From contig JARGFV010000001.1 in the NCBI GenBank assembly GCA_029210545.1, forward strand, positions 3,500-67,499: a stretch of DNA of 64,000 bases, given 5' to 3'. This stretch comes from a bacterium (lineage in GTDB: Bacteria > BMS3Abin14). The notes beneath the pieces were generated by a model, which saw nothing but the letters and a program-made list of their open reading frames with translations, searched no databases and was not told where the DNA came from. Both the position numbers and the translations under genes were made by a program. Of the stretch, positions 1 to 64,000 are shown piece after piece (within the stretch, counting starts at the first letter, position 1; every line of letters begins with the position of its first letter).

Positions 1-1
1 A

Positions 2-298
2 GAGCGATACTGGGACCTGGTGGAAAAGGATCCGGCCCTTACCGTCGCCGGGACAGGAGAGCTCCTCCGCCAGATCAAGTCCATCGACCGGGAGATCGCC
101 CAGCTGGAAAACGAACTGACCCAGAAGGCTGAAAAAAGCGCGGCCAAAAAGGCAGCCTCCAAAAAAACAGCCGCCAAAAAACCGGCGCCCAAAAAGCCGT
201 CTGCCAAAAAGGCTCCGGCCAGGAAGCCCGCGGCCAGAAAAACCCCGGCGAAAAAATCCGCAGCCAAAACTGCTGGCGGCAAAGAAGTGGCGAAATAG
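2..298 (+). CDS. 5'-partial CDS with a histone H1-like Lys/Ala/Pro-rich C-terminal tail (KKAA/KKPA repeats)
   Basis: The open frame continues to the window edge with no upstream stop in frame. The C-terminus is AKKAASKKTAAKKPAPKKPSAKKAPARKPAARK, a low-complexity basic tail typical of HC1/AlgP/H1-like DNA-binding tails. Confidence 0.45.
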   Translation, partial: ERYWDLVEKDPALTVAGTGELLRQIKSIDREIAQLENELTQKAEKSAAKKAASKKTAAKKPAPKKPSAKKAPARKPAARKTPAKKSAAKTAGGKEVAK

Positions 299-367
299 GA
301 AGGTTCCTCAAGCCGGGGATGATCTGCTATCCCCGAAAATGGCCACTGACAGAGGCATGTTCGCAGG

Positions 368-396
368 TTGACACCGCAAGGCATCGGGAGTATAAA
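368..396 (+). promoter_or_regulatory. sigma70-type promoter for the tRNA-Ala gene
   Basis: TTGACA at 368-373, a 17-nt spacer, then TATAAA at 391-396. The mature tRNA 5' end follows about 20 nt downstream. Confidence 0.6.
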
Positions 397-415
397 AAAC
401 GTTCTCTAAAAATGT

Positions 416-491
416 GGGGCTGTAGCTCAGCTGGGAGAGCGCTTGACTGGCAGTCAAGAGGTCGTCGGTTCGATCCCGATCAGCTCCACCA
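416..491 (+). tRNA. tRNA-Ala (anticodon GGC)
   Basis: Cloverleaf read by eye. The 7-bp acceptor stem GGGGCTG/CAGCTCC has the G3:U70 alanine identity pair. The D arm is GCTC-AGCTGGGA-GAGC. The anticodon stem is CTTGA/TCAAG with loop CTGGCAG, giving anticodon GGC. The T arm contains GGTTCGATCC and the 3' CCA is encoded. Confidence 0.9.
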
Positions 492-501
492 CTTTAAAAT
501 G

Positions 502-528
502 AAAACGACGCCTCTGGGCGTCGTTTAT
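502..528 (+). terminator. Hairpin after the tRNA (aaaacgacgcc-tctg-ggcgtcgttt), rho-independent-like
   Basis: Perfect 10-bp stem followed by TTTAT, itself flanked by the inverted repeat ttttaaaatg/cattttaaa. Confidence 0.5.
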
Positions 529-777
529 CATTTTAAAGTGTCACGGCGAAGCTGGTCCGACAGGCGTTAGCGAAGACGGACGAAATCCATAAGTCTGGTC
601 TTTTTTATTTTTTGCCGCAGCGTAGTTACGCTCCAGGCGTTAATGAAGACGGGCACAATCTTCGGGTCCCGATTTCCTCTTTTCCCTCCCTCGCTTTCCC
701 GGCCGCACATGTAATATACTCACGCCCAGGCCGGTTACTCTGTATTTCAGGGAAAGGCACGATGAAGTCAGGAAAAA

Positions 778-2706
778 ATGACCCGTATCTCACACCCCCA
801 TATTGAAACTTTGATAAGCAGGCTGATCCCGCTCGTCATTTTCCTGGTGTGCGGAGGCCTCTATTTAAACACCCTTTATCCGGGTATCGGAGGCAGGATA
901 AATTTCGGCGATTCGGTCAAATTCCAGTTCCTCACTCTTGTGGACGGGCTGCCACATTCGCCGGGGTTTCCACTGTATCTCATGCTTTCAAGAGCGGCGG
1001 GAAATACCTTCACCTTTTCCCCGCATCCGGAAAGGGTCGCTCTCCTGTCCGTACTTTTCGGGCTTCTGACCATTCTCCTGGTCTACTGTATAATTCGGAA
1101 CCTCACATCCAGCATTGTCGCTTCCCTGACAGTACCCCTGATCCTGGCTTTTTCCTTCACCTTCTGGACCCAGGCTACCGAGGCGGAAATTTATACGCTC
1201 AACACCTTTTTTATTGCCGTCGTATGCTGGCTGTTCATCAGATATGAAAGAACCAGGCGGGCCTGTTACCTTTACGGTGGCTTGCTGTTGTACGCTGTCA
1301 GCTTTGGGAATCATCTTTCCATGATCGGTCTTCTCCCTGCCCTGCTGTATCTGATATGTTCAACCGATAAGCGCGTCTTTTTCAGTCGGAATTTTCTTTT
1401 TGTCGCCGTATTTTCCATTCTCCTGGGAATGTCCCAGTACCTGTACATCTGGAACATTGCCAACAGCCCCATGGCCTATTCCGAGTTCATAGGGCAAAAT
1501 CCCTCTTTCAGCCGGTTTCTTCTTTATATTTCGGGGGCGCAATTTTATCAAAAAACGCTACCTTACGTCGGAACAGCGCTGTTGCTAAAGGGGCCTGCCC
1601 GCTTCATTGTCCAGATATTTCTTGAATTTGGCTATTTGGTACTCCCAGGTATTTTTTCATTGGGCCTCAGCCTCCGGAGGCGTGCCGGTCATGAAAGGAA
1701 ACCGGTGGAACGTTTCCTTCTGTTGGCCTTCGCGGGGATGACTTTAGTTACGATCTTTTACGATATTTACGATTACCAGGTATACTTTTTGCCGTCCTTT
1801 CTCATATTTACTTTATTTTTGGGTAACCTCATTAACGATATCCCCAGCCGTAGTGTGAAAAATTTATACCTGTCATTTCTGGTGATACTTTCCACAACCC
1901 TGGCGGTCCATAACTATACTGATGTCAAGGTAAAGGATAATCCTCTTCAGGCAGAGCTCACCTGGATCTTTGATCATTTACCCGATCAGGCCCGTATCTT
2001 ACTGTCACAACGTGGCTCCTTCTTCTATCATGGTTATTTGGGCGCACAGTATTTCAAGTTCTCCAGATGGAGCAATGGAGAGGATTGCACGATCCTCAGG
2101 AATGTTAGCCGGCATGACAAGGAACCTTTCTATTCGACGGCCAGGGATCTGGACCTGTGGGCCGGTTTCCTGAAAAACGGCACCCACACAGGGTCACTGG
2201 TTAAAAACAGCTGGATATCACTGTCCGAACTTCTTCAAAGCCTTACTGACCGTCAGCTTGCCGTCATCACCTCTACGGAGTTTGCTGAGACGATCCCGAC
2301 TGAAAGTCAATCCCTCTTCAGGGGGTTGAATACCGGACTCCTTCAGGGGAAAGGGAGGTATCTGGGTCTATATGCTGACGGTTTGATGATCCTGGAGCGA
2401 AAGGATATCGAAACACCGTTCCAGATCCATTTCGCAAGTGGTTCGGAACTGGAGGGATTCCGGTTTAGCAGGGACTTTTCCGTTAACAGCTTCTCAACAA
2501 CCATCGGGGAAGGGATAACGGTCGAAATAGGGGGCAGAAAACTGGTGACTCAAAAGGGAGGTCTTAATGTGTTCCTTTTAGACGAAAAGATGGAAGTATT
2601 TAATACTTATCGATTAAGTCCATATCTTCCTGGTATGGGCTTTCCGCAGACCGAGCCACCAATATACAAGGTCGAAATTCTGCACTCGGTTGACAATGAA
2701 AACTGA
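778..2706 (+). CDS. Polytopic membrane protein, DUF2723/TMEM260-like GT-C fold glycosyltransferase (protein O-mannosyltransferase-like)
   Basis: About 10 N-terminal TM helices. Motifs NFGDSVKF and HSPGFPLYLML resemble the DSGE...HPPGYPLY signature of DUF2723. A large soluble C-terminal domain follows. Confidence 0.5.
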   Translation: MTRISHPHIETLISRLIPLVIFLVCGGLYLNTLYPGIGGRINFGDSVKFQFLTLVDGLPHSPGFPLYLMLSRAAGNTFTFSPHPERVALLSVLFGLLTILLVYCIIRNLTSSIVASLTVPLILAFSFTFWTQATEAEIYTLNTFFIAVVCWLFIRYERTRRACYLYGGLLLYAVSFGNHLSMIGLLPALLYLICSTDKRVFFSRNFLFVAVFSILLGMSQYLYIWNIANSPMAYSEFIGQNPSFSRFLLYISGAQFYQKTLPYVGTALLLKGPARFIVQIFLEFGYLVLPGIFSLGLSLRRRAGHERKPVERFLLLAFAGMTLVTIFYDIYDYQVYFLPSFLIFTLFLGNLINDIPSRSVKNLYLSFLVILSTTLAVHNYTDVKVKDNPLQAELTWIFDHLPDQARILLSQRGSFFYHGYLGAQYFKFSRWSNGEDCTILRNVSRHDKEPFYSTARDLDLWAGFLKNGTHTGSLVKNSWISLSELLQSLTDRQLAVITSTEFAETIPTESQSLFRGLNTGLLQGKGRYLGLYADGLMILERKDIETPFQIHFASGSELEGFRFSRDFSVNSFSTTIGEGITVEIGGRKLVTQKGGLNVFLLDEKMEVFNTYRLSPYLPGMGFPQTEPPIYKVEILHSVDNEN

Positions 2707-2832
2707 TAATCACCGGTTATCATTTTCGAAATAAGGACGGGATTCAACTTTTACCTTGGCGGCTGGCGAAAGATCTGTTAACCGCAAACCACCTGCCGCG
2801 GACCAGATCAAAAATGACATGGCCCTTTGGAA

Positions 2833-4440
2833 TCAGCCTGCCACCTTCCATGGCAGCGTAAAGGTTACCGAAGTCCCCTCTCCCGCGGTACTCTTGATCT
2901 CGACGGTTCCCTGGTGGCTGCGGACGATCCGGTTGACGGAAGCCAGGCCCACCCCGGTACCGGGGATATCTTCGACGGATGGGCCCCGCGTAAAGGGACG
3001 GAAGATATTGGGGAGGTAGTCGGATGGGATCCCCATTCCGTTGTCCGCCACGATAAACCGGTGAACCATCCGGCCGGAGCTTTCAGTAGGCTCGTAATCC
3101 ACGGTAACGCGGGGTTCGGCCTGGTTTCCCATGAACTTGAGGGCGTTGGAAAACAGGTTGGTAAAGATAAGCATAAGATGCCCGGGGTACCCGATGAAGT
3201 GGGGGACACCCTGGGGAAGGTCGACCCGGACCGGGGAGGTCCCCTCCACAAAGCCGGCCTCCACGAGAGCCTGCCCGATGACCTGTTCCGGGTTCACCTC
3301 GACGGCCTCATCCTTCTCCTGCCCGAGGGAGACCCTGAAAACGTCCAGCAGGTCGTCGAACCTCCGGGATGTCTCCTTCGTTTTCCGGAAAATAATCTCG
3401 GCGAAATTGATCTTCTCCTCGACACTCAGCTTCTCTGCCTTCTTCATGAGCAGTGACGCGTATCCGCCAATGGTGGCCAGAGGGCTGCGCAGGTCGTGGG
3501 AGATGACCGACAGGAGCTCCTCGAGGTCCTGGTTCTGCTGCTGGAGGCGGACGTTGCTGTCCCTGAGCGCTCCGATGAGCCTGGTGTTTTCAAGGGCTAT
3601 CCCCAGCTGGGATCCCAGGGTGACGAGGAACTCCATGTCCTCCTGGTTAAGAGAGTGAGGCGCTTGAGTGGTGACTGAAAGGACTCCGATAGCCCTGTCG
3701 CGGGACAGAAGGGGGATGAGCCCCAGGGACCTGGACCCGACCTCGTAATGGACGGCCTGTGGATCAGCGGATACGTCCTCGATGAGGATCGCCCCTTTCT
3801 CACGGACCACTCTCCCCTCCAGGCAATCTTCCCAGGACGTCTCAATGTGATAGCGGTCCATCTCCTGGTAGGGAATATTGTAGCCCTCGAGAAGGGCAAG
3901 CTGTCCGGTGACGGAGTCGAGGAGGATCAGAAAGGCGTTTTTTACGGGCAGGAGGTCGGCTACGGCCTGCATGGCTTCCCGGGCCAGCTGGCGCGTGTCC
4001 CCGTAAACGCTGATGCGGGCGGCGATGCTGGCAAGGGCTCCGAGCCGGTCGTTGCGGGAGCGCAGGGTGTCAAGGGCTGACTGGTAGGGGGACAGGTCGG
4101 CGATCGTCCCCAGGACGATATCTGAACCGCCTCCAGGGTCGTGGAAGGTGGTTGTGGTCACCTGGCCGAGGAGTTCCTCTCCTTTGCCGGATCGAACATG
4201 GACGGTTCCCTGCCAGCTGCCCGGGTCGATCGTGCCGATGCCGGGTGCCGCATCGGACCAGAGTGTGGACGCGGGCTGCCCCATGCACTCTTCCAGCGAA
4301 TATCCGATGAGGGATTCCATTGCCGGGTTAATGAAGGTGAGCTTTCCCTCCGTGTCGGCAAGATAGCATGGGACCGGGCTGCCTTTAAGCAGGGACAGGT
4401 TGATGTGGTAGCAGTATTCATCTGCTCTGTTCAATGTCAT
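2833..4440 (-). CDS. Sensor histidine kinase with PAS and GAF domains
   Basis: H-box HDLRSPLATIGGYASLL, and an N/G1/G2 HATPase region (NLFSNALKF, DNGMGIP, GTGVGLASV). A GAF-like region and an N-terminal PAS lie upstream. Confidence 0.85.
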   Translation of the reverse strand: MTLNRADEYCYHINLSLLKGSPVPCYLADTEGKLTFINPAMESLIGYSLEECMGQPASTLWSDAAPGIGTIDPGSWQGTVHVRSGKGEELLGQVTTTTFHDPGGGSDIVLGTIADLSPYQSALDTLRSRNDRLGALASIAARISVYGDTRQLAREAMQAVADLLPVKNAFLILLDSVTGQLALLEGYNIPYQEMDRYHIETSWEDCLEGRVVREKGAILIEDVSADPQAVHYEVGSRSLGLIPLLSRDRAIGVLSVTTQAPHSLNQEDMEFLVTLGSQLGIALENTRLIGALRDSNVRLQQQNQDLEELLSVISHDLRSPLATIGGYASLLMKKAEKLSVEEKINFAEIIFRKTKETSRRFDDLLDVFRVSLGQEKDEAVEVNPEQVIGQALVEAGFVEGTSPVRVDLPQGVPHFIGYPGHLMLIFTNLFSNALKFMGNQAEPRVTVDYEPTESSGRMVHRFIVADNGMGIPSDYLPNIFRPFTRGPSVEDIPGTGVGLASVNRIVRSHQGTVEIKSTAGEGTSVTFTLPWKVAG

Positions 4441-4803
4441 GACCTTACTCTGCGCCTTTCGGTTCGGAGGCCGGGTTCGGGTGCGACGGCCTTTAGCGAT
4501 TATCGTTCCCGGTTCCTTGTCTGTAAAGACCCAAACCCGGGAACCTGTCGGAGACTCCCTGAAAGGTTCCCGGGTGTCGTATGCCGGAAAGTAATGAAAA
4601 ATGGCCTATGGCCATCAACAATTCCGGTTTGCGGATCTGGAGTGGCAACAACCAGGTGCGCATTAACCGGAAGACCCACGAATACTTTCTCCCTCCTCCC
4701 TCCTCCCTTTTACCTGCTTTTTCACACCAGGGACACTGGACTTGTAAAGGGACCGATGGTACTTTTGTTAGACCGTATACCTTGCTGATTACCGGAGGGT
4801 CCC

Positions 4804-6057
4804 ATGTCATTTTCAACGTATTTCAGAATGCTTCCCCTTTTATCCATATCCCTGCTGCTGGCTGCCGGGTGCGCCACTCCCATTCCCCCGAGCTACAGCA
4901 TGTCCGGGCAGCAACCTGACCTTCCGGGTCCCATCGCCGCCCTCGCCGCCGGAGACGGCCAGGTGGCGGCCGCCAACCCCGACGGCGTCTTCCTCAAGGC
5001 GGAGGGCAAAGGGTGGGAGCGCCTGGAGATCCCCGGCCTGAAGGATCCAGGCAAGGTGACGTGTCTCGCTTTTCAGGAAAACAGTCTCTTCGTGGGGACC
5101 GACGGGGAGGGGCTGCACATCCTTTCAGACGGTCAGTGGGAGGTGGTCAGCCGCAAATACTCCGGACTCCCCGGTGACGGTGTGCTCTCCCTGGCCGTTG
5201 ACGGCAAGGACGACGACTTTCCCGGGACCTCCCTGTGGGTGGGCACCCGGGACGGGTTTGCGGTCCTGAGGGAGGGCACGTGGATCATGTACAGTCCGGA
5301 GGAAAAATGGCTGGATTCGCTGTCCGGGGAAAACATGGCAGAGGATGAGGCGGAGGTCTATCTGGGCCTGGGTTACGACCTTGTCCGTGGGTCCAGGATG
5401 GCGGACCTTTTCACCCCCCCCGTCACCGCTGTCGCCGTGGGGCCCGACCGGGTGGTCTTCGCCAACAACAAATCCCGCCTGGCCGTGGTGGGCGGCGGTT
5501 CGGTGGCTGTTGTGCACTTCTACGATGACCGGGCAGTCCGGTCCATCGTTGTCGACGAGAATGTTATCTGGGCCGGCACCGACAGAGGGCTGTTATGGGG
5601 AGGGGTCTCCGGGAAAGCCGCCGGCAGGCCCTGGCCCACCAACTATCCACAGGCCCAGTGGGGCGGGAGCCTTTCGGGGACAAGGGACACGCGGCCCTTC
5701 GAATACCGCTGGTTCCAGGTGGGGTACAGCACCGCAAACGTCAGCGACCTGGTCCGGGACGGAACTGCCCTTTGGGTGGCCCACACCGGCGGGAGCGGGC
5801 CTGGTCTTGACACCGTTCCGGCGGGCGGTACCAGGAGAGGGGCCGACCTCACCGATCCCATTATCGATCTGAGGCGCTACCTCAATATCGGGGAGTACAT
5901 CGTGCGCAGGGAAAAGCCTGTTTTCGAGAGTTACGGGATGGACGACGGACTTAAGGGAGACACTCTGGCCGTTGCGCCGGTCCCTGAAAGGCGGGAAGTC
6001 TGGGTGGGAACAGAGCGGGGCCTTTACCGTTTTCAACGCCCCGGTCAGCGGCCGTAA
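4804..6057 (+). CDS. Lipoprotein with two-component-regulator-propeller (Reg_prop-like) beta-propeller repeats
   Basis: Signal peptide with lipobox LLAAGC. Repeated motifs LFVGTDGEGLHIL, LWVGTRDGFAVL, IWAGTDRGLLWG and VWVGTERGLYRF. RBS GGAGGG upstream. Confidence 0.6.
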   Translation: MSFSTYFRMLPLLSISLLLAAGCATPIPPSYSMSGQQPDLPGPIAALAAGDGQVAAANPDGVFLKAEGKGWERLEIPGLKDPGKVTCLAFQENSLFVGTDGEGLHILSDGQWEVVSRKYSGLPGDGVLSLAVDGKDDDFPGTSLWVGTRDGFAVLREGTWIMYSPEEKWLDSLSGENMAEDEAEVYLGLGYDLVRGSRMADLFTPPVTAVAVGPDRVVFANNKSRLAVVGGGSVAVVHFYDDRAVRSIVVDENVIWAGTDRGLLWGGVSGKAAGRPWPTNYPQAQWGGSLSGTRDTRPFEYRWFQVGYSTANVSDLVRDGTALWVAHTGGSGPGLDTVPAGGTRRGADLTDPIIDLRRYLNIGEYIVRREKPVFESYGMDDGLKGDTLAVAPVPERREVWVGTERGLYRFQRPGQRP

Positions 6058-6167
6058 TAAACCGAATGCGGATTTCGGGCTGACCATCACCCTTGACGGG
6101 ATAACGCACTTGCTGGTTTAATACGAAATTGAACTGAATTGGAAAAACTCCTTCAAAGAAGGTATTT

Positions 6168-6764
6168 ATGAAAGGCCCGGAAGTGCTCGAAAAAGTTCTC
6201 GCGGGGAACCGGCGGTTCGTGACGGGGAAAAACAGAGCCCTGGGCGACCCGGTGAACCTCGGGGAAATGGTCCAGACTCAAAGCCCCATAGCGGCGGTCC
6301 TCAGCTGTTCGGATGCCCGTGTCCCCCCCCATCACGTGCTCGACAAGAAGATCGGAGAGATCTTCGTGGTGAGGGTTGCCGGCAAGGTGCCGGGTCCAAG
6401 CGTCATCGGCAGCCTTGAATATGCTGTTGCCCAGCTGAAGGTGCCTCTCCTTCTCGTGCTCGGGCACGAGGGGTGCGGTGCCGTCAAGGCGGCCATGGAG
6501 GGCGGCGCCGAGGGCGTCCTGGGCGAACTCGTAAAGGAGATCGAACTGGCGGTAAGGTCTGTCCTCGAGGAATCGGAAAATCACGAGGATGCCTTTTCCG
6601 AGGCAGTCAAGGCCAACACCCGGCAAACCATGAGAAAACTGATGGAACGGTCACCGGTTATCTCCGATGCGGTCCGCAACGGGGATCTCATCCTGGCGGG
6701 GGCGATCTATTCCCTCGAGACGGGGGAAGTCACTGTCCTGCCTGAGAAAGGTCGGGTGCTGTGA
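6168..6764 (+). CDS. Beta-class carbonic anhydrase
   Basis: Signature motifs CSDAR (Cys-x-Asp-x-Arg) and HEGCGAV (His-x-x-Cys-Gly) at canonical spacing. Confidence 0.85.
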   Translation: MKGPEVLEKVLAGNRRFVTGKNRALGDPVNLGEMVQTQSPIAAVLSCSDARVPPHHVLDKKIGEIFVVRVAGKVPGPSVIGSLEYAVAQLKVPLLLVLGHEGCGAVKAAMEGGAEGVLGELVKEIELAVRSVLEESENHEDAFSEAVKANTRQTMRKLMERSPVISDAVRNGDLILAGAIYSLETGEVTVLPEKGRVL

Positions 6765-6991
6765 GCCGTCTGAAGAGAGGGTCCCTGCAGTTCCTGCAGA
6801 ACCTTGCGGCGTCCGTCTTTATCGGTATCGCCGTATATGGTGCCATCATCTACTGGGGCGGGGAGACGAACCAGAAGGTGCCAATGTGGGAATCGCTCTC
6901 TTTAGGAGCGCTGGCCGTGATCTGCGTCTGGGTCCTCGTTTACATCGGCGGGGTTCAGGACCGGATGGCTGCCCGTAAAGACAAAGAGTAA
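6761..6991 (+). CDS. Small two-TM membrane protein
   Basis: ATGA overlap with the carbonic anhydrase stop. Two hydrophobic helices. Confidence 0.4.
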   Translation: MSRLKRGSLQFLQNLAASVFIGIAVYGAIIYWGGETNQKVPMWESLSLGALAVICVWVLVYIGGVQDRMAARKDKE

Positions 6992-7000
6992 AAGCGGATC

Positions 7001-7510
7001 GTGAGTGATCTGAAGAAGCTTTTTCGCAAGGAGCACCCCTTCATCACAGAACCGGGCAGCTGGATCCTGGCTGGCCACAGCATGTCGGGAGATCCGCTGG
7101 ATCGCGTGCCCGTACAGGGGCGTATCCAGATCACCCACGAGGAGGGGAAGATCGTCAATCTTGGCGAGATGGGTTTCGTGTCCCGGTCGAACCCCGTGAA
7201 GTTCCAGACGTCCTATGAGCTGACCCCTGCTGAGGACGAGCTGGCCCTGGATTTTTTCCAGGCCAACGACGCGGTCGGGGACCTGAAGGGCCGTTTGGTG
7301 GCATTCGACGACAGGCTTGTCAGCAGTTACACTTCCGGGGATGGAAGCCTGACCGGATTCGAGGTTTTTTTCAGGACCGGTGACAATCGGTACGCGGTCA
7401 CCGGGACCCTGTTGAGTGGAGGTAAGATCATCAGCCTGTGGAAACTGGACATGGTCCGGCCCGCGGCTGAGGAGGCTCGGAAGGATAGCGAGCAGACCGG
7501 CGGGGAATGA
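7001..7510 (+). CDS. Hypothetical protein (169 aa)
   Basis: Same strand as its neighbours in a co-directional run. Chosen over the overlapping 265-aa minus-strand ORF. Confidence 0.35.
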   Translation: MSDLKKLFRKEHPFITEPGSWILAGHSMSGDPLDRVPVQGRIQITHEEGKIVNLGEMGFVSRSNPVKFQTSYELTPAEDELALDFFQANDAVGDLKGRLVAFDDRLVSSYTSGDGSLTGFEVFFRTGDNRYAVTGTLLSGGKIISLWKLDMVRPAAEEARKDSEQTGGE

Positions 7511-7571
7511 GATGGAGGCCCTGGAGGTTCTCTCCCTGCCGGCGGGAAGAATAAACACGGAGGATCTGAGC

Positions 7572-8945
7572 ATGATCGGTAAACGGATAGCAGTCTGGGT
7601 GCTGGCAGGAGCGGTCCTGGTCACCCTGGGGATGCCGGGGATAGTCAAAGCCGACCCCGTGGCGGAGGCCCAGCAGCTCCAGGAGGGCGGCGATATCACC
7701 GGCGCCTACGAACTCCTCAAAAAGGCCAGCGCCGACCTGAGTGACCAACTTAAAAAGAACAAGGCTGAGTTGAAAACACAGGTTTCAGCCCTGTCGGGTG
7801 TCAAGAGCCAGGAAAAGATGGACGAGATCAGGAAAAAGAACGATGTTCTTCTGGCCGAGCGCAAAGAGCTCAAAGCTCAGCAGGACAAGGTGGACGGGGC
7901 CATGAGCCAGATGACCTCCATCCTCGATTACGCGCCCTACCGGGAAAAGGATACCGCGGAAGCTTACGCCCAGTTCATCGAGAAGTTTCCGGAGAGTCCC
8001 AACGTTGAAGAGGCTGCAACAAGGATGTATGAACTCCAGTTCACACCCTACGAGGAGGCAGCCACCACGGAAGGTTACGAGGAGTTCATCTCAAGGTATC
8101 CTGATAACCCCAACGTTCCCAAGGCCCAGGAGCTTCTGGGGGCGGCCGTCTTCAACCAGTTCAAGGACCAGGGTACGGCCGAGGCCATGCAGGCGTTCAT
8201 CAACGAATACCCCGGCAGTCCCCACGTGGCGGAGGCAGAGGTCCTGATGGTCCAGCTGCAGTATTCTCCCTACAAGGAGCTGGATACCGCTGAAGGGTAC
8301 GCCGAGTTCATTGCGGCCTATCCGGAAAACCCCAGCGTTGCCGAGGCTCAGGCGAGGATGGAGGAACTCCAGTTCCTTCCCTACAAGGAGCAGGACAGCA
8401 TCGACGGTTACACTGAATTCCTGGCTCTTTATCCGGACAACCCCGCCGCGGAGGAGGCTGCAACGAAGCTTGGCGACCTGCAGTACGCTCCCTACAAGGA
8501 GCAGAACACGGCTTCAGGTTACGCGGAATTCCTGGCCCGGTATCCGGAAAGCTCCTTTTCAGGGGAAGCGGCCGAGAGGATGAACTATCTCCAGTTCGTG
8601 GTCTACCAGGAGATGAACACTATCGACGGGTACGAAGAGTTCATCACCAGCTATCCTGAGAACAGCCACGTCGAGGAAGCCAGTTACCTTATCGAGGATC
8701 TCGAGTACGCTCCCTACCAGGAGGCCGGCACCATCGAGTCTCTCGAGGAGTTCATCGAGATGTTCCCCACGAACCGCCACGTCCAGGATGCCCGGACCGC
8801 CATAGAAGAAAAAGAAGCAGCCTCCCTTTCAGCTGAAGGTGCGGAGGACCAGCCCGCCGGGGAAGGTGAAGGGTCAGCTCCCGCCCAAGAGGCTCCGGCC
8901 GGGGGGGGAGAACCCCCGGCTGAAGAGGCGCCACCTGAAAGTTGA
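7572..8945 (+). CDS. Secreted protein with an N-terminal coiled coil, about nine tandem ~38-aa repeats (Y-x-E-x-x-T-x-x-G-Y-x-E-F-I-x-x-Y-P-x-x-P-x-V-x-E-A...LQ[FY]xP), and an acidic Pro/Ala/Glu tail
   Basis: ATG at 7572 preceded by GGAGGA. Signal peptide MIGKRIAVWVLAGAVLVTLGMPGIVKA. Repeat units read directly in the translation. Confidence 0.6.
   Translation: MIGKRIAVWVLAGAVLVTLGMPGIVKADPVAEAQQLQEGGDITGAYELLKKASADLSDQLKKNKAELKTQVSALSGVKSQEKMDEIRKKNDVLLAERKELKAQQDKVDGAMSQMTSILDYAPYREKDTAEAYAQFIEKFPESPNVEEAATRMYELQFTPYEEAATTEGYEEFISRYPDNPNVPKAQELLGAAVFNQFKDQGTAEAMQAFINEYPGSPHVAEAEVLMVQLQYSPYKELDTAEGYAEFIAAYPENPSVAEAQARMEELQFLPYKEQDSIDGYTEFLALYPDNPAAEEAATKLGDLQYAPYKEQNTASGYAEFLARYPESSFSGEAAERMNYLQFVVYQEMNTIDGYEEFITSYPENSHVEEASYLIEDLEYAPYQEAGTIESLEEFIEMFPTNRHVQDARTAIEEKEAASLSAEGAEDQPAGEGEGSAPAQEAPAGGGEPPAEEAPPES
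7928..8810 (+). repeat. Intragenic tandem repeat (~114-120 bp units) encoding the ~38-aa protein repeats
   Basis: Recurrent YxPYxExxT..GYxEF..YP..P.V.EA...LQ motif through the ORF. Confidence 0.6.
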
Positions 8946-8963
8946 TGACTTTTCGCGAGGTCA

Positions 8964-9527
8964 TCAATCTTGAATTGCCGAGTTGAGTCTTTCCAGGAAC
9001 TCGGCGATTATCCTCGCTGTCAAACCCCAGACCGGTTGATCATCCACCGGGTAGACAGGCGGAGGCAGGTTGAAGGGGTTGTGTCCGGGCATGACCTCCC
9101 TCTGCAGGTGGCCGATCGTCGTGATGTGGGTTCCCTGGACCTCCTTTGGGTCGGGAACAAGGGTGCAGGGCCAGGGAATGATCCCGACATAGGGTTTGAC
9201 CACAAGCCCCGAAACGACGGTGGGCCTCAGGCTCAGTTCACCGATGATCCTGACCTCTCCGGGATCGAAGCCAAGTTCCTCCTCACTCTCCCGGAGTGCT
9301 GTCCGAAGCAGGTCCCCCCCATCTCCCGGGTTTGTCATTCCTCCCGGAAAACCCATCTGCCCGCTGTGCGGACCCCCGTCGCTTGATCTGTGGATCAGCA
9401 GCACTCCCGTGTCGCCGCGTCTTTCGAAAAGGGGAACCAGCACCGCTGAATTGGCCGCCAGACCGATGGGAAGGGGCTTGTCGAGGAAAGGGTCCGTACG
9501 GAGGGCCTTTTTGATAGCGTCAAGCAT
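8964..9527 (-). CDS. NUDIX hydrolase, CoA pyrophosphatase-like (NudL/Nudt7 family)
   Basis: Nudix box GGMTNPGDGGDLLRTALRESEEELG, with a NudL-like N-terminal region upstream. Confidence 0.75.
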   Translation of the reverse strand: MLDAIKKALRTDPFLDKPLPIGLAANSAVLVPLFERRGDTGVLLIHRSSDGGPHSGQMGFPGGMTNPGDGGDLLRTALRESEEELGFDPGEVRIIGELSLRPTVVSGLVVKPYVGIIPWPCTLVPDPKEVQGTHITTIGHLQREVMPGHNPFNLPPPVYPVDDQPVWGLTARIIAEFLERLNSAIQD

Positions 9528-9726
9528 CCGAACATTGTACCGGGAGGCTGCCTGACCGTCACGGGAAAAGGCGACAGAAGCTTCTTAATGCCTGCCTGCA
9601 TGGTGTCTACTTCAAGATTATATTATTTTTTCCGGCGGGAAGGGAGTTGACGGAAAGCGTGGAACAGTTTAGCTATCAGCTGTCAGCTGGCGGCTTTCCG
9701 TTCAACCTCATGCACAGGAAAAAATA

Positions 9727-11346
9727 ATGAAAGTACTCATCACAGACACCATCGACCAGGAAGGGATCGACATCCTCACGGCCGAGGAGGGGATGGAAGT
9801 TGTCGAAGACTATTCCCTTAAGGGGAGCGGTCTGGCGGGGGCCATCGGTCCGTACCATGCCCTCATCACCAGGAGTGGGACCAATGTAACCGCCGACGTC
9901 ATCGACAAGGCCGACAACCTCAAGGTCATCGGCCGGGCCGGCGTGGGTGTCGACAACGTGGATATCGAGGCGGCATCCAGGAGGGGGATCATTGTCATGA
10001 ACGCCCCCACGGGCAACACCCTGGCGGCCACCGAACACACCCTCGCCATGATGCTTGCCGCTGTCCGAAAGCTGCCCTTTGCCCACAACTCCCTTGAAGG
10101 GGGCCAGTGGGACCGGAAGAAGTTCGTAGGGATCCAGCTCTACAAGAGAACACTGGGGATCGTGGGACTGGGACGTATCGGCAGCGAAGTGGCCAAGAGG
10201 GCGACTTCCTTCGGTATGAGGATCGTCGCTTACGACCCATACATCAAGCGGGAAAAAGCCGAAAAGATCGGTGTCGAGCTCGTGGACAATATTGAAGACC
10301 TCCTGGCTGTGTCCGACATCGTCACTTTCCACGTACCGCTCACCGACGAGACCACGAGCATGATCGGGACAAGGGAAGTGGCGCTCATGAAGGACCGTGT
10401 CGTCCTCGTCAACTGCGCCCGCGGCGGCATCATCGCCGAATCGGTCCTGGCGGACGCGTTAAAGAGCGGGAAGGTTTACATGGCCGCCGTGGACGTCTTT
10501 GCCGAAGAGCCCCTGCCGGCCGACTCACCGCTCCACGGCCTTCCAAACCTCATTGTCACACCGCACCTCGGCGCCAACACCGAGGAGGCCCAGAAGAACG
10601 TTTCCGTCATCATCGCCCAGCAGGTCGTCAATGTGCTGAAAGGGCGCTCCTATGAGAACGCCGTCAACCTGCCCTACGTCCGCGGAAAACTGGCCCCCGA
10701 ACTTCAGGCCTATTTCGACCTGGCCGAGAAGATGGGGCGACTTTTGTCCCAGTTTACCATCGGGCGGATCGAGGAGGTCCAGGTCACCCTTGTGGGGCCC
10801 CTTTTCGCGGAGGACGTTACGGAAAAGGTCTTCGACTGCCCCTTCAGATACCAGCCTTATACATTCGCCATGCTCAAGGGCCTTATCGAGCTCAGGCAGC
10901 AGGAGGGGGCCACCTACATCAGCGCCCCGTACTATGCCCGTGAGCGGGGGATGTCCATCGTGGAGGCCAAGGCGGACAGGGTCAAGAACTACAGCGATCT
11001 CATCACCGTCAGGGTCATCACAGACCGGGGTGCCAACACGATGGAGGGAACCGTGTTCGCGGATCTCAAGGGACGGATCATCACCATCGACCAGTTCCGG
11101 GTGGACCTGGTAGCGGAAGGCACCTTCCTCTTCTTCTCCAACCAGGACAGGCCTGGCGTGATCGGCAAGGTGGGGACGATCCTGGGCGACAACCGGATCA
11201 ACGTGGCGGGGTTCAACCTGGGCAGGGAGAGTTACCAGGGAAGCGCCCTGGGGTTCGTGTCGCTCGACAGCAGGATCCCGGAGGGGGTGTTGGAGGAGAT
11301 CAGAGGGTTACCCGAAATATTAGAGGCTAGAGAAATTATCCTTTAA
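9727..11346 (+). CDS. serA: D-3-phosphoglycerate dehydrogenase, long form with a C-terminal ACT domain
   Basis: Rossmann motif GIVGLGRIGSEVAKRA, catalytic region HLGANTEEAQ, ~530 aa length, and a C-terminal ACT-like region. Confidence 0.9.
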   Translation: MKVLITDTIDQEGIDILTAEEGMEVVEDYSLKGSGLAGAIGPYHALITRSGTNVTADVIDKADNLKVIGRAGVGVDNVDIEAASRRGIIVMNAPTGNTLAATEHTLAMMLAAVRKLPFAHNSLEGGQWDRKKFVGIQLYKRTLGIVGLGRIGSEVAKRATSFGMRIVAYDPYIKREKAEKIGVELVDNIEDLLAVSDIVTFHVPLTDETTSMIGTREVALMKDRVVLVNCARGGIIAESVLADALKSGKVYMAAVDVFAEEPLPADSPLHGLPNLIVTPHLGANTEEAQKNVSVIIAQQVVNVLKGRSYENAVNLPYVRGKLAPELQAYFDLAEKMGRLLSQFTIGRIEEVQVTLVGPLFAEDVTEKVFDCPFRYQPYTFAMLKGLIELRQQEGATYISAPYYARERGMSIVEAKADRVKNYSDLITVRVITDRGANTMEGTVFADLKGRIITIDQFRVDLVAEGTFLFFSNQDRPGVIGKVGTILGDNRINVAGFNLGRESYQGSALGFVSLDSRIPEGVLEEIRGLPEILEAREIIL

Positions 11347-11562
11347 GGGGTTTTGGCATAAAGGTCCGATTAATCGATTGTACAACTGATAGACTAAACG
11401 ACATTAAGAATGGGAGACGATACGACTGAGCGACTGAACGAGAAAAGCAAGGGAACTAGTGACAAAGCCCTTCTCGCTCCGTCGCTTCGGCGTACAGTCG
11501 TCAAGTCGAACGGTTTATGCTCAAAGCTGAAAGCTGCTATATTTCCCCAAAGGAGGTCAACC

Positions 11563-12054
11563 ATGAAGATAAGACTCTTTGCCTTGTTTTTAATACTAGG
11601 ACTTGGACTGGGTCCAGGCCTGATCTTCCCTTCCCCCGCTCACGCTATCGTGGAGATCGGGGCCGGGTTCGGGCTCGTCTCCTTCGACGATGACCTTGAC
11701 TGGGTGGACACGGATATGGGGACCACCCTGGAGGGGACCTTCGGGTCCGGCGGCATCCGGCTCATGGTCGCCATCCAGAATAGCTCCCACGACCATGGGG
11801 ACTACGAGGCTGTCATGGGCGGGCCCGCGTGGGTCATGGACCTGGGAGGGTTCTCCAGCCGGATCTACGCCCTCATCTCGGCACACGAGTTCGAGAATGT
11901 CGATGGCGCTGGGGTGACCCTGGGCGGCGGAATCGGCTGGCCCATCTTCCCGGCCGCGAGCCTGGGATTCGACGCCCACATAAGCCGGTGGGAGGGGGAC
12001 GGCTACGATGTTGGGACAGGAACGCTTCAAATGCTTTTCAGAATAGGGTTCTGA
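11563..12054 (+). CDS. Small secreted protein, possible outer-membrane beta-barrel (C-terminal Phe)
   Basis: ATG at 11563 after AAAGGAGG. Signal peptide ending AHA. Alternating Gly-rich amphipathic strands ending in F. Confidence 0.4.
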   Translation: MKIRLFALFLILGLGLGPGLIFPSPAHAIVEIGAGFGLVSFDDDLDWVDTDMGTTLEGTFGSGGIRLMVAIQNSSHDHGDYEAVMGGPAWVMDLGGFSSRIYALISAHEFENVDGAGVTLGGGIGWPIFPAASLGFDAHISRWEGDGYDVGTGTLQMLFRIGF

Positions 12055-12079
12055 AAAGCGATCCAAAAATTCAACATTC

Positions 12080-12256
12080 AACTTTGATGACTTCGCAAAA
12101 AGTCATCAACGCCCCCCGCGCGGGGCGCCCAAATCAATGACTCACTCCGTAAGTCATTGATTTGTAAGGAAAGGGAAAACGACGCTTTTCCCTTTCCCCA
12201 GGACATTAATGAGCCAGGAAAAGTCCCGGATTGGACTTTTTGCGACTCTATCAACC
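12080..12256 (-). repeat. Family-1 MITE-like element, copy A (five-hairpin composite; ends in TIR GTCGCAAAAAGTCC)
   Basis: Shares the ordered hairpin modules with copies at 15654, 19683, 53773 and 57226. Confidence 0.7.
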
Positions 12257-13925
12257 TTGATGGACCCGCAATTAGTCACGCTGCGGTTTTTTCTGGTAGT
12301 TGGTTACCAATGTACGATTGACGTATCATTTTTCTGAAATCGTCCATAGTTGACGACAACAGCTCTTTGACAGCATCAATAAGTCCCAAAACAAGCTGAG
12401 AATGGGGTAAATAAGGCCCGTTGTCTTGGATTTTCCTGTTTCTGAACGTAGCGGCGCGCAGGATGTTGACACCTGTGGCCTTCAGGAAAACCGAGCAGGT
12501 CTCCTTGTCGAAGGCGGCGCTGTGGCGCTCCTTCTTGTGTTTGGTTCTCAACGGCGCATGGCCTTGAGGACAGGAGGTGACCTTCCCTCTCTTGGCCAGG
12601 GTGAAATCGGTGAGGCTTACACTCTTGTCCTTGCCGGGCTCCGGCCCCTTGACGGGCGAGACGACCTCGACGCTCATCTCGCTCGCTGCCTTCTCGACGT
12701 TCTCGTCGCCCCCATAGAGGGTGTCGGCCAGAACCTCCTCGGGACCCAGGTCCCGGTTCTTCGTATCCTCGATGAAGGGGATCAGGGCCTTGGCGTCACT
12801 CTTGTTGGCGGGTTCGACCGATATGTGGGTTATCAGGGAAGGCTGGCTCTTCTCCTCGCTGTTCTCGTAGGTCTCGGCGACCTGTACCTGGTAGCCCTTG
12901 CCCTTGTGCCCACTGTAGCCGGCGTCAGGGTCGGAAGGGCTTTGCAGGGAGTCGGAGGGAACGTCACGGTTGGGTTTGACCGAGGCCTTCCTCTTACCGG
13001 TCTCCCCGTCATCCTCGACAATGCACTGTTCCTTGAGAAGCCTCACCAGAAGCTGGTAGCTGGTCATGGAGGATATGCCGGGAAGTTTGCGGAACCGATC
13101 CACCAGGTAAAACAGGTCATTGGCCAGAGTCTCAAGGGTCCTGGATGACTCGGACGGCTTGACCATGGAAAAAGCCGACTCGCCCTTTTTGGACATGTAA
13201 CGGTCGGTCAGTTCCTTGTCCAGAACATCAAACAGACCCTTGTGGTGACGCTTCAGGTTGCGCAGGAACTTCTTGATAGTGGCGACAAACAGGCCGACGC
13301 GGCCCAGATGACGCATGTTCGACTGTATGTGTACCGAGTCGATGCGCTGCTTGCTGGTGTCGACATTGAACACCACGGCAAGCTTGGCGGTCACGGACTC
13401 GAACAGGGGAAGGTAGAGGTTGTGTTCGGTAAGGATCTTCCGTATGCTCCACAGTGTTTTGGGACTGACATAGGCCTCCTCATCCGACTCACCGGTGATA
13501 TTCAAGGCGTAATGCCACTTTTTGTTGAAAGTAAACTGGTCAACCGCATCGTCATCGGTCAGATCGTGCATCTGCTGGAGGATCATCAGGCCCAGCATGG
13601 CGTATAGCTCCTTGGTGGGACGACCTTGAAGCTCGCTGTAGTGTAGGAGGAGCTTTTGAACCGGCAGTTCAGGAAGGACCTCCTCCCTGAACAGATGAGC
13701 CCAGGAGCTCTCCAGAAGCTTGCGGCGCCTGGGGCCTAAATGCTCGAAAGGATCGAACATGTCGAGGGTTTTGTAGTCTTTGGTATGGAACATGGCAACT
13801 CCTCGCAACTCATTGATTTCGTTGGCATATTCCACCATAAACCACGCCCCGTTAAAAGGAAAAACAACCTTTTATCCATGGTTTTCAAATAGTTGGAAGA
13901 ATGATACTTTTTGCGATGCCGTCAA
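12257..13925 (-). mobile_element. Insertion sequence, boundaries approximate, carrying one transposase gene
   Basis: Single 520-aa transposase ORF flanked by noncoding DNA. Ends were not resolved, and no clean inverted repeats were identified by eye. Confidence 0.4.
12276..13838 (-). CDS. IS transposase (IS5/IS1182-like; DDE family with an N-terminal DUF772-like region)
   Basis: Length and layout match this family. The C-terminal region has a Cys-rich motif (SCPQGH...C). Confidence 0.6.
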   Translation of the reverse strand: MVEYANEINELRGVAMFHTKDYKTLDMFDPFEHLGPRRRKLLESSWAHLFREEVLPELPVQKLLLHYSELQGRPTKELYAMLGLMILQQMHDLTDDDAVDQFTFNKKWHYALNITGESDEEAYVSPKTLWSIRKILTEHNLYLPLFESVTAKLAVVFNVDTSKQRIDSVHIQSNMRHLGRVGLFVATIKKFLRNLKRHHKGLFDVLDKELTDRYMSKKGESAFSMVKPSESSRTLETLANDLFYLVDRFRKLPGISSMTSYQLLVRLLKEQCIVEDDGETGKRKASVKPNRDVPSDSLQSPSDPDAGYSGHKGKGYQVQVAETYENSEEKSQPSLITHISVEPANKSDAKALIPFIEDTKNRDLGPEEVLADTLYGGDENVEKAASEMSVEVVSPVKGPEPGKDKSVSLTDFTLAKRGKVTSCPQGHAPLRTKHKKERHSAAFDKETCSVFLKATGVNILRAATFRNRKIQDNGPYLPHSQLVLGLIDAVKELLSSTMDDFRKMIRQSYIGNQLPEKTAA

Positions 13926-13928
13926 TAT

Positions 13929-14294
13929 TCAGCCTGTGCGGCTTTTGACGTAGTCGGCGATGAGGTCCTCAATATCCCCTGGAAGATCGACGAAGGCAAT
14001 ACCAGCACCCGTGAGCAGTGCCCGCTCAGCCGTGTTCGAGTTCCACCTGACCACTCCCCTGACCACCATACTGTCATCTACCGGAGGCACGGAGAAGGTG
14101 AGCTCGACATTCTTTCCTACTTCCGGGACCGGCTCAATGGCAACATACACACCCAGGACGGAGATGTTGAGGATCCTGCAGACATGGCCCTTCGATCCGA
14201 TGTTCACGATACAGCCTATGTCCGTGGGTACCCTTGGCTGTTTTCGAGCGGTTATTCCGAGCACCTTGATTTTTCTCATTCTGATTTCCCCCAA
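13929..14294 (-). CDS. PilZ domain protein (c-di-GMP receptor)
   Basis: RKQPR (RxxxR) followed about 21 residues later by NISVLG (D/NxSxxG). Confidence 0.6.
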   Translation of the reverse strand: MGEIRMRKIKVLGITARKQPRVPTDIGCIVNIGSKGHVCRILNISVLGVYVAIEPVPEVGKNVELTFSVPPVDDSMVVRGVVRWNSNTAERALLTGAGIAFVDLPGDIEDLIADYVKSRTG

Positions 14295-14392
14295 CCCCGG
14301 GATCGCGATCGAATTCGGGGTTTATGAAAAAACCTTGTTGACGATGCACGTTACGTTAACCGAGGGAACTTCCCGCAACAACCCAGCAAGGT

Positions 14393-14794
14393 GTGGGAAT
14401 GATAACCAATAAGGAGATCATGAACCTTCTTCCGGAAATGCTGCTGGAGATCGTCGATACCGGATCCGAGCAGCTCATCGTCTGGGCCAACGACAAGGCA
14501 CTGGGCCGATATGGTTCAGGAATCATCGACAGCCGCATAACTAACCTTGTCCCTCCCATGAAGTGGGCGGAAATTTACACCACGCTTTTCAGGAGCGGGA
14601 AGGTCGAGGATGTCAGGTTCCGAAACGATGAGGGTGTATTTGAATTCTCGGGTTTCTACATCAGGATGGACAAGGCCGGGATGCAGGGACGCATCCAGCT
14701 GATCATGCGGGACATCACGGAGGAGGTGATGCTCGCCACCACGGATTCGCTGACGGGCATCTACAACCGGAGGCACATCAACGAAAATTCGTGA
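14393..14794 (+). pseudogene. PAS domain followed by only the first residues of a GGDEF domain (DSLTGIYNRRHI then a stop); truncated diguanylate cyclase
   Basis: The GGDEF-initiating motif DxLTGLxNRR is present, but the ORF ends 8 codons later. CT-rich low-complexity DNA follows. Confidence 0.5.
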
Positions 14795-14948
14795 ACTGTG
14801 AGCCTGCCCTTTTACTTTCCACTCGACCTTCCTTTTCCCTTTTCCCCTTTTCCCCCCTTCCACGCCCATTGCAGGTGGGCCTTTTCCCGGCTCAACCCTT
14901 GCATACATCATTTTTCAGGAAAGGTGCGAAACCTGAAAGGAGGAGGCA

Positions 14949-15650
14949 ATGAAATGGGTCCTGGTGATCGAGGCGTCTGAGATGGACAGGGAATACCTGG
15001 AGAGGGTGATCGGCAGGCTGGGGTATCAGATCTACTCCGCGATCAGCGGTGAGGAAGCCATCCACTTCATGAACCAGAGCCTGCCCCACGCCCTCGTCGT
15101 GGGAGAACGGATCCCGGATTGCGATCCCCTGGATCTGGGCCGGACGATCAGGAAGGACCGTATCCTTTCGGGCCCTCCCATGCTCCTCATGAGTTCCAGA
15201 AAGGACCACCTGTTTAATGAAAAAGCCCGGCAGGCGGGGTTCGCCGAGATCGTGCACCGGCCCATGTCCATCCGGAAGTTCTTTACCAGCCTTGAACTGT
15301 GCCTCTCCAACAACCGCAGGATCTATATCCGCGCTCCCATGGCCATTCCCGTCCTGTTGAGGAGCGCCGCCTCAAAGCTGTCCCTGACGACCCACAATTT
15401 TGGGGAAGGAGGCATGTATATCCAGACAGTGAACCCGCTGCCTTCCGGGACCGAGGTAGATCTTGATTTCAACCTTCCCGGACTTCGCAACAGTTTCAGT
15501 TTCCGGAGCCAGGTAATGCACACCCAGTCAAGGGGCACAGACGAACTGCCCGCCGGGATGGGGCTCAGGTTCCTGGATATCAAACCGGCTATCGAGACGA
15601 TCTTCAGAATCTTCATGGAGAACTTCCTGGCCAAACGGATGGCAGCGTGA
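14949..15650 (+). CDS. Receiver-like domain fused to a PilZ domain
   Basis: CheY-like N-terminal fold; the phospho-acceptor position may be degenerate. The C-terminus has RIYIR and NFGEGG PilZ motifs. Confidence 0.55.
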   Translation: MKWVLVIEASEMDREYLERVIGRLGYQIYSAISGEEAIHFMNQSLPHALVVGERIPDCDPLDLGRTIRKDRILSGPPMLLMSSRKDHLFNEKARQAGFAEIVHRPMSIRKFFTSLELCLSNNRRIYIRAPMAIPVLLRSAASKLSLTTHNFGEGGMYIQTVNPLPSGTEVDLDFNLPGLRNSFSFRSQVMHTQSRGTDELPAGMGLRFLDIKPAIETIFRIFMENFLAKRMAA

Positions 15651-15653
15651 TGT

Positions 15654-15858
15654 TACAGGGTCGCAAAAATGTCCAGGCGGGACTACTGTTAACCGCCAAA
15701 GTCCGTGCGGGCCTTCGGCTCAAGGGAAGGCGAAAAGCGTCGTTTCCGCCTTCCTCACCGAGACTGCTGATAATCACCGACATGTTTGCCGGTCACTGAT
15801 CTATGCGCCCCGCGCGGGGCGCATAGATGGACTTTCTGCATGTCCATCAACTTTGCAG
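15654..15858 (+). repeat. Family-1 MITE-like element, copy B (diverged middle)
   Basis: Starts 4 nt after the stop of the REC-PilZ gene. Carries the conserved end hairpins and the GCGCCCCGCGCGGGGCGC palindrome. Confidence 0.6.
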
Positions 15859-16016
15859 ACCCGCCCGGTGTTGCGGACCGTGCCCGCACACGAAAGTGGG
15901 CAACTGTACACTTTTGTGTGCAGCGAACCAGGGGATCGGCCTGAGCAAAGTGAAAAGTGATGGAAGGACCGTTCCTGGTTCCCGGGTATAAGGCTCCAGG
16001 TCCAGGAACCAGTCAC

Positions 16017-16055
16017 GACCTTCTCCTTTCTCCTTTCTCCTTTCTCCTTTCTGCC
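16017..16055. repeat. CT-rich tandem repeat (ctcctttct x4)
   Basis: Read directly. Similar CT-rich tracts occur at 14800-14880 and 32560-32640. Confidence 0.5.
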
Positions 16056-16196
16056 TTCTCTCACACCCTGGCCAACCCGACAGTCCTTTCAAACCGTAGG
16101 CTGGCTAAATAAGGTTATCGTGATTAACTGTTATCAAGTTCTTATTGCGGGGCCGCTCCATTTAGCACGGCCCCCCCCGGGCGAGAGGCTGTCATC

Positions 16197-17363
16197 ATGA
16201 AAAAGTCCCTCCTTTTCTTCCTTGCTGTCTTCGCCCTGATCCAGATATCGGCCCGAGCTGCTGAACCTGTCCGGATCGGCCTGACCCTCGGGCTCACGGG
16301 AAAGTACACCGAGATGTCGGCCATGCAGATGAAAGGGTACCGGTTATGGAAAAAGCAGGTGAACGACCGGGGCGGGATTGCCGGCCGACCTGTAGAACTT
16401 ATCATCCGGGACGACGGGAGCGACGGCCCGGCCGCGGCCGGCCTGTATGAGGAGATGATGGGGAGCCGCAAAGTAGACCTCGTCTTCGGGCCCTACGCCA
16501 GCGCCATCACCGCTGCCATCCTCCCCGCAGCCGAACGGCACGGCTACCCCGTCCTGGTAGGCGGCGCGTTCTCGGACCAGCCTTGGTCCCAGGGGCGCCG
16601 CAATGTTTTCGGGGTTTACACACCGGCGAGCCGGTACACCGTGGGGTTTCTGGAAATGCTGGTGGCCAGCGGCGTCGACCGCCTGGCTATCCTGGCCACT
16701 GATGATGTTTTCTCACAGAGCGCTGCCGATGGTGCCGCCAAATGGGCCGGGCGCTACGGACTTGAGGTCGTTTACCGGGAAACGTTCCCCAAGGACAAGC
16801 AGGAACTCGACGACGAGATCGGCCGGGCCCGGGAATCCGGCGCCAGCCTCCTGATCATGTGCGGTCATCTCCAGGAGGCCGTCTCGGGCAGGGAAGCCCT
16901 GTCCCGCGCCGGGTGGCAACCCGCCGCCTATTACGCCACCGTAGGACCGGTGCTGCAAGAATACGCGGACCGGCTCGGTCCGCTGGCCGAGGGGACATTC
17001 TCGTCCTCGCAGTGGGAACCCGACCCGGACCTGGATTTCCCGGGATCACGCCAGTTCCTGGAGGAGTTCACGGCCACCTACTCAACGGCGCCGTCCTACC
17101 ACGCCGCCACCGCTTTCGCAACAGGGACCATCCTCGAACAGGCCGTCCACAGGGCAGGGGGTATCGACCGGGAAAAACTCACCGAAGCGCTGTTCACCCT
17201 GGATACCATGAGCATCATCGGCCGGTATGGCGTCGATCGCACGGGGATGCAGATCCGTCAGTTCCCCGTGATCACCCAGTGGCAGGAAGGACGCAAAGAG
17301 ATCACCTGGCCCGAGGAGATCAAGACCGCAGACCCCGTATTCGGACGGACGGATCATGATTAA
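16197..17363 (+). CDS. Periplasmic solute-binding protein, Leu/Ile/Val-binding (Peripla_BP_6) family
   Basis: Signal peptide; N-terminal region IGLTLGLTGKYTEMSAMQMKGYRLWKKQVNDRGGIAGRPVELII. Confidence 0.75.
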   Translation: MKKSLLFFLAVFALIQISARAAEPVRIGLTLGLTGKYTEMSAMQMKGYRLWKKQVNDRGGIAGRPVELIIRDDGSDGPAAAGLYEEMMGSRKVDLVFGPYASAITAAILPAAERHGYPVLVGGAFSDQPWSQGRRNVFGVYTPASRYTVGFLEMLVASGVDRLAILATDDVFSQSAADGAAKWAGRYGLEVVYRETFPKDKQELDDEIGRARESGASLLIMCGHLQEAVSGREALSRAGWQPAAYYATVGPVLQEYADRLGPLAEGTFSSSQWEPDPDLDFPGSRQFLEEFTATYSTAPSYHAATAFATGTILEQAVHRAGGIDREKLTEALFTLDTMSIIGRYGVDRTGMQIRQFPVITQWQEGRKEITWPEEIKTADPVFGRTDHD

Positions 17364-19476
17364 CATGCGCCGTTTCACCAGCAGCCTGAACTTCCGGATC
17401 ACCCTGCCGGTGGTCCTGCTGGTGTTCTTCATGTGGCTGGGACTCAACATGTCGGTGTTCAGAGCCGTGGATGAGTTCCAGACAAGCAGGATCGCGGAGG
17501 ACATGGAGTGGGCATCCCGGTTCACCTACAACATTATCAACAAGGACTTTTACGACCTGACCCTCTCGGAGGGCCGTGGTAAAGAAAGGCACCTGAGGAT
17601 CGTCCAGGGGAGGTCCTTTGGCGCCCTGGAGGAGTTCGCCAGGCAGAAGGGATTTGTCGCGGCCGTCTACTCCCATGAAAAGGAACGCCTCCTGCTTGAC
17701 GGCAGCCTGCCCCTGAAGTTCATCCAGGCTATTCAGCGCAAGCACCAGGAAAATCACCTAGGGCTGGTTTCCAACGACGGTCGGGAATATTACCTTTATC
17801 ATTTCGAGTTCGAACCGTGGGGCTGGCGCATCTTCCTGCTCAAGGAGGTGGCCTCCTACGCGGCCTTCGTAAGCAAGGAGCGCAGTATCCAGGTGGGCAC
17901 GGGCGTGGTCGTCCTGCTGGCCGCTTTCCTTCTGTACTTTTCGCTACGGTGGAACATCCACCGGCCCATCCGGCAGATCATCGACTCCCTGGCATGGCAG
18001 ACGCCCCCCCGGTACACGGGCGTGGGCGAGTTCGAGTACCTGAGTGCCCGCATCGGGTCCATGGTGTCGTCCCTGGAAGAGAGGGAGCAGTTCCTGGCAA
18101 GCGTGTTCGACAGCATCCAGGACGGGATCAGCATCCTGGATGCCGACCTGAACGTCGTGCGCGTCAACAGGACCATGGAGAAATGGTATTCACATATCCC
18201 TTCCCTGGTGGGGAAAAAGTGCTACGAGGTCTACCACGGCAGGGAGGCCGTGTGCGACAACTGCCCTTCAATAAGGACCATGGAAACGGGGAGCATGGCG
18301 GTGGAGCTGGTCCCCAGGATCGGCGCCGACGGGGAGATAACCGGGTGGCTGGAGCTGCACACCTTCCCACTCCTCGACCGGCAAACCGGGGTCCAGGAAG
18401 GAGTCATCGAGTATGTCCGGGACGTCACAAAGCAAAGAGCCACAGCAGGAGCCCTGGAGGAGACCAGGGAGCGGTTCCAGGTCGCCTTTCATGCCGGCCC
18501 GGACCCCATGGTCATCGTCAGGCTGTCGGACCGGACCGTGGTGGACGTGAACACGGGGTTTGTGGAGAGCACCGGATACGCCGCTGACCAGGTGGTTGGC
18601 AAACGTTCCGAGGAAACCCCCTACTGGAAGGACGACGAGAGCAGGGACCGCCTTTACGACGCGATACGGGACCATGGACTGGCGGACAACATGGAGATGG
18701 AGTTCAGGCTCGTCTCAGGCGAGCTCAGGCCCGGCCTGCTTTCGGCCAGGATCATGGCCCTGGCCGGCGAACCCCACCTGCTGGTCCTGGTCAAGGACAT
18801 TTCCCAGCTCAAAAACGCTGAAGCGCGGCTGAAAAATTCCCTGAGCGAAAAAGAGGTCCTGCTCAAGGAGATCCATCACCGGGTCAAGAACAACCTCCAG
18901 GTCATCTCCGGGCTCCTCAACCTCCAGGCCCACCACATCAGCGATCCGGTGGGCCGATCGATCTACAAGGAAAGCCAGAACCGGGTCATCACCATGGCGC
19001 TGATCCATGAGGATCTTTACCGGTCGGCCGACCTGTCCAGCGTGAACCTCGAAGGCTATATCAAGAATCTGGCGGAGAACCTGTTCAGATCCTACCAGGT
19101 CGGCCATGGCCGGGTGAAGCTGGAGCTCGACGTGGAGCACACCGAGATGGTGGTGGATACGGCTATCCCGTGCGGGCTTATCATGAACGAGCTCATCTCC
19201 AACGCCCTCAAACACGCGTTCCCGGGTGACCGCGCCGGCACATTGACCGTCCGGTTCCGTTCAACAAGTGAAAGGCAATATTACCTCGAGGTATCCGACG
19301 ATGGCGTCGGTCTGCCGCCGGGAATGGACTTTGCCGACACCACGACCCTGGGGATGCAGCTGGTGAAGGTGATCGTGGAGCAGCTCGCCGGCACAATGGA
19401 GATCGACGGGGATCATGGGACGACGTTCAGGATATCCTTTGCCGAATACCTGGAGGCGGGCACCGTCCTGTATTGA
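17356..19476 (+). CDS. Membrane sensor histidine kinase with PAS domains and a HisKA_2/HWE-type kinase core
   Basis: N-terminal TM helix, two PAS regions, H-box EIHHRVKNNLQVISGLLNLQ, and a C-terminal HATPase. Start overlaps the solute-binding-protein stop. Confidence 0.8.
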   Translation: MINMRRFTSSLNFRITLPVVLLVFFMWLGLNMSVFRAVDEFQTSRIAEDMEWASRFTYNIINKDFYDLTLSEGRGKERHLRIVQGRSFGALEEFARQKGFVAAVYSHEKERLLLDGSLPLKFIQAIQRKHQENHLGLVSNDGREYYLYHFEFEPWGWRIFLLKEVASYAAFVSKERSIQVGTGVVVLLAAFLLYFSLRWNIHRPIRQIIDSLAWQTPPRYTGVGEFEYLSARIGSMVSSLEEREQFLASVFDSIQDGISILDADLNVVRVNRTMEKWYSHIPSLVGKKCYEVYHGREAVCDNCPSIRTMETGSMAVELVPRIGADGEITGWLELHTFPLLDRQTGVQEGVIEYVRDVTKQRATAGALEETRERFQVAFHAGPDPMVIVRLSDRTVVDVNTGFVESTGYAADQVVGKRSEETPYWKDDESRDRLYDAIRDHGLADNMEMEFRLVSGELRPGLLSARIMALAGEPHLLVLVKDISQLKNAEARLKNSLSEKEVLLKEIHHRVKNNLQVISGLLNLQAHHISDPVGRSIYKESQNRVITMALIHEDLYRSADLSSVNLEGYIKNLAENLFRSYQVGHGRVKLELDVEHTEMVVDTAIPCGLIMNELISNALKHAFPGDRAGTLTVRFRSTSERQYYLEVSDDGVGLPPGMDFADTTTLGMQLVKVIVEQLAGTMEIDGDHGTTFRISFAEYLEAGTVLY

Positions 19477-19538
19477 GGGATTTTAGTTCACGGTTCGCGG
19501 TTCACAGCCAAGGCTTTCGATCTCATCCGACCCGTCAA

Positions 19539-19967
19539 CTAGGAATCTGTCGGAGAACCTCCCTGTTTTTAACAGGGAGGGCACAGACTCCTAGCTGGAG
19601 TTTGTCGGAACATATTTTTTTGAGTCTTTTTTTATATAATACCTTGTGTTAACAATGACTTGCAATCTTCACCCGCAACTTTGACAGGGTCGCAAAAAGT
19701 CCAATCCGGGACTTTTCGCTCCACGGAAAGGGAAAAGCGTCATTTTCCCTTTCCTCACGGATCGCTGACATGATTTCCGGTCATCGATCCGGGCGCCCTT
19801 CCCAAGCGCGGCTAGTCATTGATTTGGGCGCCCCGCGCGGGGCGCGTTGATGACTTTTTGCGGGTCCATCAACTTTATCACCTGTTGATCTGAAGGCAAA
19901 AAGCATTAGAAAAGTCGTTCCGACAAACTTTTACGCAGCGTGTCAGGGTTTTCCGACACGCTGCTAG
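19539..19967 (+). repeat. Family-2 MITE-like element, copy a, carrying a nested family-1 element
   Basis: Left TIR/hairpin CTAGGAATCTGTCGGAGAACC...GACTCCTAG. Right end CAGCGTGTCAGGGTTTTCCGACACGCTGCTAG. Internal sequence matches the copy at 59563. Confidence 0.65.
19683..19880 (+). repeat. Family-1 MITE-like element, copy C (nested in family-2 copy a)
   Basis: Begins GACAGGGTCGCAAAAAGTCC and ends GACTTTTTGCGGGTCCATCAAC. Contains all five hairpin modules. Confidence 0.75.
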
Positions 19968-20240
19968 CGTGACGAAGACGGACCTGTCACGCCATAGCTC
20001 GTAGAGCGACAGCGGAAGCCATTAGCGACGCCCCAAAGCTAAGACGGAAGACGCAGGCAATCTGGAGCCTTTCGAGGATCACAAGAGTGCACCAGATACG
20101 AGGCTCGACTGAGGAGCCAACTGGAGGCGTATATGGAACATACTTCGAGGTTGCCGACGATGGAGTACGAAGCCCATTAGGGTCCCGAGCGAAGTCGAGG
20201 GATAGATGGCGTGCTATTGGGAGCCGTTATTACCCCCCCC
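19968..20240 (+). repeat. Family-3 dispersed repeat, copy 1
   Basis: Segment 20186-20233 matches 59145-59189 in inverted orientation with 5 mismatches in 45 nt. Further blocks match with indels. Confidence 0.55.
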
Positions 20241-21323
20241 TCACCTCCGCCTTTTATATCCGGCGATGATCCCAAACCCCAGCCACGTGACGACCAGGCT
20301 CGACCCCCCATAACTCAAAAGCGGCATCGGCAAACCCACCACCGGCAAAAGCCCCGCGGCCATGGCCACGTTGATGGCCGCCTGCATGGCGAAAGCAAAG
20401 GTGATGCCCACCACCACCAGGAGGGAAAACCTCGTCCTGGTGAACTCCACAAAACTCAACAGGTAAAGGGAAAGGAAAAGGACCAGCCCGAGCACCAGGA
20501 GGACCCCGAGGAACCCGAACTCCTCGGCAAGGACCGAGATGATGAAATCGGTGTGCTGTTCGGGGATGAACCGGAGCTGGGACTGGGTCCCCTGCTGGAA
20601 CCCCTTTCCGAGAAGCCCGCCTGATCCGATGGCGATCTTCGACTGGACAACGTGATAGCCGGTGCCGAGGGGGTCCCTCTCGGGACTCAGAAAGTTGAGG
20701 ATCCGGTTCCTCTGGTACTCCTTCAGTGCGAAAAAGAGGGAAGGCACTGCTGCCGCTGCCACAAGGGAAAGGGTGAGAATGGTCGACCAGCGAACTCCCA
20801 CGAACAGGATCATGGCGGCGGAAATAAGGACCAGGAACATGGCGGTACCCAGGTCAGGCTGGGCGGCGACAGGGACAGCGTAGCCGGCAACCATCAGCAG
20901 CGGGATGGCGATCCCCTCCAGGCCGTAGGGCGGCTGAGCCTTCTGCCTGTTGAAGTAGCGGGCCAGCGCAAGGATAAGGATGATCTTGGCCATTTCTGAG
21001 GGCTGGAACGTCAGCCCTCCGGCATGGACCCACCTCTGCACCCCTCCCGACCACTTCCCCGCCACCGCGAGTCCGACGAGGACGGCAAACATCATACCGT
21101 AGAGCACATATGCTCCGCGCTGTAGATGCCGGCGGTCGGCGAAGTAGCCGAGAAAAAAAGCAGCCAAACCGATGGCAAGCCAGTATGCCTGACGGCCGCC
21201 GTAATGTTGGAAGGGCCCGCCCCGGGTGGCCGAACGGATGACCATGATGCCGATTCCCGACAGGGCAACGGCACACCCTACCAGGATCGCATCCACCCGC
21301 ATGGGGTTCCACAAACCTCTCAC
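20241..21323 (-). CDS. rodA: SEDS-family peptidoglycan glycosyltransferase RodA
   Basis: FtsW/RodA motifs (GSGGLLGKGF, FIPEQHTDFI). Lies immediately downstream of mrdA. Confidence 0.85.
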   Translation of the reverse strand: MRGLWNPMRVDAILVGCAVALSGIGIMVIRSATRGGPFQHYGGRQAYWLAIGLAAFFLGYFADRRHLQRGAYVLYGMMFAVLVGLAVAGKWSGGVQRWVHAGGLTFQPSEMAKIILILALARYFNRQKAQPPYGLEGIAIPLLMVAGYAVPVAAQPDLGTAMFLVLISAAMILFVGVRWSTILTLSLVAAAAVPSLFFALKEYQRNRILNFLSPERDPLGTGYHVVQSKIAIGSGGLLGKGFQQGTQSQLRFIPEQHTDFIISVLAEEFGFLGVLLVLGLVLFLSLYLLSFVEFTRTRFSLLVVVGITFAFAMQAAINVAMAAGLLPVVGLPMPLLSYGGSSLVVTWLGFGIIAGYKRRR

Positions 21324-23191
21324 CGCGCTCCCCCTGCTTCCACCGCTCCGGAAATGTTTTCAGGATAATACTCGGCGTACCGCTTGAACATCCGCGCCAC
21401 GATGGGCGCGGCAGCCGAAGAACCGTGCCCTCCATGTTCGACCACCACTGCCGCAGCCACCCGGGGCCTGTCCACCGGGGCGAAGGCCGCGAACCACGCG
21501 TGGTCTTTCAGTTCATAGGGGATATTTCCCTCACCCCCGGCCACCGATTCCTGGAGTCTCACGACCTGGGAGGTGCCGGTCTTCCCCGCTACCGGGATGC
21601 CTGAGATGCGGGCGATCCGTCCCGTTCCCCTGTCGTCGGAAACCACCCCCTCGAGAGCTTTCACGATCCGATCCCACACCTCCTGTCCGATCTCCGACTC
21701 TCTCCTGACTGCAGGGTCCCTGCGGTACAGTTCCTGCCCCTTAACATCCTCACACCGGCTCACAATGAACGGGTCCATCTGGACACCCCGCCTGGCCACC
21801 GTGGCGTAAAGGGCCGCCAGCTGAAGAGGCGTCACCAGCACGTAACCCTGGCCGATGGCCGCGGACAGGGTCTCCCCTGGAAACCACACCTCGCCCCTGG
21901 AGTTCAACTTCCAGTCCGGGGAGGGAACGAGGCCCACAGCCTCGCCCGGGATGTCGATCCCCGTTTTCCGCCCCAGTCCGAGGGCCGAAGCCCAGCGTGC
22001 CATGGCATCGATCCCCATCCTCTCCCCGACCTGGTAGAAATAGACATCGCACGACTCCACCACGGCACGCTGCAGGTCCACCTTTCCATGCCCCTGCGGT
22101 TTCCAGTCCCTGTAGACCCTTTTTCCGTAGCTGTACCCGCCGGAACAGAGGAGGCGTTCATCAGGGTCTATAGCGCCTTCCATGAGAGCGGCAATGGCAG
22201 TGACGACCTTGAAGGTGGAACCGGGCGGGTACATCCCCTGCACAGCCCTGCTCTGCAGGGGGTGGCCGGGGTCGAGGATGATCTCGTTCCACCGCTCATC
22301 AGTAAGACGAAGGGAAAATTCATTGGGGTCGAAGGCCGGCGTGCTCACCATGGCCAGGACTTCTCCCGTGGTCGCATCGAGGAAAACGCCGGCCCCTCTC
22401 ATCCCGGAAAGTTCCTGCTCCAGAGCCTTCTGGAGGCGAAGGTCGATAGTCAGGGTCAGGTTCGCGCCAGGGACAGGCTCTGTGGCTCCCAGGATATTGA
22501 GTTCCCTTCCACGGGCGTCTACCTCGACCTGCCGCCCGCCATCGCGCCCCGTGAGAAAACGGTCATAGGCAAGCTCCAGGGCGTACTTTCCTACCGTGTC
22601 CCCCTTGCGAATCCCCTCATAACGGCCCGAGTCCAGCTGAGCCCTCGAGATCTCGCCAACATAACCGAGGAGATGTGCCGCCACCTGACCGTAAGGATAA
22701 TACCTTCGCGGAACCACGACCAGGCGGGATCCCGGGAACCTCTCCTGGTCGGCTTCGAAAAGGGCGACCTCAACATCCTCCAGGTGCTCGAATATCCGGA
22801 CGGCCCGGTAGGGCGCTCCCGAGGAACTGCCCTTGAAAAGAGCGACCGCCTCCTTCGGGTCCCTTCCCAGCAAACGGGCAAGGGAGAGGATCTGACCTTC
22901 CCTGTCCTTGTCCATGTCCTCGGGAATGAGAGCGATCGAGTATTCAGGGCTGCTGTCGGCGAGGATCACACCGTTGCGGTCGGTGATGATCCCCCTGGTG
23001 GCCTTCATCTCGACGAGGCGGATCCGGTTGTTGTCAGCCAGTTTCTGGTAGCGGGAGTGCTGAAGGACCTGCAGATGCCAGAAGTAGAGGAGGATCAGGA
23101 GAAAGACCAGGGTGATGACGCCCATGGTGACGGCCAACCTGCGCTCGATACCCTGCAGCGTCTCACCGGGTCGCTTTGAGAACGAACCCAT
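21320..23191 (-). CDS. mrdA: Penicillin-binding protein 2 (transpeptidase)
   Basis: SxxK STFK and the KTG triad KTGTSQ. N-terminal TM anchor. Lies in the mre operon. Confidence 0.85.
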   Translation of the reverse strand: MGSFSKRPGETLQGIERRLAVTMGVITLVFLLILLYFWHLQVLQHSRYQKLADNNRIRLVEMKATRGIITDRNGVILADSSPEYSIALIPEDMDKDREGQILSLARLLGRDPKEAVALFKGSSSGAPYRAVRIFEHLEDVEVALFEADQERFPGSRLVVVPRRYYPYGQVAAHLLGYVGEISRAQLDSGRYEGIRKGDTVGKYALELAYDRFLTGRDGGRQVEVDARGRELNILGATEPVPGANLTLTIDLRLQKALEQELSGMRGAGVFLDATTGEVLAMVSTPAFDPNEFSLRLTDERWNEIILDPGHPLQSRAVQGMYPPGSTFKVVTAIAALMEGAIDPDERLLCSGGYSYGKRVYRDWKPQGHGKVDLQRAVVESCDVYFYQVGERMGIDAMARWASALGLGRKTGIDIPGEAVGLVPSPDWKLNSRGEVWFPGETLSAAIGQGYVLVTPLQLAALYATVARRGVQMDPFIVSRCEDVKGQELYRRDPAVRRESEIGQEVWDRIVKALEGVVSDDRGTGRIARISGIPVAGKTGTSQVVRLQESVAGGEGNIPYELKDHAWFAAFAPVDRPRVAAAVVVEHGGHGSSAAAPIVARMFKRYAEYYPENISGAVEAGGAR

Positions 23192-23193
23192 GA

Positions 23194-23709
23194 CTAGTCT
23201 CCCAGCCTGATCTCCTCCTCTGGCCGGATCCCGAAGGAGGTTTCAAACCGATCGAGGAGAATATGGATGAACAAGGCTGCGGCAGTGTTGCCCGTAAGGG
23301 CCCAGAGGAACTCGGCAGACAGCAGGGGAGGGTAAGGCTGCGCGAACAGGACCAGGGTGGAGATCTTGACGAGGAGAAAGGCAAGAACCGCTCCCGCGAT
23401 GGAGATCGATCTGTGTGCGGTGCTGCGAACGAAAAATTTTTCCCTCAACAACCCTCCCGTAAACCCGGCCACGACCATGGCCATTCCGTTGAACCCCAGG
23501 ACCCCTCCACTCAGGGCGTCCTGGAGATAACCGAGGATCAGACCCGACACCATCCCGGAACTCTTGCCCCGGGTCAAGGCGATGTGAACCACGATCACGA
23601 GGGGAAGGTCGACACCCTGGGTCACCCACTGCGGGAAGATCATCGGGATCCCGGCAGACTGGAGCAGGAGGGCCAGGGCAAAGAGTAAGGGCAGGTACAG
23701 GAACCTCAT
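23194..23709 (-). CDS. mreD: Rod shape-determining protein MreD
   Basis: Small polytopic membrane protein following mreC. Confidence 0.75.
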   Translation of the reverse strand: MRFLYLPLLFALALLLQSAGIPMIFPQWVTQGVDLPLVIVVHIALTRGKSSGMVSGLILGYLQDALSGGVLGFNGMAMVVAGFTGGLLREKFFVRSTAHRSISIAGAVLAFLLVKISTLVLFAQPYPPLLSAEFLWALTGNTAAALFIHILLDRFETSFGIRPEEEIRLGD

Positions 23710-24560
23710 TCCCCGATCTCCACCGGTTGGGGTCGAATGATGAGGACATCCTCGAGACGTGTCAGAGGCGCTTTGGGCAGCATCTTGGCATACTGGTAGA
23801 GCCCGTAATTCTTCTTCAGGACCTGGGTGATCTTCCCGATCTCGATTCCCCTGGGGTAAACCCCCGCCAGACCGCTGGTGATGACGGTATCCTCCTCCCG
23901 CACATCCTCGGTACGGTCGAGATACTTAAGCTGGCAGGTACCCGAGTTCTCTCCTTCCAGGACAGCCCGGGCTCTTGAACGGCTCGCCAGTACGGGGACC
24001 CTGGAAGAACGGTCGATGATAAGCCTGACAATGGAGCTGTGAGGGGCGACAGCCATGACCCTTCCCACCAGTCCGTCCGGCACGACGACGGGCATGCCCC
24101 TTTCGACCCCCTCTTCGGATCCCCGGTTGACGACGATGGTCCTGGTCCATGGATCGGGAGACTCACCGATGACCCGGGCCGCCATCCCTGTCAAACCGGC
24201 CTCCGACCGGTAGATCGCAAACTCTTCCAGGCGCCCGGCACGGTAAAGTTCCTCCCTCACCTCCTGGATCTCGCTCCGGAGCCGGTTGATCTCCTCCCTG
24301 AGAAGCTCGTTCTCGGTCCTGGTGTCTACGAGGAACAGGTAATCGTTCCAGAATCCGTTGACACCGCCCACAACCGCGCCAAGGGCCGCCTGAAAGGGGG
24401 AGATGACGGTGATAACGCTCCGCCGGAAATAGCTCATACCGGTGGGATCACGAACCTGCCTTGAGATGGCGATCAGGGAAAGGATGACCAGGACCGCCAG
24501 AAGCAGCCCTTCCCTGTGGCGCGTCAGGAAATCGCGCATGGGGCTGCCCGGGGCCGGCAT
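23706..24560 (-). CDS. mreC: Rod shape-determining protein MreC
   Basis: N-terminal TM and coiled coil, followed by MreC beta-domains. Confidence 0.8.
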   Translation of the reverse strand: MPAPGSPMRDFLTRHREGLLLAVLVILSLIAISRQVRDPTGMSYFRRSVITVISPFQAALGAVVGGVNGFWNDYLFLVDTRTENELLREEINRLRSEIQEVREELYRAGRLEEFAIYRSEAGLTGMAARVIGESPDPWTRTIVVNRGSEEGVERGMPVVVPDGLVGRVMAVAPHSSIVRLIIDRSSRVPVLASRSRARAVLEGENSGTCQLKYLDRTEDVREEDTVITSGLAGVYPRGIEIGKITQVLKKNYGLYQYAKMLPKAPLTRLEDVLIIRPQPVEIGE

Positions 24561-24564
24561 GGGA

Positions 24565-25611
<1,047 letters not shown>

Positions 25612-26022
25612 TCAAGATCACTCCCCGTACAGGCCGGGGGGAAGAAAAATCGTAAAAAATTACGGTGGAAACCGGGATTATGGGTCAGCGGTGGATGCGA
25701 CAGGATCACCCGGCCCTTGAATCTGCGAATACTAGCAGAACAGTCCTGCCATTTCAATGTCCACAACGCCCCAAGAGCCCATTTTTTATCTTTTTCCGCG
25801 AAACTCACACCGCAATCGCGCCAGGAGTTTCATGGATAATAAATCCTTCGTCCTGATTTCCGGAATGATGGAAGAGATTTGCTTCCTCGCCGGTTGTCGT
25901 TTCTCCCTTTCTCTCCCTCACCCGCTCTCCCACTCGGGTCTTTTCTCCGTGTCCCCCTTTCCCGCCCGCGCCCAGCTTTTTCCTCCCTCCTCCCTCCTGC
26001 CTCCTCCCTGCCCTTCCCCCAC

Positions 26023-26050
26023 TTGCAATCGGTATTCTTTTCCTTATAAT
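26023..26050 (+). promoter_or_regulatory. sigma70-like promoter upstream of ppiD
   Basis: TTGCAA at 26023-26028, a 16-nt spacer, then TATAAT at 26045-26050. Confidence 0.5.
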
Positions 26051-26148
26051 GTCCGATTGCCCGGCCATGTATCAACCCGGGTCCGCACGACAGCCACTTC
26101 GGACGAAGTTGCCGGGGGATTCCGGGTACACCAACGGAGGGAATACCG

Positions 26149-28053
26149 ATGCTCGAGTTCATGAGAAAAAACGCCGGATCGTGGGTCATCAAGATCCTGC
26201 TCTTCGGTATCGTGATCGTCTTTGCATTCTGGGGGGTTGGTTCATACTCGAACCGGGACGCCAACACGGTCCTGACAATCGGCGACGTCCGGGTTCCCTA
26301 CAACGAGTATCGAGACATGTACAACACCCTGGTCGAAACCTACCGGGGAATCTACGAGAACCTGGATTCGGCCACCCTGGATTTCCTTGATATCAGGGGA
26401 CAGGCCGTGGAGAAGCTCAAGGAGCGATACCTGCTTCTGGAAGCGGCCCGCCGCCTTGACGTGGACGTTGCGGGTGAGGAGGTAGCGGCCCGGATAGCCA
26501 ACACACCGGCTTTTCAGGAGAATGGGGGGTTCTCCCCGCGGAGGTACCAGCTTTTTCTGGACATTAACCGGATGACCCCCGAGGCCTATGAATCGTCCCT
26601 TGCCAGGGAGATCGCTATTGGCAAGGTCACAACTCTTATCCGCTCCACGGCAGTTATCACTCCCCAGGAGGTGAATGACAACCTCCATCTCCTGACGCGC
26701 AAGGCCAGAACCAGGATCCTCCGGTTCGACCCAAACGATTTTGTTCGCGACCTCCCCGAACCTGTCGAAGAGGAACTGATGGACTTTTTCGAGGTGAACA
26801 TCGAATCGTACCGGATCCCGGAAATGTTCCGGCAGAACATAGCCATCATCGACCCCGCACAGGCCGAACCTGACGCTGCAGTGACCGTGGAGGAGATCGA
26901 GGACTGGTATGAGGACCAGGAAGCGGAGTACACCGAACCGGCCGCCTACAGGATCAGCCACATCCTCTTCGCCCTACCCCGCGATGCCTCAGCCGAGAGC
27001 ATCAGTGCCGTCAGGGTCCGGGCTGAGGAAGTTGTCGGGAGGATCAGGGATGGCAAGATCGATTTTGCCAGCGCGGTCCGGCAATACTCGGATGACGTGG
27101 CATCCTCCGGAAAGGGAGGCAACCTGGGGCTTTTCAAGGAAGGCGAGATGGACCGCTCCATCAGGGACGCCGTCAGCGGCCTTGAGACTGATGAAGTCAC
27201 CGATCCGATCCCGACTTCCAGCGGATTCGAGGTGATCCGGCTCGACAGTTTCCGCGAGAGCAGGCTCATCCCCTTCGATGAGGTCCGCAACGCCATCGAG
27301 AAACAGATTCGGAAGGAAAAGGCTTTCGAGATCTCATACGACCTGGCTGACGATCTCCTGGATGAGGTGCTCGGTTCGGACGAGTCCCTCGATAAACTGG
27401 CCAAAGCCAGGGGACTCATGACCATCACCACGCCCCTTTTCAGCCGGGATTCCGCTCTGGAGACAATGGAATTGCCCGCTGAGCTGCTGAAAGCTGCCTT
27501 TGACACCGAGGTGGATGAGGTCGGAGACATCTACGAGCGGGGAGGCAAACTGTACCTGTTCCAGACCATTGAGAGGAACCCATCCTACCTGCCTGAACTG
27601 GACAAGGTCAGGGATAATGTACTGGGAAGCTTTCTTGTCAGCAAAGCCATGGACCTGGCCCTTGCCAGGGCTCAGGAGTTCCGTGAGGCTCTCGAGGGCG
27701 GCCGTTCTCTTGCCTCCATGGCAAGGGATATGAAAAGGCAGCCCATCGAACCGGAACCGTTCACCATCCTGGACGCCTCCATCGCCGGGGTCGACGATGC
27801 CGAACCTGTCATCCACACCGCCTTCGCCATCGGTCAGCCCGGAGGATCAGCTGTCGCCTCCGGACGTCAGGCCCACTACCTAGTGATCCTTGACGGGTTC
27901 GTGGACGCCGATGAAGCGGAGCTTGCCGAAAAACGGGCCACTGTTGAGGAGTCCCTCAGGTCCCAGCGGGAACTGGACCTTCTCAACGGCTACATCCAGG
28001 CCCTCAAGGATGAGATGGCGGACCAGATCGTGGTAAACGAACAACTGCTTTAA
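26149..28053 (+). CDS. ppiD: Periplasmic chaperone / peptidyl-prolyl isomerase PpiD-like
   Basis: N-terminal anchor MLEFMRKNAGSWVIKILLFGIVIVFAFWG, typical of PpiD. SurA-like and parvulin-like regions follow (GGNLGLF...). Confidence 0.75.
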   Translation: MLEFMRKNAGSWVIKILLFGIVIVFAFWGVGSYSNRDANTVLTIGDVRVPYNEYRDMYNTLVETYRGIYENLDSATLDFLDIRGQAVEKLKERYLLLEAARRLDVDVAGEEVAARIANTPAFQENGGFSPRRYQLFLDINRMTPEAYESSLAREIAIGKVTTLIRSTAVITPQEVNDNLHLLTRKARTRILRFDPNDFVRDLPEPVEEELMDFFEVNIESYRIPEMFRQNIAIIDPAQAEPDAAVTVEEIEDWYEDQEAEYTEPAAYRISHILFALPRDASAESISAVRVRAEEVVGRIRDGKIDFASAVRQYSDDVASSGKGGNLGLFKEGEMDRSIRDAVSGLETDEVTDPIPTSSGFEVIRLDSFRESRLIPFDEVRNAIEKQIRKEKAFEISYDLADDLLDEVLGSDESLDKLAKARGLMTITTPLFSRDSALETMELPAELLKAAFDTEVDEVGDIYERGGKLYLFQTIERNPSYLPELDKVRDNVLGSFLVSKAMDLALARAQEFREALEGGRSLASMARDMKRQPIEPEPFTILDASIAGVDDAEPVIHTAFAIGQPGGSAVASGRQAHYLVILDGFVDADEAELAEKRATVEESLRSQRELDLLNGYIQALKDEMADQIVVNEQLL

Positions 28054-28164
28054 TAAAAGTATCCAGTAGTCAGTAAACAGAGGTCAGTAGAAAAAGCAAA
28101 GACCCGGTTGCCGTTGGCGACCGGGTCTTATTACCTTTACTGATCAATGCCTACCGGATACTGA

Positions 28165-29160
28165 TTACTGCCTACTGATTACTTTTCTCAGCACCCACAT
28201 CCCCTTCTCATCTGTGTAGCTTTGCACTCTTCCATCCACAACCTCGACCTGGAGCTGCTTTCCGATGCCGGGTGAGGCCTCGAGAAACCTTTCCTCCAGA
28301 GCCTTCACACCTTTATCTTCCAGTCCGACCCTCCGTGCCCACTCCTCGAAGGGATGGGTACGGCTGAACAGATCAAAAGAGACGACCTCCAGACCAGCCT
28401 GGGCGATCAACCCTGCCCACCCATTGACCGTATCCGACCTGACGTGACTCGGATCACGCTGTCGCTCCACCTCGTTGAGGAACCTGTCACATTCCGGGTC
28501 ATCTGGAACGATACTGTCGATGATCACGGCACAGCCATCCCTGGCCAGGACACGCCTGACCTCGCGCAGGAAATTTTTCAGGGAGGGGAAATGATGTGGC
28601 GCGACGCGGCAGGTCAGAAGCTGGATACAACCGTTACCTAGGAGCCTGTCGGAGAACCCCATGCAGGCTCCTAGATATAGTTTTTCGGAAGTAGCATTTA
28701 GACCGAAAAAAACAAATATATGGCACATTTGGTAATTCACCGGAGTTATTTACCGGTTTAATGCTCTTGTTTTCAAGAAAAGACCCAAAAAAGGGCTTTC
28801 CGAAAAACCTACAGCAGCGTGTCAAGAGGTTTTCCGACACGCTGCCAGGGGCAGGTTCTCGGCCGACGACTGGACCAGCATCAGGTCCGTGATCCCGATC
28901 CCGGCAAGGTGTGTCCTCGTCACCTGGAGCATCTCCATGGTCAGGTCCAGCCCAATGCAGCGGCCCGACAGGGGAGCCGCCGCTCTTAACGCATGTCCGG
29001 CTCCCGTCGCGACATCCACGGTCAATGCCGGGCAATGCTCATACGCCACCTTCCGGATAAGGGCAAGGTCCGGTCCCGTTCCATGATCGGAACTCGAAAG
29101 ATATCTGTCGGCACTTGCCGAGAAGGTATTCCGCGGATCACTGCTCCGGGCGGAGGTCAC
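28165..29160 (-). pseudogene. Class I SAM-dependent methyltransferase (UbiE/Methyltransf_11-like) split by a family-2 MITE
   Basis: N-terminal half (motif I VDVATGAGHA ... SSAENLPL) runs from a GTG start at 29160 to 28846. GTG and the rlmD stop share the GTGA overlap. C-terminal half (GNGCIQLLTCRVAPHHF ... ) resumes at 28638. Removing 28639-28845 (207 nt) rejoins both halves in frame. Confidence 0.7.
28638..28848 (+). repeat. Family-2 MITE-like element, copy b, inserted in a methyltransferase gene
   Basis: Left hairpin CTAGGAGCCTGTCGGAGAACCCCATGCAGGCTCCTAG. AT-rich core. Right hairpin CAGCAGCGTGTCAAGAGGTTTTCCGACACGCTGCC. Confidence 0.75.
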
Positions 29161-30452
29161 AGCCCCAGCTCCAGTACGGTGATCGATTCGACATGGGATG
29201 TCTGTGGGAACATATCCAGAAGTTCCATGGTCCGGATACCGTAACCCGCCGCTGTCAGGCGCGCAAGGTCGCGAGCTAGGGTCGCAGGTTCGCACGAAAC
29301 ATATACGATTAGCGGGGGGGAGATCCTTGCGAGCTTTTCTACCAGCGGAGCGGGGAGCCCCGTACGGGGAGGATCCGCCACGACCACGTCCCACCGATCG
29401 AAGGAGCCTGACAGGTACTCTGCCGCATCCGCAGTTACGAACCGGCACCCATCAGGAGCGGCATCCATGGCATCCCTGACCGCACCGGGGGAAGATTCCA
29501 CACCGAGGACCCTGAACCCCGCGGCGGCCGCCGGTATGCTCAAGTTGCCGTTGCCGCAGTAAAGATCCAGGAGGAGGCGTCCATCGCCGGGTCCGAGGTG
29601 ATGCTCGACCCTCTCCACCAGGATCTCGTTCACAGCCGGATTGACCTGGAGAAACGTCCCCGGAGAGGCCTTCACTGGTTTCCCGCGCACCTTGAAATGC
29701 AGACCGCCCCCCCTGTCCGCAACGACCTTTCCCCTGTTCGCGATACTGACCCCCTGGCCTGCGAGAGGGATACCGGCAGAAAGGAGGGCGGATTCAACGT
29801 TATCGAGGACCGCAGATCCCATCGACCGGCGGCGGCCCGGTTCGAAGACCCACATGGCGGTCATGCTTTCTGCCGCCGGGTCCGCCGCTAGCTCCAGGTC
29901 CCTCAAGCGCCCATCCACACCTCTCCCGTCCAGGGCCTCGCGAAGGACCTCAACGGTCCGGTTCAGGAGATCGGGCAGCAGCAGGCACTTCTCCCACGAG
30001 ACCACGGCCCTTGAACTTCTCCGGTAAAAACCGAACCGCTTCCCATCGTACTTGAGCCTGATCCGATGCCGGTAGCCGAACTCGGCGGGAGAGCTGTGGA
30101 CTTTAACCGGAACCACCTCCGGCAAACCGGCGATCCTCCCCACCGTCTCCGAATAAACGGTCCTCTTCCACTGAAGCTGGGCAGGGTAGGGCAGATGCAT
30201 CCACTGGCAACCGCCGCATTTCCCGAACCACGGGCACGGCGCTTCCCGTCTTTCACCTGACCGGCTGATGACAGAGCTGTCCCGGGCGAAAAGGACCCCG
30301 CGCGCCTTTCGAACCTCCTTCGGGATGACGACATCGCCTGGAGCTGTTAAAGGAACAAAAACAGGGTAGCCATCCAGGTGGCCCAGTCCATCACCACCGG
30401 ATACGAGTTTTTCTATGAGAACCTTACATTTTGAGGACACCGGCTTATTCAT
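29157..30452 (-). CDS. rlmD: 23S rRNA (uracil-5)-methyltransferase RlmD/RumA family (TRAM + class I MTase)
   Basis: N-terminal TRAM domain. Motifs LDLYCGNGNLSIP and VVADPPRTG. Start taken at internal ATG 30452 (MNKPVSS...). Confidence 0.7.
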   Translation of the reverse strand: MNKPVSSKCKVLIEKLVSGGDGLGHLDGYPVFVPLTAPGDVVIPKEVRKARGVLFARDSSVISRSGERREAPCPWFGKCGGCQWMHLPYPAQLQWKRTVYSETVGRIAGLPEVVPVKVHSSPAEFGYRHRIRLKYDGKRFGFYRRSSRAVVSWEKCLLLPDLLNRTVEVLREALDGRGVDGRLRDLELAADPAAESMTAMWVFEPGRRRSMGSAVLDNVESALLSAGIPLAGQGVSIANRGKVVADRGGGLHFKVRGKPVKASPGTFLQVNPAVNEILVERVEHHLGPGDGRLLLDLYCGNGNLSIPAAAAGFRVLGVESSPGAVRDAMDAAPDGCRFVTADAAEYLSGSFDRWDVVVADPPRTGLPAPLVEKLARISPPLIVYVSCEPATLARDLARLTAAGYGIRTMELLDMFPQTSHVESITVLELGL

Positions 30453-30556
30453 GACAGCTTTCCGACAGATACACAGTAAAAAGTTGTCTTTTATGGCACC
30501 TTGGCTTACGCTATCACGGTCGTTACTGGTGGCAAATGACGGAGATTTATTGATAA

Positions 30557-31455
30557 TGAGTGATCGACGAGACAAAGAGCTTCAGGCATTATGTGTCCTT
30601 GAGCCCGGCGAAGGAACCGAATCGATCCTTGCATACCTTCAAAGCCGAAACGTACAGTGCCGGCTGTCCGACAAGATCCCTGCTTCCGGGACCGGTAGTT
30701 GTGATCAGGAATGGGATCTCATCCTCATCGATGCCGACATTGAGCACGGGGACATCATGGGGTTCTTCGAATATTGCCGAACGATCCATAATGCCTCACC
30801 GCTGGTCGCCCTTCACCGCGGGGGGCGTGGAAGCAGGGACGCAGCCCTCATCCGCATGGGCGCCTACGACGCTTTTCCCAGGAACATTGACCGGTGGAAC
30901 ACGGAAGTCTACCTGGACCGTGCCATTTCACAGGCCCACCAGGCAAAGGCCCTCCTTTCCATGTCCCGGACCGACCACGTAACAGGCCTGTATAATCAGA
31001 GGTTCATGTACGAAAACCTGGGGCGGGAAATTCGCAGATCCTCAAGGACAGGCAAGGATCTCACGGTCGCCCTTCTGGACCTTGACAACTTCAAGGCTTA
31101 CAACGACACCTATGGTCACCTCATGGGGGATAAGGCTCTTGGCGAGATCGCGAATATTCTGTTGAACTCCATACGAAAGGGAGTTGACAGCGCATACCGT
31201 TACGGAGGTGACGAGTTCACCCTCATCCTGCCGGAGACCGACTTGCCCCAGGCGGTCAAGACCCTGGACAGGGTGCTGACAAAACTGGCCCGGCAAACCC
31301 CCGGAGAGTTGACTTTCAGTGTGGGGCTGGCCCTCATGAGTTCCTGCGAGAACGTCGAACAGGTTCTCCGCACCGCCGACGAGGCGATGTACGAGGCCAA
31401 GGAAGCCGGGGGCAACGGGGTCGTGACGAAGGTATGTGGGGAAAAGCAGAACTAA
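30557..31455 (+). CDS. Diguanylate cyclase (GGDEF) with an N-terminal receiver-like domain
   Basis: RYGGDEF active site, GLYNQRF, and the inhibitory-site-like region. Start is uncertain; ATG 30557 was chosen and the ORF is open from 30415. Confidence 0.7.
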
Positions 31456-31556
31456 GTACTATGTACTTGGTGCTGGGTGCTGGGTGCCAAGAAATATCCA
31501 TGCACCAGAATTCAGGAAATCCCTTAGCTCTAAGTACTTAGTACCTCGTACTGCCC

Positions 31557-31841
31557 TTAATTCATACTCCCCGAAAACTCTACCTCTGCCCTGGCGACCT
31601 CTATCTGACCGTAGATCTTTTCGAACCTCGCCACATTTTCGGCAAGAGCGGTGGCAAGCTGCTTTGCGTGAGCCGGAGAGGTGACGATCCTGGAGACCAC
31701 CTTCCGCCGATCTCCGGGCAGGAGCATGATAAAATCGACGATGAATTCAGTCGTCGAGTGCATGATGGTGGCGGCGTTCGCATAGCGGCCGGTTTCTTCG
31801 GCCGGGTCAATGTGGATGATGGCTTTGCGATCTTCGGGCAT
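31557..31841 (-). CDS. DUF3467 family protein
   Basis: YANAATIMHSTTEFIVDFIMLLPG matches the DUF3467 core (Y.N...I.HSP.EFV.DF). Confidence 0.55.
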   Translation of the reverse strand: MPEDRKAIIHIDPAEETGRYANAATIMHSTTEFIVDFIMLLPGDRRKVVSRIVTSPAHAKQLATALAENVARFEKIYGQIEVARAEVEFSGSMN

Positions 31842-31862
31842 AGGGAATACCTCCAGGGGGAA

Positions 31863-31896
31863 GTTTACAGTTTACAGTTTACAGTTCATGGTTCAG
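31863..31896. promoter_or_regulatory. Tandem heptamer array (GTTTACA x3-4) upstream of the DUF3467 gene
   Basis: gtttacagtttacagtttacagttcatggttca lies between the gene start at 31841 and the neighbouring stop at 31947. A related array is found at 40225-40315. Confidence 0.4.
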
Positions 31897-31946
31897 GAAG
31901 TCATGTACCCCCTGCAAAGCCGGGGGATTTCCCTAAGTATTAATTA

Positions 31947-32438
31947 CTATCCGCTCCTGAAGAACGTGTTGGCGAGAATCCCGGCTAACGGCGCCATGAA
32001 CCAGGTGCAGGCGATGCGGACGGCCGTGAAGCGCCAACCGAGGATCCCGACCTCCATGGGAAGGCGGGCGACAGAAAGGAGGGACCAGGCCGTGATGTAG
32101 GCCACCATGGTGCCCACTCCTGCCCCGGCCCGGAAAAAACCGGCCACCATGGGAAGGGACACGAAGGGTCCTCCCGGAGTCAGGCTTCCCGCAGCCGTGC
32201 CGATAACGATCCCCCTCCATCCGGATTCCGCTCCCACCCAGGAAGCCACAACCTCCCGGGGCAACAGAACCTGCACCATTCCGGCCACAATGAACGCGAG
32301 GATGAGAAGAGGCAGGATCTGGACAAGGATGGTAAACCCCGCCTTGAGGCCCGCGATGTGCTGGCCCTCACCGCGATAATAACCGATAGCCAGCAGGATT
32401 GCCGCCAGGACGGCGAATATAACGGTCGCTGCAAGCAT
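31947..32438 (-). CDS. Small predicted permease (DUF318/ArsP-like half-size membrane protein)
   Basis: About five TM helices. Start taken at MLAATVIF (32438). Confidence 0.45.
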   Translation of the reverse strand: MLAATVIFAVLAAILLAIGYYRGEGQHIAGLKAGFTILVQILPLLILAFIVAGMVQVLLPREVVASWVGAESGWRGIVIGTAAGSLTPGGPFVSLPMVAGFFRAGAGVGTMVAYITAWSLLSVARLPMEVGILGWRFTAVRIACTWFMAPLAGILANTFFRSG

Positions 32439-32605
32439 GCCTTTGTCCCTTTTCCTCAATCTTTCCTTCCTCCCTGGAAGGAGATTGAGGGAATATGGAA
32501 TGTGGAAGGTAGAAGGTAGAAGGTGGAAGAAGAGAAAAAGAACGACACCCATGCTTTTCTTCCCTATTCCCTATTCCTCATTCCCTGTTCCGATTTCTCC
32601 CTTCC

Positions 32606-35404
32606 CTATTCCCTATTCCCCCTTCCCCATTCTTTTTTTAACCCCACGGTCTTGTACATGAAATTCCTGAACCTGGTCATCGCCTCCCCCTCCTCGCGGC
32701 TGTCTGCAGGCAGGGCGCCGAGATGGCGGGCGGCCCCTCTCACCCCTCCCCCCTCGGCAAGGGCCAGCCTGTAAATTTCCAGGACAGTCCCGCGAGTCAG
32801 GTCCCGGGACATGAATGGGATGTGGACGAGCTCCCAGAAATCGCCCGCTCCCTTGCGGATCTGCCCGTAGATCGCCGCGGCGTCTCCCTGGACATTCTTG
32901 CCGTCAAGGGTGGAGAGGGAAAGAAACCTCTGGATCTCGTCCACCCCCACGATCCCGTCATCGCTTTCGAAGAGAGCTCCCTGCAGGATGGTCACAAGCT
33001 GGCGGATATTTCCGGGGAAGTCGAGATGGGAGATAAACTCCTCGGCCTCCGGCGTGATGACGGGCGGCGCGCCCCCGGCTGAATAACTCGCATGGAGACG
33101 ACCCAGGAAGTGTTTGGCCAGATCGGGGATGTCCTCCCGCCTGTCCCTGAGGGAGGGAACCCGGAGGGTCATCTCGCTGAGCCGATGGTAAAGATCCTCC
33201 CGGAAGGCACCCCTTGCGATCTCCCTTGCCAGGTCCCGGTTGGTGGCGGCGACAAAAACGACCCTGCTGAGCCGGACCTTGGTTCCTCCCAGCCGTGAAA
33301 ACTCTCCCGAATCCAGGAAGCGCAGCAGCTGGACCTGGGTCTTGAGATCAGCGTCGCCGATCTCATCGAGGAAGACCACCCCTCCGTCCGCCTCCTCGAG
33401 GATTCCCGTCCGGTCGACATGGGCACCTGTATAGGCCCCCTTCTGGTGCCCGAACAGTTCAGTAAAGGTGAGATCTCCACTGAAAGCGGCGATATTGGTT
33501 TTGCGCAGGGGCAGTTCCAAAGCACCCCCGCCCAACTTTCTGAACTTTTCGTTGACCAGGCTGTACAGGTTGTTGAACACGAACTCCTTGCCGGCCCCCG
33601 TCTCCCCCGTTATGAGAAGGGTCGGCAGCCCCAGCTCCAGTTCCTTCTCTTTACCGCGGCTCCAGTTAAGGAGCCTGTTGGTCAAAGGTTCGGCCAGCCT
33701 GCTGATCCGCTTGACCAGGAGCTGCGAGTGGGCGCTCTTGCCGATGATATTCCCGAGCAGGTAGGAACTGACACCGGGGTCCTTGTAGGAGACCTCCTTG
33801 CGCAGCCTCGCCACCTTTCCCTCGAGTTCACTGATCTTCAGATGGTCGGCGATGCGGTTGGCGATGAGGCGGGATATGAGAAGGAGGATGCGCTGGTGTT
33901 CGACAGTGAAATAGGCCCGACGGTGGCTGTCCAGGTTGACCACTCCGAGGACCGATTCACCTAACCTGATGGGGACCGCGAGTTCCGAAGCCACGTCAGC
34001 GGCAAGGTTCCGGTAGAACCCTCCCCTGGCCGTTTCGGCATCCGTATCCGGACAAAGGTACGGTTTTCCCGTGAAAGCCACATACCCCGTCAGAGAGCGT
34101 TCCTCGGCAGGGAGTTCCTCACCACCCACCCTCAGATCGGGGATCTTCGCCTTTCTCCAGTCACGGGATTTGCCCCCCACCAGCCGCCCTTCGGCGTCAT
34201 CGACGACAAGCCACTTCTCCTGGTTCCGTTCGGTCACCAAAGCGATGGAGCCCGATTCGGCGCCTACCAACTCCACAGCGCGGGAGGCGACCTTGCCCAG
34301 GAAGACCGGCATGGGAGCGTCCTCGGCGAGAAGCTCCTCGATCTCCGAAAGGACACGTATTTCGAGGTGTCCCACCGCGAAGTCAGTGATACCTGCCGCC
34401 AGGGAACTCGAATGGCTCATGAGGAGTTTGAGTTCCGGCTCGGTGAACCTGTGGGGGCGCTTCGTAAAATAGTTGATGACGCAAGTCACCTCGCCCCCCT
34501 CCCCGGAGACGGGGATCATGAGGAGGGTGCGCAGGGAAAGCCTCTTGAACACCTCCCACCGCTCGAACTCCTCTGCCAGGATATCCTCGAAAAAAAGGAC
34601 CTGGGGGGCACCCGGGCGCCGGAGGACGCGGTCGCCATCGGGCATGACCAGGCGGGAAAGGAGGCTTTTGCCCTCGAGGAGGCTGATTCTCTCGAGGGTC
34701 TCGTAGATCTGGAGATCCGACGGGTCCCGGGAGGCGGCAGCCAGGATCTCCATGTACCCCCCTCTCTCCCGCTTGAGGACTTCGGGCACCGGAGACTGCG
34801 CCGATATCAGGACCGATGTCATATCGATGGCAAGGTCGATCTCGAAGGCACCTTTGAGAAGTATCCTGGCGGCATCCCTTTTCCTGGACCGGTCCAGCTG
34901 CCGGCTGAGCATGATCCGCCTGTTGAACCGGTGGGCCCTGGCGAGAATGGGCATGATCCTATTGAGGAGCTGCCGCAGTTCCTGCTTCATGTCCGACAAG
35001 AGGGCATGACTCTCGGCGGCGTCCACGGTCAGGGCACCGATGCAGTTGCCTGCATCCACGAGGGGGAAAACCGTCGCCACAGACAGGCCGCGCCGTTCGT
35101 ACCACTCCCGGTGGAGTTCGTCACTGCCCTCCCCGAGGGGGGCATCCGTCACGATCTTCGATTCCAGGAACGACCGGACGAGGGGGTTCTCCCGTCTCTG
35201 GATAGGGATACGGGCTCCCTTCCTCTCCAGTTCTCCCTCCGGCGTGTAAAGGCACAGGAGAGCGCCCTCCCGCATATCCTCCAGGTAGACACGGATCGAG
35301 GGTACCCCGGTTCTCAGGGTCACCTCCTTGACCAGGTAGTGAAGGATGTCGAGAAGGTTCTCCTTGTCGAAGGAAAGGATCTGGTCAACGAAGGACATCA
35401 GCAT
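32606..35404 (-). CDS. Sigma-54-dependent transcriptional activator with multiple N-terminal GAF domains
   Basis: AAA+ sigma54-interaction domain with Walker A GETGAGKE and a GAYTGA variant of the GAFTGA loop. Start at MLMSF (35404) after GGGGGAG. Confidence 0.8.
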   Translation of the reverse strand: MLMSFVDQILSFDKENLLDILHYLVKEVTLRTGVPSIRVYLEDMREGALLCLYTPEGELERKGARIPIQRRENPLVRSFLESKIVTDAPLGEGSDELHREWYERRGLSVATVFPLVDAGNCIGALTVDAAESHALLSDMKQELRQLLNRIMPILARAHRFNRRIMLSRQLDRSRKRDAARILLKGAFEIDLAIDMTSVLISAQSPVPEVLKRERGGYMEILAAASRDPSDLQIYETLERISLLEGKSLLSRLVMPDGDRVLRRPGAPQVLFFEDILAEEFERWEVFKRLSLRTLLMIPVSGEGGEVTCVINYFTKRPHRFTEPELKLLMSHSSSLAAGITDFAVGHLEIRVLSEIEELLAEDAPMPVFLGKVASRAVELVGAESGSIALVTERNQEKWLVVDDAEGRLVGGKSRDWRKAKIPDLRVGGEELPAEERSLTGYVAFTGKPYLCPDTDAETARGGFYRNLAADVASELAVPIRLGESVLGVVNLDSHRRAYFTVEHQRILLLISRLIANRIADHLKISELEGKVARLRKEVSYKDPGVSSYLLGNIIGKSAHSQLLVKRISRLAEPLTNRLLNWSRGKEKELELGLPTLLITGETGAGKEFVFNNLYSLVNEKFRKLGGGALELPLRKTNIAAFSGDLTFTELFGHQKGAYTGAHVDRTGILEEADGGVVFLDEIGDADLKTQVQLLRFLDSGEFSRLGGTKVRLSRVVFVAATNRDLAREIARGAFREDLYHRLSEMTLRVPSLRDRREDIPDLAKHFLGRLHASYSAGGAPPVITPEAEEFISHLDFPGNIRQLVTILQGALFESDDGIVGVDEIQRFLSLSTLDGKNVQGDAAAIYGQIRKGAGDFWELVHIPFMSRDLTRGTVLEIYRLALAEGGGVRGAARHLGALPADSREEGEAMTRFRNFMYKTVGLKKEWGRGNRE

Positions 35405-36719
35405 CTCCCCCGTTTTCAGCGACCTGCCCGGCAAGACCACCCGGAAGCTGCTGATCAAGTTCCCGGACAACGGCCTTGAACTGTTCAAGATCCGCCCCTG
35501 GCACACTTGTGGCTCTCGGTACGCTGATCCTCCGGGGGTCCACATATTTGTTGTTCCGGTACATGGCGAAGTGAAGGTGAGGGCCGGTTGCGCGCCCGGA
35601 GCTCCCGACGTACCCGATGACCTGCCCCTGCCGCACCTGGGTGCCCACTTTCATACCTGACGCGAAGCTGTTCATATGGGCATAGGCTGAGGAGTACACC
35701 GAGTTGTGCCGGATCTTGATGATCCGGCCGTTGGCTTCATCCCGCTTTATCATGACCACCTTCCCGTCACCGATAGACATGATCGGTGTCCCGGTGGGTG
35801 CCGCGTAATCCACACCCAGGTGGGGCACTACCTTGCCGGTCACAGGATGAAGCCGACGGGCGGAGAACCCGGAACTGATCCTTTGGAACCGGAGGGGTAC
35901 CTTGAGGAACTGTTTTCTGAGGCTGCCCCCTTCCTCATCGAAATAATCTTCCAGCCCGCTCCCCGGACTGTAAAGGAACGCCCTGTGAGTGGTTTTGTTG
36001 TTGACGAACCTGGCGGCCTCGATCCTTCCGTACCTGACGAATTCACCGTCCCGGTAGTATTTGTCGACCACAACCGCAAAGGAATCTCCGTTCCTCAAGT
36101 CCCTGAAAAAATCCACCTGCCACGCGAATATATCTGCGAGGTCCATAGCCAGGGCCGGCTTCTCACCGATGGATTCCACCGCGGCGAACAGGGAATCCTC
36201 GATAACCCCGGAGATGGGCTCCCGGACGATTTCATACGGTATGGGTTCGATCGAGATCACCGGGTCTCCCTCACCGAACGCCACCCTTATGAACCTCATG
36301 TCATCCGGTTCGTACTGATATTCGACAAGCTGCTCCTCTTCGTAATGGAGCCGGTAGGTTCGACCGGCCACGAGACTCGACGGCCTGATGCCATCGACCC
36401 TGGTCCCGGCGATCTGGAGGATCTCAGGATCCGGAACACCGTCGGCCTTGAGGATGTCGTAAAGAGTGTCTCCTCTGCGGACCACCTTGTTCGTCACCGA
36501 TATGACGGGTTCCGGTTCGGCGGCGGAGGGAGCCTCCCCGGCTACAACGTCGGTGATAAGGGGGCCGGAAGGCTGCATGATACGGGCCTGGGGAGAAAAG
36601 GCCGGCCTGCTCACACACAGAACGCCAAGACCGAGAACAGCCAGCACGAGATAACGGGAACGGACCCGGGGCCGGTCCCTCAGGTGGGTATTGCGTTTGG
36701 GCAGCGGGTTATGGATCAC
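35385..36719 (-). CDS. M23 family metallopeptidase with an OapA/LysM-like N-terminal domain
   Basis: HLGVDYAAPTGTPI ... GSSGRATGPHLHF (HxxxD ... HxH). Confidence 0.8.
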   Translation of the reverse strand: MIHNPLPKRNTHLRDRPRVRSRYLVLAVLGLGVLCVSRPAFSPQARIMQPSGPLITDVVAGEAPSAAEPEPVISVTNKVVRRGDTLYDILKADGVPDPEILQIAGTRVDGIRPSSLVAGRTYRLHYEEEQLVEYQYEPDDMRFIRVAFGEGDPVISIEPIPYEIVREPISGVIEDSLFAAVESIGEKPALAMDLADIFAWQVDFFRDLRNGDSFAVVVDKYYRDGEFVRYGRIEAARFVNNKTTHRAFLYSPGSGLEDYFDEEGGSLRKQFLKVPLRFQRISSGFSARRLHPVTGKVVPHLGVDYAAPTGTPIMSIGDGKVVMIKRDEANGRIIKIRHNSVYSSAYAHMNSFASGMKVGTQVRQGQVIGYVGSSGRATGPHLHFAMYRNNKYVDPRRISVPRATSVPGADLEQFKAVVRELDQQLPGGLAGQVAENGGDADVLR

Positions 36720-37048
36720 TATTCCCAGACCTTTTCGGCCACGAACAGGGCGACGATGGTTTCCCGGTCCCCGTCGTCTTTATCCTGGAGGTACCCGTAG
36801 AAAACCTCTTCCAGCTCCCTTAACGCCATATCGTGGACCTTCACGATGGGATAAAAACCGGGCGTGGCCTCGGGGAGGGTCACGGAGAGCATGTTCCGGA
36901 CTGCCAGGCCGCGGATGGCCCCGATGGCGTAGTCCCGGCCGTACCCCGCCAGTATCTCTCGTACCGACCGCAGGAGTTCATCGCGCCCTCCCTTAATTTG
37001 CGCCACCGTCTTCCCCTTTGATCCTTTCCAGGCTCTCAAGGCGCGCAT
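36719..37048 (-). CDS. Hypothetical protein
   Basis: ORF in operon context. Its stop overlaps the M23 peptidase start. Confidence 0.3.
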   Translation of the reverse strand: MRALRAWKGSKGKTVAQIKGGRDELLRSVREILAGYGRDYAIGAIRGLAVRNMLSVTLPEATPGFYPIVKVHDMALRELEEVFYGYLQDKDDGDRETIVALFVAEKVWE

Positions 37049-38018
37049 CCACTTCCTTCAGGTAGGTTCCCAGCTTTTTGTTTCCAGGATCAAGGTCATA
37101 GGCTGCCTCCCACACATCCCTTGCCTTGACGAGTTTGCCGGCTGAAAAAAGCTTCACGCCCAGGAGCCTTGCAAACTCCACTACTTCGGGAGTGGTACCG
37201 TCATCCGGCCTTGAAAGGACGAGAACGTAACGGACATGACCGGCGGCCACATCGATGTCGCCCTTCTGCTCGGCCTCACGGGCAACCAAGAACCTCTGGG
37301 CGACGAGATCGAGCCTTCGCCGGCCAACCTGCTCGAGCATCTCCTCCCCCCGGGTCCCGAGGCTTGTAGAGGCGCCGCTCTCGGTAAGGAGCTTTTCGGC
37401 ATCATCGAACCGGCCGGCCTTCATATGCTCCTCGGCCTGGGCCAGGACCTTCCTGACGTCGAGCTCCTGGCGGGCTTCCCCCATGGCAACCTGGAGCCTG
37501 TCGGCCTCGGCTTGAAGCGCCTTGTCATCAGGCGCCAGCGCCTGTGCCTCACCGATCCGTTTCAGGGCGCCGTCAAGGTCCCCAAGCGATTCCAGGTACT
37601 GGGCTTCACCCTTCAGGCCGTTGATCCCTGCCTCAATGACATTGTCCAGGTTTTTCATGAGGTTCTGGACCCAGTAATATCTGGGGTAGATCTGGAGGGC
37701 CTTTTCCAGGTTGGCCCGGGCCGAGAGGAGGTTCCCCTCTTTCCTTCTCTTGAAAGCTTTCCGGACAAAGTTGTCGGCACGATCCACCTTGGAGCGGGAG
37801 TAAGAGACCCTCTGGGCAATATTCTCCTGGCATGTCCGGTCAGACCGCACCAGTTCGTCGTAGGCATCGGCGGCAGGCTTGTGCTCACCAGTGCGGGAGA
37901 GGGTCAAGATGCGGCTGCACTCTGACCGGCGTCCCGCACCGGCGCCAACGAGGGCGCAACCCGTTGCCGAGAGAAGGAAGACGGCCGCCACCGCCGCGAT
38001 CAGCAGCTTCTGGCTCAT
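36993..38018 (-). CDS. TPR-repeat lipoprotein
   Basis: Start MSQKLLIAAVAAVFLLSATGC with a lipobox, after GGGAGG. TPR-like helical repeats. Confidence 0.55.
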   Translation of the reverse strand: MSQKLLIAAVAAVFLLSATGCALVGAGAGRRSECSRILTLSRTGEHKPAADAYDELVRSDRTCQENIAQRVSYSRSKVDRADNFVRKAFKRRKEGNLLSARANLEKALQIYPRYYWVQNLMKNLDNVIEAGINGLKGEAQYLESLGDLDGALKRIGEAQALAPDDKALQAEADRLQVAMGEARQELDVRKVLAQAEEHMKAGRFDDAEKLLTESGASTSLGTRGEEMLEQVGRRRLDLVAQRFLVAREAEQKGDIDVAAGHVRYVLVLSRPDDGTTPEVVEFARLLGVKLFSAGKLVKARDVWEAAYDLDPGNKKLGTYLKEVDARLESLERIKGEDGGAN

Positions 38019-39379
38019 CCCACCTCCCGGCATATGTCCTCAACGATCCCCTCGCCGTCGAGCTGACTGAAAAGCTCCACAAGATGGGGGTCGAACTGTT
38101 TTCCCTTTCCCTCATCGATCCGGAACAACGCTTGGGCCTTGGTAAGAGCCTTCCGGTACGGCCTTGTCGTAGTCATGGCATCGAAGGCGTCGACCAGGAG
38201 GATGATGCGGGCAGGCAGGGGGATCTCATCTGCCTTTAAACCGTCAGGATAACCGGACCCGTCGAAATGTTCGTGGTGGTGCCGGACATACAGTCCGACC
38301 TTGTGCAGGGATGACAGGGGGTTGAGGATCCTGGCTCCGATCTCGGGATGGCCCTTCATCTGGAGGGTCTCTCCAGCGGTGAGGGGGCCGACCTTTCCCA
38401 CGACACCCGCCTCGACCCCTATCTTGCCGACGTCGTGGAGGATGGCCGCCAGCTCCAGTTCCCCGAGCTGGACCTCGTCCATATCCAGGCGCTCACCCAT
38501 GGCGACAGAGATCCGCCCCACCCTGTCACAATGACCTCTTGTATAAGCATCCTTGGCTTCCACAGCAGCGGCCAGAGCGCTTATGGTCTCCTTGAAATTG
38601 CGCTCGATCTGGCGTCTTGCGGTATGCAGCTGGCCGACCATCTCGTTAAAGTGCCTCGAAAGACGGCCGACCTCATCATGGCTGATGTCCTGCACCCGGA
38701 CGGTCAGATCCCCCGATCCAAGTGCCCTCACTGCTTCCTCCAGCCTCTCCACTCTTTTGACGTGAACCCCTGTAAGGAAAAAGGTCCCCACAACACCAAA
38801 CGCGGTCCCCAGGCTCAGCGGGAAAAGCAGCCCGATGGCGGTGCTCCTCATCGCTTGCCGGATGTGGCCGGCGCCCAGGGCGACCACCGCTGTTCCCACC
38901 CGCACATCTTCGACCATAATGGGCATCGATGACTGGATGATATCCGTCCCGGGGTGGGAGACCCCTTGATCCAGCACCTCTCCCGTCCGTGCGGGGTTGG
39001 AATGGTAAAGGATCTTGCCCTGATGATCGGTGAGGTAGGCGTAGGAGACATCCCTGTCGAGGGTGACTGACTCAACGATGGGCCCGAACCTCAGATCGTC
39101 CTGCGCGAGAAGAGGATCGCGCGCGTTGACTGCCAGGTTTGCGGCAAGGGAGCGGGCTCTCTTGTCCCCTTCGCGGGCCAGGAAAACCCACTGGTAACGG
39201 AGGAGAGCCAGGAAAACGAGACCGGTTACAAGGAAAAGCAGAACGGAAAAAGATAGTGCCACCTTCCATCTCAAGGAGAAAACGAGGCCCCTGGAAATCT
39301 GGCCGGGGGGACTGAACTGATCTGCCGAACCGGGCGGCATGAAACCTGTCCTGTCCATGAGGTTCTTTTTCTCGACCAA
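38015..39379 (-). CDS. HD-GYP c-di-GMP phosphodiesterase with a periplasmic sensor and HAMP domain
   Basis: HD...HDVGK...HHEHFDGSGYP motifs. Two TM helices flank a periplasmic domain. Confidence 0.8.
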   Translation of the reverse strand: MVEKKNLMDRTGFMPPGSADQFSPPGQISRGLVFSLRWKVALSFSVLLFLVTGLVFLALLRYQWVFLAREGDKRARSLAANLAVNARDPLLAQDDLRFGPIVESVTLDRDVSYAYLTDHQGKILYHSNPARTGEVLDQGVSHPGTDIIQSSMPIMVEDVRVGTAVVALGAGHIRQAMRSTAIGLLFPLSLGTAFGVVGTFFLTGVHVKRVERLEEAVRALGSGDLTVRVQDISHDEVGRLSRHFNEMVGQLHTARRQIERNFKETISALAAAVEAKDAYTRGHCDRVGRISVAMGERLDMDEVQLGELELAAILHDVGKIGVEAGVVGKVGPLTAGETLQMKGHPEIGARILNPLSSLHKVGLYVRHHHEHFDGSGYPDGLKADEIPLPARIILLVDAFDAMTTTRPYRKALTKAQALFRIDEGKGKQFDPHLVELFSQLDGEGIVEDICREVG

Positions 39380-39630
39380 CCCACCCTCCTCGATCTGTTC
39401 TTATCCCCTCGAAAAACGTTTCTTCGAACCATTTTACGAGACGGGGCTAATGTAGCCGTTCTTCTCCTCACTGTCCCTCTCCACGGCGTGGGAGAGGGTC
39501 GGAGTAATCACGCCATCGGCGTGACTACCTCTGGTCCTTCCCCATCAAGGGGGAGGAAAAACAGGGAAGATTGACTATTCTGACCCCCACCCAAGGATGC
39601 ACGCTTTGCGCATAACCCGATTGATGAACT

Positions 39631-40209
39631 CTATTCGAGGCCATCAATCTTCCCTCTGATCACGGTCTCCAGGGTGGTGTTGCCCACCGTGAAGCGGTCT
39701 CCGGTTCCAAGCTTTACGGTCATGACCCTTTTTCCCTGGTAAAAGGTCCCGTTGGTGCTCCCAAGGTCCTCGATAACAAAACGGTCCCCGAAAACCCGGA
39801 CATGGCAATGCCGACGGGAGACTTCGGGATCGTTCAGGTTGATGTCGTTACCGGTCCGCCCCACCGTAACCCGGGGCGCCGTGAGAAGGAACTCTTCTCC
39901 CGTCTGGACATCCCTGAAAAGCGCTTCGTCCTCCCCCCGGATGAACGGGTCGGTTCCTGACACCTCTTCCAGAAGCGCTGACACTTCTGAGCCGCTCTGG
40001 TCGACCTCGGAGAAATCGTAAGCAATGGTCTGGCCGAAATCGGCACCAGACGACCTGGTCAGGGGAACCGAGGCACCCGGGCTGCTTCCCCTGGGAGGGA
40101 TAAGGATGACCTGGCCGCAGTTGGGGCAGTTCGCCCTTGCCCCCGAGGGGGGGATTTTCTCGTCGGCGATCCTGTAGCTCGTGTTACAGGTGGGGCATGT
40201 GAGTTTCAA
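39631..40209 (-). CDS. Zinc-ribbon (CPxC...CPxC) plus FHA domain protein
   Basis: N-terminal CPTCNTSYRI...CPNCGQV. C-terminal FHA motifs VTVGRTGNDINLNDPEVSRRHC...GSTNGTF. Confidence 0.75.
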   Translation of the reverse strand: MKLTCPTCNTSYRIADEKIPPSGARANCPNCGQVILIPPRGSSPGASVPLTRSSGADFGQTIAYDFSEVDQSGSEVSALLEEVSGTDPFIRGEDEALFRDVQTGEEFLLTAPRVTVGRTGNDINLNDPEVSRRHCHVRVFGDRFVIEDLGSTNGTFYQGKRVMTVKLGTGDRFTVGNTTLETVIRGKIDGLE

Positions 40210-40224
40210 ACGCGCCTCCCGCGA

Positions 40225-40315
40225 CAGTTAATGGTTTACAGTTTACTGTTCACCGTTGTTTTCTTTTAACAAACACGCTCTGACTGTAAACCGTATACCG
40301 TGAACTGTTAACTTG
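40225..40315. promoter_or_regulatory. TGTAAAC-type repeat cluster upstream of the zinc-ribbon/FHA gene
   Basis: ggtttacagtttactgttcaccg ... gactgtaaaccgtataccgtgaactgttaac, in the intergenic gap upstream of a minus-strand gene start. Confidence 0.4.
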
Positions 40316-40317
40316 AC

Positions 40318-43107
40318 TTACCTGTAAATCTCGGTAGTCGATTTCGTAAAAGTCCGGCCGTCGAACTTGTACACTCCTGCCTCGGTCCCGAACCACTTGT
40401 TGTCGGCAAGATCCAGGGCCACCACGTTGACCGTCACTTTGGGCATCCCCTGGGCATCCGAGAAACGGACCCACTTGCTGCCGTCGAACCGGGCCGTTCC
40501 CTGCCCAAGGGTCCCCACCCAGACGTTCCAGCGTCCATCCACAGCCACTGACAGGACATGGTCGGAGGGCAGGCCGTCAGCGGTAGTGAAAATCCGGGTC
40601 TTTTTCCCTTCCTGTCTCAGGAGACCGGCATCCGTCCCGATCCAGAACACGCCGTTGGCGTCCATCGTCATGGAGGTCACGTTGTTGCTGGGCAGCCCCT
40701 GCTGCATTGTCCGCACGGTGAACTTGCTTCGGTCATAAAGAGCCAGTCCCTTGTCCGTACCGAACCAGATGTTGTCGAGAGGGTCGACGTACACCGAATT
40801 GATCACATTGCTTGGAAGACCGTCACTGTAATCGTATGTCACCCAGTTGTTCTTCCCGTCGAACTGGGAAACTCCGCGGTCGGTTCCCAACCAGATGAAA
40901 CCGAGGCGATCAACCGCAAGCGCCTTGACCGTGTTACTTATGAGGCCCTTGGCGGAGGTGTAGTTCTTACGGCTTTTGCTTTCGATATCCACCCTGAAAA
41001 GCCCCTCCGTTCCGCCGACCCACAGGTAGTCACCCTGGATGACACTTGGGTGGATGAAAACGCCGTTGGAATTGTCCCGCCAGATCCCGCTGGAGAGCCG
41101 GTACGCTGCCGTTTTTACCTTCTCCCGATTTCCCGCCTTGTCCACAGCGAAATATTTCACCGTGATATCGTCGTTGAGAGAGAGGGGCTTTGTGTAGGCG
41201 GGTGCCTGGTCTGACGGCTGCGAACCGTCCAGGGTATAGCGAATCCTTGCGCCCTCCTCGGATTTCAACTCCAGGATAATGGGTGGGTTGTATTCCCCGG
41301 GAGCAGGAAATGGCAACGTAAACGGCGCTATCGTGTCGATGAAATATTCAGCGACCTGAGCCGGCTCCTTGTTCCCGGCGCTATCCACCGAATAATAGGA
41401 GAGCTTCTCCGTGCGGTCTACCACAAAAGGTCCCGCATAGGCTGTAAAATCGTTCACCCCGGCCCGGCGGACAAATATGGTGCCCTGCTTCTCCGAAACG
41501 AGGGTGACGCTCACCGGACGGTTGAAGTAACCGGGGTCCGGCTCGATGCGTGTGGAGGGCGGCGTCGTGTCGAAGCTGTACCGCTCGACCTGGATCTCCT
41601 CACGGTTGCCTGAATCGTCGGTCCCGTAGAACTTGAGGACCGTATCCTTTGTGATACGGACGGGACCCCGGTATCTCGGGGAAGCTTCTGTGGGTGAGAT
41701 CCCGTCTGTAGTGTACCGGATCACAGCACCCTCTTCACCGACAAGACTGACTGTGACCTCGCCCGAGAAAGTGCCTCCAGGCGGCTGTGCGGCGGTATCC
41801 GGCGGTGTGCTGTCCAGAACGTATTCCTGGCTCCGGGGCTGGCTCCGGTTACCGACCCTGTCCACTGCGAGATAGGTCAGAACTGTATTTTTCTCGATGG
41901 TTATCGGACCCTGGTAAGGGGACGACCTGTCGGAAGGAGTGGTGCCGTCAAGGGTGTAGAAGATCTCCGCCGGTTCAGACGCCTCTATCTTGACCCTGAT
42001 CCTGCCCGAATAGTCACCCCCCGGGGGACGGGGCTGGACGGTTGGGGGCTGCGTGTCGATGACATATTGGGCCGTCACAACGGGACTTCGGTTCCCGGCG
42101 GCATCCACGGCCATAAAAGAAACCACAGTATCCGCTGCCAGCCTGAGGGGGGACCGGTAAACAGGGGAGGACAGCGTGGCCTCCCGGCCATCCATCTCGT
42201 AATGGATCTGTCCCCTTTCGCTGGAGGTCAGTGTGACCACGGTCGGTTTTCCGAACGCTCCTGCCGGCGGCTTGGCAATCACAGTGGGAGGCTGGCTGTC
42301 AATGACGTAGTTCTCCTCGCGCACATCTTCCCGGTTGCCTGCCTCGTCGATGGCGAAGAACCGCAGGACACCGCTGCGGACGAACTGCAGCGGGCCGGAG
42401 TACCGCGGCGAACCTGTGGACGGCCTGCTGCCGTTGATGGTGAAGTGGATGGTAGTGCCCTCTTCGCCGGACAGGGACACCGTGACGGGAGAATTGAAAA
42501 GCCCACCTGACGGTTCCGCGAGGGTCACGGGCTTTGTGGAATCGAGGGTGATGAGGTACGTTTCCTTGCGGGCCTCTTCCCGGTTGCCCGCTTCGTCCGT
42601 AGCGAAGAAACGCAGGGTCGTGTCCCTTCTCATGGCTACGGGGGAAGTGTAAGTCGATGATCCGGGGCCGGGTTCGGTGCCGTCTGTCGTGTAGGAGATG
42701 ACGGCTCCCTCCTCGGACTTGAGCCGAACGGACACGGGGTGGAAGAACTTCCCTCCTGACGGCAGGGCCGTGGTCACAGGCGGTTCTGTGTCAAGGCGGA
42801 CGGCGTAACTGGCAGACTGGACAGTTGACCTGTTACCGAACCTGTCCTCGGCGAAATAGCCCACCCTTGTGTCCCGCTTGATCCGAACAGGGGAAAGGTA
42901 TGGCATGGGCTGCCCATCATCCAGTGCGATGAAGACCGATGCTCCCGGTTCACTGGACAAGACGACGGATATGACCTCGTGGTACTTTCCCGGAACGGGC
43001 TGGATCTGGACCTGGGGAGGAGTCCGATCGATGGGCCAGAGCCAGGCCAGAACTGCCAGGAGAGCAAACAGAATGGCCAGAGACAGGTAACTTTTGCCTT
43101 TCATCAA
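40318..43107 (-). CDS. Secreted 929-aa protein: about ten chitobiase/beta-hexosaminidase C-terminal-like (CHB_HEX_C-type) modules plus a C-terminal Reg_prop-like beta-propeller
   Basis: Signal peptide. Repeated ~80-aa units (P.GG.Y..P..V.L.SEEGA.I.YT.DG..P...S..Y..P....DT.L.F.A.D.AGN.E). C-terminal WxGT/Y_Y_Y-like repeats. Confidence 0.65.
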   Translation of the reverse strand: MMKGKSYLSLAILFALLAVLAWLWPIDRTPPQVQIQPVPGKYHEVISVVLSSEPGASVFIALDDGQPMPYLSPVRIKRDTRVGYFAEDRFGNRSTVQSASYAVRLDTEPPVTTALPSGGKFFHPVSVRLKSEEGAVISYTTDGTEPGPGSSTYTSPVAMRRDTTLRFFATDEAGNREEARKETYLITLDSTKPVTLAEPSGGLFNSPVTVSLSGEEGTTIHFTINGSRPSTGSPRYSGPLQFVRSGVLRFFAIDEAGNREDVREENYVIDSQPPTVIAKPPAGAFGKPTVVTLTSSERGQIHYEMDGREATLSSPVYRSPLRLAADTVVSFMAVDAAGNRSPVVTAQYVIDTQPPTVQPRPPGGDYSGRIRVKIEASEPAEIFYTLDGTTPSDRSSPYQGPITIEKNTVLTYLAVDRVGNRSQPRSQEYVLDSTPPDTAAQPPGGTFSGEVTVSLVGEEGAVIRYTTDGISPTEASPRYRGPVRITKDTVLKFYGTDDSGNREEIQVERYSFDTTPPSTRIEPDPGYFNRPVSVTLVSEKQGTIFVRRAGVNDFTAYAGPFVVDRTEKLSYYSVDSAGNKEPAQVAEYFIDTIAPFTLPFPAPGEYNPPIILELKSEEGARIRYTLDGSQPSDQAPAYTKPLSLNDDITVKYFAVDKAGNREKVKTAAYRLSSGIWRDNSNGVFIHPSVIQGDYLWVGGTEGLFRVDIESKSRKNYTSAKGLISNTVKALAVDRLGFIWLGTDRGVSQFDGKNNWVTYDYSDGLPSNVINSVYVDPLDNIWFGTDKGLALYDRSKFTVRTMQQGLPSNNVTSMTMDANGVFWIGTDAGLLRQEGKKTRIFTTADGLPSDHVLSVAVDGRWNVWVGTLGQGTARFDGSKWVRFSDAQGMPKVTVNVVALDLADNKWFGTEAGVYKFDGRTFTKSTTEIYR

Positions 43108-44129
43108 GCCTCCCTTTCAGGTGGTCCGTCATAATAGTAACGGCCGTACTTGACGTAACCCGACACGTTTCCCAGTCGGGGATCATCCTGTGTCTTGAGG
43201 AGCGCCAGTTCTCCGCGGATCAGGGGCTGAAGATATTCGAAGAGGGCCTCTCCCCCTCCGCCGGCGAGAAGGACCACATCCAGGTCCCAGTCATCGACCC
43301 AGATCCTCTCCATGTCGCTCACAACGGCCGTCGCCAGCCTGCCGAACACCTCGTTCTTGACCTTGGTCAGGTCGTATTCGGCCCCCCTGATCTTGATACT
43401 TCCCTCCCGGACAGCGTCGTATAGCCGGTAGATCTCAACGTTCACACCGCTCATCTCGTTGAGAGCCTCGGAGATGAACTGGAACCCCTTGGAGATGCCG
43501 GTATCGGTTGTCCGGCTGCCCCTCTCGGAGTGCCTGAGCCCCTTGCATACGGTAAAATCGGTTGTTTTGAACCCGATATCGACGACCCCTATCTTCTGCC
43601 GGGCCATGTCCGGTCTCAGGAGGGTACCGTCCTCACGGAAAAGGTAGTCGACGAGGCTGCCATAAGGCTGGGGGATCACCTTCACGCGGTTGACGGACAG
43701 TGCCATCTCCCGGCTTTCAGAGCCGTTGTGAACCTTCAGTTCATGTTCACCGGAAAGGGCAGCCGTCAGCTTGTCCTTGTACTCCATGTAGTAGCCCACG
43801 GGAAGGCCGGTCACGACGTTAACCGGGACCCTGCTCGGGGCGATCTTGGCCAGCCCGGCCAGAGCGAGGGTCTTGAACTGCTGGGTGACCATCTGTGCCT
43901 GATCGAGGGTGAACTGCCGGACCCGGGACTCCGACTCGGCAAGATCCCCCACGAAAAAAGAGCGGTCCCCCAGGCTCATGTGCAGGCCGGAAACACCTTC
44001 CCCCGAAAAAAAGTTCTCGTCCATGGACCTCGGCTGAGGCTCACCTATTATCGACTTGAACAAGACGGTAGTCTCACCGTCCGTGGCCTTGGTGAAACCG
44101 AAACCGACGTCAATTCCTACCATCAGCAT
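43104..44129 (-). CDS. Actin-fold ATPase of the ParM/StbA-like family
   Basis: Phosphate-1 MVGIDVGFGFTKA, phosphate-2 VVDIGFKTTDF, adenosine motif LLAGGGGEAL. Start at M18 of the ORF. Confidence 0.55.
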   Translation of the reverse strand: MLMVGIDVGFGFTKATDGETTVLFKSIIGEPQPRSMDENFFSGEGVSGLHMSLGDRSFFVGDLAESESRVRQFTLDQAQMVTQQFKTLALAGLAKIAPSRVPVNVVTGLPVGYYMEYKDKLTAALSGEHELKVHNGSESREMALSVNRVKVIPQPYGSLVDYLFREDGTLLRPDMARQKIGVVDIGFKTTDFTVCKGLRHSERGSRTTDTGISKGFQFISEALNEMSGVNVEIYRLYDAVREGSIKIRGAEYDLTKVKNEVFGRLATAVVSDMERIWVDDWDLDVVLLAGGGGEALFEYLQPLIRGELALLKTQDDPRLGNVSGYVKYGRYYYDGPPEREA

Positions 44130-45981
44130 AAGTGCCCTCCCCGGATCCGGCGCTGCGAACCGTGTCCATGACATCGTCACTGATCCTGTACTGCTGCTGG
44201 AATTCCCTCTCCAGTTCCTCGATCCTCATCATGTCGATGCCGCTGCTGTCGATGAACTCGTCCCTGGCTGACGCGTCCCTGGACTTGATCGCCCGGGGAA
44301 GGACCGAACCGAAATAGATCCGCTCCGTCTTCAGGTCCTCGAGGGTCTGGCGGAAGAAGATCTCCGGAACATCCGGCCTCACCAGTCCCCTCGAGACAAG
44401 CATCTTGCGGACATCCGCGATAAAGGAAGTTTCCTCCTCGAATCCCTTGAGAGAACGTCCGAACTTCTTCAGCCACCTGTCCATTGCGGTCTTGACGATC
44501 CTGTATTCACGTTCCTCGCGAACAAGGTCCTCCATGAAGATGGTGACATCCTGGAGGGAACGGTCGCCTGTTTCAATGCTGGAGACCCCCTCGAATAGAA
44601 ATTCGACCTTTTTCCGCCCGTACTGCGGGAGGTAGAGGTTCTTCATGACCGGAACGATGAAAAGATCATGAAAAAGGTTTTCCTGGACCTCGTCGAAGAT
44701 TTTTTTATTCAGGAGAAGGCTGCGCAGCTTGTCTTCCGGCAGTTTCTCCTCTTCGTGGAACGCGAGCCGGTTCACGGTATGATAGACGTTGTCGAAACGG
44801 TCGAAGAAAGTGACGATGTTACCGAACTCCTCCAGGCTGTCGGTGCTGCCCGTCTCCATGCTGAGTTCGTCGCACTCCTTTCCCACCTCGATGAGGATGC
44901 GGTCAAAAGCCGACTCCCGCTGTTCAAGAGCAAGGAGCTTGGACTTGAGGAGCTTGAGGAGATCCTCTTTTTCAATGCGCTCACCAACCTGCCTGGCCTG
45001 GATAAGGATCGCTTCCAGAACCGCGCGGACCTCCACGAGGTAAGCCGGTTCGTCAACAGCGAGGATCTCGCGGTCGCCGATGAGCTTTTCATCCAGGGAG
45101 TTGAGCAGGTTGACGGGGATCCCCTTTCGAAGCGCCACCGTCCTGATCCGCGAGATGCGGGCGCGGTCGTCAAAGAGAACCTCGTCCCTGCCCCTGATCT
45201 GGACGAGGACCGAACGGTACTCCTCAACCACCTGCCTGTTTCCCGGGGACCTGTACATGACGTCGATCTTCATCCGTTCCTGGGAATAGGGATCGATAGC
45301 CAGGCTGGCGGCCAGGTCTTCCAGGGCGGCAGTCTCCTCATCGCCTATGGTCTGTGACGCCGCGTACAGATCCTCGATCTTGCGGTAAAAAAGCAGGTGG
45401 GAACGGTTGACGAACTTCATGAGGAAGAAAACCGATGCCAGCTTTGACCAGTGTGTCCTGAGTTCGTCAACGATCCGGGAGTCATCCTCATCCTTGTTAA
45501 GGGGAAACCGCTTCAACGAACGCCCGAGAATGCGGAGGATCTCTTCCTGCTGTTTTTTCAGGGGGGCCGGGGAAAGGAACTGGACGAAGAAGTAATAATT
45601 GAAGACCGCATGACCGCGCAGGAATATATGCCGGTAATCGACCCGGGCCGTGGTGTCGTCGGAAAAGATGATCTTTCCGGGATCATCGTGCCGCACGCCG
45701 AAAACCACCAGACGGTTGATCACATCCTGCTTGACCAGATCTTCAATGGGCTCATCCACACCGAACATGTAGGGGCAAAAGGTCCCTCCATTGCCCGTAT
45801 GGACAAGGGTCTCCGGACCGAGAAGGAACTCGTTGCCGCCAAGGAAAAACCTGTGGTGGGCCACGCCTTCTCTCTCCACCAGTTCGTGGAAATAGCGGCC
45901 GTCCAACCCTTCGCCGGACAAGGTCGCGAAGAACTCCTTGTCGCCGCCCACTTCGCCGTGGATCCTGAGATCTTTTATCAT
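44110..45981 (-). CDS. Large hypothetical protein (~624 aa), not assigned to a family
   Basis: Long ORF co-directional with the ParM-like gene and overlapping it by ~20 nt. No recognised motifs. Confidence 0.45.
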   Translation of the reverse strand: MIKDLRIHGEVGGDKEFFATLSGEGLDGRYFHELVEREGVAHHRFFLGGNEFLLGPETLVHTGNGGTFCPYMFGVDEPIEDLVKQDVINRLVVFGVRHDDPGKIIFSDDTTARVDYRHIFLRGHAVFNYYFFVQFLSPAPLKKQQEEILRILGRSLKRFPLNKDEDDSRIVDELRTHWSKLASVFFLMKFVNRSHLLFYRKIEDLYAASQTIGDEETAALEDLAASLAIDPYSQERMKIDVMYRSPGNRQVVEEYRSVLVQIRGRDEVLFDDRARISRIRTVALRKGIPVNLLNSLDEKLIGDREILAVDEPAYLVEVRAVLEAILIQARQVGERIEKEDLLKLLKSKLLALEQRESAFDRILIEVGKECDELSMETGSTDSLEEFGNIVTFFDRFDNVYHTVNRLAFHEEEKLPEDKLRSLLLNKKIFDEVQENLFHDLFIVPVMKNLYLPQYGRKKVEFLFEGVSSIETGDRSLQDVTIFMEDLVREEREYRIVKTAMDRWLKKFGRSLKGFEEETSFIADVRKMLVSRGLVRPDVPEIFFRQTLEDLKTERIYFGSVLPRAIKSRDASARDEFIDSSGIDMMRIEELEREFQQQYRISDDVMDTVRSAGSGEGTYADGRN

Positions 45982-46346
45982 GGGTTCAGATCCATGTTGT
46001 TTACGGGATTCAAGACCATTCGCACCCGAGCCAGACCTCATTTCATTGAGCACCAGTGGCCGGAACAGTCAAATTCCGACCTCCTTCGACAGGCCCGGGG
46101 GTCGTTTCCAGCCTCCACCTGATCGGCTGCATTCAAGTGGCTATTAGAGAACCTCGTAAAAGCCTCTTCGAGCCATTTTACGAGCCCATAAAACTTTTCT
46201 GATGTTATATCATTTTCGGGTGGAAGTCTTGAGGTTAAATCCCGCCCGGATGGTTGCCGCACTTGACATGGCACCGGTTCATGATAGTAATATCTCCACC
46301 CGTTTGCCGCAGGGGAAAATGCACATAACGTGGAAAGGCTGCCCTT

Positions 46347-46733
46347 ATGCTCGACCGGCCCCAAAAAAAGATCCTCGTCATCGAGGATGACCCTGATATC
46401 AGGAGCCTGACAGGATTCATTCTCCGGGACGACTACGAGGTGATCTCCAGCGAGGACGGGCGCAAGGGGATGGAAAAGGCCAGGGAGGAAAGGCCTGACC
46501 TTGTTCTCCTGGACATCTACATGGCCGGGTTATCCGGGTTCGAGGTTTGCCGTATGCTCAAGGAGGAACCGGAAACGGCCTCGATCCCGGTCATCATGCT
46601 GACCGCCGGGGCACAGAAAGATGAGGTGTCGGAAGGGTACGCCTCGGGAGCCGACGATTACATCATCAAACCTTTTGAACCGGGAGAGCTGATTGAAAGG
46701 ATCGAAAAACTACTTTTGAGATCCAGGATCTAA
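46347..46733 (+). CDS. Stand-alone CheY-like response regulator receiver
   Basis: ILVIEDD, DLVLLDIYMAG, TAGAQK: Asp pocket, phospho-Asp, and Thr/Lys. Confidence 0.85.
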   Translation: MLDRPQKKILVIEDDPDIRSLTGFILRDDYEVISSEDGRKGMEKAREERPDLVLLDIYMAGLSGFEVCRMLKEEPETASIPVIMLTAGAQKDEVSEGYASGADDYIIKPFEPGELIERIEKLLLRSRI

Positions 46734-46819
46734 AATCCAGGATCCGGAAGACCACTCCCCACAAAATCAAAGACATACCTATCCAGACTGATCCCATGGG
46801 ATGCCCTGGATCTTGGATC

Positions 46820-47686
46820 TTAGATCCTGGGCCTTGGATGGGAACTTTCCGCTATCAGGAAAACAAGATCACGAACCACCTTTGCCGCCACCGCCCCCGA
46901 CGGACCCCCCATCCCCGCCAGCGGACAGTATTCCACCACGTCAGCGCCAACGATCCTGGCACCCCTCAGGGGCATCAGGGCATCGCGCAGCTGAGGATAG
47001 CTCAGACCGCCGGGCTCAGGTGTCCCGGTTTCGGCCATGACAGAAGGATCCAGGACGTCAAGGTCCACGCTGAGGTAAACAGGCCGCTGACCGACGATTC
47101 CGGCAAGGTCACCGGCATCGGCGAGAAGCATTCCGTGCTTCCTGGAAAAAAACCATTCTTCCCTGGTTCCGGACCGGATACCGTACTGACAAAGGCCCCC
47201 CGGTCCCACCAGGTCGAACACTCTCCTCATGACAGTGGCATGGGAGTGCTTCCGCCCTTCGTAATCGTTCCTGAGGTCCATGTGCGCATCCATCTGGATA
47301 ACCACGAGGTCAGGACAGGTTGCGAGACACCCCTCCACCGCCGGAAGGGTAACGAGGTGTTCACCCCCCATAAGGAGAGGGGATTGCCCGGCGGCCACAG
47401 CCGCACCTACAGTTTTTCTGACACATTCCGAAACCGCGGTCCAGGCGGATGCGGGAGCGACAATGTCCCCGGCATCCGCCAGGCTTAACTCCTCCAGGTC
47501 GGCATCGAACACGGGGCAGTAGCTCTCCAGGACAGCAGACCACATCCTGATGGCCCCCGGGGCAAACCTGGCTCCCGGACGGAAGGAGGCCGTCTGGTCG
47601 AAAGGCACACCCATGAGAACGATATGAGAGCTGTCCACAGCCCCGTCGGCGGACAGGTAACCGGAAAGGCCCGTACGCAATGTCAT
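46820..47686 (-). CDS. speB: Agmatinase (ureohydrolase family)
   Basis: Mn-binding motifs DAHMDLR, SVDLDVLDP, and GGLS. Confidence 0.85.
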   Translation of the reverse strand: MTLRTGLSGYLSADGAVDSSHIVLMGVPFDQTASFRPGARFAPGAIRMWSAVLESYCPVFDADLEELSLADAGDIVAPASAWTAVSECVRKTVGAAVAAGQSPLLMGGEHLVTLPAVEGCLATCPDLVVIQMDAHMDLRNDYEGRKHSHATVMRRVFDLVGPGGLCQYGIRSGTREEWFFSRKHGMLLADAGDLAGIVGQRPVYLSVDLDVLDPSVMAETGTPEPGGLSYPQLRDALMPLRGARIVGADVVEYCPLAGMGGPSGAVAAKVVRDLVFLIAESSHPRPRI

Positions 47687-48528
47687 TTCCCGGAAATCTC
47701 CTTCCCGAGAGCATCCAGGACGAACCTCGGGAGGGCGAAACTCGCCAGATGGATATCCCCGTTGTAGTACCTGGTCAGGATCTCTTTCCTGCCGCGGTAG
47801 ACCGGGAGTGAATCCTCACCTTTCGCTCCCATGAGAAAACTCCAGGTCCCTCCAGGATAGGTGGTCACCGATGCCAGATAGAAGCCGGATACCGGATAGA
47901 CCCCCCTGATCCGTTCATGAACGTCGACCATGAACGGCAGGTGATAAAAAGGCGATTCGGACTGGGAGACAAAAACGCCTCCCGGGCCGACAGCCTGCTC
48001 ACAGCTTCGGAAAAACCCCTCCGTGAACAGGGCTTCGGCAGGACCCACCGGGTCCGTGGAATCTATCAGGATAACATCGTAGCTTCCCGGCGGCGCCTCG
48101 GCCACGAAACGGACACCGTCATCGTAGACGATCCTCGTCCGGGGATCGCCAAGACCCGCGCTGATATCGGGCAGGTATTCGAGGGCCGCTTCGACCACCA
48201 TCCGGTCGATCTCGACCAGGGTGACCTCTTCCACTTCCGGGTGTTTCAACACCTCGCGAACCGTTCCGCCATCGCCGCCGCCAATGATGAGGACCCGCCT
48301 GGGATCCCGGTGGGTGTTGAGGGGGATGTGAGCCAGCATCTCGTGGTAGACGAACTCGTCACGTTCGGTGAGCATGACCAGACCGTCCAGAAGCATCATC
48401 CTTCCGAACTCGTGTGTATCCAGGATGTCCAGGGTCTGGTACTCGCTTGCCCCGTGGTAGAGAGTCTTTTTGACCTCCATGGTGATCCCGGAATGGGGGG
48501 TATGCTTTTCCGTATACCAGATACTCAC
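47683..48528 (-). CDS. speE: Spermidine synthase
   Basis: [10 protein letters not shown] and the canonical N-terminal region MSIWYTE...YHE. Confidence 0.9.
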
Positions 48529-49007
48529 TTGAGCCTCTCCGAACTCCAGAGCACGACCGCCGCAAAGACCGCACCGGTATTTTCCACGTGATGGGATGCA
48601 GCGGCACTCTCGATATGCTTGACCTCAAGCCCTCTCATTTTCAGGCCTTCTGACGCCATGTCGCGACAAATCTGTTCGATCTCTTCAGACGGACCTGTAG
48701 CGCTGTACTCCATGATAAGACCGGGCATAGCCGGATCCGACGGAAAGGCGGCAGCCACGGCGGCAGAGATCGTCTGCCCCCTGATACTGCTGCCCATGGA
48801 GGCGTAGGCGACCGGGACCAGGGCACCAAGGGGCAGGGAAACCGGTTCGATGCGCTCGGCTCCCGGCGGCACGATACTGCTCATCTTGACCAGGTTGGTG
48901 TTGCCGATCCCGGAGGCGAGCAGGGCTCCGTCGAAAGCGTTGAGGGGCATGGTCCCTTCCGACGAGCCGCTGGCGAAGAAATAAACATCAGGGGTCCTGG
49001 TGATCAT
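48525..49007 (-). CDS. pdaD: Pyruvoyl-dependent arginine decarboxylase
   Basis: ~160 aa. [37 protein letters not shown] matches the PdaD self-cleavage region. Confidence 0.7.
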
Positions 49008-49049
49008 GCGGACTCCTCCCGGGTTGTTTGTGATGAACAGGAAAGCAGG

Positions 49050-49451
49050 TTAAAGGATGGCCCCCAGGCTGCCGGGAGGTTTGTGACAGGCATTCTCACC
49101 CAGAACGCGCAGTTCGCCTCGCGGGATCTCCCTGCACTCTGAATCTCCCGCCTTGAACACCTCCGCAAGGTGGTCGTGAGCGACCCAAGGGTCCACCTTT
49201 TCTCCGCAGGTGAAAAGGTCCACCGCCGCGTAACTGTATTCCGGCCAGGTGTGGATAGCCAGGTGGGACTCGGCTATGACCACGACACCGCTGATCCCGT
49301 GTGGGGCAAACCTTCTGAACACCGCGTCCACGATAGTGGATCCCGCCTTCACGGCAGCCTCTTTCATGGACCGCTCGACGAGATGAAGGTCATTCAGGAC
49401 TTCGGCGTCGCAGTTGTAGAACTCGACGAGAAGGTGCTTTCCCAATGCTTT
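49050..49451 (-). CDS. speH: S-adenosylmethionine decarboxylase proenzyme (class 1A)
   Basis: [16 protein letters not shown] ... [21 protein letters not shown] upstream of ATG 49451. Confidence 0.85.
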
Positions 49452-49467
49452 CATGATCTGTCTCCTC

Positions 49468-49501
49468 CAGCAGCGTGTCGGGGCACTTCGACACGCTGCG
49501 G
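49468..49501. repeat. Solo hairpin matching the family-2 MITE right end, between the regulator and speH
   Basis: CAGCAGCGTGTCGGGGCACTTCGACACGCTGCGG. Confidence 0.5.
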
Positions 49502-49503
49502 AA

Positions 49504-50055
49504 TTAATGAAAAACGGGAGGCGACACAACCCAGAGGATGGTCGCCGTCCTTTTACCCAGGTTCTCGATCGTATGCGGCCTGTCAGACTTGAAATAGAAA
49601 CTTTCTCCCTTGCGCACCCGATGGACGGTTTTGCTTCCTTCCATCCTGAGCTGGACCGTTCCGGAAAGGAGCATGCCGAACTCTTCCCCCTCGTGCCCGC
49701 TGTCGATGGAGGCCTTGCCTGGTTCAATGGTCACCAGGACAGGGTCCATCAGGTTCTTCTGGGCTCCGGGGATCAGGAGTTCGATGGTCTCTTCATCGTG
49801 ATCTCCCTCCAGGACGACCCTGTCCTTTTCCCCGAACACGATCTTCTGCTCTCCCAGCTCCATCACCTTGAAAAACTCCGACAACGGTATCCCGAGAACT
49901 TCAAGGATCTGGCTGAGGGCCTCGATGGAGATCGATGTGAGATCCCTTTCGAGCTGGGAGATAAAACCTTTCGTCAGGTCGGCCCTCTGGGCAAGTTCGT
50001 CCTGGGTCAGGTCGTTGGCGATGCGAAGCCGCTTGATCCTCTGGCCTATCTTCAA
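49504..50055 (-). CDS. XRE-family HTH plus cupin transcriptional regulator (PuuR-like)
   Basis: HTH_3 motif [24 protein letters not shown]-terminal cupin beta-barrel. Confidence 0.8.
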
Positions 50056-50287
50056 GGCCTCTCCTTCCGGTGTTTAATATACTGTGCTAAAAAGTTTAAT
50101 AAAGTGTGTTTATAAGAAGATATATCGAGGAAGTCAAGCCACAAAATAATGCCCCGGGAGGGGCATTATTTTGTGGCTGGAAGCCGGTAGCTGCGGCACA
50201 TGAAAAGCAGGCAGAACCGACAACAAAGAGCTAAGAAAACAATCAAAAAGAAAAGACTCCCCGTAAGACGGAGCAGCTGTTAGCTTC

Positions 50288-52390
50288 CTATGGCGGAGTC
50301 TCCACAATCCACTTCCCGTCGGAATAGCGTGTCACTCCCGTCCTCGTAGCGATCCAGACCTCACCATCCGGATCGGGGGCGATGAGAACGATCCCGGTCC
50401 CTGGAATGCCATCCTCTTTCGTATACGTTTTCCACTTTTCCCGGTCGTAGACGGAAACACCTTTGGGAGTGCCCACCCAGGTGTTCCAGTCTGAATCCAC
50501 GGCAACCGTCCTGATCTCGTCGTCGACCATACCGCTTTCCTTTGTAAAGATATGCCACTCCCTCGCGGGAGTATATTTGGCAAGCCCTTTCCGGGTCCCG
50601 AACCACCGGTTCCCGGCGTAATCCACAGCGATGCACAAGACCGTATCGCCGGGCAGACCATCCTTTGCCGTCAGCTTTTCCCTAACGGCTCCGTCCTTGA
50701 TGCGGACGACCCCCTTTTCCGTGCCCGCCCAGATAGAACCGTCCCGGTCAACACCCAGGCCGAGCACTTCCCTGGCCGGCAACCCCTCGTCCCTCGTGAA
50801 AGTGACGAACCCTTCCCCTTCCCTGAAGCGGTTAAGCCCCTCGTCGGTGGCGGCCCACAGGTCACCGGCCTCATCGATGACCATATCGTTGACAACGGTC
50901 CCCAGAAGTCCCTCCGTATCACCCACGAAGCTCCTGTCCCCCGACCCGACCCGATACAGGGCCAGACCGGACTCTGTCCCCATCCAGAACGTCTTGCCGT
51001 CGGTCACGCTCGGGAGGAGGAAGACACCCCTGGCGTACTTGCGCCAGACTCCGTTGACCAGGGTATACCTGTGGGTCTGTATCCTCTCCATGTTTCCTGT
51101 ACGATCAATGGAAAAGAACTTGAGGGTAGTGGGCCTGATGAATGTAAAACCGGAAAAGTAGGTGGGGCTTTCGGTATCCGGGTCGTAGCCGTCGAGGGTA
51201 TAATGGATCCGGGCGCCTTCCTCGGTCCTCAGGGTCACCCTGATGGGCGGGGGGTACTCACCACCCAACGGATCGGCTACAGTCACCGGCGCTTCATCAT
51301 CGAAAAGGTAGGTCTCCTCGTGGACATCTTCACTGTTACCGGACTGGTCGGAGGAAAAGAACTTCAGGACCGTATCGTTCCTCAGGACGAGAGGGTCCTT
51401 GTAGACGGGAGACTGCTCGCCAGGCTCGGTACCGTTGAGGGTGTAGAAGACGATGGCCTCCTCGTCGGAAACCGTTATCCTGACCGTCAGGGGAGGCGTG
51501 TAAAAGCCTGTGCCCGGATAAGCTTCTGAAAGGGGCGGTTCCTGATCCAGCCTGTAGAACTCATCGTAAACCCTGCTCCGGTTTCCCCCACGGTCTATCG
51601 CCAGGAATTTGAGCCGTGTGCTTTCGGTAAGCCAGAACGGCCCCTCGTAAAGCTGCGACATCTCTGTAGGATCCGACCCGTCAAGCGAGTAATAGATATC
51701 GGCTTCCTCGTCTGCGAAAAGCCTGAGGAGGTCGCCCGACCTGTAATTGGCGGGCAACGGGCTGACGCTGGCTTTGGGGGGAGTCGTATCCACGAGCCGG
51801 TCCGCGAGCCTGAACATGTACGACTCTTCCCGGATCGGCTCGCGGGAACCGTCCCTGTCAACGGCAAAGAACTTCAGCCTGGTGTCCACGGCAATGCTCA
51901 GGGATGTACGGTAGATATCGCTGTCGGTGGAAGGGTCTGAACCGTCCATGGTGAAGTAAATGGTGGCATCCTTCCGGGTAGAAAGAGACACCCTGACCTT
52001 CTGGTTATAGATCCCTCCCGGTGGGTGCGCTACGGTTCGCAACGCATCGGCGGACGGAGATTTCATCCGGATCCTGTAGAACGCCTCCTGGACGCTGCCC
52101 CGGCTCCCGTCCCTGTACACCACGAAGTAACGGATAACGGTATTGTCTGCGACCCTGATGGGATCTTTGAATACGGGAGAGCCCATGCTGGGTTCCGAAC
52201 CATCGAGGGTAAAGTAAACCTGGCGGGAAGGGTCGGTCTCGAAACGGACCTCGATGGAATCAGGATATTCACCGGGGGCCGGCGTCAGGGGGACCTCCTG
52301 GGCCACCGCCGGGAGAGGCGCCAGCCAGAGAAATACCGCTGCAGCCACAACGGTGGTTATCTGCAAAACGGTTCGTTTTGAAAGGTTCAA
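50288..52390 (-). CDS. Secreted CHB_HEX_C-repeat plus beta-propeller protein, paralog of 40318..43107
   Basis: Same module architecture as the 929-aa protein. Putative TTG start at 52390 after GGGAGG; the ORF is open to 52465. Confidence 0.6.
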   Translation of the reverse strand: MNLSKRTVLQITTVVAAAVFLWLAPLPAVAQEVPLTPAPGEYPDSIEVRFETDPSRQVYFTLDGSEPSMGSPVFKDPIRVADNTVIRYFVVYRDGSRGSVQEAFYRIRMKSPSADALRTVAHPPGGIYNQKVRVSLSTRKDATIYFTMDGSDPSTDSDIYRTSLSIAVDTRLKFFAVDRDGSREPIREESYMFRLADRLVDTTPPKASVSPLPANYRSGDLLRLFADEEADIYYSLDGSDPTEMSQLYEGPFWLTESTRLKFLAIDRGGNRSRVYDEFYRLDQEPPLSEAYPGTGFYTPPLTVRITVSDEEAIVFYTLNGTEPGEQSPVYKDPLVLRNDTVLKFFSSDQSGNSEDVHEETYLFDDEAPVTVADPLGGEYPPPIRVTLRTEEGARIHYTLDGYDPDTESPTYFSGFTFIRPTTLKFFSIDRTGNMERIQTHRYTLVNGVWRKYARGVFLLPSVTDGKTFWMGTESGLALYRVGSGDRSFVGDTEGLLGTVVNDMVIDEAGDLWAATDEGLNRFREGEGFVTFTRDEGLPAREVLGLGVDRDGSIWAGTEKGVVRIKDGAVREKLTAKDGLPGDTVLCIAVDYAGNRWFGTRKGLAKYTPAREWHIFTKESGMVDDEIRTVAVDSDWNTWVGTPKGVSVYDREKWKTYTKEDGIPGTGIVLIAPDPDGEVWIATRTGVTRYSDGKWIVETPP

Positions 52391-52609
52391 ACGGGCCTCC
52401 CGGGGCGAAAAATTGATGGTCCAGATGAGGTCGACGTTGCGCCATATTAGGGAATCCACCGGCAAATGGCAACGGGAACCCGAAACCAGGGCCTGGTTTC
52501 GGGTATGACTCCTCCGGAGAAAAACCGTAATGCGAGGTTATCCTGTAAATAGCTCTGCGATTCGACACTTAAACCGCCGAATCGCAGAGAACCTGCTATA
52601 ATCTTTGCC

Positions 52610-53725
52610 ATGACAAGCCAGACCACGAAAGCTCTCGCCTATTTCCCGGCGGAAGGGGCTGTCCGCATCATCGATGTGCCGGTGCCTTCCCTGGAAGCGG
52701 ATGAAGTCCTGGTGAGGATCACCCGGACCGCTTTTTTCCGGAGAGATCGTCTGCTCCTCGAGAGCAGGGATGCCGTGCTCCCGGATGGCGATAAATTCAT
52801 TATCCCCGGTCACATCGCTTCAGGAAGGGTGGTTGAGATCGGCTCCCTGGTCCGTGAACTTGAGCCGGGAGATCTCGTAGTCCCCACCATCCGGCGGGAC
52901 TGTGACAGGTGTATCGACGCCAGGAGCGACCTGTGCCCGCACCCTGAACGGTACAGCGACTCGGGTCTCAAGGGAGCACACGGGTTTGCCCGGGAGCTTC
53001 TGGTGGTCAAGAGCCGATACCTGGTCAAGATCCCGGAATACCTGGAGGATCTTGCCCTTCTCCTCACCCCCTTGAGCATAGCGGAAAAGGCTCATCACGA
53101 GGCGGTCCAGGTGAACCGACGGTACAACTTTTACTGCTACCACGAGTTAGAGGGCACCGCTCCCAGGGCCCTTGTCACCGGCATGGGGCCAGTGGGGATC
53201 ATGGCCGCATTTCTTTTGTCCCTTTACAATTACCGGTTGACCTTTTTCTGCAGAAGGGAATCGGATGATCTGCGGTCGAAAATATTCGACCCCCTCGAAC
53301 TCGAATACATCAACACCTGCCGCGTTCCTATCGAACGACTGGAAAAGGCAGGCTACACCTTCGGGCAGATCTTCGAGACCACGGGCGACCCGGCCTACAT
53401 TGTCCGGGTGATGCCGTTCATGGCCCCCAACGCCGTCATGGTCCTCATGGGCACCCCCGAAAAACTTTCCCGGGAAAACCTCCTCGAAATGGAAGCGAGC
53501 TACCTGTTTTCCCGGATGGTCATGGGCAACCAGATCATGGTCGGCAGCATCAAGGCCGGCCGGGACGCCTTCGACTCGGCGGTGAAACATCTCATGGAGC
53601 TTGCCGACCTGCACCACGACTCCCTGGCCGCCCTCATGACCCATTCCATCCCCCTGGAAGAGTACCGGCAGCTCCTGGAACTGACCTCGAGGGAGGCCAT
53701 CCTTCCGGTTTTGGAGCTGACTTAA
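52610..53725 (+). CDS. Medium-chain dehydrogenase/reductase family oxidoreductase (glucose/threonine dehydrogenase-like)
   Basis: GroES-like N-terminal domain with a structural Cys cluster CDRCIDARSDLC, followed by a Rossmann domain. TATAAT lies 9 nt upstream of the ATG. Confidence 0.5.
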   Translation: MTSQTTKALAYFPAEGAVRIIDVPVPSLEADEVLVRITRTAFFRRDRLLLESRDAVLPDGDKFIIPGHIASGRVVEIGSLVRELEPGDLVVPTIRRDCDRCIDARSDLCPHPERYSDSGLKGAHGFARELLVVKSRYLVKIPEYLEDLALLLTPLSIAEKAHHEAVQVNRRYNFYCYHELEGTAPRALVTGMGPVGIMAAFLLSLYNYRLTFFCRRESDDLRSKIFDPLELEYINTCRVPIERLEKAGYTFGQIFETTGDPAYIVRVMPFMAPNAVMVLMGTPEKLSRENLLEMEASYLFSRMVMGNQIMVGSIKAGRDAFDSAVKHLMELADLHHDSLAALMTHSIPLEEYRQLLELTSREAILPVLELT

Positions 53726-53772
53726 AACCTCTCCTCAAAAAACGGAGCGGTTTTAAGTAAAATTCCAAATTT

Positions 53773-53932
53773 GATAGGGTCGCGAAAAGTCCAATCCGGG
53801 ACTTTTCGCTCCACGGAAAGGGGAAAGCGTGGTTTTCCCTTTCCTTATAAATCAATGACTTACAGTGTGAGTCATTGATTTGGGCGCCCCGCGCGGGGCG
53901 CGTTGATGGACTTTTTGCGAGTCCATCAAATT
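53773..53932 (+). repeat. Family-1 MITE-like element, copy D
   Basis: GATAGGGTCGCGAAAAGTCC ... GGACTTTTTGCGAGTCCATCAAA. All five hairpins present. Confidence 0.75.
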
Positions 53933-54591
53933 TCGGTTCATCACAATAATGCGTACCTGTGTGTTGTCACTCCAGGACTCTTAAAGGCGATCACCACGGA
54001 GCACACAAAGAAAGCCTGAACCTGGGGGAAGACTCAGGCGCGCACCGCAAAACCCCTGAACCCTGGCGCGAAGCGCCCTTCGATCACGCCGTTGGCGTGA
54101 TAAAGCCGGGCGGAGCGGCCTTTAGCTGACCGCGCTCCCCAGAATCTCGATTGAATTGATTTTCGAGATTCTGGGGATAAAAAAACCCCATTGGCGTGGT
54201 AAGTTACGTTTCAAGCTTGAAACGACCCATGACACAATGACAGCCCATGCCGGTCTGGCCCGGGCGAGTTCGCGGAAGGGAGCAGGCTTCCCTTTCTGGT
54301 GGACCGTCACCTGCCGTTGCCCGGCAGCGGGGCCGGTTATCGTCCGTCGGAGTTCGTGATGCCATACCCGAAATTCGCCGAAAGCGCCCTTTCGGTCGGG
54401 GCTGGACGGTCAACGAGTGACGTAGGGCGGCAAGTTCAACAGCAACACGGCTCCATGCAAAAAATAGCCCCCTCAATGCCCCGACCGGAGGCCAGCCAAA
54501 ACCAATCGCGGATTTCGGGTGGTTAGTTGGCTTTTTCCTGCAATAGCGTTAATAACTGTTTTTTAGCTGTTAGCTGCCTGTTGGAGATCCA

Positions 54592-55830
54592 TTGAATCCG
54601 GAAGAGCCCATCCATAAAAAACCGGGCACCAGCAAGGCTGCCTTAGCCACTACTCTGGCTACAGGAGCGGTCGCCGTGGCTGTGGCGGGAGCCATGGTCA
54701 TGGGTATTTTGGAGCGGCTCACACCTACACCACCGGTTCAGGTGGAGGTGCTCCGGTCAGCCCTTCCCGACGGGGCGCGTTTTCAGGACCGGTCCGATCC
54801 CCTGCCCCACTTTCCAGGTATCGATGGAAATGGGGAGAAAATCGGTGCGGTCATCCTCACCGATGAGCTGGCCCCCTCCGTACAGGGTTATCTCGGCCAG
54901 GTGGGAACCGCCGTGGGCCTCACCCCGGACGGACGGATCGCCGCCGTTCGGCCTTTCCGCCACAAGGAGACCCCATACTACATGGAGATGGTGATAACCT
55001 CGGGTCTCCTGGATGAGATTGCCGGGATCGACATGGCAAAACCGTTCCCCGACCTAGACGCCGTGTCGGGAGCCACGATAACTTCCCGTGCCCTCATCGA
55101 GGATGTCAGGCTCTCCGCCGCCAGGGCCGCACAGGCTCTCTACTCCATCCAGGTCCCCGAACCGGAGGCAAGACAGCGTGGACCGGTACCGTTCTGGAAA
55201 GAGAGTCTCCTCGCAGTGACCCTGCTCCTCTCTTTCACAGCCGGCTTTTTGGGAAACGGGTGGTTCAAAAGATACGGGATGGGGCTGCTCACCCTGGCTG
55301 TAGTGGGCCTGATCCTCAACACACCCCTCACCCTGTCGGCTATTTCGCGCATCCTGCAGACGAACCTGCCCGGTACCGGCAACTGGGCCTTGCTGCTCCT
55401 TGTCCTCTACATCCTCATCTCGTCACCTTTTCAGGGAAGGGCCTACTGCCGCCACGTCTGTCCCTTCGGGACGCTCCAGGTGCTGCTCCATCGCCTTTCA
55501 CCCATGCAGGTCAGGGTGCCTTCCGGTGTCAACGTCTGGCTGCCGGCTATTAAACGGGCCTTTGCCGCCCTGCTGATCTGTATCGGTATCTGGGGCGGGA
55601 TGGGAGGGTTTACGGAAATCGAGCCCTTTTTCAGCCTTTTTTCCTTCAACCTGACACCCCTCCTGTGGATGATGGTGATATTCGTACTTGCGGTTTCGAT
55701 TTTCTGGAGACGGTTCTGGTGCAACACCCTGTGTCCGACGGGCACCCTGCTGGCCCTTTATTGCAGGGCCACCCGGCACGGGAAGGGGAAAAGGGATGAA
55801 ACGATCCAGGAGTCTGCTGAAGAGATATAA
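54592..55830 (+). CDS. FMN-binding domain fused to a membrane polyferredoxin (NosR/NapH-like)
   Basis: FMN_bind motif DAVSGATITSRA. Two ferredoxin-type Cys clusters, CRHVCPFG and CNTLCPTG, sit within TM segments. Putative TTG start after GGAG. Confidence 0.6.
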   Translation: MNPEEPIHKKPGTSKAALATTLATGAVAVAVAGAMVMGILERLTPTPPVQVEVLRSALPDGARFQDRSDPLPHFPGIDGNGEKIGAVILTDELAPSVQGYLGQVGTAVGLTPDGRIAAVRPFRHKETPYYMEMVITSGLLDEIAGIDMAKPFPDLDAVSGATITSRALIEDVRLSAARAAQALYSIQVPEPEARQRGPVPFWKESLLAVTLLLSFTAGFLGNGWFKRYGMGLLTLAVVGLILNTPLTLSAISRILQTNLPGTGNWALLLLVLYILISSPFQGRAYCRHVCPFGTLQVLLHRLSPMQVRVPSGVNVWLPAIKRAFAALLICIGIWGGMGGFTEIEPFFSLFSFNLTPLLWMMVIFVLAVSIFWRRFWCNTLCPTGTLLALYCRATRHGKGKRDETIQESAEEI

Positions 55831-55938
55831 TAGATTCTTGAATATCGTTTGTCGGAAAACCATGAACGACTGGACTCACGCCAGCATAATTTTAAATGAG
55901 TTTCAAATTGTAATAAAAAAACTCGAGAGAAACTTAAG

Positions 55939-56229
55939 ATGAAAAAACGCATTTCCCGACAAATTTTCAAGCAGCGTGCCGAGGTTTCCAGGCACGCTGC
56001 TCGGGAACTGTCCGGAGGGTGGGCGGTGTTACTGCTGATCATCACAGTACTCATGGCCCTGGCCGTCGGCTGGCACCGCGAGATCGCCTCCAGATACCCG
56101 ATATCGGACCTGCCCTTCGTGGATCTTCAGCGTCTTTCAAATCAGATCGAATCGGGCAACGTCGGTAAAACAGGAGCGCTGTATTACAGGAAAAGTGATG
56201 CTGGGGCTGATACCACCGAGATCCGTTGA
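55939..56229 (+). CDS. Small hypothetical single-TM protein (doubtful)
   Basis: ORF with one hydrophobic helix. A MITE-type hairpin lies at its 5' end and the 3' end overlaps the radical SAM gene. Confidence 0.2.
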   Translation: MKKRISRQIFKQRAEVSRHAARELSGGWAVLLLIITVLMALAVGWHREIASRYPISDLPFVDLQRLSNQIESGNVGKTGALYYRKSDAGADTTEIR

Positions 56230-57187
56230 GTGCACCTTGTGCCCGAAATTGTGCCGCCTGGCCGAGGGCCAGCGCGGGGATTGCCGGGTACGGTACAACG
56301 ACGGGGGGAACCTTTACTCCCTTGTCTACGGGAAAGTGTGCTCGGTCCATGTCGATCCTGTGGAAAAGAAACCGATGTACCATTTCCTCCCGGGCTCCGG
56401 GGCCTTTTCCGTTGCCACCGCCGGATGCAACCTCCACTGCCTGTTCTGCCAGAATTGGGAGATATCCCAGGCCGATCCGGAGGATCTCAACAATTCCGAT
56501 CTGCCTCCGGAAAAAGCCGTAACCCTGGCTGCCAAAGCCGGTTGCGCTTCCATCGCCTATACCTATTCGGAACCTGTGATCTTTTACGAATATCTGGAGG
56601 ATACCGCCGCCCTGGCCCGGGAAAGGGGCATCCGCAACATCATGGTCACCGCGGGGTTCATCAACCGGGACCCCCTCCGCCGCCTCTGCAAGATCGTGGA
56701 CGGCGCCAACGTGGACCTGAAGGGGTTCACGGAAAAATATTACAGGGAAGTCTGTTTCGGGAACCTGCGCACCGTCCTGGACACCCTGGTCACCATGCGG
56801 AAAGAGGGTGTCGTCCTTGAAGTGACCAACCTCATCGTTCCCACCCTCAACGACGGGATGAACACCATCAGCCAGATGTGCCGGTGGATTGTGTCCGAAC
56901 TGGGAGACGAGGTGCCCCTTCATTTTTCCCGCTTCTCACCCATGTACCGGCTCAAGGACCTTCCGCCCACCCCCGTCCAGACCCTGAGAAGGGCACGGGA
57001 GACCGCCCTGGAGGCGGGGCTGAAGTACGTGTACACGGGCAACGTGCCCGGGGACCCCGGGGAGGACACCTTCTGTCCCTCCTGCGGGAAGATGGTCATC
57101 GACCGCCACGGGTACCGCATCCTGAAGTACGACGTGGTGGACGGGAAGTGTAAATATTGCGGCCAAAAAATCTACGGATTATTTTAG
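56195..57187 (+). CDS. amrS: AmmeMemoRadiSam system radical SAM enzyme
   Basis: Radical SAM Cx3Cx2C CNLHCLFCQNWEIS. N-terminal CTLCPKLC cluster. C-terminal CPSCG...CKYCG zinc ribbon. PFL-activase-like length. Confidence 0.8.
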   Translation: MMLGLIPPRSVECTLCPKLCRLAEGQRGDCRVRYNDGGNLYSLVYGKVCSVHVDPVEKKPMYHFLPGSGAFSVATAGCNLHCLFCQNWEISQADPEDLNNSDLPPEKAVTLAAKAGCASIAYTYSEPVIFYEYLEDTAALARERGIRNIMVTAGFINRDPLRRLCKIVDGANVDLKGFTEKYYREVCFGNLRTVLDTLVTMRKEGVVLEVTNLIVPTLNDGMNTISQMCRWIVSELGDEVPLHFSRFSPMYRLKDLPPTPVQTLRRARETALEAGLKYVYTGNVPGDPGEDTFCPSCGKMVIDRHGYRILKYDVVDGKCKYCGQKIYGLF

Positions 57188-57225
57188 GCCGCAGCACGAA
57201 GCGCAAAGTTCGAAGAACGAAGGAA

Positions 57226-57380
57226 GATGGACTCGCAAAAAGTCCATCAACGCACCCCGCGCGGGGTGCCCAAATCAATGACCTGTACCGTAAGTCATTG
57301 ATTTGTAAGGAAAGGGAAAACGACGCTTTTCCCTTTCCGTTGAGCAAAAAGTCCCGGATCGGACTTTTTGCGACCCTGTC
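57226..57380 (-). repeat. Family-1 MITE-like element, copy E, between amrS and the amrB-amrA fusion
   Basis: Reverse-orientation copy with all modules. Ends GGACTTTTTGCGACCCTGTC. Confidence 0.75.
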
Positions 57381-57454
57381 AAGGAAGAGCTTGCAAAAAA
57401 GTCCTTCCATTGAATCATTCCCTTTGTTCTTAAGTAACATGAGGGCAACCTAAA

Positions 57455-59125
57455 ATGAAACATAACGCGTCAAATCCGGACAAAAAAAGCAAAGGAAATA
57501 GCAGCGACCTCCCTTCGCGCTTCGCTCTTCGCGCTTCGTGCTGTCCTGACTTTACGAAGGGTATACAGATAATATCGAGAAGGGACCTGATTCGTATGTT
57601 CGCAGGTCTTTCAATAATTGCACTCGTCCCATTCCGCTGGTCGGTTCGTAAAGTCAGGACTTCCGTGAGCCGGAAGGAAGCGTCCTTTTACAGGAAGCTG
57701 GTCGTCGCCGGGGTCTGCCTCCTCCCACTGGCCCTCACCCCTTCCATTGCTTCCGCAAAATCAGTGTTTGAGCCCGTTGTCGCTGGCGGGTTCTACCCGG
57801 CCGACGCGGCAAAGCTGCGAGCCCTGGTGCGCTCCTGCATCGACAGCGCCGGCCTGCCGTCGGTCAAGGGGGAGATCCTGGGCCTCGTCGCCCCCCATGC
57901 CGGTTACGTCTATTCCGGGCCGGTGGCCGGGTACGCCTACAGGGAGCTCAAGGGCAGGAAGTACGACATCGTTGTCATCATGGCCCCGTCCCACACCGCC
58001 CCCCTGAACGGGGTGTCCATCCTGGATGTGGACGCCTACCGCACACCGCTGGGGGAGGTTCCTGTCGACAGGAAATCGGTGCGGGCCCTCATCGACCAGA
58101 TCCCATGGATCAGCCACGTCCCGGCCCTTTTCACCCGGGAGCACTCCATGGAGGTCCAGCTGCCGTTCCTCCAGGTGGCCCTCGAGCCGGGCTTTTCCAT
58201 CGTCCCTGCCGTCATGGGAACGGCGGACCCCGACCTTGCCACCGCCTTCGCCACTGTACTGGCCCGCCAGTTCCGGGGCCGGAAAGTCCTTTTCGTGGCC
58301 AGTTCCGACATGTCCCACTATCTGGAGTACGATGCGGCCAAAATCAAAGACACCGGAACCCTGAAGATCATCGGCAACGGGGAGATCGACACATTATATC
58401 GCCGGTGTTCCACCCGGGAATCGGAGCTGTGCGGCCTGGGCCCGGTGCAGACGGTCATGCACCTCGCCGAAAAGATGGGGATCGAGGGGGGGACACTGCT
58501 CAGGTACTCCAACTCCGGTGACACCGCGGGAAACCGGACAAGGGTGGTGGGGTACGGCTCCTTCGCTTTCGTGAACCCGGCAGGGGAGCTGGCCCTGGCC
58601 GACAAGCAGGCCCTTTTGGTCCTGGCCCGGAATACCCTGGAGCAGTACGTGCGGACCGGCAAACGTCCCGACATCGTGCCCGGCTCATCGGCACTAAAGG
58701 AACCAGGGGCTGCTTTTGTCACCCTGAAGCGCCGGGGTGAGCTGCGTGGCTGCATCGGCCAGCTGAGGCCCACCATGCCCCTCTATCAGTCCGTGGTGGA
58801 GATGGCGGTCTCCTCGTGCAGCAGGGACATGCGCTTTACGCCGGTCAAGGCTGAAGAGCTTCCCGATATCCGGGTCGAGGTCTCGGTGATGTCGCCCTTC
58901 ATGAAGGTGGGCGGCGTCGAGGAGGTCGAGGTGGGGCGGGACGGCCTTTACCTGACCTGGCATGGAAGGAGCGGCGTGCTCCTGCCACAGGTCCCGGGAG
59001 AGCAGGGGTGGGACAGGGGGGAGTATCTCAAGGCGATCTGCAGGAAGGCGGGGCTGCCGGATAAGACATGGGAGAAACCTGGCGCAGAGCTTTACAGGTT
59101 TAGCGCCCAGGTGTTCAGTGAGTAA
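57455..59125 (+). CDS. Fused AmmeMemoRadiSam system protein B (Memo-like) and protein A (AMMECR1 domain), with an N-terminal extension of ~105 aa
   Basis: Memo region LVAPHAGYVYSGPVAGYAY ... SSDMSHY. AMMECR1 region GELRGCIGQLRP ... LLPQV. The N-terminal extension contains a hydrophobic, signal-peptide-like segment. True start is uncertain. Confidence 0.75.
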   Translation: MKHNASNPDKKSKGNSSDLPSRFALRASCCPDFTKGIQIISRRDLIRMFAGLSIIALVPFRWSVRKVRTSVSRKEASFYRKLVVAGVCLLPLALTPSIASAKSVFEPVVAGGFYPADAAKLRALVRSCIDSAGLPSVKGEILGLVAPHAGYVYSGPVAGYAYRELKGRKYDIVVIMAPSHTAPLNGVSILDVDAYRTPLGEVPVDRKSVRALIDQIPWISHVPALFTREHSMEVQLPFLQVALEPGFSIVPAVMGTADPDLATAFATVLARQFRGRKVLFVASSDMSHYLEYDAAKIKDTGTLKIIGNGEIDTLYRRCSTRESELCGLGPVQTVMHLAEKMGIEGGTLLRYSNSGDTAGNRTRVVGYGSFAFVNPAGELALADKQALLVLARNTLEQYVRTGKRPDIVPGSSALKEPGAAFVTLKRRGELRGCIGQLRPTMPLYQSVVEMAVSSCSRDMRFTPVKAEELPDIRVEVSVMSPFMKVGGVEEVEVGRDGLYLTWHGRSGVLLPQVPGEQGWDRGEYLKAICRKAGLPDKTWEKPGAELYRFSAQVFSE

Positions 59126-59129
59126 AGCG

Positions 59130-59400
59130 CCCGAGAACCGTTTTATAACGGCCACCAATAGCACATCATCTGTCCCTCGACTTCGCTCGCGGTTCGACAA
59201 AGCTCACCGTCCTGAGTTTATCGAAGGAGGACCCTGAGCCTGTCGAACGGGCTGCGTTCTCACCCCTCGGAAACCCTCGAAGTACCCGGCAACGGACGTC
59301 TTCCGCCTTCGCTAAAGCTACGGCGTGACAAGCCGGTTTCCTCGGGGTTCTGGCCTTGCATCTGACGCACTCTTGGCGGCCTCACTTTAAATGAGGTGCG
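59130..59400 (-). repeat. Family-3 dispersed repeat, copy 2 (inverted relative to copy 1)
   Basis: 59145-59189 matches the reverse complement of 20186-20233 (40 of 45 nt). Downstream blocks cgtcttccg.ctt.gct and ggcgtgaca.g are shared. Confidence 0.55.
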
Positions 59401-59562
59401 TACTTTCTGATATTCGGGAACGGCACTGTACCGGTTTGCCGCTCAGGTTTTTCCGGGATGATCCAAAATCCTGATTTCACCGGAGAGAACGCGAAAGAGG
59501 TCGTACTGTGGTAAGTTAGCCTTTGACCTCCTTTGTAAGCTTTGCCATTCACCTAGGAGTCT

Positions 59563-59722
59563 GTCGGAGAACCTCATACAGACTCCTAGCTGGAGTTTAT
59601 CGGAAAATGGCATGTTTAAAAAAACCAAGCAATTCGGATAGTTACAACCGACTTTAATAAAAAGAATCATCTTCCGACAAACATATCTAGCAGCGTATCG
59701 GGGTTTTCCGACACGCTGCTAG
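59563..59722 (+). repeat. Family-2 MITE-like element, copy c
   Basis: CTAGGAGTCTGTCGGAGAACCTCATACAGACTCCTAG ... CAGCGTATCGGGGTTTTCCGACACGCTGCTAG. Confidence 0.75.
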
Positions 59723-59932
59723 GGTGTCATTCAAATCATATAGTAACGTTAAATATCCTTCCTGTGTCCGATCCAGAGAACCACTACCTCAGCCTTTCCC
59801 TGACCCCACAGTCTACCCGACGTACAGTTTTTCCCTTGCATGGATTCCCCTAAAAAGAGGTTGGACCGCGACTTGCAAACTCAGGGGTGAAATCAGTGAT
59901 TTGCGACGGTTCGAATTCGAAAAAAGGAGGAA

Positions 59933-61228
59933 GTGATGAAAAAAGTAATAATGTTTTCGACACTCGTGATCCTTGTGCTGATCTACCGGCCAGCCGGAGC
60001 GGGATGGCTTGGCGACACACTGAACAGCGCAATAAAGGGGGCTGGAAAGGACATCGTTTACGATGCGGTGGATTCCGCTTCCGGCAGCGCTTATCGGAAG
60101 GTGAAGAATAACCTTGCGGGGGAAGCGTCCGGAAACCCGGACACCGCTGTCCGGCCCGACGCGGAGGCGGCTGCCGGGGTACCGGCTTTCAATTCGCCCG
60201 AAGGCACCATTCGGGGAGAGGAAAGGTACAGCCGGTTCGATTTCATCCCGGGATCCAAGGTCCTTTTCTTTGACGATTTTTCCGACACTGAGGTGGGCGG
60301 GTTCCCCATGCGATGGACCCTCGAAGGGCCAAACGGCGGGGGCAACACCCTGGATGTGATCTCCTGGGCCGGGAGCCATTATTTCCGGAGTCGACCAGCG
60401 GGAGAGGGAAACGGCCAAAGTTGCACCGGTTCCTATCTGCGGTTGAAAGGTCTGAAAGATCTTCCCCAGCGGTTCACAATCGAGTTCGACGCCATCCTTG
60501 CCGGAGAACAAACGAGTTGGGAGAAAGCCTATGGGATTCTGCTGCTCAGCGACGTATACGATCCCCATGACTCTCCAAACCCTGTTTTCCCGGGGAATTC
60601 CGGAACATTCTATTTTTCGGACATATTTGCACGATCCGCTCACTCTGAATCCGAATTCCTCATCCAGGACCAACTGCCCCACCACATCGCGATTACTGTT
60701 GATGGCACGGCGGCCAAGGCCTACGTCGACGGCGACCTGGTGATTAACGACCCTGAAGCGGTCAACCGTCCTATTAGCCTGGTAGGCATGTATTGGGAGA
60801 TTTCGTTGGAGCACAGCGTGGATTGGTTCATGTTTACAAATTTTCGTCTGGCGGAAGGAGGAAAGGAATTCGGGCAGGTGTTGGAAACCGACGGGAGATT
60901 TATCGCTCCGGGCATCCGTTTCGACACGGGATCAGCGATCCTCCTTCCTGAATCCCTCCCCACCCTTCGTTCCATTCAGGCCCTGCTCCAGGAGCAGCCG
61001 TCACTTCCCTTCCTCATTGAGGGGCACACGGACAACCAGGGCGGAGACCAGGTCAACGAGCCTCTCTCGCAGGAGCGGGCGGAGGCGGTGCGGGATTGGC
61101 TCATGGTCCAGGGGATCGAGCCGAATCGCCTGGTTGCGAGGGGTTTCGGGTCACGCAGGCCGCGCAGCACCAACGACAACCCGGAAGGACGCAGCCTCAA
61201 CCGCCGGGTGGAATTCGTCCGGCAATAG
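59933..61228 (+). CDS. OmpA-family protein (signal peptide, middle beta-rich domain, C-terminal OmpA-like peptidoglycan-binding domain)
   Basis: C-terminal motifs FDTGSAIL, EGHTDNQG, RRVEF. RBS AGGAGG upstream. Confidence 0.8.
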   Translation: MMKKVIMFSTLVILVLIYRPAGAGWLGDTLNSAIKGAGKDIVYDAVDSASGSAYRKVKNNLAGEASGNPDTAVRPDAEAAAGVPAFNSPEGTIRGEERYSRFDFIPGSKVLFFDDFSDTEVGGFPMRWTLEGPNGGGNTLDVISWAGSHYFRSRPAGEGNGQSCTGSYLRLKGLKDLPQRFTIEFDAILAGEQTSWEKAYGILLLSDVYDPHDSPNPVFPGNSGTFYFSDIFARSAHSESEFLIQDQLPHHIAITVDGTAAKAYVDGDLVINDPEAVNRPISLVGMYWEISLEHSVDWFMFTNFRLAEGGKEFGQVLETDGRFIAPGIRFDTGSAILLPESLPTLRSIQALLQEQPSLPFLIEGHTDNQGGDQVNEPLSQERAEAVRDWLMVQGIEPNRLVARGFGSRRPRSTNDNPEGRSLNRRVEFVRQ

Positions 61229-61257
61229 GCCAGCCGGAGCATGGCGCCGGTCTAGTT

Positions 61258-61325
61258 TGTCATGCACCTGGCCAAAAAGATGGGGATCGGGGACGGGGCA
61301 CTTCTTAAATATACATCCGGGCTTG
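61258..61325 (+). pseudogene. Remnant of a second Memo-family gene (~68 nt)
   Basis: tgtcatgcacctggccaaaaagatggggatcggggacggggcacttcttaaatatacatccgg parallels 58444-58510 of the Memo gene, encoding VMHLAKKMGIGDGALLKYTSG against VMHLAEKMGIEGGTLLRYSNSG. Confidence 0.55.
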
Positions 61326-61378
61326 ACGCGGCCGTTGGAGGGGGGTCCGGAATGACGGCTTTTCTCATCTTCCCCTCT

Positions 61379-62431
61379 TTACCGCCTCGGCATCGAATAC
61401 CACGTCCCCTTGCCGGTGCCGTGCTGTTCCAGACGGCCCTGTTTCGCCAGGCGTCGGAAGTGTACCTTGAGCGTGTTACGGTTCGCCCCGGTCACGGTGA
61501 CAGCCTCGGCCATCGTCAGCCTCCCCCGCTCCCTGATTACCTGAATAATCCGGGAGGACAGGGCCGGAATCCTGTCCAGTTCCTTTTCACGATTCAGCTT
61601 TCTCGCCAGGTTATCCTTTTGCGCCTTGAGCGCTTTCAGGAAGAAAAGGATCCAGTTGTCCAGGTTCTCATCCCCGGTCCTGATCCCCGACTGGGACGAC
61701 CTGAGCGCCCTATAGTACTCGTCCTTGTTCTCTTCCACCACACGCTCAAGGGAGCTGTAGGGGACATAACCGTACCCGTTCCTGAGCAGCAAGAGTGTGG
61801 TCAGGATGCGGGAAAGGCGCCCGTTGCCGTCTTGAAAAGGGTGAATAGCCAGGAAGTGGATAACGAAGGCGGCGATGACGAGCAGGGGATGAAGGTCATC
61901 CTGATCAAAAGCCTGGTTGACGCTCTCAACCAACCGGCCCATCAACCCGGGAGTATCGAACGGCGTGGCGGTTTCAAACACAACCCCCAGGCTGTTCCCT
62001 TCCTTGTCGAAGGCTTCCACATGATTGGGATGTTTCTTGTACTCACCCCTGTGCGGCGCGTCGCGGACGCTGTAGCGAAGCCCGATCCCGTGGAGTTGCC
62101 TGATGTGATTCTCGTCCAGTGGAATGTGCTCCCATGAGTCGAACACGGTGTTCATGGCCTCGGCGTATCCGGCAACTTCTTCCTCGTCCCGGGACCTGAA
62201 GGAGATGGTGTCAAGACCGCTCAGGAGAGACTCGACCTGCGCATCCGTGAGCCTGGCCCCCTCGATCCGTGTGGATGAACCGACAGACTCGATAAAGGCG
62301 ACCCGGCGCAGTCCAGCCACAGCGTCTGGCGGGAGGTGCTCGAGCATGATCCACCGCCCCTTGAACTCGTCGATCCCGGCGATAAGCTTGAGGATCTCCG
62401 GGGTGATTTTGAAGACATGGTCATGGATCAT
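61379..62431 (-). CDS. Fic-family protein (AMPylator fold) with a C-terminal winged-helix domain
   Basis: Fic motif HPFQDGNGRLSR. N-terminal Fic_N-like region. Confidence 0.85.
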   Translation of the reverse strand: MIHDHVFKITPEILKLIAGIDEFKGRWIMLEHLPPDAVAGLRRVAFIESVGSSTRIEGARLTDAQVESLLSGLDTISFRSRDEEEVAGYAEAMNTVFDSWEHIPLDENHIRQLHGIGLRYSVRDAPHRGEYKKHPNHVEAFDKEGNSLGVVFETATPFDTPGLMGRLVESVNQAFDQDDLHPLLVIAAFVIHFLAIHPFQDGNGRLSRILTTLLLLRNGYGYVPYSSLERVVEENKDEYYRALRSSQSGIRTGDENLDNWILFFLKALKAQKDNLARKLNREKELDRIPALSSRIIQVIRERGRLTMAEAVTVTGANRNTLKVHFRRLAKQGRLEQHGTGKGTWYSMPRR

Positions 62432-62699
62432 GTCAGGACCTCCTCACCCACAACAATACCCAAAAACACCCAGTTGTCAAGGGCAACGACACCCATATAT
62501 ACACCCGTAATCACCCTAAAAGCACATTGGCATGCACGAAGCGCCCTTCGTCAAGCCTTCCTGTCGCGGCATAGTCACGCCTTTTGCGTGACGAAGACGG
62601 ATGGCGTAATCGAAGGACGTACCTTGGGTTAATCCTTTTCTCCTGGATTCCCGCTTTCGCGGGAATGACGAAAACTTCCCCCCAGCTTTCGTTTTCACT

Positions 62700-63200
62700 T
62701 TGCGAAACTTTGCGTACTTTGCGGTGAGTCCGCTTTTGGTCTTCCCTGCGTCTCTGCGTGAGCCCGCTTTTGCCGCTTAGAAACCGCGCCTTCCCCCAGA
62801 TTAAAGTCTTCCTCTGTGTCCTCTGTGCCTGGTGGTGAAAGCCCTTCAGGTTTTAGCGGCACACGCCTGCGCCTACCCCCGGATTCAGCCTTTCTCAGCG
62901 TTCTCTGCGCACTCTCCGGTAAAATTTAGGCTCTTACGCCAAACGGCCTGAGATTGCTTCGCTTGCTAATAGCTCGCAATGACAGTCGTTTTTCTCTGCG
63001 TTCCCTGCTTGTCCGCCATAGCCTCCGGCGACGGCGGACGGTAATCAGCTCTCACCGCTTTTTCAGGACCCGCGTTTCCCGGGATCGCTTCACCTGATTT
63101 GCAGTTCGCGATGACAGCGTTTAAACCATGCCCCCCGGCTTTTGGTTTCCCCTGTGTAACCCTGCCTGCCACGTCGTAGATTTATGCGAAGACGGGTGGT
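62700..63200. repeat. Degenerate tandem array (~130-145 bp units) in a long noncoding tract
   Basis: Recurring TCGCRATGACAGYG (62977, 63107), ttctctgcg, and cgctttt blocks. Not exact repeats. Confidence 0.4.
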
Positions 63201-63297
63201 GCAGCCTGGGATTGGCTGTGCTGTGGTAAGTTAGCTTTTGATCTTCCCCCTCACCCCGACCCTCTCCCGCGGCGGGGAGAGGGAGAGAAAGGTGCCT

Positions 63298-63981
63298 TCA
63301 GCGGCCCTTACCTATTGATAGGCCCGCCGCGATGGCCACCGAGAGCAACAAGCAGTACCGGATCGGGGCGTACAACCCGATGGCAAGGGGCAGCACCAGT
63401 CCGCACACAACCGTCCCGAGAGCGGCTCCGAGAAGGTCCACGCCGTAGGCGGCCCCGCCCGGATATTTCACCCCGGCGGACTCCAGCAGGGCGCTGCCCG
63501 CTCCGAAGCTCATGCCCGTCAGCAAGCCGGCCCCGGTCATGAGGAGAAGGTAAAGAAGGAGGCCGGCCCATTCCTGGAGCACCCAACCAGGATCGATCCA
63601 CACCGTGACCGTCACGAGCAGGAAGTATCCTGTCCACAGCCACGCCGTTCGAGAGGGCTGAGCGTCCCGGACCATGGCCCCGAGTGCCATTCCCACCATA
63701 AAAAAGGCTAGCAGCAGAGCCATGCGGGAGTAGAGGTAGCCGAAACCCGTCTGGTACAGGTACATGAGCGCCGTTTCCGCCGCGATCCCCGAAAATCCTC
63801 CCAGGAAGAGGACCAACAATCCCCTCGTGGTCTCACTCCTCATAGTCCCGGCGCCAAAACCACCAAAGATCACCATCACAAGAACAGCTACAAACAGGTA
63901 CCACGCAACACCGTTTCCGATGGCTGACAGAAGCCCGGCGTCGGCGGTGCGGCCTCTCCACAGGGTGAGACGGTATCCCAC
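63298..63981 (-). CDS. Polytopic membrane protein, possibly 5'-partial at the window edge
   Basis: Six or more TM helices. The ORF reaches to within 19 nt of the window end. Confidence 0.4.
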   Translation of the reverse strand: MGYRLTLWRGRTADAGLLSAIGNGVAWYLFVAVLVMVIFGGFGAGTMRSETTRGLLVLFLGGFSGIAAETALMYLYQTGFGYLYSRMALLLAFFMVGMALGAMVRDAQPSRTAWLWTGYFLLVTVTVWIDPGWVLQEWAGLLLYLLLMTGAGLLTGMSFGAGSALLESAGVKYPGGAAYGVDLLGAALGTVVCGLVLPLAIGLYAPIRYCLLLSVAIAAGLSIGKGR

Positions 63982-64000
63982 GGCCGAGGGGACGAGATCG

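Follow-up and report, generated by a model that had tools for sequence, protein, structure and literature searches.

A predicted exported protein with eight 37-residue repeats of the BamD/CpoB class in a narrow lineage of uncultivated bacteria

Introduction

A stretch of bacterial DNA of 64,000 nt (64 kb; hereafter the window) contains a gene for a protein that is composed largely of tandem repeats. When these repeats were examined without database searches, the motif was described as unrecognized and was placed in no nameable class. This raises the questions of whether the repeats represent a new class and what role a protein of this design may play.

BamD is an outer-membrane lipoprotein with a lipobox cysteine and five irregular TPRs. 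The TPR_1/TPR_2, YfiO, and TPR_6 families belong to the same Pfam clan. CpoB consists of a trimeric coiled coil and a three-repeat TPR domain, and binds TolA and PBP1B (PMC7391070). BamD and YbgF are mutually related, and BamD is essential (PMC3359395). The characterized members of this repeat class, BamD and CpoB, are periplasmic (PMC7391070, PMC3359395). In the present study, we compared the protein encoded in the window with these families and examined its relatives, predicted fold, and gene neighborhood.

Results

Gene start and export signal

The features of the gene (hereafter the TPR gene) and its product are as follows.

7559..7564, + strand: Shine-Dalgarno sequence GGAGGA, 7 nt before the ATG at 7572
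7572..8945, + strand: complete CDS, 457 aa plus stop; start fixed by comparison with orthologues
7572..7652, + strand: Sec-type signal peptide, residues 1-27 (MIGKR, hydrophobic core, VKA/DP), without a lipobox, by sequence reading
7653..7928, + strand: head, residues 28-119; short helix 29-38, then a long antiparallel hairpin 42-74 / 80-126
7929..8039, + strand: repeat unit 1, residues 120-156
8040..8150, + strand: repeat unit 2, residues 157-193; atypical, a long helix without LQ[FY]xPY; unit-specific sequence kept in orthologues
8151..8261, + strand: repeat unit 3, residues 194-230; of all units the most divergent, positionally conserved in orthologues
8262..8372, + strand: repeat unit 4, residues 231-267
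8373..8483, + strand: repeat unit 5, residues 268-304
8484..8594, + strand: repeat unit 6, residues 305-341
8595..8705, + strand: repeat unit 7, residues 342-378; shares 73% identity with unit 7 in L006
8706..8816, + strand: repeat unit 8, capping, residues 379-415; 62-68% identical to the last unit of orthologues
8817..8942, + strand: C-terminal extension, residues 416-457; last helix to ~425, then a disordered acidic A/E/G/P-rich tail

The ATG at 7572 was accepted as the start because a Shine-Dalgarno sequence precedes it and because the orthologues share this ATG and carry in-frame stops 5' of it. The sequence ACGGAGGA followed by the orthologous ATG is kept in the related loci L001, L002, L003, and L008. 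A regulatory RNA upstream of the TPR gene was considered and rejected; RNAalifold detected no shared structure in the conserved intergenic region of ~60 nt 5' of the gene, and Rfam returned only a distant tRNA.

The sequence-only reading had described a secreted protein, and our reading of the signal peptide and its conservation in orthologues agree with this description. Residues 1-20 were modeled at a pLDDT of ~51 by AlphaFold. Since the whole protein contains no cysteine, it is not a lipoprotein. We consider the host to be a diderm because L001 carries tolB, pal, and a TolA-like gene, and the mature protein would be located in the periplasm. No sorting signal beyond Sec was recognizable; the C-terminus is hydrophilic, and the Pfam scan revealed no secretion or anchor domain. 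The protein is markedly acidic (net charge -55, pI 4.2, and 20% D+E versus 12-15% D+E in neighboring proteins), and this acidity is kept in its orthologues.

Repeat array, head, and tail

The array comprises eight gap-free units of exactly 37 residues each, without an indel. Mean pairwise unit identity was 0.407 at period 37 and 0.05-0.08 at all other periods between 30 and 44; the maximum identity in 2000 shuffles was 0.123, and period 37 had a z score of 56.7. The [FY]P dipeptides at residues 139, 176 ... 398 follow the same spacing without an indel. The matching spacing at the DNA level is 111 nt, with 43-72% identity between units; Tandem Repeats Finder missed these DNA repeats, which are too divergent for it, and a second repeat search recovered the 111-nt register. 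The tandem arrangement proposed by the sequence-only reading is therefore sound and its consensus motif is essentially right, whereas its count of about nine units of ~38 residues was too high; a shared aromatic residue had been counted twice.

AlphaFold modeled the whole protein at a pLDDT of 89.7 and the array alone at 97.1 (pTM 0.81). Every modeled unit is a regular helix-loop-helix in which a YPxNPx loop joins a short first helix to a long second one, as anticipated by the earlier suggestion of a TPR-like helical hairpin. Each unit would thus be built from a 10-residue helix (xxGYxEF[IL]xx), a six-residue loop (YPxNPx), and a 19-residue helix (VxEAxxxMxxLQ[FY]xPYKE). Most of the conserved residues in the motif look structural, namely, the hydrophobic core, helix caps, and loop prolines.

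The head is predicted to be helical, and its second helix (80-126) continues straight into unit 1 in the AlphaFold model. Its earlier description as a coiled coil was only partly upheld because heptad periodicity was significant for the second helix (p ~0.02) but weak for the first (p ~0.17). The Pro/Ala/Glu/Gly-rich tail was confirmed; residues 416-457 are 80% A/E/G/P, the pLDDT is 41-59 from approximately residue 420, and disorder is predicted from ~427. Tail lengths among orthologues are 13, 17, 27, 27, and 42 residues.

Class of the repeat

As judged from sequence homology, the repeat is not new; it is the catalogued BamD/CpoB (YfiO, TPR_6) class of TPR-like repeats. The Pfam YfiO model (PF13525) scored 45.5 bits against a gathering cutoff of 25, with three matched stretches covering part of the array, and TPR_6 fell just below its cutoff (23.9 vs 26.3). 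The top NCBIfam match was the YbgF TPR domain model TIGR02795, at a sub-threshold 76.0 bits (cutoff 90.1); the BamD model TIGR03302 was also sub-threshold (70.2 bits, cutoff 81.4), and PRK10803 (NF008068) scored 52.4 against a cutoff of 383. A phmmer search of the PDB ranked E. coli CpoB (6g5s) first (E 5e-6) and Xanthomonas YbgF (2xev) second, with gap-free alignments over 96 and 97 residues, respectively. Since the CpoB alignment is gap-free, the 37-residue period is common to the present protein and the CpoB TPR domain. In the PDB, a 37-column profile of the unit had no matches other than chains of CpoB (E 2.5e-9) and BamD. BLASTP aligned the array to the CpoB TPR domain in five registers and hhalign gave a probability of 95% for E. 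coli CpoB; both methods matched the TPR part alone (CpoB residues 158-263).

The canonical 34-residue TPR (TPR_1/TPR_2) resembles the present unit in being a helix-turn-helix that stacks into a solenoid. However, the period here is 37, not 34, and the helices are unequal (10 and 19 residues). Pfam detected no TPR_1 or TPR_2 match at E<=10, and unit identity at period 34 was 0.074.

In structural comparisons, the Foldseek matches with a probability of ~1.0 were the BamD structures 5efr and 3qky, and LGN-type TPR structures aligned only locally (TM 0.11-0.13). The predicted array did not clearly superimpose on the TPR domain of CpoB, and no solved structure appeared to fit the array well. This lack of a good structural match, together with the first 11 unit positions (Yx-P-Y-K-E-x-x-T-x-E), which lie outside the CpoB and BamD matches of the unit profile, is what may be said for a repeat class unrelated to TPR-type repeats. 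However, YfiO scored above its gathering cutoff, CpoB and BamD were the sole PDB sequence matches of the unit profile, the hhalign probability and the shared period both lead to CpoB, and the predicted unit is a helix-loop-helix. On sequence homology, a new class is refuted, and we regard it as extremely improbable. The sequence-only reading had itself set a known Pfam repeat with conserved context against its proposal; such a repeat was found in YfiO, but the tol-pal context typical of the family was not.

Relatives and distribution

Relatives were gathered with a repeat-only query and an exhaustive HMMER search; a full-length word-indexed search gave two weak matches among the matches listed. 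The exhaustive search recovered 5181 related cluster representatives at E<=1e-3, and the class is thus widespread. The 37-residue spacing dominates among the relatives (448 spacings). YfiO was detected in 38 and TPR_6 in 23 of 51 proteins (the target and 50 relatives), and several relatives are named "BamD/ComL family" in the JGI annotation.

The same unit (T-x-x-x-Y-x-x-F-[IL]-x-x-Y-P-x-[SN]-x-x-x-x-E-A-x-x-x-[ILM]-x-x-L-x-[FY]) occurs in uncharacterized multi-repeat "BamD-like" proteins, such as P0008 (998 aa, from Candidatus Scalindua-type metagenomes), P0013, P0017, and P0046. Similar to the present protein, they contain gap-free 37-residue arrays, in 6-11 copies, behind an N-terminal signal or lipoprotein sequence. 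However, identity is just 21-39%, the conserved hairpin head is missing, and different C-terminal domains or membrane anchors are present in many of them. The examples read are non-acidic, several being lysine-rich, whereas the present protein is strongly acidic.

The family to which the protein belongs is uncharacterized and is confined to a narrow uncultivated lineage ("bacterium" MAGs). A contig scan with the single target protein as the query returned no match, and a scan with an alignment of the head only returned a single species representative, CP070698.1. Four genomes keep eight units in identical places, and the units are positionally orthologous. L002 and L003 retain two units only, which derive from an in-register fusion of units 1 and 7. 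In L010, the TPR gene was deleted, leaving a relic of its 5' end, and it is absent from a JGI 3300042731 contig; the surrounding genes are kept in both. In L001 and L005, the gene is cut by 100-N scaffold joins, such that two MAG assemblies break within it. The differing downstream flanks of these two loci were considered as a mobile block, which was rejected on account of the joins.

Gene neighborhood

The genes upstream of the TPR gene are as follows.

4804..6057, + strand: 417-aa predicted lipoprotein with an LLLAAGC lipobox and Reg_prop propeller-like repeats; upstream in all related loci
6168..6764, + strand: beta-class carbonic anhydrase (CA) without a signal peptide; Pfam Pro_CA, 132.6 bits
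6761..6991, + strand: 76-aa protein, apparently a two-TM membrane protein, kept in relatives; its start overlaps the CA stop by 4 nt
7001..7510, + strand: 169-aa cytoplasmic protein of an unknown family; separated from the TPR gene by 61 nt

The co-directional run with a beta-CA and two small proteins of unknown function that the sequence-only reading reported is real. The 169-aa protein had no Pfam, NCBIfam, PADLOC, or PDB match; its 67 homologues are all from metagenomes or "bacterium" MAGs, and P0157 is identical to it. Its gene lies directly 5' of the TPR gene in every locus with a TPR gene, and the two genes are probably co-transcribed. A convergent Nudix gene also neighbors the TPR gene. 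The five-gene block was considered as a defense system and rejected because PADLOC gave no matches.

The order CA, 76-aa, 169-aa, and TPR gene recurs in L002/L003, L005, and L009. L006 keeps the TPR gene and is missing CA, while L010 and the JGI contig keep CA and are missing the TPR gene. In all relatives, colinearity continues past tRNA_edit, Nudix, and SerA; therefore, the neighborhood reflects shared ancestry within a narrow lineage. Whether the CA neighborhood is conserved was a check named by the sequence-only reading: it does recur in relatives, but as part of general colinearity and sometimes without CA. We rejected this neighborhood as a sign of function because the colinearity reaches housekeeping genes and because CA and the TPR gene have each been lost without the other.

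Discussion

We consider it reasonably probable that the product of the TPR gene is exported through Sec to the periplasm without lipidation, forms an alpha-solenoid of eight 37-residue BamD/CpoB-class hairpins, and acts as a scaffold or adaptor for envelope proteins as a lineage-specific accessory paralogue. A helical-hairpin or coiled-coil head would precede the array, and a disordered acidic tail would follow it. The array may form a rigid scaffold or adaptor with a differentiated and strongly acidic surface that binds at least one envelope protein, as BamD and CpoB do, and the head may serve in self-association, with oligomerization through it, or in docking. Eight positionally orthologous units in four genomes and the net charge of -55, with acidity kept in orthologues, argue for a specific function rather than a mere spacer.

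The protein is neither a CpoB nor a BamD orthologue because it scores below both family cutoffs, its head has no homology to that of CpoB, it contains no cysteine, no tol-pal genes lie close by, and some relatives have lost the gene by deletion. Its accessory status follows from the deletion in L010, the absence from the JGI contig, and the two units of L002/L003. It shares the repeat core with BamD/YfiO (PF13525, TIGR03302; 3qky, 5efr, 5waq, and 9n2f) and passes the YfiO gathering score; however, its eight units are regular, in contrast to the five irregular TPRs of BamD, and it remains below the TIGR03302 cutoff and has neither a lipobox nor any cysteine; its cleavage site reads VKA/DP. Moreover, the gene is dispensable in relatives (L010 and the JGI 3300042731 contig), whereas BamD is essential (PMC3359395).

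One alternative is that the protein is the functional CpoB of this lineage, divergent and expanded, which links the Tol system to peptidoglycan synthases in division. The three-part plan is the same as that of CpoB/YbgF (E. coli b0742; 6g5s, 2xev), with a Sec signal peptide, an N-terminal helical, coiled-coil-like region, and YbgF-type TPR repeats (PMC7391070), and both proteins carry the signature x-F-[IL]-x-x-Y-P-x-S/N-x-x-x-x-x-A at a 37-residue period. CpoB was the top PDB sequence match and TIGR02795 the top NCBIfam match, tolA-like, tolB, and pal genes lie ~8 kb from the TPR gene in L001, and a basic partner, TolA domain II for example, could be accommodated by the acidic array. However, scores were below the equivalog cutoffs (76 vs 90.1 for TIGR02795 and 52.4 vs 383 for PRK10803), and no similarity was detected between the head and either the N-terminal domain of CpoB or TolA_bind_tri (PF16331, no match at E<=10); the head is not homologous to the CpoB trimerization domain and, as modeled, would form an intramolecular hairpin. 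Eight repeats stand against three in CpoB, and a net charge of -55 against +1 for mature E. coli CpoB; the protein also carries an acidic disordered tail. The genomic context also differs. In E. coli, cpoB directly follows pal, whereas the present gene is not terminal in any tol-pal operon; no tol-pal genes were found among the scanned ORFs of the window, no other ORF of the 64 kb carries this repeat, and the tol genes of L001 are on the opposite strand with unrelated genes between. Moreover, two relatives have lost the gene while retaining the genes around it. We therefore consider a functional CpoB to be unlikely.

Two further proposals appear less probable still. The protein may act with the putatively co-transcribed beta-CA, for example, as an acidic periplasmic protein for cation (Ca2+/Mg2+/metal) binding or carbonate handling, the array then presenting a polyanionic surface instead of a groove for protein binding. 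The extreme acidity, the tight spacing of the four genes (a 4-nt overlap and gaps of 9 and 61 nt) with no terminator-like site on the + strand between them, and the gene order shared with L002/L003, L005, and L009 are consistent with this proposal. However, CA has no signal peptide and would be cytoplasmic, whereas the TPR protein is exported; L006 is without CA and L010 and the JGI contig are without the TPR gene, colinearity through tRNA_edit, Nudix, and SerA indicates shared ancestry, and the Pfam scan revealed no cation-binding motif. We regard a joint action with CA as very unlikely. The other proposal, to which we assign a similarly slight chance, is a surface-exposed or secreted variable protein, adhesin or coat-like, in which repeat number changes between strains. 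Repeat number does vary (eight vs two, by the unit 1/unit 7 fusion in L002/L003), two MAG assemblies break inside the gene, two relatives lost it, and the low-complexity tail varies in length. Nevertheless, the units number exactly eight and are positionally orthologous in four divergent genomes, and they are old (43-72% DNA identity), which argues against rapid repeat turnover. The export signals detected do not extend beyond Sec, and BamD and CpoB, the characterized members of the class, are periplasmic (PMC7391070, PMC3359395).

An accessory scaffold or adaptor thus remains our preferred reading. It is also conceivable, although doubtful, that the hairpin head, eight fixed units, and charge of -55 define a new kind of periplasmic organizer, one that replaces CpoB or serves as a polyanionic rail for binding cations or partners in connection with the CA operon.

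The assignment of the repeat to a catalogued BamD/CpoB-type module removes a false lead, and automated pipelines label relatives as BamD-like. The orthologous family with a hairpin head and eight fixed acidic units is uncharacterized and belongs to a narrow uncultivated MAG group. The 37-residue array subclass is very common and seemingly has no solved multi-unit structure; one would help to annotate thousands of envelope proteins. The gene also exemplifies in-register repeat deletion, gene loss, and the breaking of assemblies within a repeat gene.

Target gene and its product

The ORF at 7572-8945 on the + strand (stop at 8945) is genuine and encodes a protein of 457 aa, hereafter the TPR protein. 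The sequence-only reading had correctly placed its start at ATG 7572: the Shine-Dalgarno sequence GGAGGA lies 7 nt 5' of this codon, and ACGGAGGA-N7-ATG is kept in three related loci, in which stops occur in frame further upstream. The product consists of four parts.

N-terminus: Sec-type signal peptide (MIGKR, hydrophobic core, VKA↓DP), kept in orthologues
Residues 28-119: helical head
Residues 120-415: repeat array, eight units of 37 residues
Residues 416-457: tail, 80% A/E/G/P by residue tally

Since no Cys was present anywhere in the whole protein, it is not a lipoprotein.

The [FY]P dipeptides are located at residues 139, 176, 213, 250, 287, 324, 361, and 398, and the array anchored on them comprises eight units of exactly 37 residues each, without an indel. 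The tandem repeats described previously were thus confirmed; however, their number and period, given as about nine and about 38 residues, were corrected because a boundary aromatic residue had been counted twice. The repeat is far beyond chance: the mean pairwise identity of units was 0.407 at a period of 37 versus 0.05-0.08 at every other period between 30 and 44, and 2000 shuffles reached at most 0.123 (z=56.7). In nucleotide sequence, the units (spacing of 111 nt) share 43-72% identity. The array is therefore old, which explains why Tandem Repeats Finder did not detect it in the target DNA. The repeat was not found in other ORFs of the 64-kb window.

Class of the repeat

The TPR protein is a new, uncharacterized protein of a known repeat kind. 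Pfam YfiO, the BamD-type TPR family, matched it with 45.5 bits (gathering score, 25), and TPR_6 was slightly below its cutoff. Among NCBIfam models, TIGR02795 (YbgF TPR domain), TIGR03302 (BamD), and PRK10803 (CpoB) scored 76, 70, and 52 bits, respectively, each under its own cutoff. A PDB sequence search placed Escherichia coli CpoB (6g5s) at the top, followed by Xanthomonas YbgF (2xev). These alignments span 96 and 97 residues, respectively, without gaps; therefore, the 37-residue period is that of the CpoB TPR domain. BLASTP against E. coli CpoB aligned the protein in five registers, all onto CpoB residues 158-263, and hhalign gave a probability of 95% (E 2.9e-8). A 37-column unit profile, built on 24 units from three orthologues, matched only CpoB (E 2.5e-9) and BamD chains among PDB sequences. 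The matched positions, approximately 12-36, form the core gY-x-E-F-[IL]-x-x-Y-P-x-N-P-x-V-x-E-A-x-x-x-[ML]-x-x-L, and positions 1-11 (Y-x-P-Y-K-E-x-x-T-x-E) are subclass-specific. The sequence-only reading had considered the motif to be unrecognized, unless it mapped onto a known Pfam repeat; the YfiO score above the gathering score and the CpoB and BamD matches refute that view.

When 1.84 billion representatives were searched exhaustively with HMMER, 5181 proteins reached E<=1e-3, of which 1133 reached E<=1e-10. In a set of 156 proteins, at least one unit was present in 153 besides the target, and 37-residue spacing was by far the most frequent (448 spacings). The arrays of relatives, usually preceded by a signal or lipoprotein N-terminus, typically contain 6-11 units; many of these proteins then continue into other domains. 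Among the target and 50 relatives, YfiO matched 38 of the 51 proteins and TPR_6 matched 23. Several relatives carry the JGI label 'outer membrane protein assembly factor BamD (BamD/ComL family)'.

Predicted structure

AlphaFold2, run with a 51-row alignment, modeled the full protein with a pLDDT of 89.7 (approximately 97-98 over the repeats) and the array alone with a pLDDT of 97.1 and pTM of 0.81. In each modeled unit, a helix of 10 residues is followed by a YPxNPx loop of six and then by a helix of 19 that runs through xPY; a two-residue turn links this last helix to the next unit. In the modeled head, a short helix (29-38) precedes a long hairpin of two helices (42-74 and 80-126), the latter of which runs on into unit 1. 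Heptad periodicity was significant in helix 80-119 (p ~0.02), but not in 42-74 (p ~0.17). The coiled-coil head proposed previously therefore holds as a helical hairpin with heptad support in one helix, and 'coiled-coil-like helical hairpin' is a fair description. The tail is predicted to be disordered from approximately residue 427. No solved structure matching the predicted array geometry was found; this and the conserved architecture, with its eight units and strong acidity, are of minor residual interest.

Orthologous family

Close relatives keep the head ADPVAEA-QLQ-AGD-GAY-LL...LKKNK-ELK-Q-SALS-VSS and were found only in metagenomes and MAGs labeled 'bacterium'; CP070698.1 was the only GTDB species representative found for this family. 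Nine related genomic contexts were examined. Complete eight-unit genes are present in the window and in loci L006, L008, and L009, with identical unit positions except for an offset of +10 in L009, where the start was called upstream. Units 2, 3, 7, and 8 each carry a sequence of their own, which is preserved from one genome to another. In L002 (5031-5663) and L003 (5443-6075), the orthologue has 210 aa and only two units; in the first of these, the N-half of unit 1 is fused in register to the C-half of unit 7, which removes exactly six units. This version was observed on four Logan contigs.

In the MAG chromosome records L001 (CP070698.1, 10714-10813) and L005 (CP070682.1, 7608-7707), 100-N scaffold joins cut the orthologue past the beginning of unit 4 and past unit 6, respectively, and the genes downstream are not syntenic. 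These assemblies broke inside the repeat gene and may have been joined arbitrarily. The TPR gene is absent from two of the contexts examined, L010 and a JGI contig. L010 retains a relic of the deleted gene (5559-5700): the upstream region, a degraded Shine-Dalgarno sequence, and approximately 70 nt of signal-peptide coding sequence, with the ATG removed by a 10-nt deletion. Several relatives show good conservation of the intergenic region of approximately 60 nt that precedes the TPR gene (window 7511-7571, L002 4967-5030, and L008 5517-5574); RNAalifold predicted no shared structure in it.

Gene neighborhood

The shared gene order is HK(-), a propeller lipoprotein, (Fer4_5), beta-carbonic anhydrase (CA), a two-TM small protein, a 169-aa protein, the TPR protein, (tRNA_edit), Nudix(-), SerA, and a 164-aa protein. 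The proteins compared, those of L001-L004, are 43-77% identical to those of the window, and this order belongs to an overall colinearity within a narrow lineage. The CA, 76-aa, 169-aa, and TPR genes are separated by a 4-nt overlap and then gaps of 9 and 61 nt, and no terminator-like site was found on the + strand between them. This tight spacing suggests that the TPR gene is co-transcribed with the three upstream genes.

The 76-aa protein (6761-6991) appears to be a two-TM membrane protein, and its gene is tightly coupled to that of the 169-aa cytoplasmic protein (7001-7510). Neither matched Pfam, NCBIfam, PADLOC, or PDB sequences. All 67 homologues of the 169-aa protein are from metagenomes or 'bacterium' MAGs, and it is therefore a lineage-restricted orphan family. 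One of them (P0157) is 100% identical to the window protein and comes from an NCBI MAG whose locus tags begin with P1S46, which places the window in that MAG. CA is absent from L006 (5469-5740) and called only as a 34-aa fragment in L001 (8708-9157), where tblastn aligns 194 CA residues; either retention of CA varies within the lineage or frameshift errors affect the record. In L002, L006, L008, and L009, the TPR gene and the convergent Nudix gene flank a YbaK-like tRNA_edit gene; in L010, which lacks the TPR gene, this gene sits between a 185-aa gene and Nudix. The window has no tRNA_edit gene, and the TPR and Nudix stop codons are 18 nt apart (8945-8964). Just downstream of the syntenic block is a DDE transposase (DUF772 + DDE_Tnp_1; 12276-13838, - strand); at this position, L006, L010, and the JGI contig have a multihaem cytochrome gene after a 161-170-aa gene.

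Proposed role

Those members of the repeat class that have been characterized serve as protein-binding modules in the periplasm. CpoB, a trimeric coiled coil with a three-repeat TPR domain, binds TolA and PBP1B (PMC7391070), and BamD, a TPR lipoprotein related to YbgF, is an essential part of the BAM complex (PMC3359395). The mature TPR protein is unusually acidic (net charge, -55; pI 4.2; array alone, -43) and this acidity is kept in its orthologues (-40 to -59); for mature E. coli CpoB the net charge is +1, and the D+E content of neighboring proteins is 12-15%. We consider the target to be probably an accessory periplasmic scaffold or adaptor, which is the best explanation. One or several envelope partners may bind to its differentiated, acidic eight-unit solenoid, and the role of the head may be self-association or docking.

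The target shares the plan of CpoB (signal peptide, coiled-coil-like head, and YbgF-type TPR), which favors a divergent functional CpoB. However, it falls outside CpoB on every membership test, namely, cutoffs, head homology, repeat number, and operon position, making this unlikely. It likewise falls outside BamD, on lipobox, cutoff, and essentiality. The previously noted association with CA stands as a description of shared gene order, but is a weak functional clue because of the general lineage colinearity, the retention of the TPR gene without CA in L006, and the lack of a signal peptide in CA. The latter two points also argue against a CA-linked polyanionic cation-binding protein, which we regard as quite improbable. 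We similarly give little credence to a variable surface protein, and a truly new repeat class is scarcely credible.

Envelope-related and other genes

The tol-pal genes were not found among the window ORFs scanned. L001 carries tolA-like, tolB, and pal approximately 8 kb from the TPR gene on the other strand; therefore, the lineage is diderm. The window also contains a rod-shape cluster, mreB, mreC, pbp2, and rodA (20241-25602), and next to it a gene for a PpiD/SurA-like chaperone (26149-28053), which shows that a conventional elongasome is present in the organism. An actin-like protein (ALP_N + MreB-like_C; 43104-44180) is encoded within 40318-46053, flanked by a 929-aa protein with CHB_HEX_C_1, Fn3_assoc, and Reg_prop repeats and by a 647-aa ORF without a Pfam match. 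A second protein with these repeat types (725 aa) is encoded nearby at 50288-52465 on the - strand.

Follow-up and report, generated by a model that had tools for sequence, protein, structure and literature searches.

The 64,000-nucleotide stretch analysed here (the window) contains five copies of a palindrome-rich intergenic sequence, which raises the question of whether such a string of hairpins is mobile DNA, a structured repeat of the REP type or a set of signals read in RNA. The initial annotation, made from the letters alone, had described the sequence as a MITE-like non-autonomous transposable element or REP-like structured repeat and had added that the stacked hairpins could serve as transcription terminators or RNA-processing sites. 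The evidence presented below indicates that the repeats are very probably non-coding type II MITEs of about 155 bp that carry the ends of an IS1182-like DDE insertion sequence.

Structure and setting of the five copies

Reading and alignment of the five copies (c1 to c5; Table 1) showed that all five carry the same palindromic modules in the same order, in two orientations, with c1 and c5 reversed. The sequences flanking them are unrelated; hence the copies did not come from a single larger duplication, the origin that the initial annotation had set against its own reading. The modules are strongly over-represented in the window relative to dinucleotide-preserving shuffles of it: the GC hairpin has 9 matches (0.04 expected), the GGAAAGGGAAAA...TTTTCCCTTTCC hairpin 4 (0 expected), the terminal motif 7 (0.5 expected) and AATCAATGACT 8 (0.7 expected). 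Outside the five copies no composite module was found in the window, a stray 11-mer with one mismatch at 13808 being at chance level. The alignment and the over-representation together bear out the claim of five copies with common ordered modules. The boundaries in Table 1 were set by a script check of the five window copies; the coordinates given initially were right to within 4–10 nt, their ends having run into the flanking target duplications.

Table 1. Coordinates of the repeat copies, their flanking target sequences, the parts of copy c3 and the adjacent insertion sequence
Feature	Position	Strand	Description
Copy c1	12086-12252	-	167 bp; canonical, with five hairpins and a 13-nt insert following hairpin 1
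Flanks of c1	12080-12085; 12253-12258		+ strand AACTTT; AACCTT (element strand AAGGTT / AAAGTT); 5/6 match
Insertion sequence	12259-13923	-	defective, IS1182-like; 1665 bp
Transposase ORF	12276-13838	-	DDE type; Pfam DUF772 and DDE_Tnp_1 matches
Copy c2	15654-15848	+	195 bp; extra inserts totalling ~40 nt
Copy c3	19683-19870	+	188 bp; the copy initially flagged
Target duplication of c3	19677-19682; 19871-19876		AACTTT; perfect
c3 left terminal repeat	starts 19683	+	reads GACAGGGTCGCAAAAAGTCC
c3 hairpin 1	19691-19719
c3 hairpin 2	19725-19754
c3 hairpin 3, divergent	19759-19790		followed by a degenerate GC hairpin
c3 canonical hairpin 3	19814-19825		3' arm only
c3 hairpin 4	19828-19845		GC hairpin
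c3 hairpin 5	19846-19873		right-end hairpin; extends 3 nt into the flanking AAC
Copy c4	53773-53927	+	155 bp; canonical
Target duplication of c4	53767-53772; 53928-53933		AAATTT; perfect
Copy c5	57226-57380	-	155 bp; canonical
Target duplication of c5	57220-57225; 57381-57386		AAGGAA (+ strand; TTCCTT on the element strand); perfect

The five ordered hairpins that had been ascribed to every copy are present in canonical form only in c1, c4 and c5. In c3 the third hairpin is divergent, and this copy looks like a recombinant of two subfamilies. Copy c2, with an insert of roughly 29 nt after hairpin 1 and smaller ones elsewhere, is an older, more diverged copy. Canonical copies measure 153–157 bp and variants up to 195 bp, which is too small for a transposase gene (the related transposases are ~580 aa long) and within the size that defines MITEs (PMC10969869); the initial statement that the element has no coding capacity therefore holds.

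All five copies are intergenic, as first described, and copies of the element often lie 4–70 nt past stop codons. Copy c2 has its start 4 nt past the TGA that ends a response-regulator/PilZ gene (14949-15650), indicating that its insertion target overlapped the stop codon. Copy c5 occupies a 267-nt gap between a radical-SAM gene (stop at 57187) and a fused AmmeMemoRadiSam B/A gene (start at 57455), and is antisense to these two co-directional AmmeMemoRadiSam neighbours.

Other repeats were also noted in the window. Copies of a second intergenic family lie at 19583-19613 plus 19935-19971, 28636-28852 and 59551-59726, with further sites at 4535-4589, 49470-49506 and 55971-56007; its left module reads TAGGAGNCTGTCGGAGAACC...CTCCTAG...GTTTNTCGGAA, and a hairpin, GCAGCGTGTCNGGGTTTTCCGACACGCTGC, forms the right module. 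One of these second-family copies appears to have received c3 in its variable centre, the spacing there being 321 nt as compared with 81–122 nt in uninterrupted copies. The remaining repeats are a diverged array at 7935-8666 with 111-nt spacing, comprising five copies of a 177-nt unit that are 60–70% identical (D1), and a pyrimidine-rich, CTTCCCTATTCC-like tandem repeat with a 21-nt period at 32559-32632 (D13), to which the TCC-rich tracts at 4686, 16027 and 25980 are similar (family D14).

Terminal repeats, target duplications and the partner insertion sequence

The element is bordered by terminal inverted repeats of roughly 20 bp (GAYRGNNTCGCAAAAAGTCC), longer than the 14 bp initially proposed. 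The two ends, GAYAGGGTCGCAAAAAGTCC and GGACTTTTTGCGAGTCCATC, are complementary at about 17 of 20 positions in canonical copies, and the right end reads GATGGACTCGCAAAAAGTCC when reverse-complemented. Perfect 6-bp duplications flank 10 of 35 non-redundant full-length copies, as against 1.2 expected and a maximum of 6 when the flanks were permuted 5000 times. The target consensus is AAYNTT, and its two variable middle positions agree in 14 copies (3.9 expected). No repeat length other than 6 bp fitted among the 35 full-length copies. In the window, c2 was the one copy with no recognisable duplication, its flanks reading TGATGT and AACTTT. These duplications indicate that the element was transposed in the past by an enzyme whose cuts are staggered by 6 bp.

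The initial annotation had proposed to look for a transposase whose IS has ends like the terminal inverted repeats, and such a gene was found 6 bp from c1. The ends of this IS gene resemble the element termini and were picked up by the inverted-repeat search; between the IS and c1 there is only the 6-bp sequence AACCTT. The IS reads GACGGCATCGCAAAAAGTAT at its left end (13923 down to 13904) and GATGGACCCGCAATTAGTCA at its right end (12259-12278). The encoded transposase lacks residues 435–508 of its intact relatives and has lost the match to domain PF13751. This IS copy is a relic and, being internally deleted, cannot be the current source of transposase.

Exact look-up of the window transposase and of P0001 returned no match, and the relatives were obtained by homology search. 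The intact relatives are single ORFs of ~580 aa with the domains PF05598, PF01609 and, as an additional DDE domain at the C-terminus, PF13751, the combination that characterizes IS1182 transposases, and many of them are located on contigs of ~1.9 kb, as is typical of collapsed IS contigs. The best NCBIfam model for these transposases was that of the IS1182 family (NF033551), matched over nearly the whole profile, with scores of 173–184 bits for intact relatives and 116 bits for the window copy, all below the curated cut-off of 270. The closest annotated plasmid homologues, sharing less than 36% identity, are annotated as IS1182 family.

The ends of the intact IS, read from several fetched contigs of relatives, are GAYGGNNTCGCAAAAAGTATCATTC (left) and, after reverse complementation, GAYRGNNYCGCAAYWAGTCA (right). 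One intact relative, L003, has AATCTT on both sides, a perfect duplication with which the 6-bp duplications of the element agree. The right terminus of the element matches the IS left end at 18 of 20 positions in L003, 19 of 20 in L044 and 15 of 20 in the window IS. Both element termini fit the IS left end best, and the idea that they derive from different IS ends was therefore dropped. Beyond the termini, comparison of the element with the IS gave only short matches at chance level; since the similarity is confined to the termini, the element is a type II MITE as defined in PMC10969869. The description as a MITE-like non-autonomous element is thus upheld by the matching IS ends and the 6-bp duplications, from which past mobility of the element may reasonably be deduced.

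Several findings count against parts of this assignment. For the pairing of MITE and IS, the sole IS in the window is defective, and an intact copy was seen only in contigs of relatives. For the placement in the IS1182 family, the duplication is 6 bp, as compared with 4 bp in ISPse1, a captured IS1182-family element (PMC3281130), and in the ISMac2 MITEs. In view of the duplication length, the score below the cut-off with low identity to the annotated plasmid homologues, and the differences in host lineage, we use the name IS1182-like for the partner and refrain from assigning it to the family.

In the mechanism that we propose, i) an intact IS copy encoding the ~580-aa transposase would supply the enzyme in trans, ii) the transposase would bind the conserved TCGCAAAAAGT core of both element ends, and iii) it would cut at the GA...TC termini and integrate the element with a 6-bp stagger.

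An IS end and an element end lie exactly 6 bp apart both in the window (12253-12258) and at an unrelated site, L043. The order at L043 (2060-2335) is AAAGTT, IS, AAAGTT, element, AAGATT and the reverse complement of the IS right end. Such abutment suggests either that an insertion took place in the target copy next to an end already present or that the two form a composite unit, and the L043 arrangement could be an assembly artefact.

Internal hairpins and their possible roles

RNA and DNA folding both predicted five consecutive local hairpins (z = -8.7 and -8.9, respectively), the RNA fold having an energy of -88 kcal/mol. In hairpin 1 the inner half of the left terminal repeat, CGCAAAAAGTCC, precedes an inverted copy of itself, and in hairpin 5 the right terminal repeat pairs with a short inverted repetition of its tip that lies upstream; hairpins 2 to 4 have no counterpart in the IS. 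Hairpins 1 to 4 were scored on an alignment of 33 distinct copies, and hairpin 5, the register of which shifts between variants, was folded copy by copy only; most copies form it. In hairpins 1 to 4, 91.5% of the stem cells were paired and 11 pairs had changed on both sides. None of 500 shuffles reached the observed values of pairing and covariation and slid controls collapsed, but the copies are related, so that the shuffle control overstates their independence. Three pairs of hairpin 3 are variable, and at least 7 different combinations of them retain full complementarity. The minor-allele fraction was 0.091 in stems and 0.204 in the unpaired columns of loops and spacers (p = 4e-5). The pairing, the double changes and the conservation of stems indicate that hairpin complementarity is maintained.

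Which process maintains it is a separate matter. In the stems, G·U pairs and A·C mismatches are balanced (45 versus 51), and since hairpins 1 to 4 are compensated without strand or orientation bias, the constraint, if selective, is most likely exerted on DNA, either double-stranded or single-stranded for a short time. It thus lies either at the DNA level or in a mechanism that maintains palindromes. The options that remain are a DNA-level role in transposition, in which the palindromes may help a very short, stiff element to bend or to synapse its ends, and non-selective matching of the arms by template switching within the palindromes.

According to the non-selective explanation, gene conversion or template switching within a strand is what conserves the hairpins, the interior is neutral, and the element as a whole is purely selfish DNA. 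We regard this as possible but somewhat doubtful. The symmetry of complementarity between the strands accords with it, and the rearrangement in c3, partial duplications and the tandem arrays (L021) show that the palindromes recombine readily; moreover, it can hold together with the MITE explanation, from which it departs only as regards the interior. On the other hand, the roughly twofold higher variation of loops and spacers fits a constraint on stem sequence as well as on the matching of arms, and the module order has been kept across lineages that differ at many sites.

The selective counterpart is that the internal palindromes, as hairpins or cruciforms and possibly with an IHF-type bend at hairpin 3, may be required for a 155-bp element to bring its two ends into synapsis for a DDE transposase, and that an element end with its AAYNTT duplication may be a preferred target in its own right, so that IS and MITE ends accumulate 6 bp apart and arrays are built up. 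We put this forward only as a tentative and rather unlikely proposal. In 25 of 33 copies the IHF core pattern ATCAANNNNTTR fits the 5' arm of hairpin 3, but on a single strand, and we treat this as a lead from pattern matching and not as evidence. A putative IHF site in the IS was rejected as evidence as well, the motif being inside coding sequence and lost in L042 and L043.

The proposal that the hairpins act in RNA fared less well. It would make the element a host-domesticated structured RNA (a terminator, a 3' block of hairpins that stabilises mRNA, or a site of RNase processing) that was spread by transposition and is maintained through its transcript. The position of many copies shortly after stop codons, the great stability of the predicted RNA fold and the conserved stems with compensatory changes would all suit such a role, and like roles are known for other bacterial MITEs (PMC10969869). 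However, in a consensus terminator scan only two weak matches touched the copies (hairpin 4 of c1 and hairpin 5 of c4), the totals were near shuffle expectation (10 versus 8.8 and 9 versus 5.8), and no U-tract adjoins any hairpin within the element. Between co-directional genes, as judged from a crude longest-ORF rule and not from a gene caller, the two orientations of the copies were split about evenly. An RNA read from a single strand should favour G·U over A·C, and the two are roughly equal. Copy c5 lies within a presumed operon, where a terminator would be harmful. In Rfam the sole match in the window was a tRNA, the best permissive match to the element scoring 20.9 bits, where the threshold is 79. 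With neither a strand bias nor an orientation bias, only weak terminator matches and no Rfam family, the suggestion of terminators or processing sites is not supported, and we consider a domesticated RNA improbable.

It is scarcely credible that the repeats are of the REP/REPIN or BIME type, spread by a RAYT (Y1) transposase or by recombination and not by a DDE IS, for although they are intergenic, palindrome-rich and modular and include a GC-rich hairpin, they have 6-bp target-site duplications and terminal inverted repeats that match the ends of a DDE IS, no solo modules occur in the window, and the adjacent transposase is of the DDE type. We know of no REP/REPIN elements with target duplications or with borders of IS-type inverted repeats; the duplications and inverted repeats thus speak against the REP-like half of the initial description.

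Distribution, related elements and significance

Genome and metagenome collections were scanned with two different parts of the element, and relatives were found in two other MAG species (uncultured bacteria) and on 28 metagenome contigs. A profile search of all fetched sequence gave 75 matches, 36 of them full length; beyond the window, nhmmer gave 68 matches (31 full length) on 37 further contigs. With five copies in 64 kb, the flanks of which are unrelated, and others on outside contigs, the element is a dispersed multi-copy family. Tandem arrays of the element occur at L021 (3393-4058) and also at L034, L015 and L031. The L021 array has a 171-nt unit repeated 3.9 times with 90% match; its internal units have an altered right end, and the canonical terminal repeat is present only in the last unit.

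A sister MAG (GCA_032250785.1), with flanks ~99% identical, has the IS and copies c1, c2, c3 and c5 at the same sites, so that these four of the five copies are fixed insertions and not recent ones. Contig ends of this MAG fall within or next to c1, c3 and c5, as repeats would be expected to cause. Copy c4 is missing from it, but the missing block (window 53767-54161 compared with L045 11117-11593) is 389 nt long and comprises 228 nt of unique sequence besides the element and one 6-bp repeat. One boundary of this indel is the left terminus of c4; the other, 228 nt past the element, falls within a hairpin (CCCCAGAATCTCGA...TCGAGATTCTGGGG). The indel could be an element-associated deletion or an assembly difference; as it does not correspond to the element plus 6 bp, it is not a precise empty site, and none was recovered. 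Among the fetched loci the search for an empty allele gave only tandem-array artefacts, and within the window the host repeat family of c3 is too variable at its centre to define a precise junction. A sister species with 81% PBP2 identity has no element in 11.8 kb, but different genes lie downstream of its rodA, so that it is uninformative on this point.

MITEs partnered with IS1182-family elements have already been described, and the present family is a further one, which in functional terms resembles any other type II MITE. The ISMac2-associated MITEs of Methanosarcina acetivorans are 160–169 bp long, with repeats of 25–26 bp and either 4-bp duplications or none (Kamoun et al. 2013, PMC3852290). 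Compared by description only, they resemble the present element in size (155 bp here), in being multi-copy and non-coding and in sharing their inverted repeats with an IS1182-type element, but the present element has ~20-bp repeats and 6-bp AAYNTT duplications. Moreover, its host is an uncultured bacterium and not an archaeon, and its putative transposase is below the curated IS1182 cut-off. Chunjie, a MITE found in Geobacter uraniireducens (Chen et al. 2008, according to the summary in PMC10969869), is 178–235 bp long, has conserved terminal repeats and direct repeats and is mostly intergenic, with size variants, partial copies and one copy inside an operon. By description it is similar to the present element in its size variants and its intra-operon copy (c5 here), but five conserved internal hairpins do not figure in the Chunjie summary given in that review.

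The Correia elements of Neisseria (NEMIS) are likewise short MITEs: they have terminal inverted repeats, are predicted to fold very stably and abound in intergenic regions. According to the summary in PMC10969869 they have a proven IHF site, whereas here there is the one-strand pattern match in hairpin 3. Correia elements function through RNA pairing of their two terminal repeats, RNase III cleavage and built-in promoters; the present element differs in forming five local hairpins, and a promoter scan found no promoter-like site within the copies. BOX and BIME mosaic repeats share with it the arrangement of ordered palindromic modules in intergenic DNA, but their modules vary in number and combination and lack IS-type ends or target duplications, unlike the fixed module order, the absence of solo modules from the window and the IS-type ends and duplications seen here. 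The string of five well-kept, strand-symmetric hairpins is the one unusual feature of the element.

For annotation, these data imply that the five sites and the relic IS should be described as mobile-element DNA and not as regulatory RNAs or terminators, and the element copies explain the assembly breaks at these positions in this lineage. The family also offers an IS1182-like transposase naturally matched to a short non-autonomous element, with defined ends (core TCGCAAAAAGT) and a defined 6-bp target, AAYNTT. To our knowledge, elements of the IS1182 type have been little studied, and the MITE/IS pair would therefore be convenient for biochemical work. If the hairpins act at the DNA level, DNA secondary structure may aid the transposition of very short elements.

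Follow-up and report, generated by a model that had tools for sequence, protein, structure and literature searches.

Miniature elements with foldback ends and CTAG flanks in a bacterial genome, very probably derived from an IS1182-family insertion sequence

Introduction

The 429-bp element at positions 19539 to 19967 (plus strand) of the window, by which we mean the whole 64,000-nt stretch of DNA that was analysed, raises the question of what kind of repeat it is, how it came to its present place and which enzyme could move it. In the sequence-only reading, it was taken to be one of three full copies of a MITE-like family (family-2), lengthened by a nested element of a second family (family-1). 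The MITE reading is borne out, as the elements are short, non-coding and multicopy, carry inverted repeats and CTAG flanks, share their ends with transposase-bearing insertion sequences and include one proven insertion. We are highly confident that family-2 is a MITE, a non-autonomous element derived by deletion from an IS1182-family insertion sequence.

Family-2 copies in the window

To count the copies, we searched the window with the left-end motif CTAGGAGYCTGTCGGAGAACC and the right-end motif GGTTTTCCGACACGCTGCTAG, allowing up to three mismatches. Both motifs matched exactly the three claimed elements and nothing else in the window, and 100 shuffles of the window gave no matches to them. 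A search of the window with an nhmmer profile, built from metagenomic relatives and window copy 2, brought the family to five copies and one solo end in 64 kb. Copy 1 (19539-19967) consists of a left foldback, a core with the nested family-1 element and a right foldback. Copy 2 (28638-28848, plus strand, 211 bp) covers the whole profile (E = 1.5e-60) and is the window copy nearest to the family consensus; its right flank is CCAG, not CTAG. The third copy, also confirmed by the end-motif search, starts at 59553 and not at 59563 as first given; it ends at 59722 (plus strand, 170 bp, E = 1.8e-21), is intergenic and has a core shorter than the consensus. Because their cores have diverged, copies 1 and 3 are probably both old. 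Once the nested element is excluded, family-2 copies measure about 170-230 bp and are crossed by short spurious ORFs only.

Two solo hairpins had also been proposed, at 49468-49501 and 55970-56002. The former is a true solo right-end-type foldback (49470-49499, plus strand; GCAGCGTGTCGG ... CGACACGCTGC; repeat family D3), both 10-nt arms of which equal the right-end stem exactly; it has no CTAG flanks, its score against the family profile is not significant (E = 0.33), and it lies directly upstream of a minus-strand start codon. The latter, however, belongs to a degenerate full-length copy (55806-56003, plus strand; nhmmer E = 5e-8, profile positions 1-216), of which it forms the right end. 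The remaining copy, at 4537-4595 (plus strand; E = 1.5e-4; repeat family D9), is partial and diverged, with a left foldback and an inner repeat; its stem, CCGGGAACCT / AGGTTCCCGG, has four base pairs altered on both sides.

The degenerate copy at 55806-56003 overlaps the ends of two reading frames. It supplies the last seven codons and the stop (QESAEEI, then stop) of a 412-aa ORF at 54592-55830, as well as the ATG and roughly 21 opening codons of a 96-aa ORF at 55939-56229 with a predicted membrane helix, and element sequence may have been exapted here as gene ends. Repeats of other kinds also occur in the window. Tandem repeats with a 111-bp period at 7935-8723 lie inside the ORF at 7416-8945, which points to a product with repeated 37-residue units, and pyrimidine-rich tracts at 32559-32632, 4686-4717, 16027-16058 and 25980-26011 read CTTCCCTATTCCCTATTCC with a 21-bp period, or TTTCTCCCTCCTCCCTCC.

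Copy 2 interrupts a methyltransferase gene

Judged by the restored gene and an empty orthologous site, copy 2 is a proven case of one precise insertion. It splits a minus-strand class I SAM-dependent methyltransferase gene into an N-terminal part (28849-29160) and a C-terminal part (28165-28641, a range that includes the retained CTAG), which join in frame after removal of the element. In silico removal of 28642-28848, with one CTAG left, gives a continuous 262-aa ORF (...VQSSAENLPLGNGCIQLLTCRVAPHHF...) with a Methyltransf_11 domain at residues 48-144 and the junction at residues 105/106, a region that seven homologues (55-73% identity, the closest intact ones included) span gap-free. A public protein record (P0127) of 165 aa, named class I SAM-dependent methyltransferase, is identical to the C-terminal fragment.

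The gene is intact at three other loci (L126, L127 and L128). In L126, which is syntenic (RlmD-like gene, methyltransferase, PpiD-like gene, MreB), the orthologous site is empty, as the comparison of loci suggested for the original reading has now established: L126 reads CCC CTG GGT, whereas the window reads CCC CTGG-element-CTAG GT. Four bases therefore stand at the empty site, and the element lies between two such tetranucleotides, one of them differing by a transition; the empty site is CTGG instead of CTAG, so that one point change must be assumed. Target-site analysis places copy 2 between CTAG and CCAG. At other loci, CTAG stands on both sides in 50 of 66 paired elements, a count in which the left-flank asymmetry is partly built in by a search pattern that fixed the left TAG. 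The duplication comprises either the four bases of CTAG or the central TA only; the two are indistinguishable because the target is palindromic and fits both.

The terminal repeats are those of IS1182-family insertion sequences

We then considered which transposase family uses such ends. A scan of one genome per species with TAGSARYSTGTCGGARAACC placed the end motif at no fewer than 120 genome loci in many phyla, many of the matches lying at contig ends; the matches listed include Chloroflexota, WOR-3, Desulfobacterota, Planctomycetota, Latescibacterota, Zixibacteria, Spirochaetia and others. The family-2 terminal repeat, (C)TAG-GAGYCTGTCGGAGAACC, proved to terminate complete insertion sequences of the IS1182 family in other phyla. 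Two loci, L007 and L034, hold complete autonomous elements of about 1.6 kb that are bounded by the motif, with CTAG at either side (CTAG-GAGTCTGTCGGAAAAC ... CTAG in L007). The 458-aa protein of L007 scores 384.6 bits with the model NF033551 "IS1182 family transposase" (cut-off 270) and also has the Pfam domains DUF772 and DDE_Tnp_1, and the protein of L105 scores 376 bits, above the same cut-off; these two were the ones scored, and the L034 ORF is visibly similar to that of L007. IS5 models remained below their cut-offs on the end-bounded transposases. An annotated IS1182-family element on a Bradyrhizobium plasmid likewise starts CTAG-GAGCTTGTCTGG. A full-length autonomous partner with the exact family-2 ends was found at none of 229 loci, and the window holds no IS1182 partner with family-2 ends, its sole IS1182-like gene carrying family-1 ends.

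The 18-20-nt end motif is nearly unchanged across many bacterial phyla and one MAG labelled Thermoplasmata (e.g., L007, L034, L105 and L120), a uniformity that, for a single IS1182 subgroup, means either conservation of unusual strength or broad horizontal spread. It is also found on other MITE families, in Anaerolineae H21_255, Ca. Leptovillus and Latescibacterota, which resemble family-2 in their 18-20-nt repeat, CTAG flanks and tandem arrays but differ in having unrelated cores and neither terminal foldbacks nor inner GTTTTTCGGAA repeats. Arrays of MITEs arranged head to tail and sharing a single CTAG lie at L023 1916-2240 and L080 454-680. At L048 6200-6420, two foldback elements stand separately between CTAG sites, one of about 38 bp that consists of two terminal repeats only and one of about 85 bp.

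A series of internal deletions links family-2 to a transposase-bearing relative

Family-2 was also sought in metagenomes. A scan with the right end GGTTTTCCGACACGCTGC returned 109 loci, roughly half of which, judged by their flanks, are family-2 right ends; the rest look like coding-sequence coincidences. Relaxed paired-end patterns (strict ones gave too few pairs) yielded 26 distinct complete elements, which measure 68-238 bp and mostly about 210 bp. Twenty aligned elements (185-245 bp, the window copies included) have one layout, in which a left foldback is followed by GTTTTTCGGAA, a conserved AT-rich core, TTTCCGAAAAAC and a right foldback.

A local protein search of all fetched loci uncovered a longer relative. 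The 719-bp element at L135 9008-9726 (also in L139 and L215) has complete family-2 ends around remnants of an IS1182 transposase, namely, its start (MKKRAKFKSYD...), a middle piece with 65% identity to the L007 protein over 83 aa and its C-terminus (...CLTHNLLKLFRYGKWKPRVA, then stop). The 238-bp element of L196 aligns with that of L135 in three blocks in the same order and retains only the sequence that forms the start and the end of the L135 transposase reading frame. From these remnants inside family-2 ends, it follows that family-2 is an internal-deletion derivative of an IS1182-family element, with a documented series of 719, 238 and about 210 bp, and the complete family-2 ends of L135 imply that the foldbacks were already present in the ends of the parent element. 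As far as these sequences can be read, then, the parent family is IS1182 and the end hairpins are native to the parent.

A different origin for the same architecture deserves some weight, although we regard it as distinctly the less probable one: family-2 could be a historical composite, in which two tiny foldback elements flank an inner MITE with ends of its own (CTAG-ATATRGTTTKTCGGAAG), built up through successive insertions into the CTAG sites that each copy creates and now moving as one unit. Its possible building blocks do exist, since free-standing foldbacks of about 38 bp lie between CTAG sites (L048, L075 and L087), elements of 68 bp consist of two foldbacks only (L180 and L232), tandem arrays share a common CTAG (L023 and L080), and the inner repeats are themselves inverted and border CTAG. 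The 719-bp, transposase-bearing relative, however, already has both foldbacks and both inner repeats, and the architecture is therefore either parental or older than the deletion. Internal deletion, which does occur, as L196 demonstrates, would explain the short forms just as well. Such a composite would in any case concern the origin only, as the element would stay an IS1182-type MITE.

The CTAG flanks could also recall a second transposase group, IS630/Tc1-mariner, which inserts at CTAG and duplicates the central TA, and a few flanks do fit a TA-only duplication (e.g., ATAG ... CTAA in L113). Yet the left-flank asymmetry is in part forced by the search pattern that fixed TAG, the transposase-like ORFs adjoining the ends (L007, L034 and L105) are all IS1182-type, two of them by score, and the longer family-2 relative holds remnants of an IS1182 transposase, so that we consider an IS630/Tc1-mariner-type MITE very improbable.

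Both ends of family-2 fold back on themselves

Within the IS1182-derived element, the ends have a structure of their own. The left end reads GGAGYCTGTCGGAGAACC and the right end GGTTTTCCGACACGCTGC; the latter had been described as the reverse complement of the former, and the two do form an inverted repeat, but an imperfect one, in which 18 of 21 bases agree. The left-end pattern was also matched by the right end in two copies, 1 and 3, and these show identical differences between left and right (GGAGTC vs GCAGCG). The hairpin reported at the left end is real as well, with a stem of 12 bp (CTAGGAGTCTGT / ACAGACTCCTAG) rather than 11, and the right end is likewise a hairpin, of 10 bp (GCAGCGTGTC / GACACGCTGC) plus five further pairs. 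In copy 1, sequence and profile alignment place the left foldback at 19539-19594 (plus strand; stem CTAGGAATCTGT / ACAGACTCCTAG, with one A.C mismatch), its loop holding the GTCGGAGAACC repeat core and an additional small hairpin, and the right foldback lies at 19935-19967 (plus strand; GCAGCGTGTC ... GACACGCTGC, then TAG; repeat family D3). A third domain is closed by an inner inverted repeat, GTTTKTCGGAA ... TTCCGAMAAAC, the arms of which lie in copy 1 at 19600-19610 (GTTTGTCGGAA) and 19918-19928 (TTCCGACAAAC), both on the plus strand. The block TCCGACAAAC, thought to be common to the cores of all copies, is the right arm of this repeat; it is present in copies 1 and 3, but copy 2 has TCCGAAAAAC. 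In the conserved core (e.g., window 28729-28760 and L216), GGTAATTCAC further occurs twice in direct orientation, the copies being about 13 bp apart, and there is an AT-rich hairpin, GCTCTTGTTTT ... AAAAAAGAGC.

Compared with their shuffled counterparts, copies 3 and 2 fold much more strongly as single-stranded DNA (z = -8.7 and z = -7.7, respectively). Among 24 left foldbacks, pairing is kept through two-sided changes at 6 of 10 stem positions. These changes include the outer CTAG, which should be target DNA, and position 8 is divided between T-A (11 copies) and C-G (11 copies). Part of the covariation may reflect subfamilies. Very-short-patch repair is expected to change CTAG to CCAG or CTGG, and such biased repair could be the source of these changes and could thereby imitate compensation at the base of the hairpin. 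The flanking CTAG is indeed often CCAG or CTGG in a CTAGG context (window 28845-28848, L149, L179, L192, L199 and L232). The remaining changes in the left stem suggest a constraint on structure. The right foldback with its T-rich tail, read inward, fits a simple terminator pattern, and it is possible that it insulates the element from outside transcription; a sigma-70 promoter scan inside the element returned none.

It is tempting to speculate that the foldbacks are working parts and not historical debris, serving either as inward terminators or as substrates that this IS1182 subgroup would recognize as hairpins or cruciforms, an idea that we put forward with considerable reserve. A host-maintained, non-mobile structured repeat (REP/BIME-like, a terminator cassette or an IS200/IS605-type element with hairpin ends) could likewise account for the strong hairpins at both ends, the compensatory left-stem changes and the inward terminator pattern, but it is hardly credible given that one copy interrupts a coding gene whose orthologous site is empty, that the element has true terminal inverted repeats in common with DDE-transposase elements and that the repeat has no Rfam match, the only Rfam match in the window being a tRNA. 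The idea of an IS200/IS605 element, raised by the hairpin ends and TTAC-like left flanks, was dropped once the same ends were found on DDE elements; for the IS200/IS605 and REP classes alike, the presence of terminal inverted repeats and CTAG flanks and an associated enzyme that is DDE rather than Y1/HUH led to rejection.

A family-1 element is nested in copy 1

Copy 1 owes its length to a 201-bp family-1 element at 19672-19872 (plus strand; ends TTGACAGGGTCGCAAAAAGTCC ... GACTTTTTGCGGGTCCATCAA), which can be aligned from end to end with the family-1 copies at 53766-53934, 12085-12256 and 57238-57382, in agreement with the earlier identification of the extra DNA. Without the insert, copy 1 measures 228 bp, inside the family-2 range. 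The flanks of the insert, expected to rejoin into a contiguous core, do so only loosely: the left piece (19539-19612, profile positions 1-55, E = 1.3e-8) and the right piece (about 19873-19967, profile positions about 105-218, E = 3e-10) follow each other in order on the profile, but the 60 bp to the left of the insert are too diverged to be aligned to it. With the nested insert and the ordered flanks, the proposal of two successive transposition events holds up, and two successive insertions are the simplest reading of copy 1.

The surroundings of copy 1 are also of interest. Contig JAVVEN010000116.1 (GCA_032250785.1), 99.75% identical to the window, ends inside the nested element. In relatives (L121-L124, 79% protein identity), synteny ends exactly at the stop codon of a histidine-kinase gene, at 19480 and adjoining copy 1, past which a 255-aa gene and an APP1_cat gene take the place of the window sequence; a rearrangement may have occurred at copy 1 or close to it. 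An exact-protein look-up of the histidine kinase ending at 19480 gave no match.

The IS1182-like transposase gene of the window lies at 12276-13838 (minus strand, 520 aa), within 12085-13927. Its product scores 116 bits with NF033551, less than the cut-off (270), in a match that ends at position 396 of the 488 in the model. The gene is bounded by family-1-type ends (TTGATGACTTCGCAAAAAGT at 12085 and ACTTTTTGCGATGCCGTCAA at 13906-13925), and a third family-1 end-like copy lies at 12235-12256. Because this IS1182-like gene has family-1 ends, family-1 and family-2 both seem to derive from IS1182-type elements.

Proposed mode of transposition and comparison with known systems

Taken together, these results can be accommodated in a simple scheme, the chemistry of which, like the trans mobilization and any role of the hairpins, we infer from the sequences. 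The terminal repeat, G(G/C)AGYSTGTCGGARAACC, would be the binding and cleavage site of a DDE transposase of the IS1182 family, which would be supplied in trans to mobilize family-2. The outermost 10-12 bases of each terminal repeat recur as a short inverted copy, onto which the repeat folds back to give a hairpin, and the element would insert at the palindrome CTAG, with CTAG on both flanks as the result. Among the outcomes of such insertions are the split methyltransferase gene and the use of copy 1 as a landing site for family-1.

Commonly cited parents of MITEs are IS630, IS5 or IS4, whereas the parent of family-2 is, in our reading, IS1182. Family-2 resembles classical bacterial MITEs in being short, non-coding and multicopy, with an AT-rich core, inverted repeats, a strong fold and insertions both between and within genes; in the classical form, however, the whole element makes one long stem, while in family-2 each end is an independent hairpin. 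With the IS1182 family (ISPse1, ISPsy36, ISKpn6 and IS1272), it shares terminal repeats that are identical to those of elements passing NF033551 and a 4-base palindrome as target, but it lacks a transposase gene and measures only about 170-230 bp. Foldback hairpin ends, present in family-2, are absent from the L007 and L105 elements and from the transposase-bearing ends of L005 and L017. Within the IS1182 family, 4-bp direct repeats have been reported for ISPse1 (PMC3281130) and a GGCC target for ISPsy36 (PMC8027508), and IS1272/TnSha1 insert into hairpins without duplication, part of the target being deleted (PMC5678879, PMC4923244). Unlike the latter, family-2 keeps its target and is flanked by CTAG. 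If the foldbacks were indeed hairpin substrates for this subgroup, that would link its CTAG-targeting members to the hairpin targeting of IS1272.

Significance

For this uncultured lineage, these elements explain breaks in genome assemblies, one public contig (L125) ending inside the nested element, and the interrupted methyltransferase gene can now be flagged as a pseudogene, of which the public record has only the 165-aa fragment under an ordinary methyltransferase name. The family-2 profile is ready for use in masking or annotating these repeats. The general understanding of such elements is unaltered, and the case is one of well-documented but ordinary biology: a MITE family, very probably IS1182-derived, is now documented, with an end motif that has stayed almost unchanged across many phyla.

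Follow-up and report, generated by a model that had tools for sequence, protein, structure and literature searches.

Small palindromic repeats that can lie in or near bacterial coding sequence and alter products or expression are exemplified by the Rickettsia palindromic elements, which are translated in frame within the host protein, and by the Correia elements of Neisseria. Transposons of the IS1182 family are larger; ISPse1 is 1653 bp long, with inverted repeats matching at 16 of 16 positions and 4-bp direct repeats (PMC3281130), and ISPsy36 is 1666 bp long, uses the palindromic target GGCC and disrupts hrpR (PMC8027508). An IS1182-derived MITE, MITEPye1, has been described from Paracoccus yeei, with 18-bp terminal inverted repeats (TIRs), 4-bp direct repeats and copies reported in intergenic regions (PMC11578231).

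The element described here lies within a methyltransferase gene in a 64-kb window (the whole stretch of DNA that was analyzed). Like MITEPye1, it is short, has no ORF, carries IS1182-like TIRs of ∼18 bp and probable 4-bp direct repeats, is present in several copies per genome, forms predicted stem-loops and is presumed to be mobilized in trans; no sequence relation between the two is apparent, and they are set side by side by description only. It differs from MITEPye1 in its position within a gene, in the foldbacks at its two ends and in its membership of a ∼200-nt family seen in sediment-type metagenomes. Three full-length elements bearing the family's ends (L041, L027, and L052, see below) resemble ISPse1 and ISPsy36 in their size of 1.5 to 1.6 kb, their one DDE transposase (444–453 aa) and their 4-nt palindromic flanks, whereas the window element has no transposase and its target palindrome is CTAG rather than GGCC. 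It differs from the Rickettsia elements in that an in-frame stop after seven codons cuts the protein, and from the Correia elements in that a promoter scan found no outward Correia-type promoter.

A methyltransferase gene next to rlmD is split by an insertion

The interrupted gene and its upstream neighbor are arranged as follows:

29157–30452, minus strand: rlmD-like 23S rRNA U-C5 methyltransferase gene (NCBIfam TIGR00479 RlmD, 218.9 bits, cutoff 183.55)
28846–29160, minus strand: N-terminal half of a class I SAM-dependent methyltransferase, codons 1 to 105 (Methyltransf_11 profile positions 1–57)
28642–28844, minus strand: MITE of 203 nt, a full-length member of a ∼200-nt family with IS1182-type ends (56–85% full-length identity to 13 metagenome copies)
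28165–28638, minus strand: C-terminal half of the methyltransferase, codons 106 to 262 plus stop (Methyltransf_11 profile positions 61–95)

The GTG start of the interrupted gene (29160–29158) overlaps the rlmD TGA (29159–29157) by 4 nt, GTGA. The N-terminal half contains motif I (VDVATGAGHA), and its last host codons (...SSAENLPL) end at 28846; past this point, the frame continues through seven element-encoded codons (AACRKTS) to a TGA at 28824–28822, giving a product of 112 aa. The C-terminal half begins with GNGCIQLLTCR at 28638 (reading GNGCIQLLTCRVAPHHF...) and stops at 28165. An earlier, sequence-only reading of this DNA had placed the GTGA overlap, the end of one half and the beginning of the other at these same positions, and had noted a stop for the upstream half within the element; all were confirmed. 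Because the stop follows after seven element codons, the fact that the insert is in frame is without consequence for the N-terminal half. The gene downstream of the interrupted methyltransferase is a convergent ppiD, so no polar effect on it arises.

In silico removal of 28639–28845 (207 nt) yields a 262-aa ORF that aligns with Pfam Methyltransf_11 over positions 1–95 of 95 in one stretch (E 6.8e-15), as expected from the earlier proposal that a single methyltransferase gene has been split. The class I SAM-methyltransferase domain is contiguous only once the insert is removed in this way. Pfam positions 57 and 61 flank the break, which follows the strand ending ...VQSSAENLPL and precedes the LLTCR strand. 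At the codon level, the insert separates Leu from Gly in the ENLPL-GNG loop, which is placed between strands 3 and 4 of the Rossmann fold. None of the NCBIfam equivalog cutoffs is reached by the rejoined methyltransferase, and therefore no substrate is assigned.

A database search returned 725 homologs with E ≤ 1e-10, the closest intact ones being 260 to 280 aa long and 66 to 74% identical. In an alignment with 13 intact homologs (51–73% identity), the rejoined protein is gap-free across the junction and keeps every family-invariant residue. The junction residues in these homologs are PL-G/A-D/N-G/S, with ENLPL-GNG aligned to ESMPL-ADG, ENMPL-GDS, or EMMPL-GNS. Inspection of the orthologous loci, which the sequence-only reading had proposed as a check, showed an intact gene between the same neighbors: the gene order at the closest intact homologs is rlmD-type, methyltransferase, convergent ppiD-type, mreB, mreC, and the 4-nt overlap between the rlmD and methyltransferase genes (ATGA or GTGA) recurs in the four orthologous loci L060 to L063. 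The same-order orthologs have 0 extra residues at the insertion site, a comparison made at the protein level only, at 66 to 74% identity. Orthologue codons at the insertion point are CCC CTG GGT, CCC CTG GCC, or CCC CTC GGC. The uninterrupted nucleotide site (AACCTGCCCCTRGGTAACGGTTG) had no match in the metagenome contigs.

A second MAG shares the insertion

Through the 112-aa fragment and cluster member P0121, we reached a second MAG, GCA_032250785.1, with the same insertion on two contigs that are 99.6 to 99.7% identical to the window. Its annotation lists the identical 112-aa N-terminal protein and a C-terminal protein of 165 aa that is 99% identical to that of the window. The two contigs (L064, at its end, and L065, at its start) break in the MITE interior, at positions corresponding to 28769 and 28766 and 2 nt apart, and both gene/element junctions match those of the window. 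Since both MAGs carry the same junctions, the insertion predates the split of the two strains.

The two MAGs differ at two positions in the C-terminal half, both non-synonymous, and at none in the N-terminal half, numbers too small for conclusions. Neither half has a further stop or frameshift and there is thus no visible decay, at a divergence of 0.3 to 0.4% that gives no power to such a comparison. The absence of decay would fit a recent event, and retained function would also be compatible with it.

Ends, flanks, and copies of the inserted element

The following features define the element, with ends named in the sense of the gene:

28828–28844, minus strand: terminal inverted repeat, upstream end, CAGCGTGTCGGAAAACC (14/17 against the reverse complement of the other end)
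28642–28658, minus strand: terminal inverted repeat, downstream end, GGTTCTCCGACAGGCTC (outermost 22 nt, CTAG included, as in the IS1182-family element ends of L041 and L052)
28845–28848, minus strand: target tetranucleotide, upstream copy, CTGG (3/4 against CTAG)
28638–28641, minus strand: target tetranucleotide, downstream copy, CTAG (in both flanks of 25 out of 40 paired elements)
28814–28845, minus strand: upstream foldback hairpin, TIR plus its outer 10 nt in inverted orientation (−12.6 kcal/mol, z −5.45, folded as DNA), with TAGGTTTTTC next to it, terminator-like
28638–28674, minus strand: downstream foldback hairpin, TIR plus CTAG plus inverted copy, with an ATG in the loop (−13.1 kcal/mol, z −5.61; RNA fold)
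28660–28672, minus strand: AGGAG at 28672–28668, 5-nt spacer, ATG at 28662–28660, start of the annotated 165-aa fragment

The upstream TIR matches the reverse complement of the downstream end, GAGCCTGTCGGAGAACC, at 14 of 17 positions and the left TIR of the full-length IS in L041 at 15 of 17. At both ends of the element, the outer 10 to 11 nt are repeated in inverted orientation 12 to 15 nt further in, and the predicted DNA hairpins of these foldbacks range from −12.6 to −15.7 kcal/mol (z −5 to −8). Apart from the host frame that runs into them, the 203 nt contain no ORF. Neither end pattern was matched in any of 100 shuffled versions of the window, so that chance does not account for the element. 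Its TIRs, its flanking target copies, its several copies in the window, the lack of an ORF and the ends it has in common with autonomous elements identify the insert as a MITE. The earlier description of a 207-nt MITE holds for the added length, which is 207 nt and a multiple of 3, but not for the mobile unit, which is 203 nt (28642–28844); the remaining 4 nt are the second copy of the target, and the sum fits the spacing in the orthologs. Deleting 28639–28845 restores the same sequence as removing the element together with one flank copy.

The two flank copies of the genic element are not the same, the upstream one being CTGG and the downstream one CTAG. This points either to a single-base mutation since the element arrived or to an event other than a plain duplication. 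The target could originally have read CTAG, in which CTA likewise specifies Leu, and have mutated afterwards in its upstream copy; the corresponding plus-strand change, CTAGG to CCAGG, is in the direction favored by very-short-patch repair in organisms that have this repair. Alternatively, the target originally read CTGG, as it does in two orthologs, and its downstream copy mutated or took its sequence from the element as template. CTGG paired with CTAG is also found in several relatives, and one metagenome copy has CTGG on both sides (loci L075, L082, L085, and L089).

The window contains three full copies of the MITE with different flanks, which share an end pair that starts with CAGCGTGTCGGAAAACC and finishes with GGTTCTCCGACAG(G/A)(C/T)TC in the sense of the gene. 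The other two copies, and an isolated foldback, are:

59557–59718, minus strand: second MITE copy, 162 nt, intergenic, CTAG on both sides (end-pair match)
19543–19963, minus strand: third MITE copy, 421 nt, intergenic, CTAG on both sides (unrelated multi-hairpin repeat nested inside; loop without ATG)
4535–4577, minus strand: isolated foldback related to the downstream MITE end (CCCGGG where others have CCTAGG)

No partner end for the isolated foldback was found nearby. It keeps the loop motif TCTCCGACAG, and its stem reads CCCGGGAACCT/AGGTTCCCGGG against CTAGGAGCCTG/CAGGCTCCTAG elsewhere, several stem positions being altered on both arms together. Across the family the stem is GAGCCTG/CAGGCTC or GAGTCTG/CAGACTC, again with compensated changes.

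The ends are those of IS1182-family transposons

We scanned one genome per species with the 22-mer GGTTCTCCGACAGNCTCCTAGG and obtained 59 loci (L001–L059), none from the window's own genome, in MAGs labeled as belonging to >10 phyla and many of them at contig ends. Pairing of left and right ends in these loci gave 40 elements, most of them 110 to 200 nt long, and 25 of the 40 have CTAG on both sides with unrelated sequence beyond. Three end pairs are 1532, 1575, and 1602 nt apart (L041, L027, and L052, respectively), each enclosing a single ORF of 444 to 453 aa, and these full-length elements with MITE ends are likewise flanked by CTAG. Against the NCBIfam model for IS1182 family transposases, NF033551 (cutoff 270 bits), the ORFs of L041 and L052 reach 375 and 371 bits, and they carry the Pfam DUF772 and DDE transposase (DDE_Tnp_1) domains. 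The third full-length transposase is 61% identical to the first, and partial copies adjoin the same end in six more loci. The terminal 22 nt of the MITE, CTAG included, are 100% identical to the element ends of L041 and L052; beyond the terminal 21 to 22 nt, the MITE interior shares no sequence with the full-length elements. The CTAG flanks of full-length elements and MITEs fit 4-bp direct repeats, and a 2-nt TA duplication fits them too. A tblastn search with the IS1182 transposase found no transposase gene in the 64-kb window.

When metagenomes were scanned with the other end, CTRGCAGCGTGTCGGAAAACC, 38 loci were recovered. From these, 13 elements, 184 to 230 nt long, align with the genic copy over its full length at 56 to 85% identity, sharing its internal AT-rich sequence and both ends. 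Because these 13 match it end to end, the genic copy is a typical full-length member of the ∼200-nt family.

The exact 17-nt end with CTAG occurs in MAGs labeled as, among others, WOR-3, Planctomycetota, Anaerolineae, Latescibacterota, Acidobacteria, Myxococcales, and one Thermoplasmata archaeon, and the sequence just inside the 17-nt end varies between lineages. The multi-phylum distribution could be due to broad horizontal transfer of a single IS1182 subgroup or to contamination of some bins. Locus L059 has, at 7251–7451, a head-to-tail pair of MITEs (77 and 120 nt) with one CTAG common to both, which suggests that the CTAG adjoining an existing copy was itself used as a target.

An ATG supplied by the element opens the annotated C-terminal fragment

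The sequence-only reading had noted an ATG inside the insert, followed by MGFSDRLLG, and the same type of peptide in a second copy. Both were found: the ATG lies at 28662–28660, and the copy at 59557–59718 encodes MRFSDRLLG from an ATG at 59577–59575. In the genic copy, the ATG is in the loop of the downstream foldback and AGGAG is supplied by the inner arm of the same foldback. NCBI annotates the 165-aa fragment (MDF1534895.1) and the 112-aa fragment (MDF1534896.1) as separate proteins, not as one pseudogene, and the halves in the second MAG are likewise separate records (MDT8396376.1 and MDT8395226.1). The 165-aa record opens with MGFSDRLLG, nine residues read from the element ATG, of which seven codons are transposon end.

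The further suggestion of that reading, that the element drives expression of a C-terminal fragment, was unsupported. A consensus scan of 28400–29000 on either strand found no sigma-70-like promoter, and the one terminator-like site in the promoter/terminator scan is formed by the upstream foldback and the adjoining TAGGTTTTTC. RNA folding (−87.5 kcal/mol, z −6.6) predicts that both AGGAG and ATG are base-paired as part of a 14-bp stem. The loop that holds the ATG is the most variable part of the family; in the third window copy and roughly half of the ∼200-nt copies from metagenomes, the ATG is missing or its frame stops at CTAG. An Rfam scan of 28400–29100 with E up to 10 gave only mir-572 and SNORA13, at chance level and far below their gathering scores.

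We also considered the element ATG as a systematic opener of long ORFs. All fetched sequence contained 16 distinct occurrences of this start, and the idea was rejected, most of the ORFs being 13 to 66 codons long.

Class I methyltransferases have motif I and the acidic post-I residue early in the fold, with the later motifs after them. Because motif I and post-I lie in the N-terminal piece, the 165-aa fragment would be unable to bind SAM in the usual way, judging from its sequence.

Interpretation of the interrupted gene

Very probably, a ∼200-nt non-autonomous transposon inserted at CT(A/G)G in the methyltransferase gene after rlmD and left a recent pseudogene in two pieces. The element would presumably have been mobilized in trans by an IS1182-family DDE transposase, and its insertion between the Leu and Gly codons would have duplicated the 4-nt target, accounting for the 207 nt added. 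The upstream frame would then end after seven element codons to give the 112-aa product, and the downstream 157 codons would be without a start of their own, save for a fortuitous ATG in the terminal hairpin loop. The insertion with its boundaries and family, its occurrence in two MAGs and the intact orthologs are shown directly, and from them we infer mobilization by an IS1182-type transposase, loss of function, and no expression of the C-terminal piece; the interrupted gene is most likely a recently made pseudogene. The event is an ordinary gene disruption by a transposon and involves no new mechanism.

Three other accounts of the locus were weighed against this one. The MITE could act as a mobile translation start through its AGGAG and ATG, with transcription that begins in the element or passes through it, giving a free-standing 165-aa C-terminal fragment with some activity or halves that reassemble as a split methyltransferase. 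AGGAG does lie 5 nt upstream of the ATG at 28662, the frame is open through the TIR and flank, the same start occurs in the second copy and in about half of the family, both halves are free of stops, the insertion has been kept in two strains, and both ORFs are called by NCBI. We nevertheless consider this account unlikely, given that the element has a terminator-like hairpin at its upstream end and no promoter-like site was found in it, that AGGAG and ATG are predicted to be paired in the 14-bp stem, and that the ATG sits in a variable loop, is missing from the third copy and many relatives, and elsewhere mostly opens the short ORFs described above. The fragment, moreover, has neither motif I nor post-I, Pfam positions 1–57 being in the other half, and both of the C-terminal-half differences between the MAGs change amino acids. 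An interruption produced by misassembly or misbinning, with a repeat misjoined into the gene, is extremely improbable. MITE copies often terminate contigs in other MAGs and the contigs of the second MAG break inside this same element, as such an error might produce; however, the same junctions occur on both sides in two independent assemblies, only 2 nt separate the two contig ends of the second MAG, and the junctions fall exactly at the TIR ends with their target copies. It is the recurrence of both junctions in the second MAG that makes an assembly artifact so unlikely.

The insert might also be a repeat of a different kind, namely an IS200/IS605-type palindrome-associated element, an IS630/Tc1-mariner MITE with a TA duplication inside CTAG, or a REP-like sequence. 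Each end is at first sight a hairpin of its own with no obvious TIR, and CTAG is the classic IS630 target. It has also been reported as the target of ISPsy32 (PMC8027508). A TA duplication with G...C as the outermost bases of the element would, in addition, look the same here as a duplication of CTAG. We regard this possibility as very improbable, since the ends are mutually inverted repeats (14/17), the full-length elements with the same 22-nt ends encode IS1182-family DDE transposases above the NCBI curated cutoff and encode no IS630, TnpA, or TnpB protein, and the 207 nt added fit 203 + 4. An IS200/IS605 palindrome-associated element was accordingly rejected on the presence of TIRs, CTAG on both sides, and DDE transposases in the partner elements, and an IS630/Tc1-mariner MITE on its ends being inverted repeats and its partner elements encoding DDE transposases.

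A further proposal, which we regard as decidedly unlikely, is that the foldbacks at the ends are not a by-product but a maintained functional feature of the family, for transposition or at the RNA level. The foldback stem could be needed for transposition, for example through recognition of the hairpin or through seamless, piggyBac-like excision at the 4-nt palindrome that restores the gene; it could instead act in RNA, as a terminator or as a switch that masks the Shine-Dalgarno sequence and ATG. Were the foldbacks functional in one of these ways, the gene would not have reached a dead end, and its interruption would be reversible or subject to regulation.

The value of the locus is mainly one of annotation. 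The two NCBI records of 112 and 165 aa are halves of one disrupted gene, and the 165-aa 'methyltransferase' record starts at a codon supplied by a transposon. The analysis also defines a ∼200-nt MITE family whose near-invariant 17-nt end and CTAG target are tied to IS1182-family transposases and found in MAGs assigned to >10 phyla; it is useful for repeat masking and may explain many matches at contig ends. The event has no bearing on open questions about methyltransferases or transposition.

Other repeats in the window

A second, unrelated repeat family of ∼170 to 200 nt has five copies in the window (12084–12259, 15709–15854, 19676–19877, 53766–53933, and 57226–57382), one of them nested in the third MITE copy. 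Its copies contain four or five hairpins, for example GGCGCCCCGCGCGGGGCGCC, GGAAAGGGAAAA...TTTTCCCTTTCC, and TTGATGGAC...GTCCATCAA, and it could be another MITE or a REP-like element. Direct repeats at 7935–8666, in five copies with a spacing of 111 nt and 60 to 70% identity, are probably a 37-residue repeat in a coding region.
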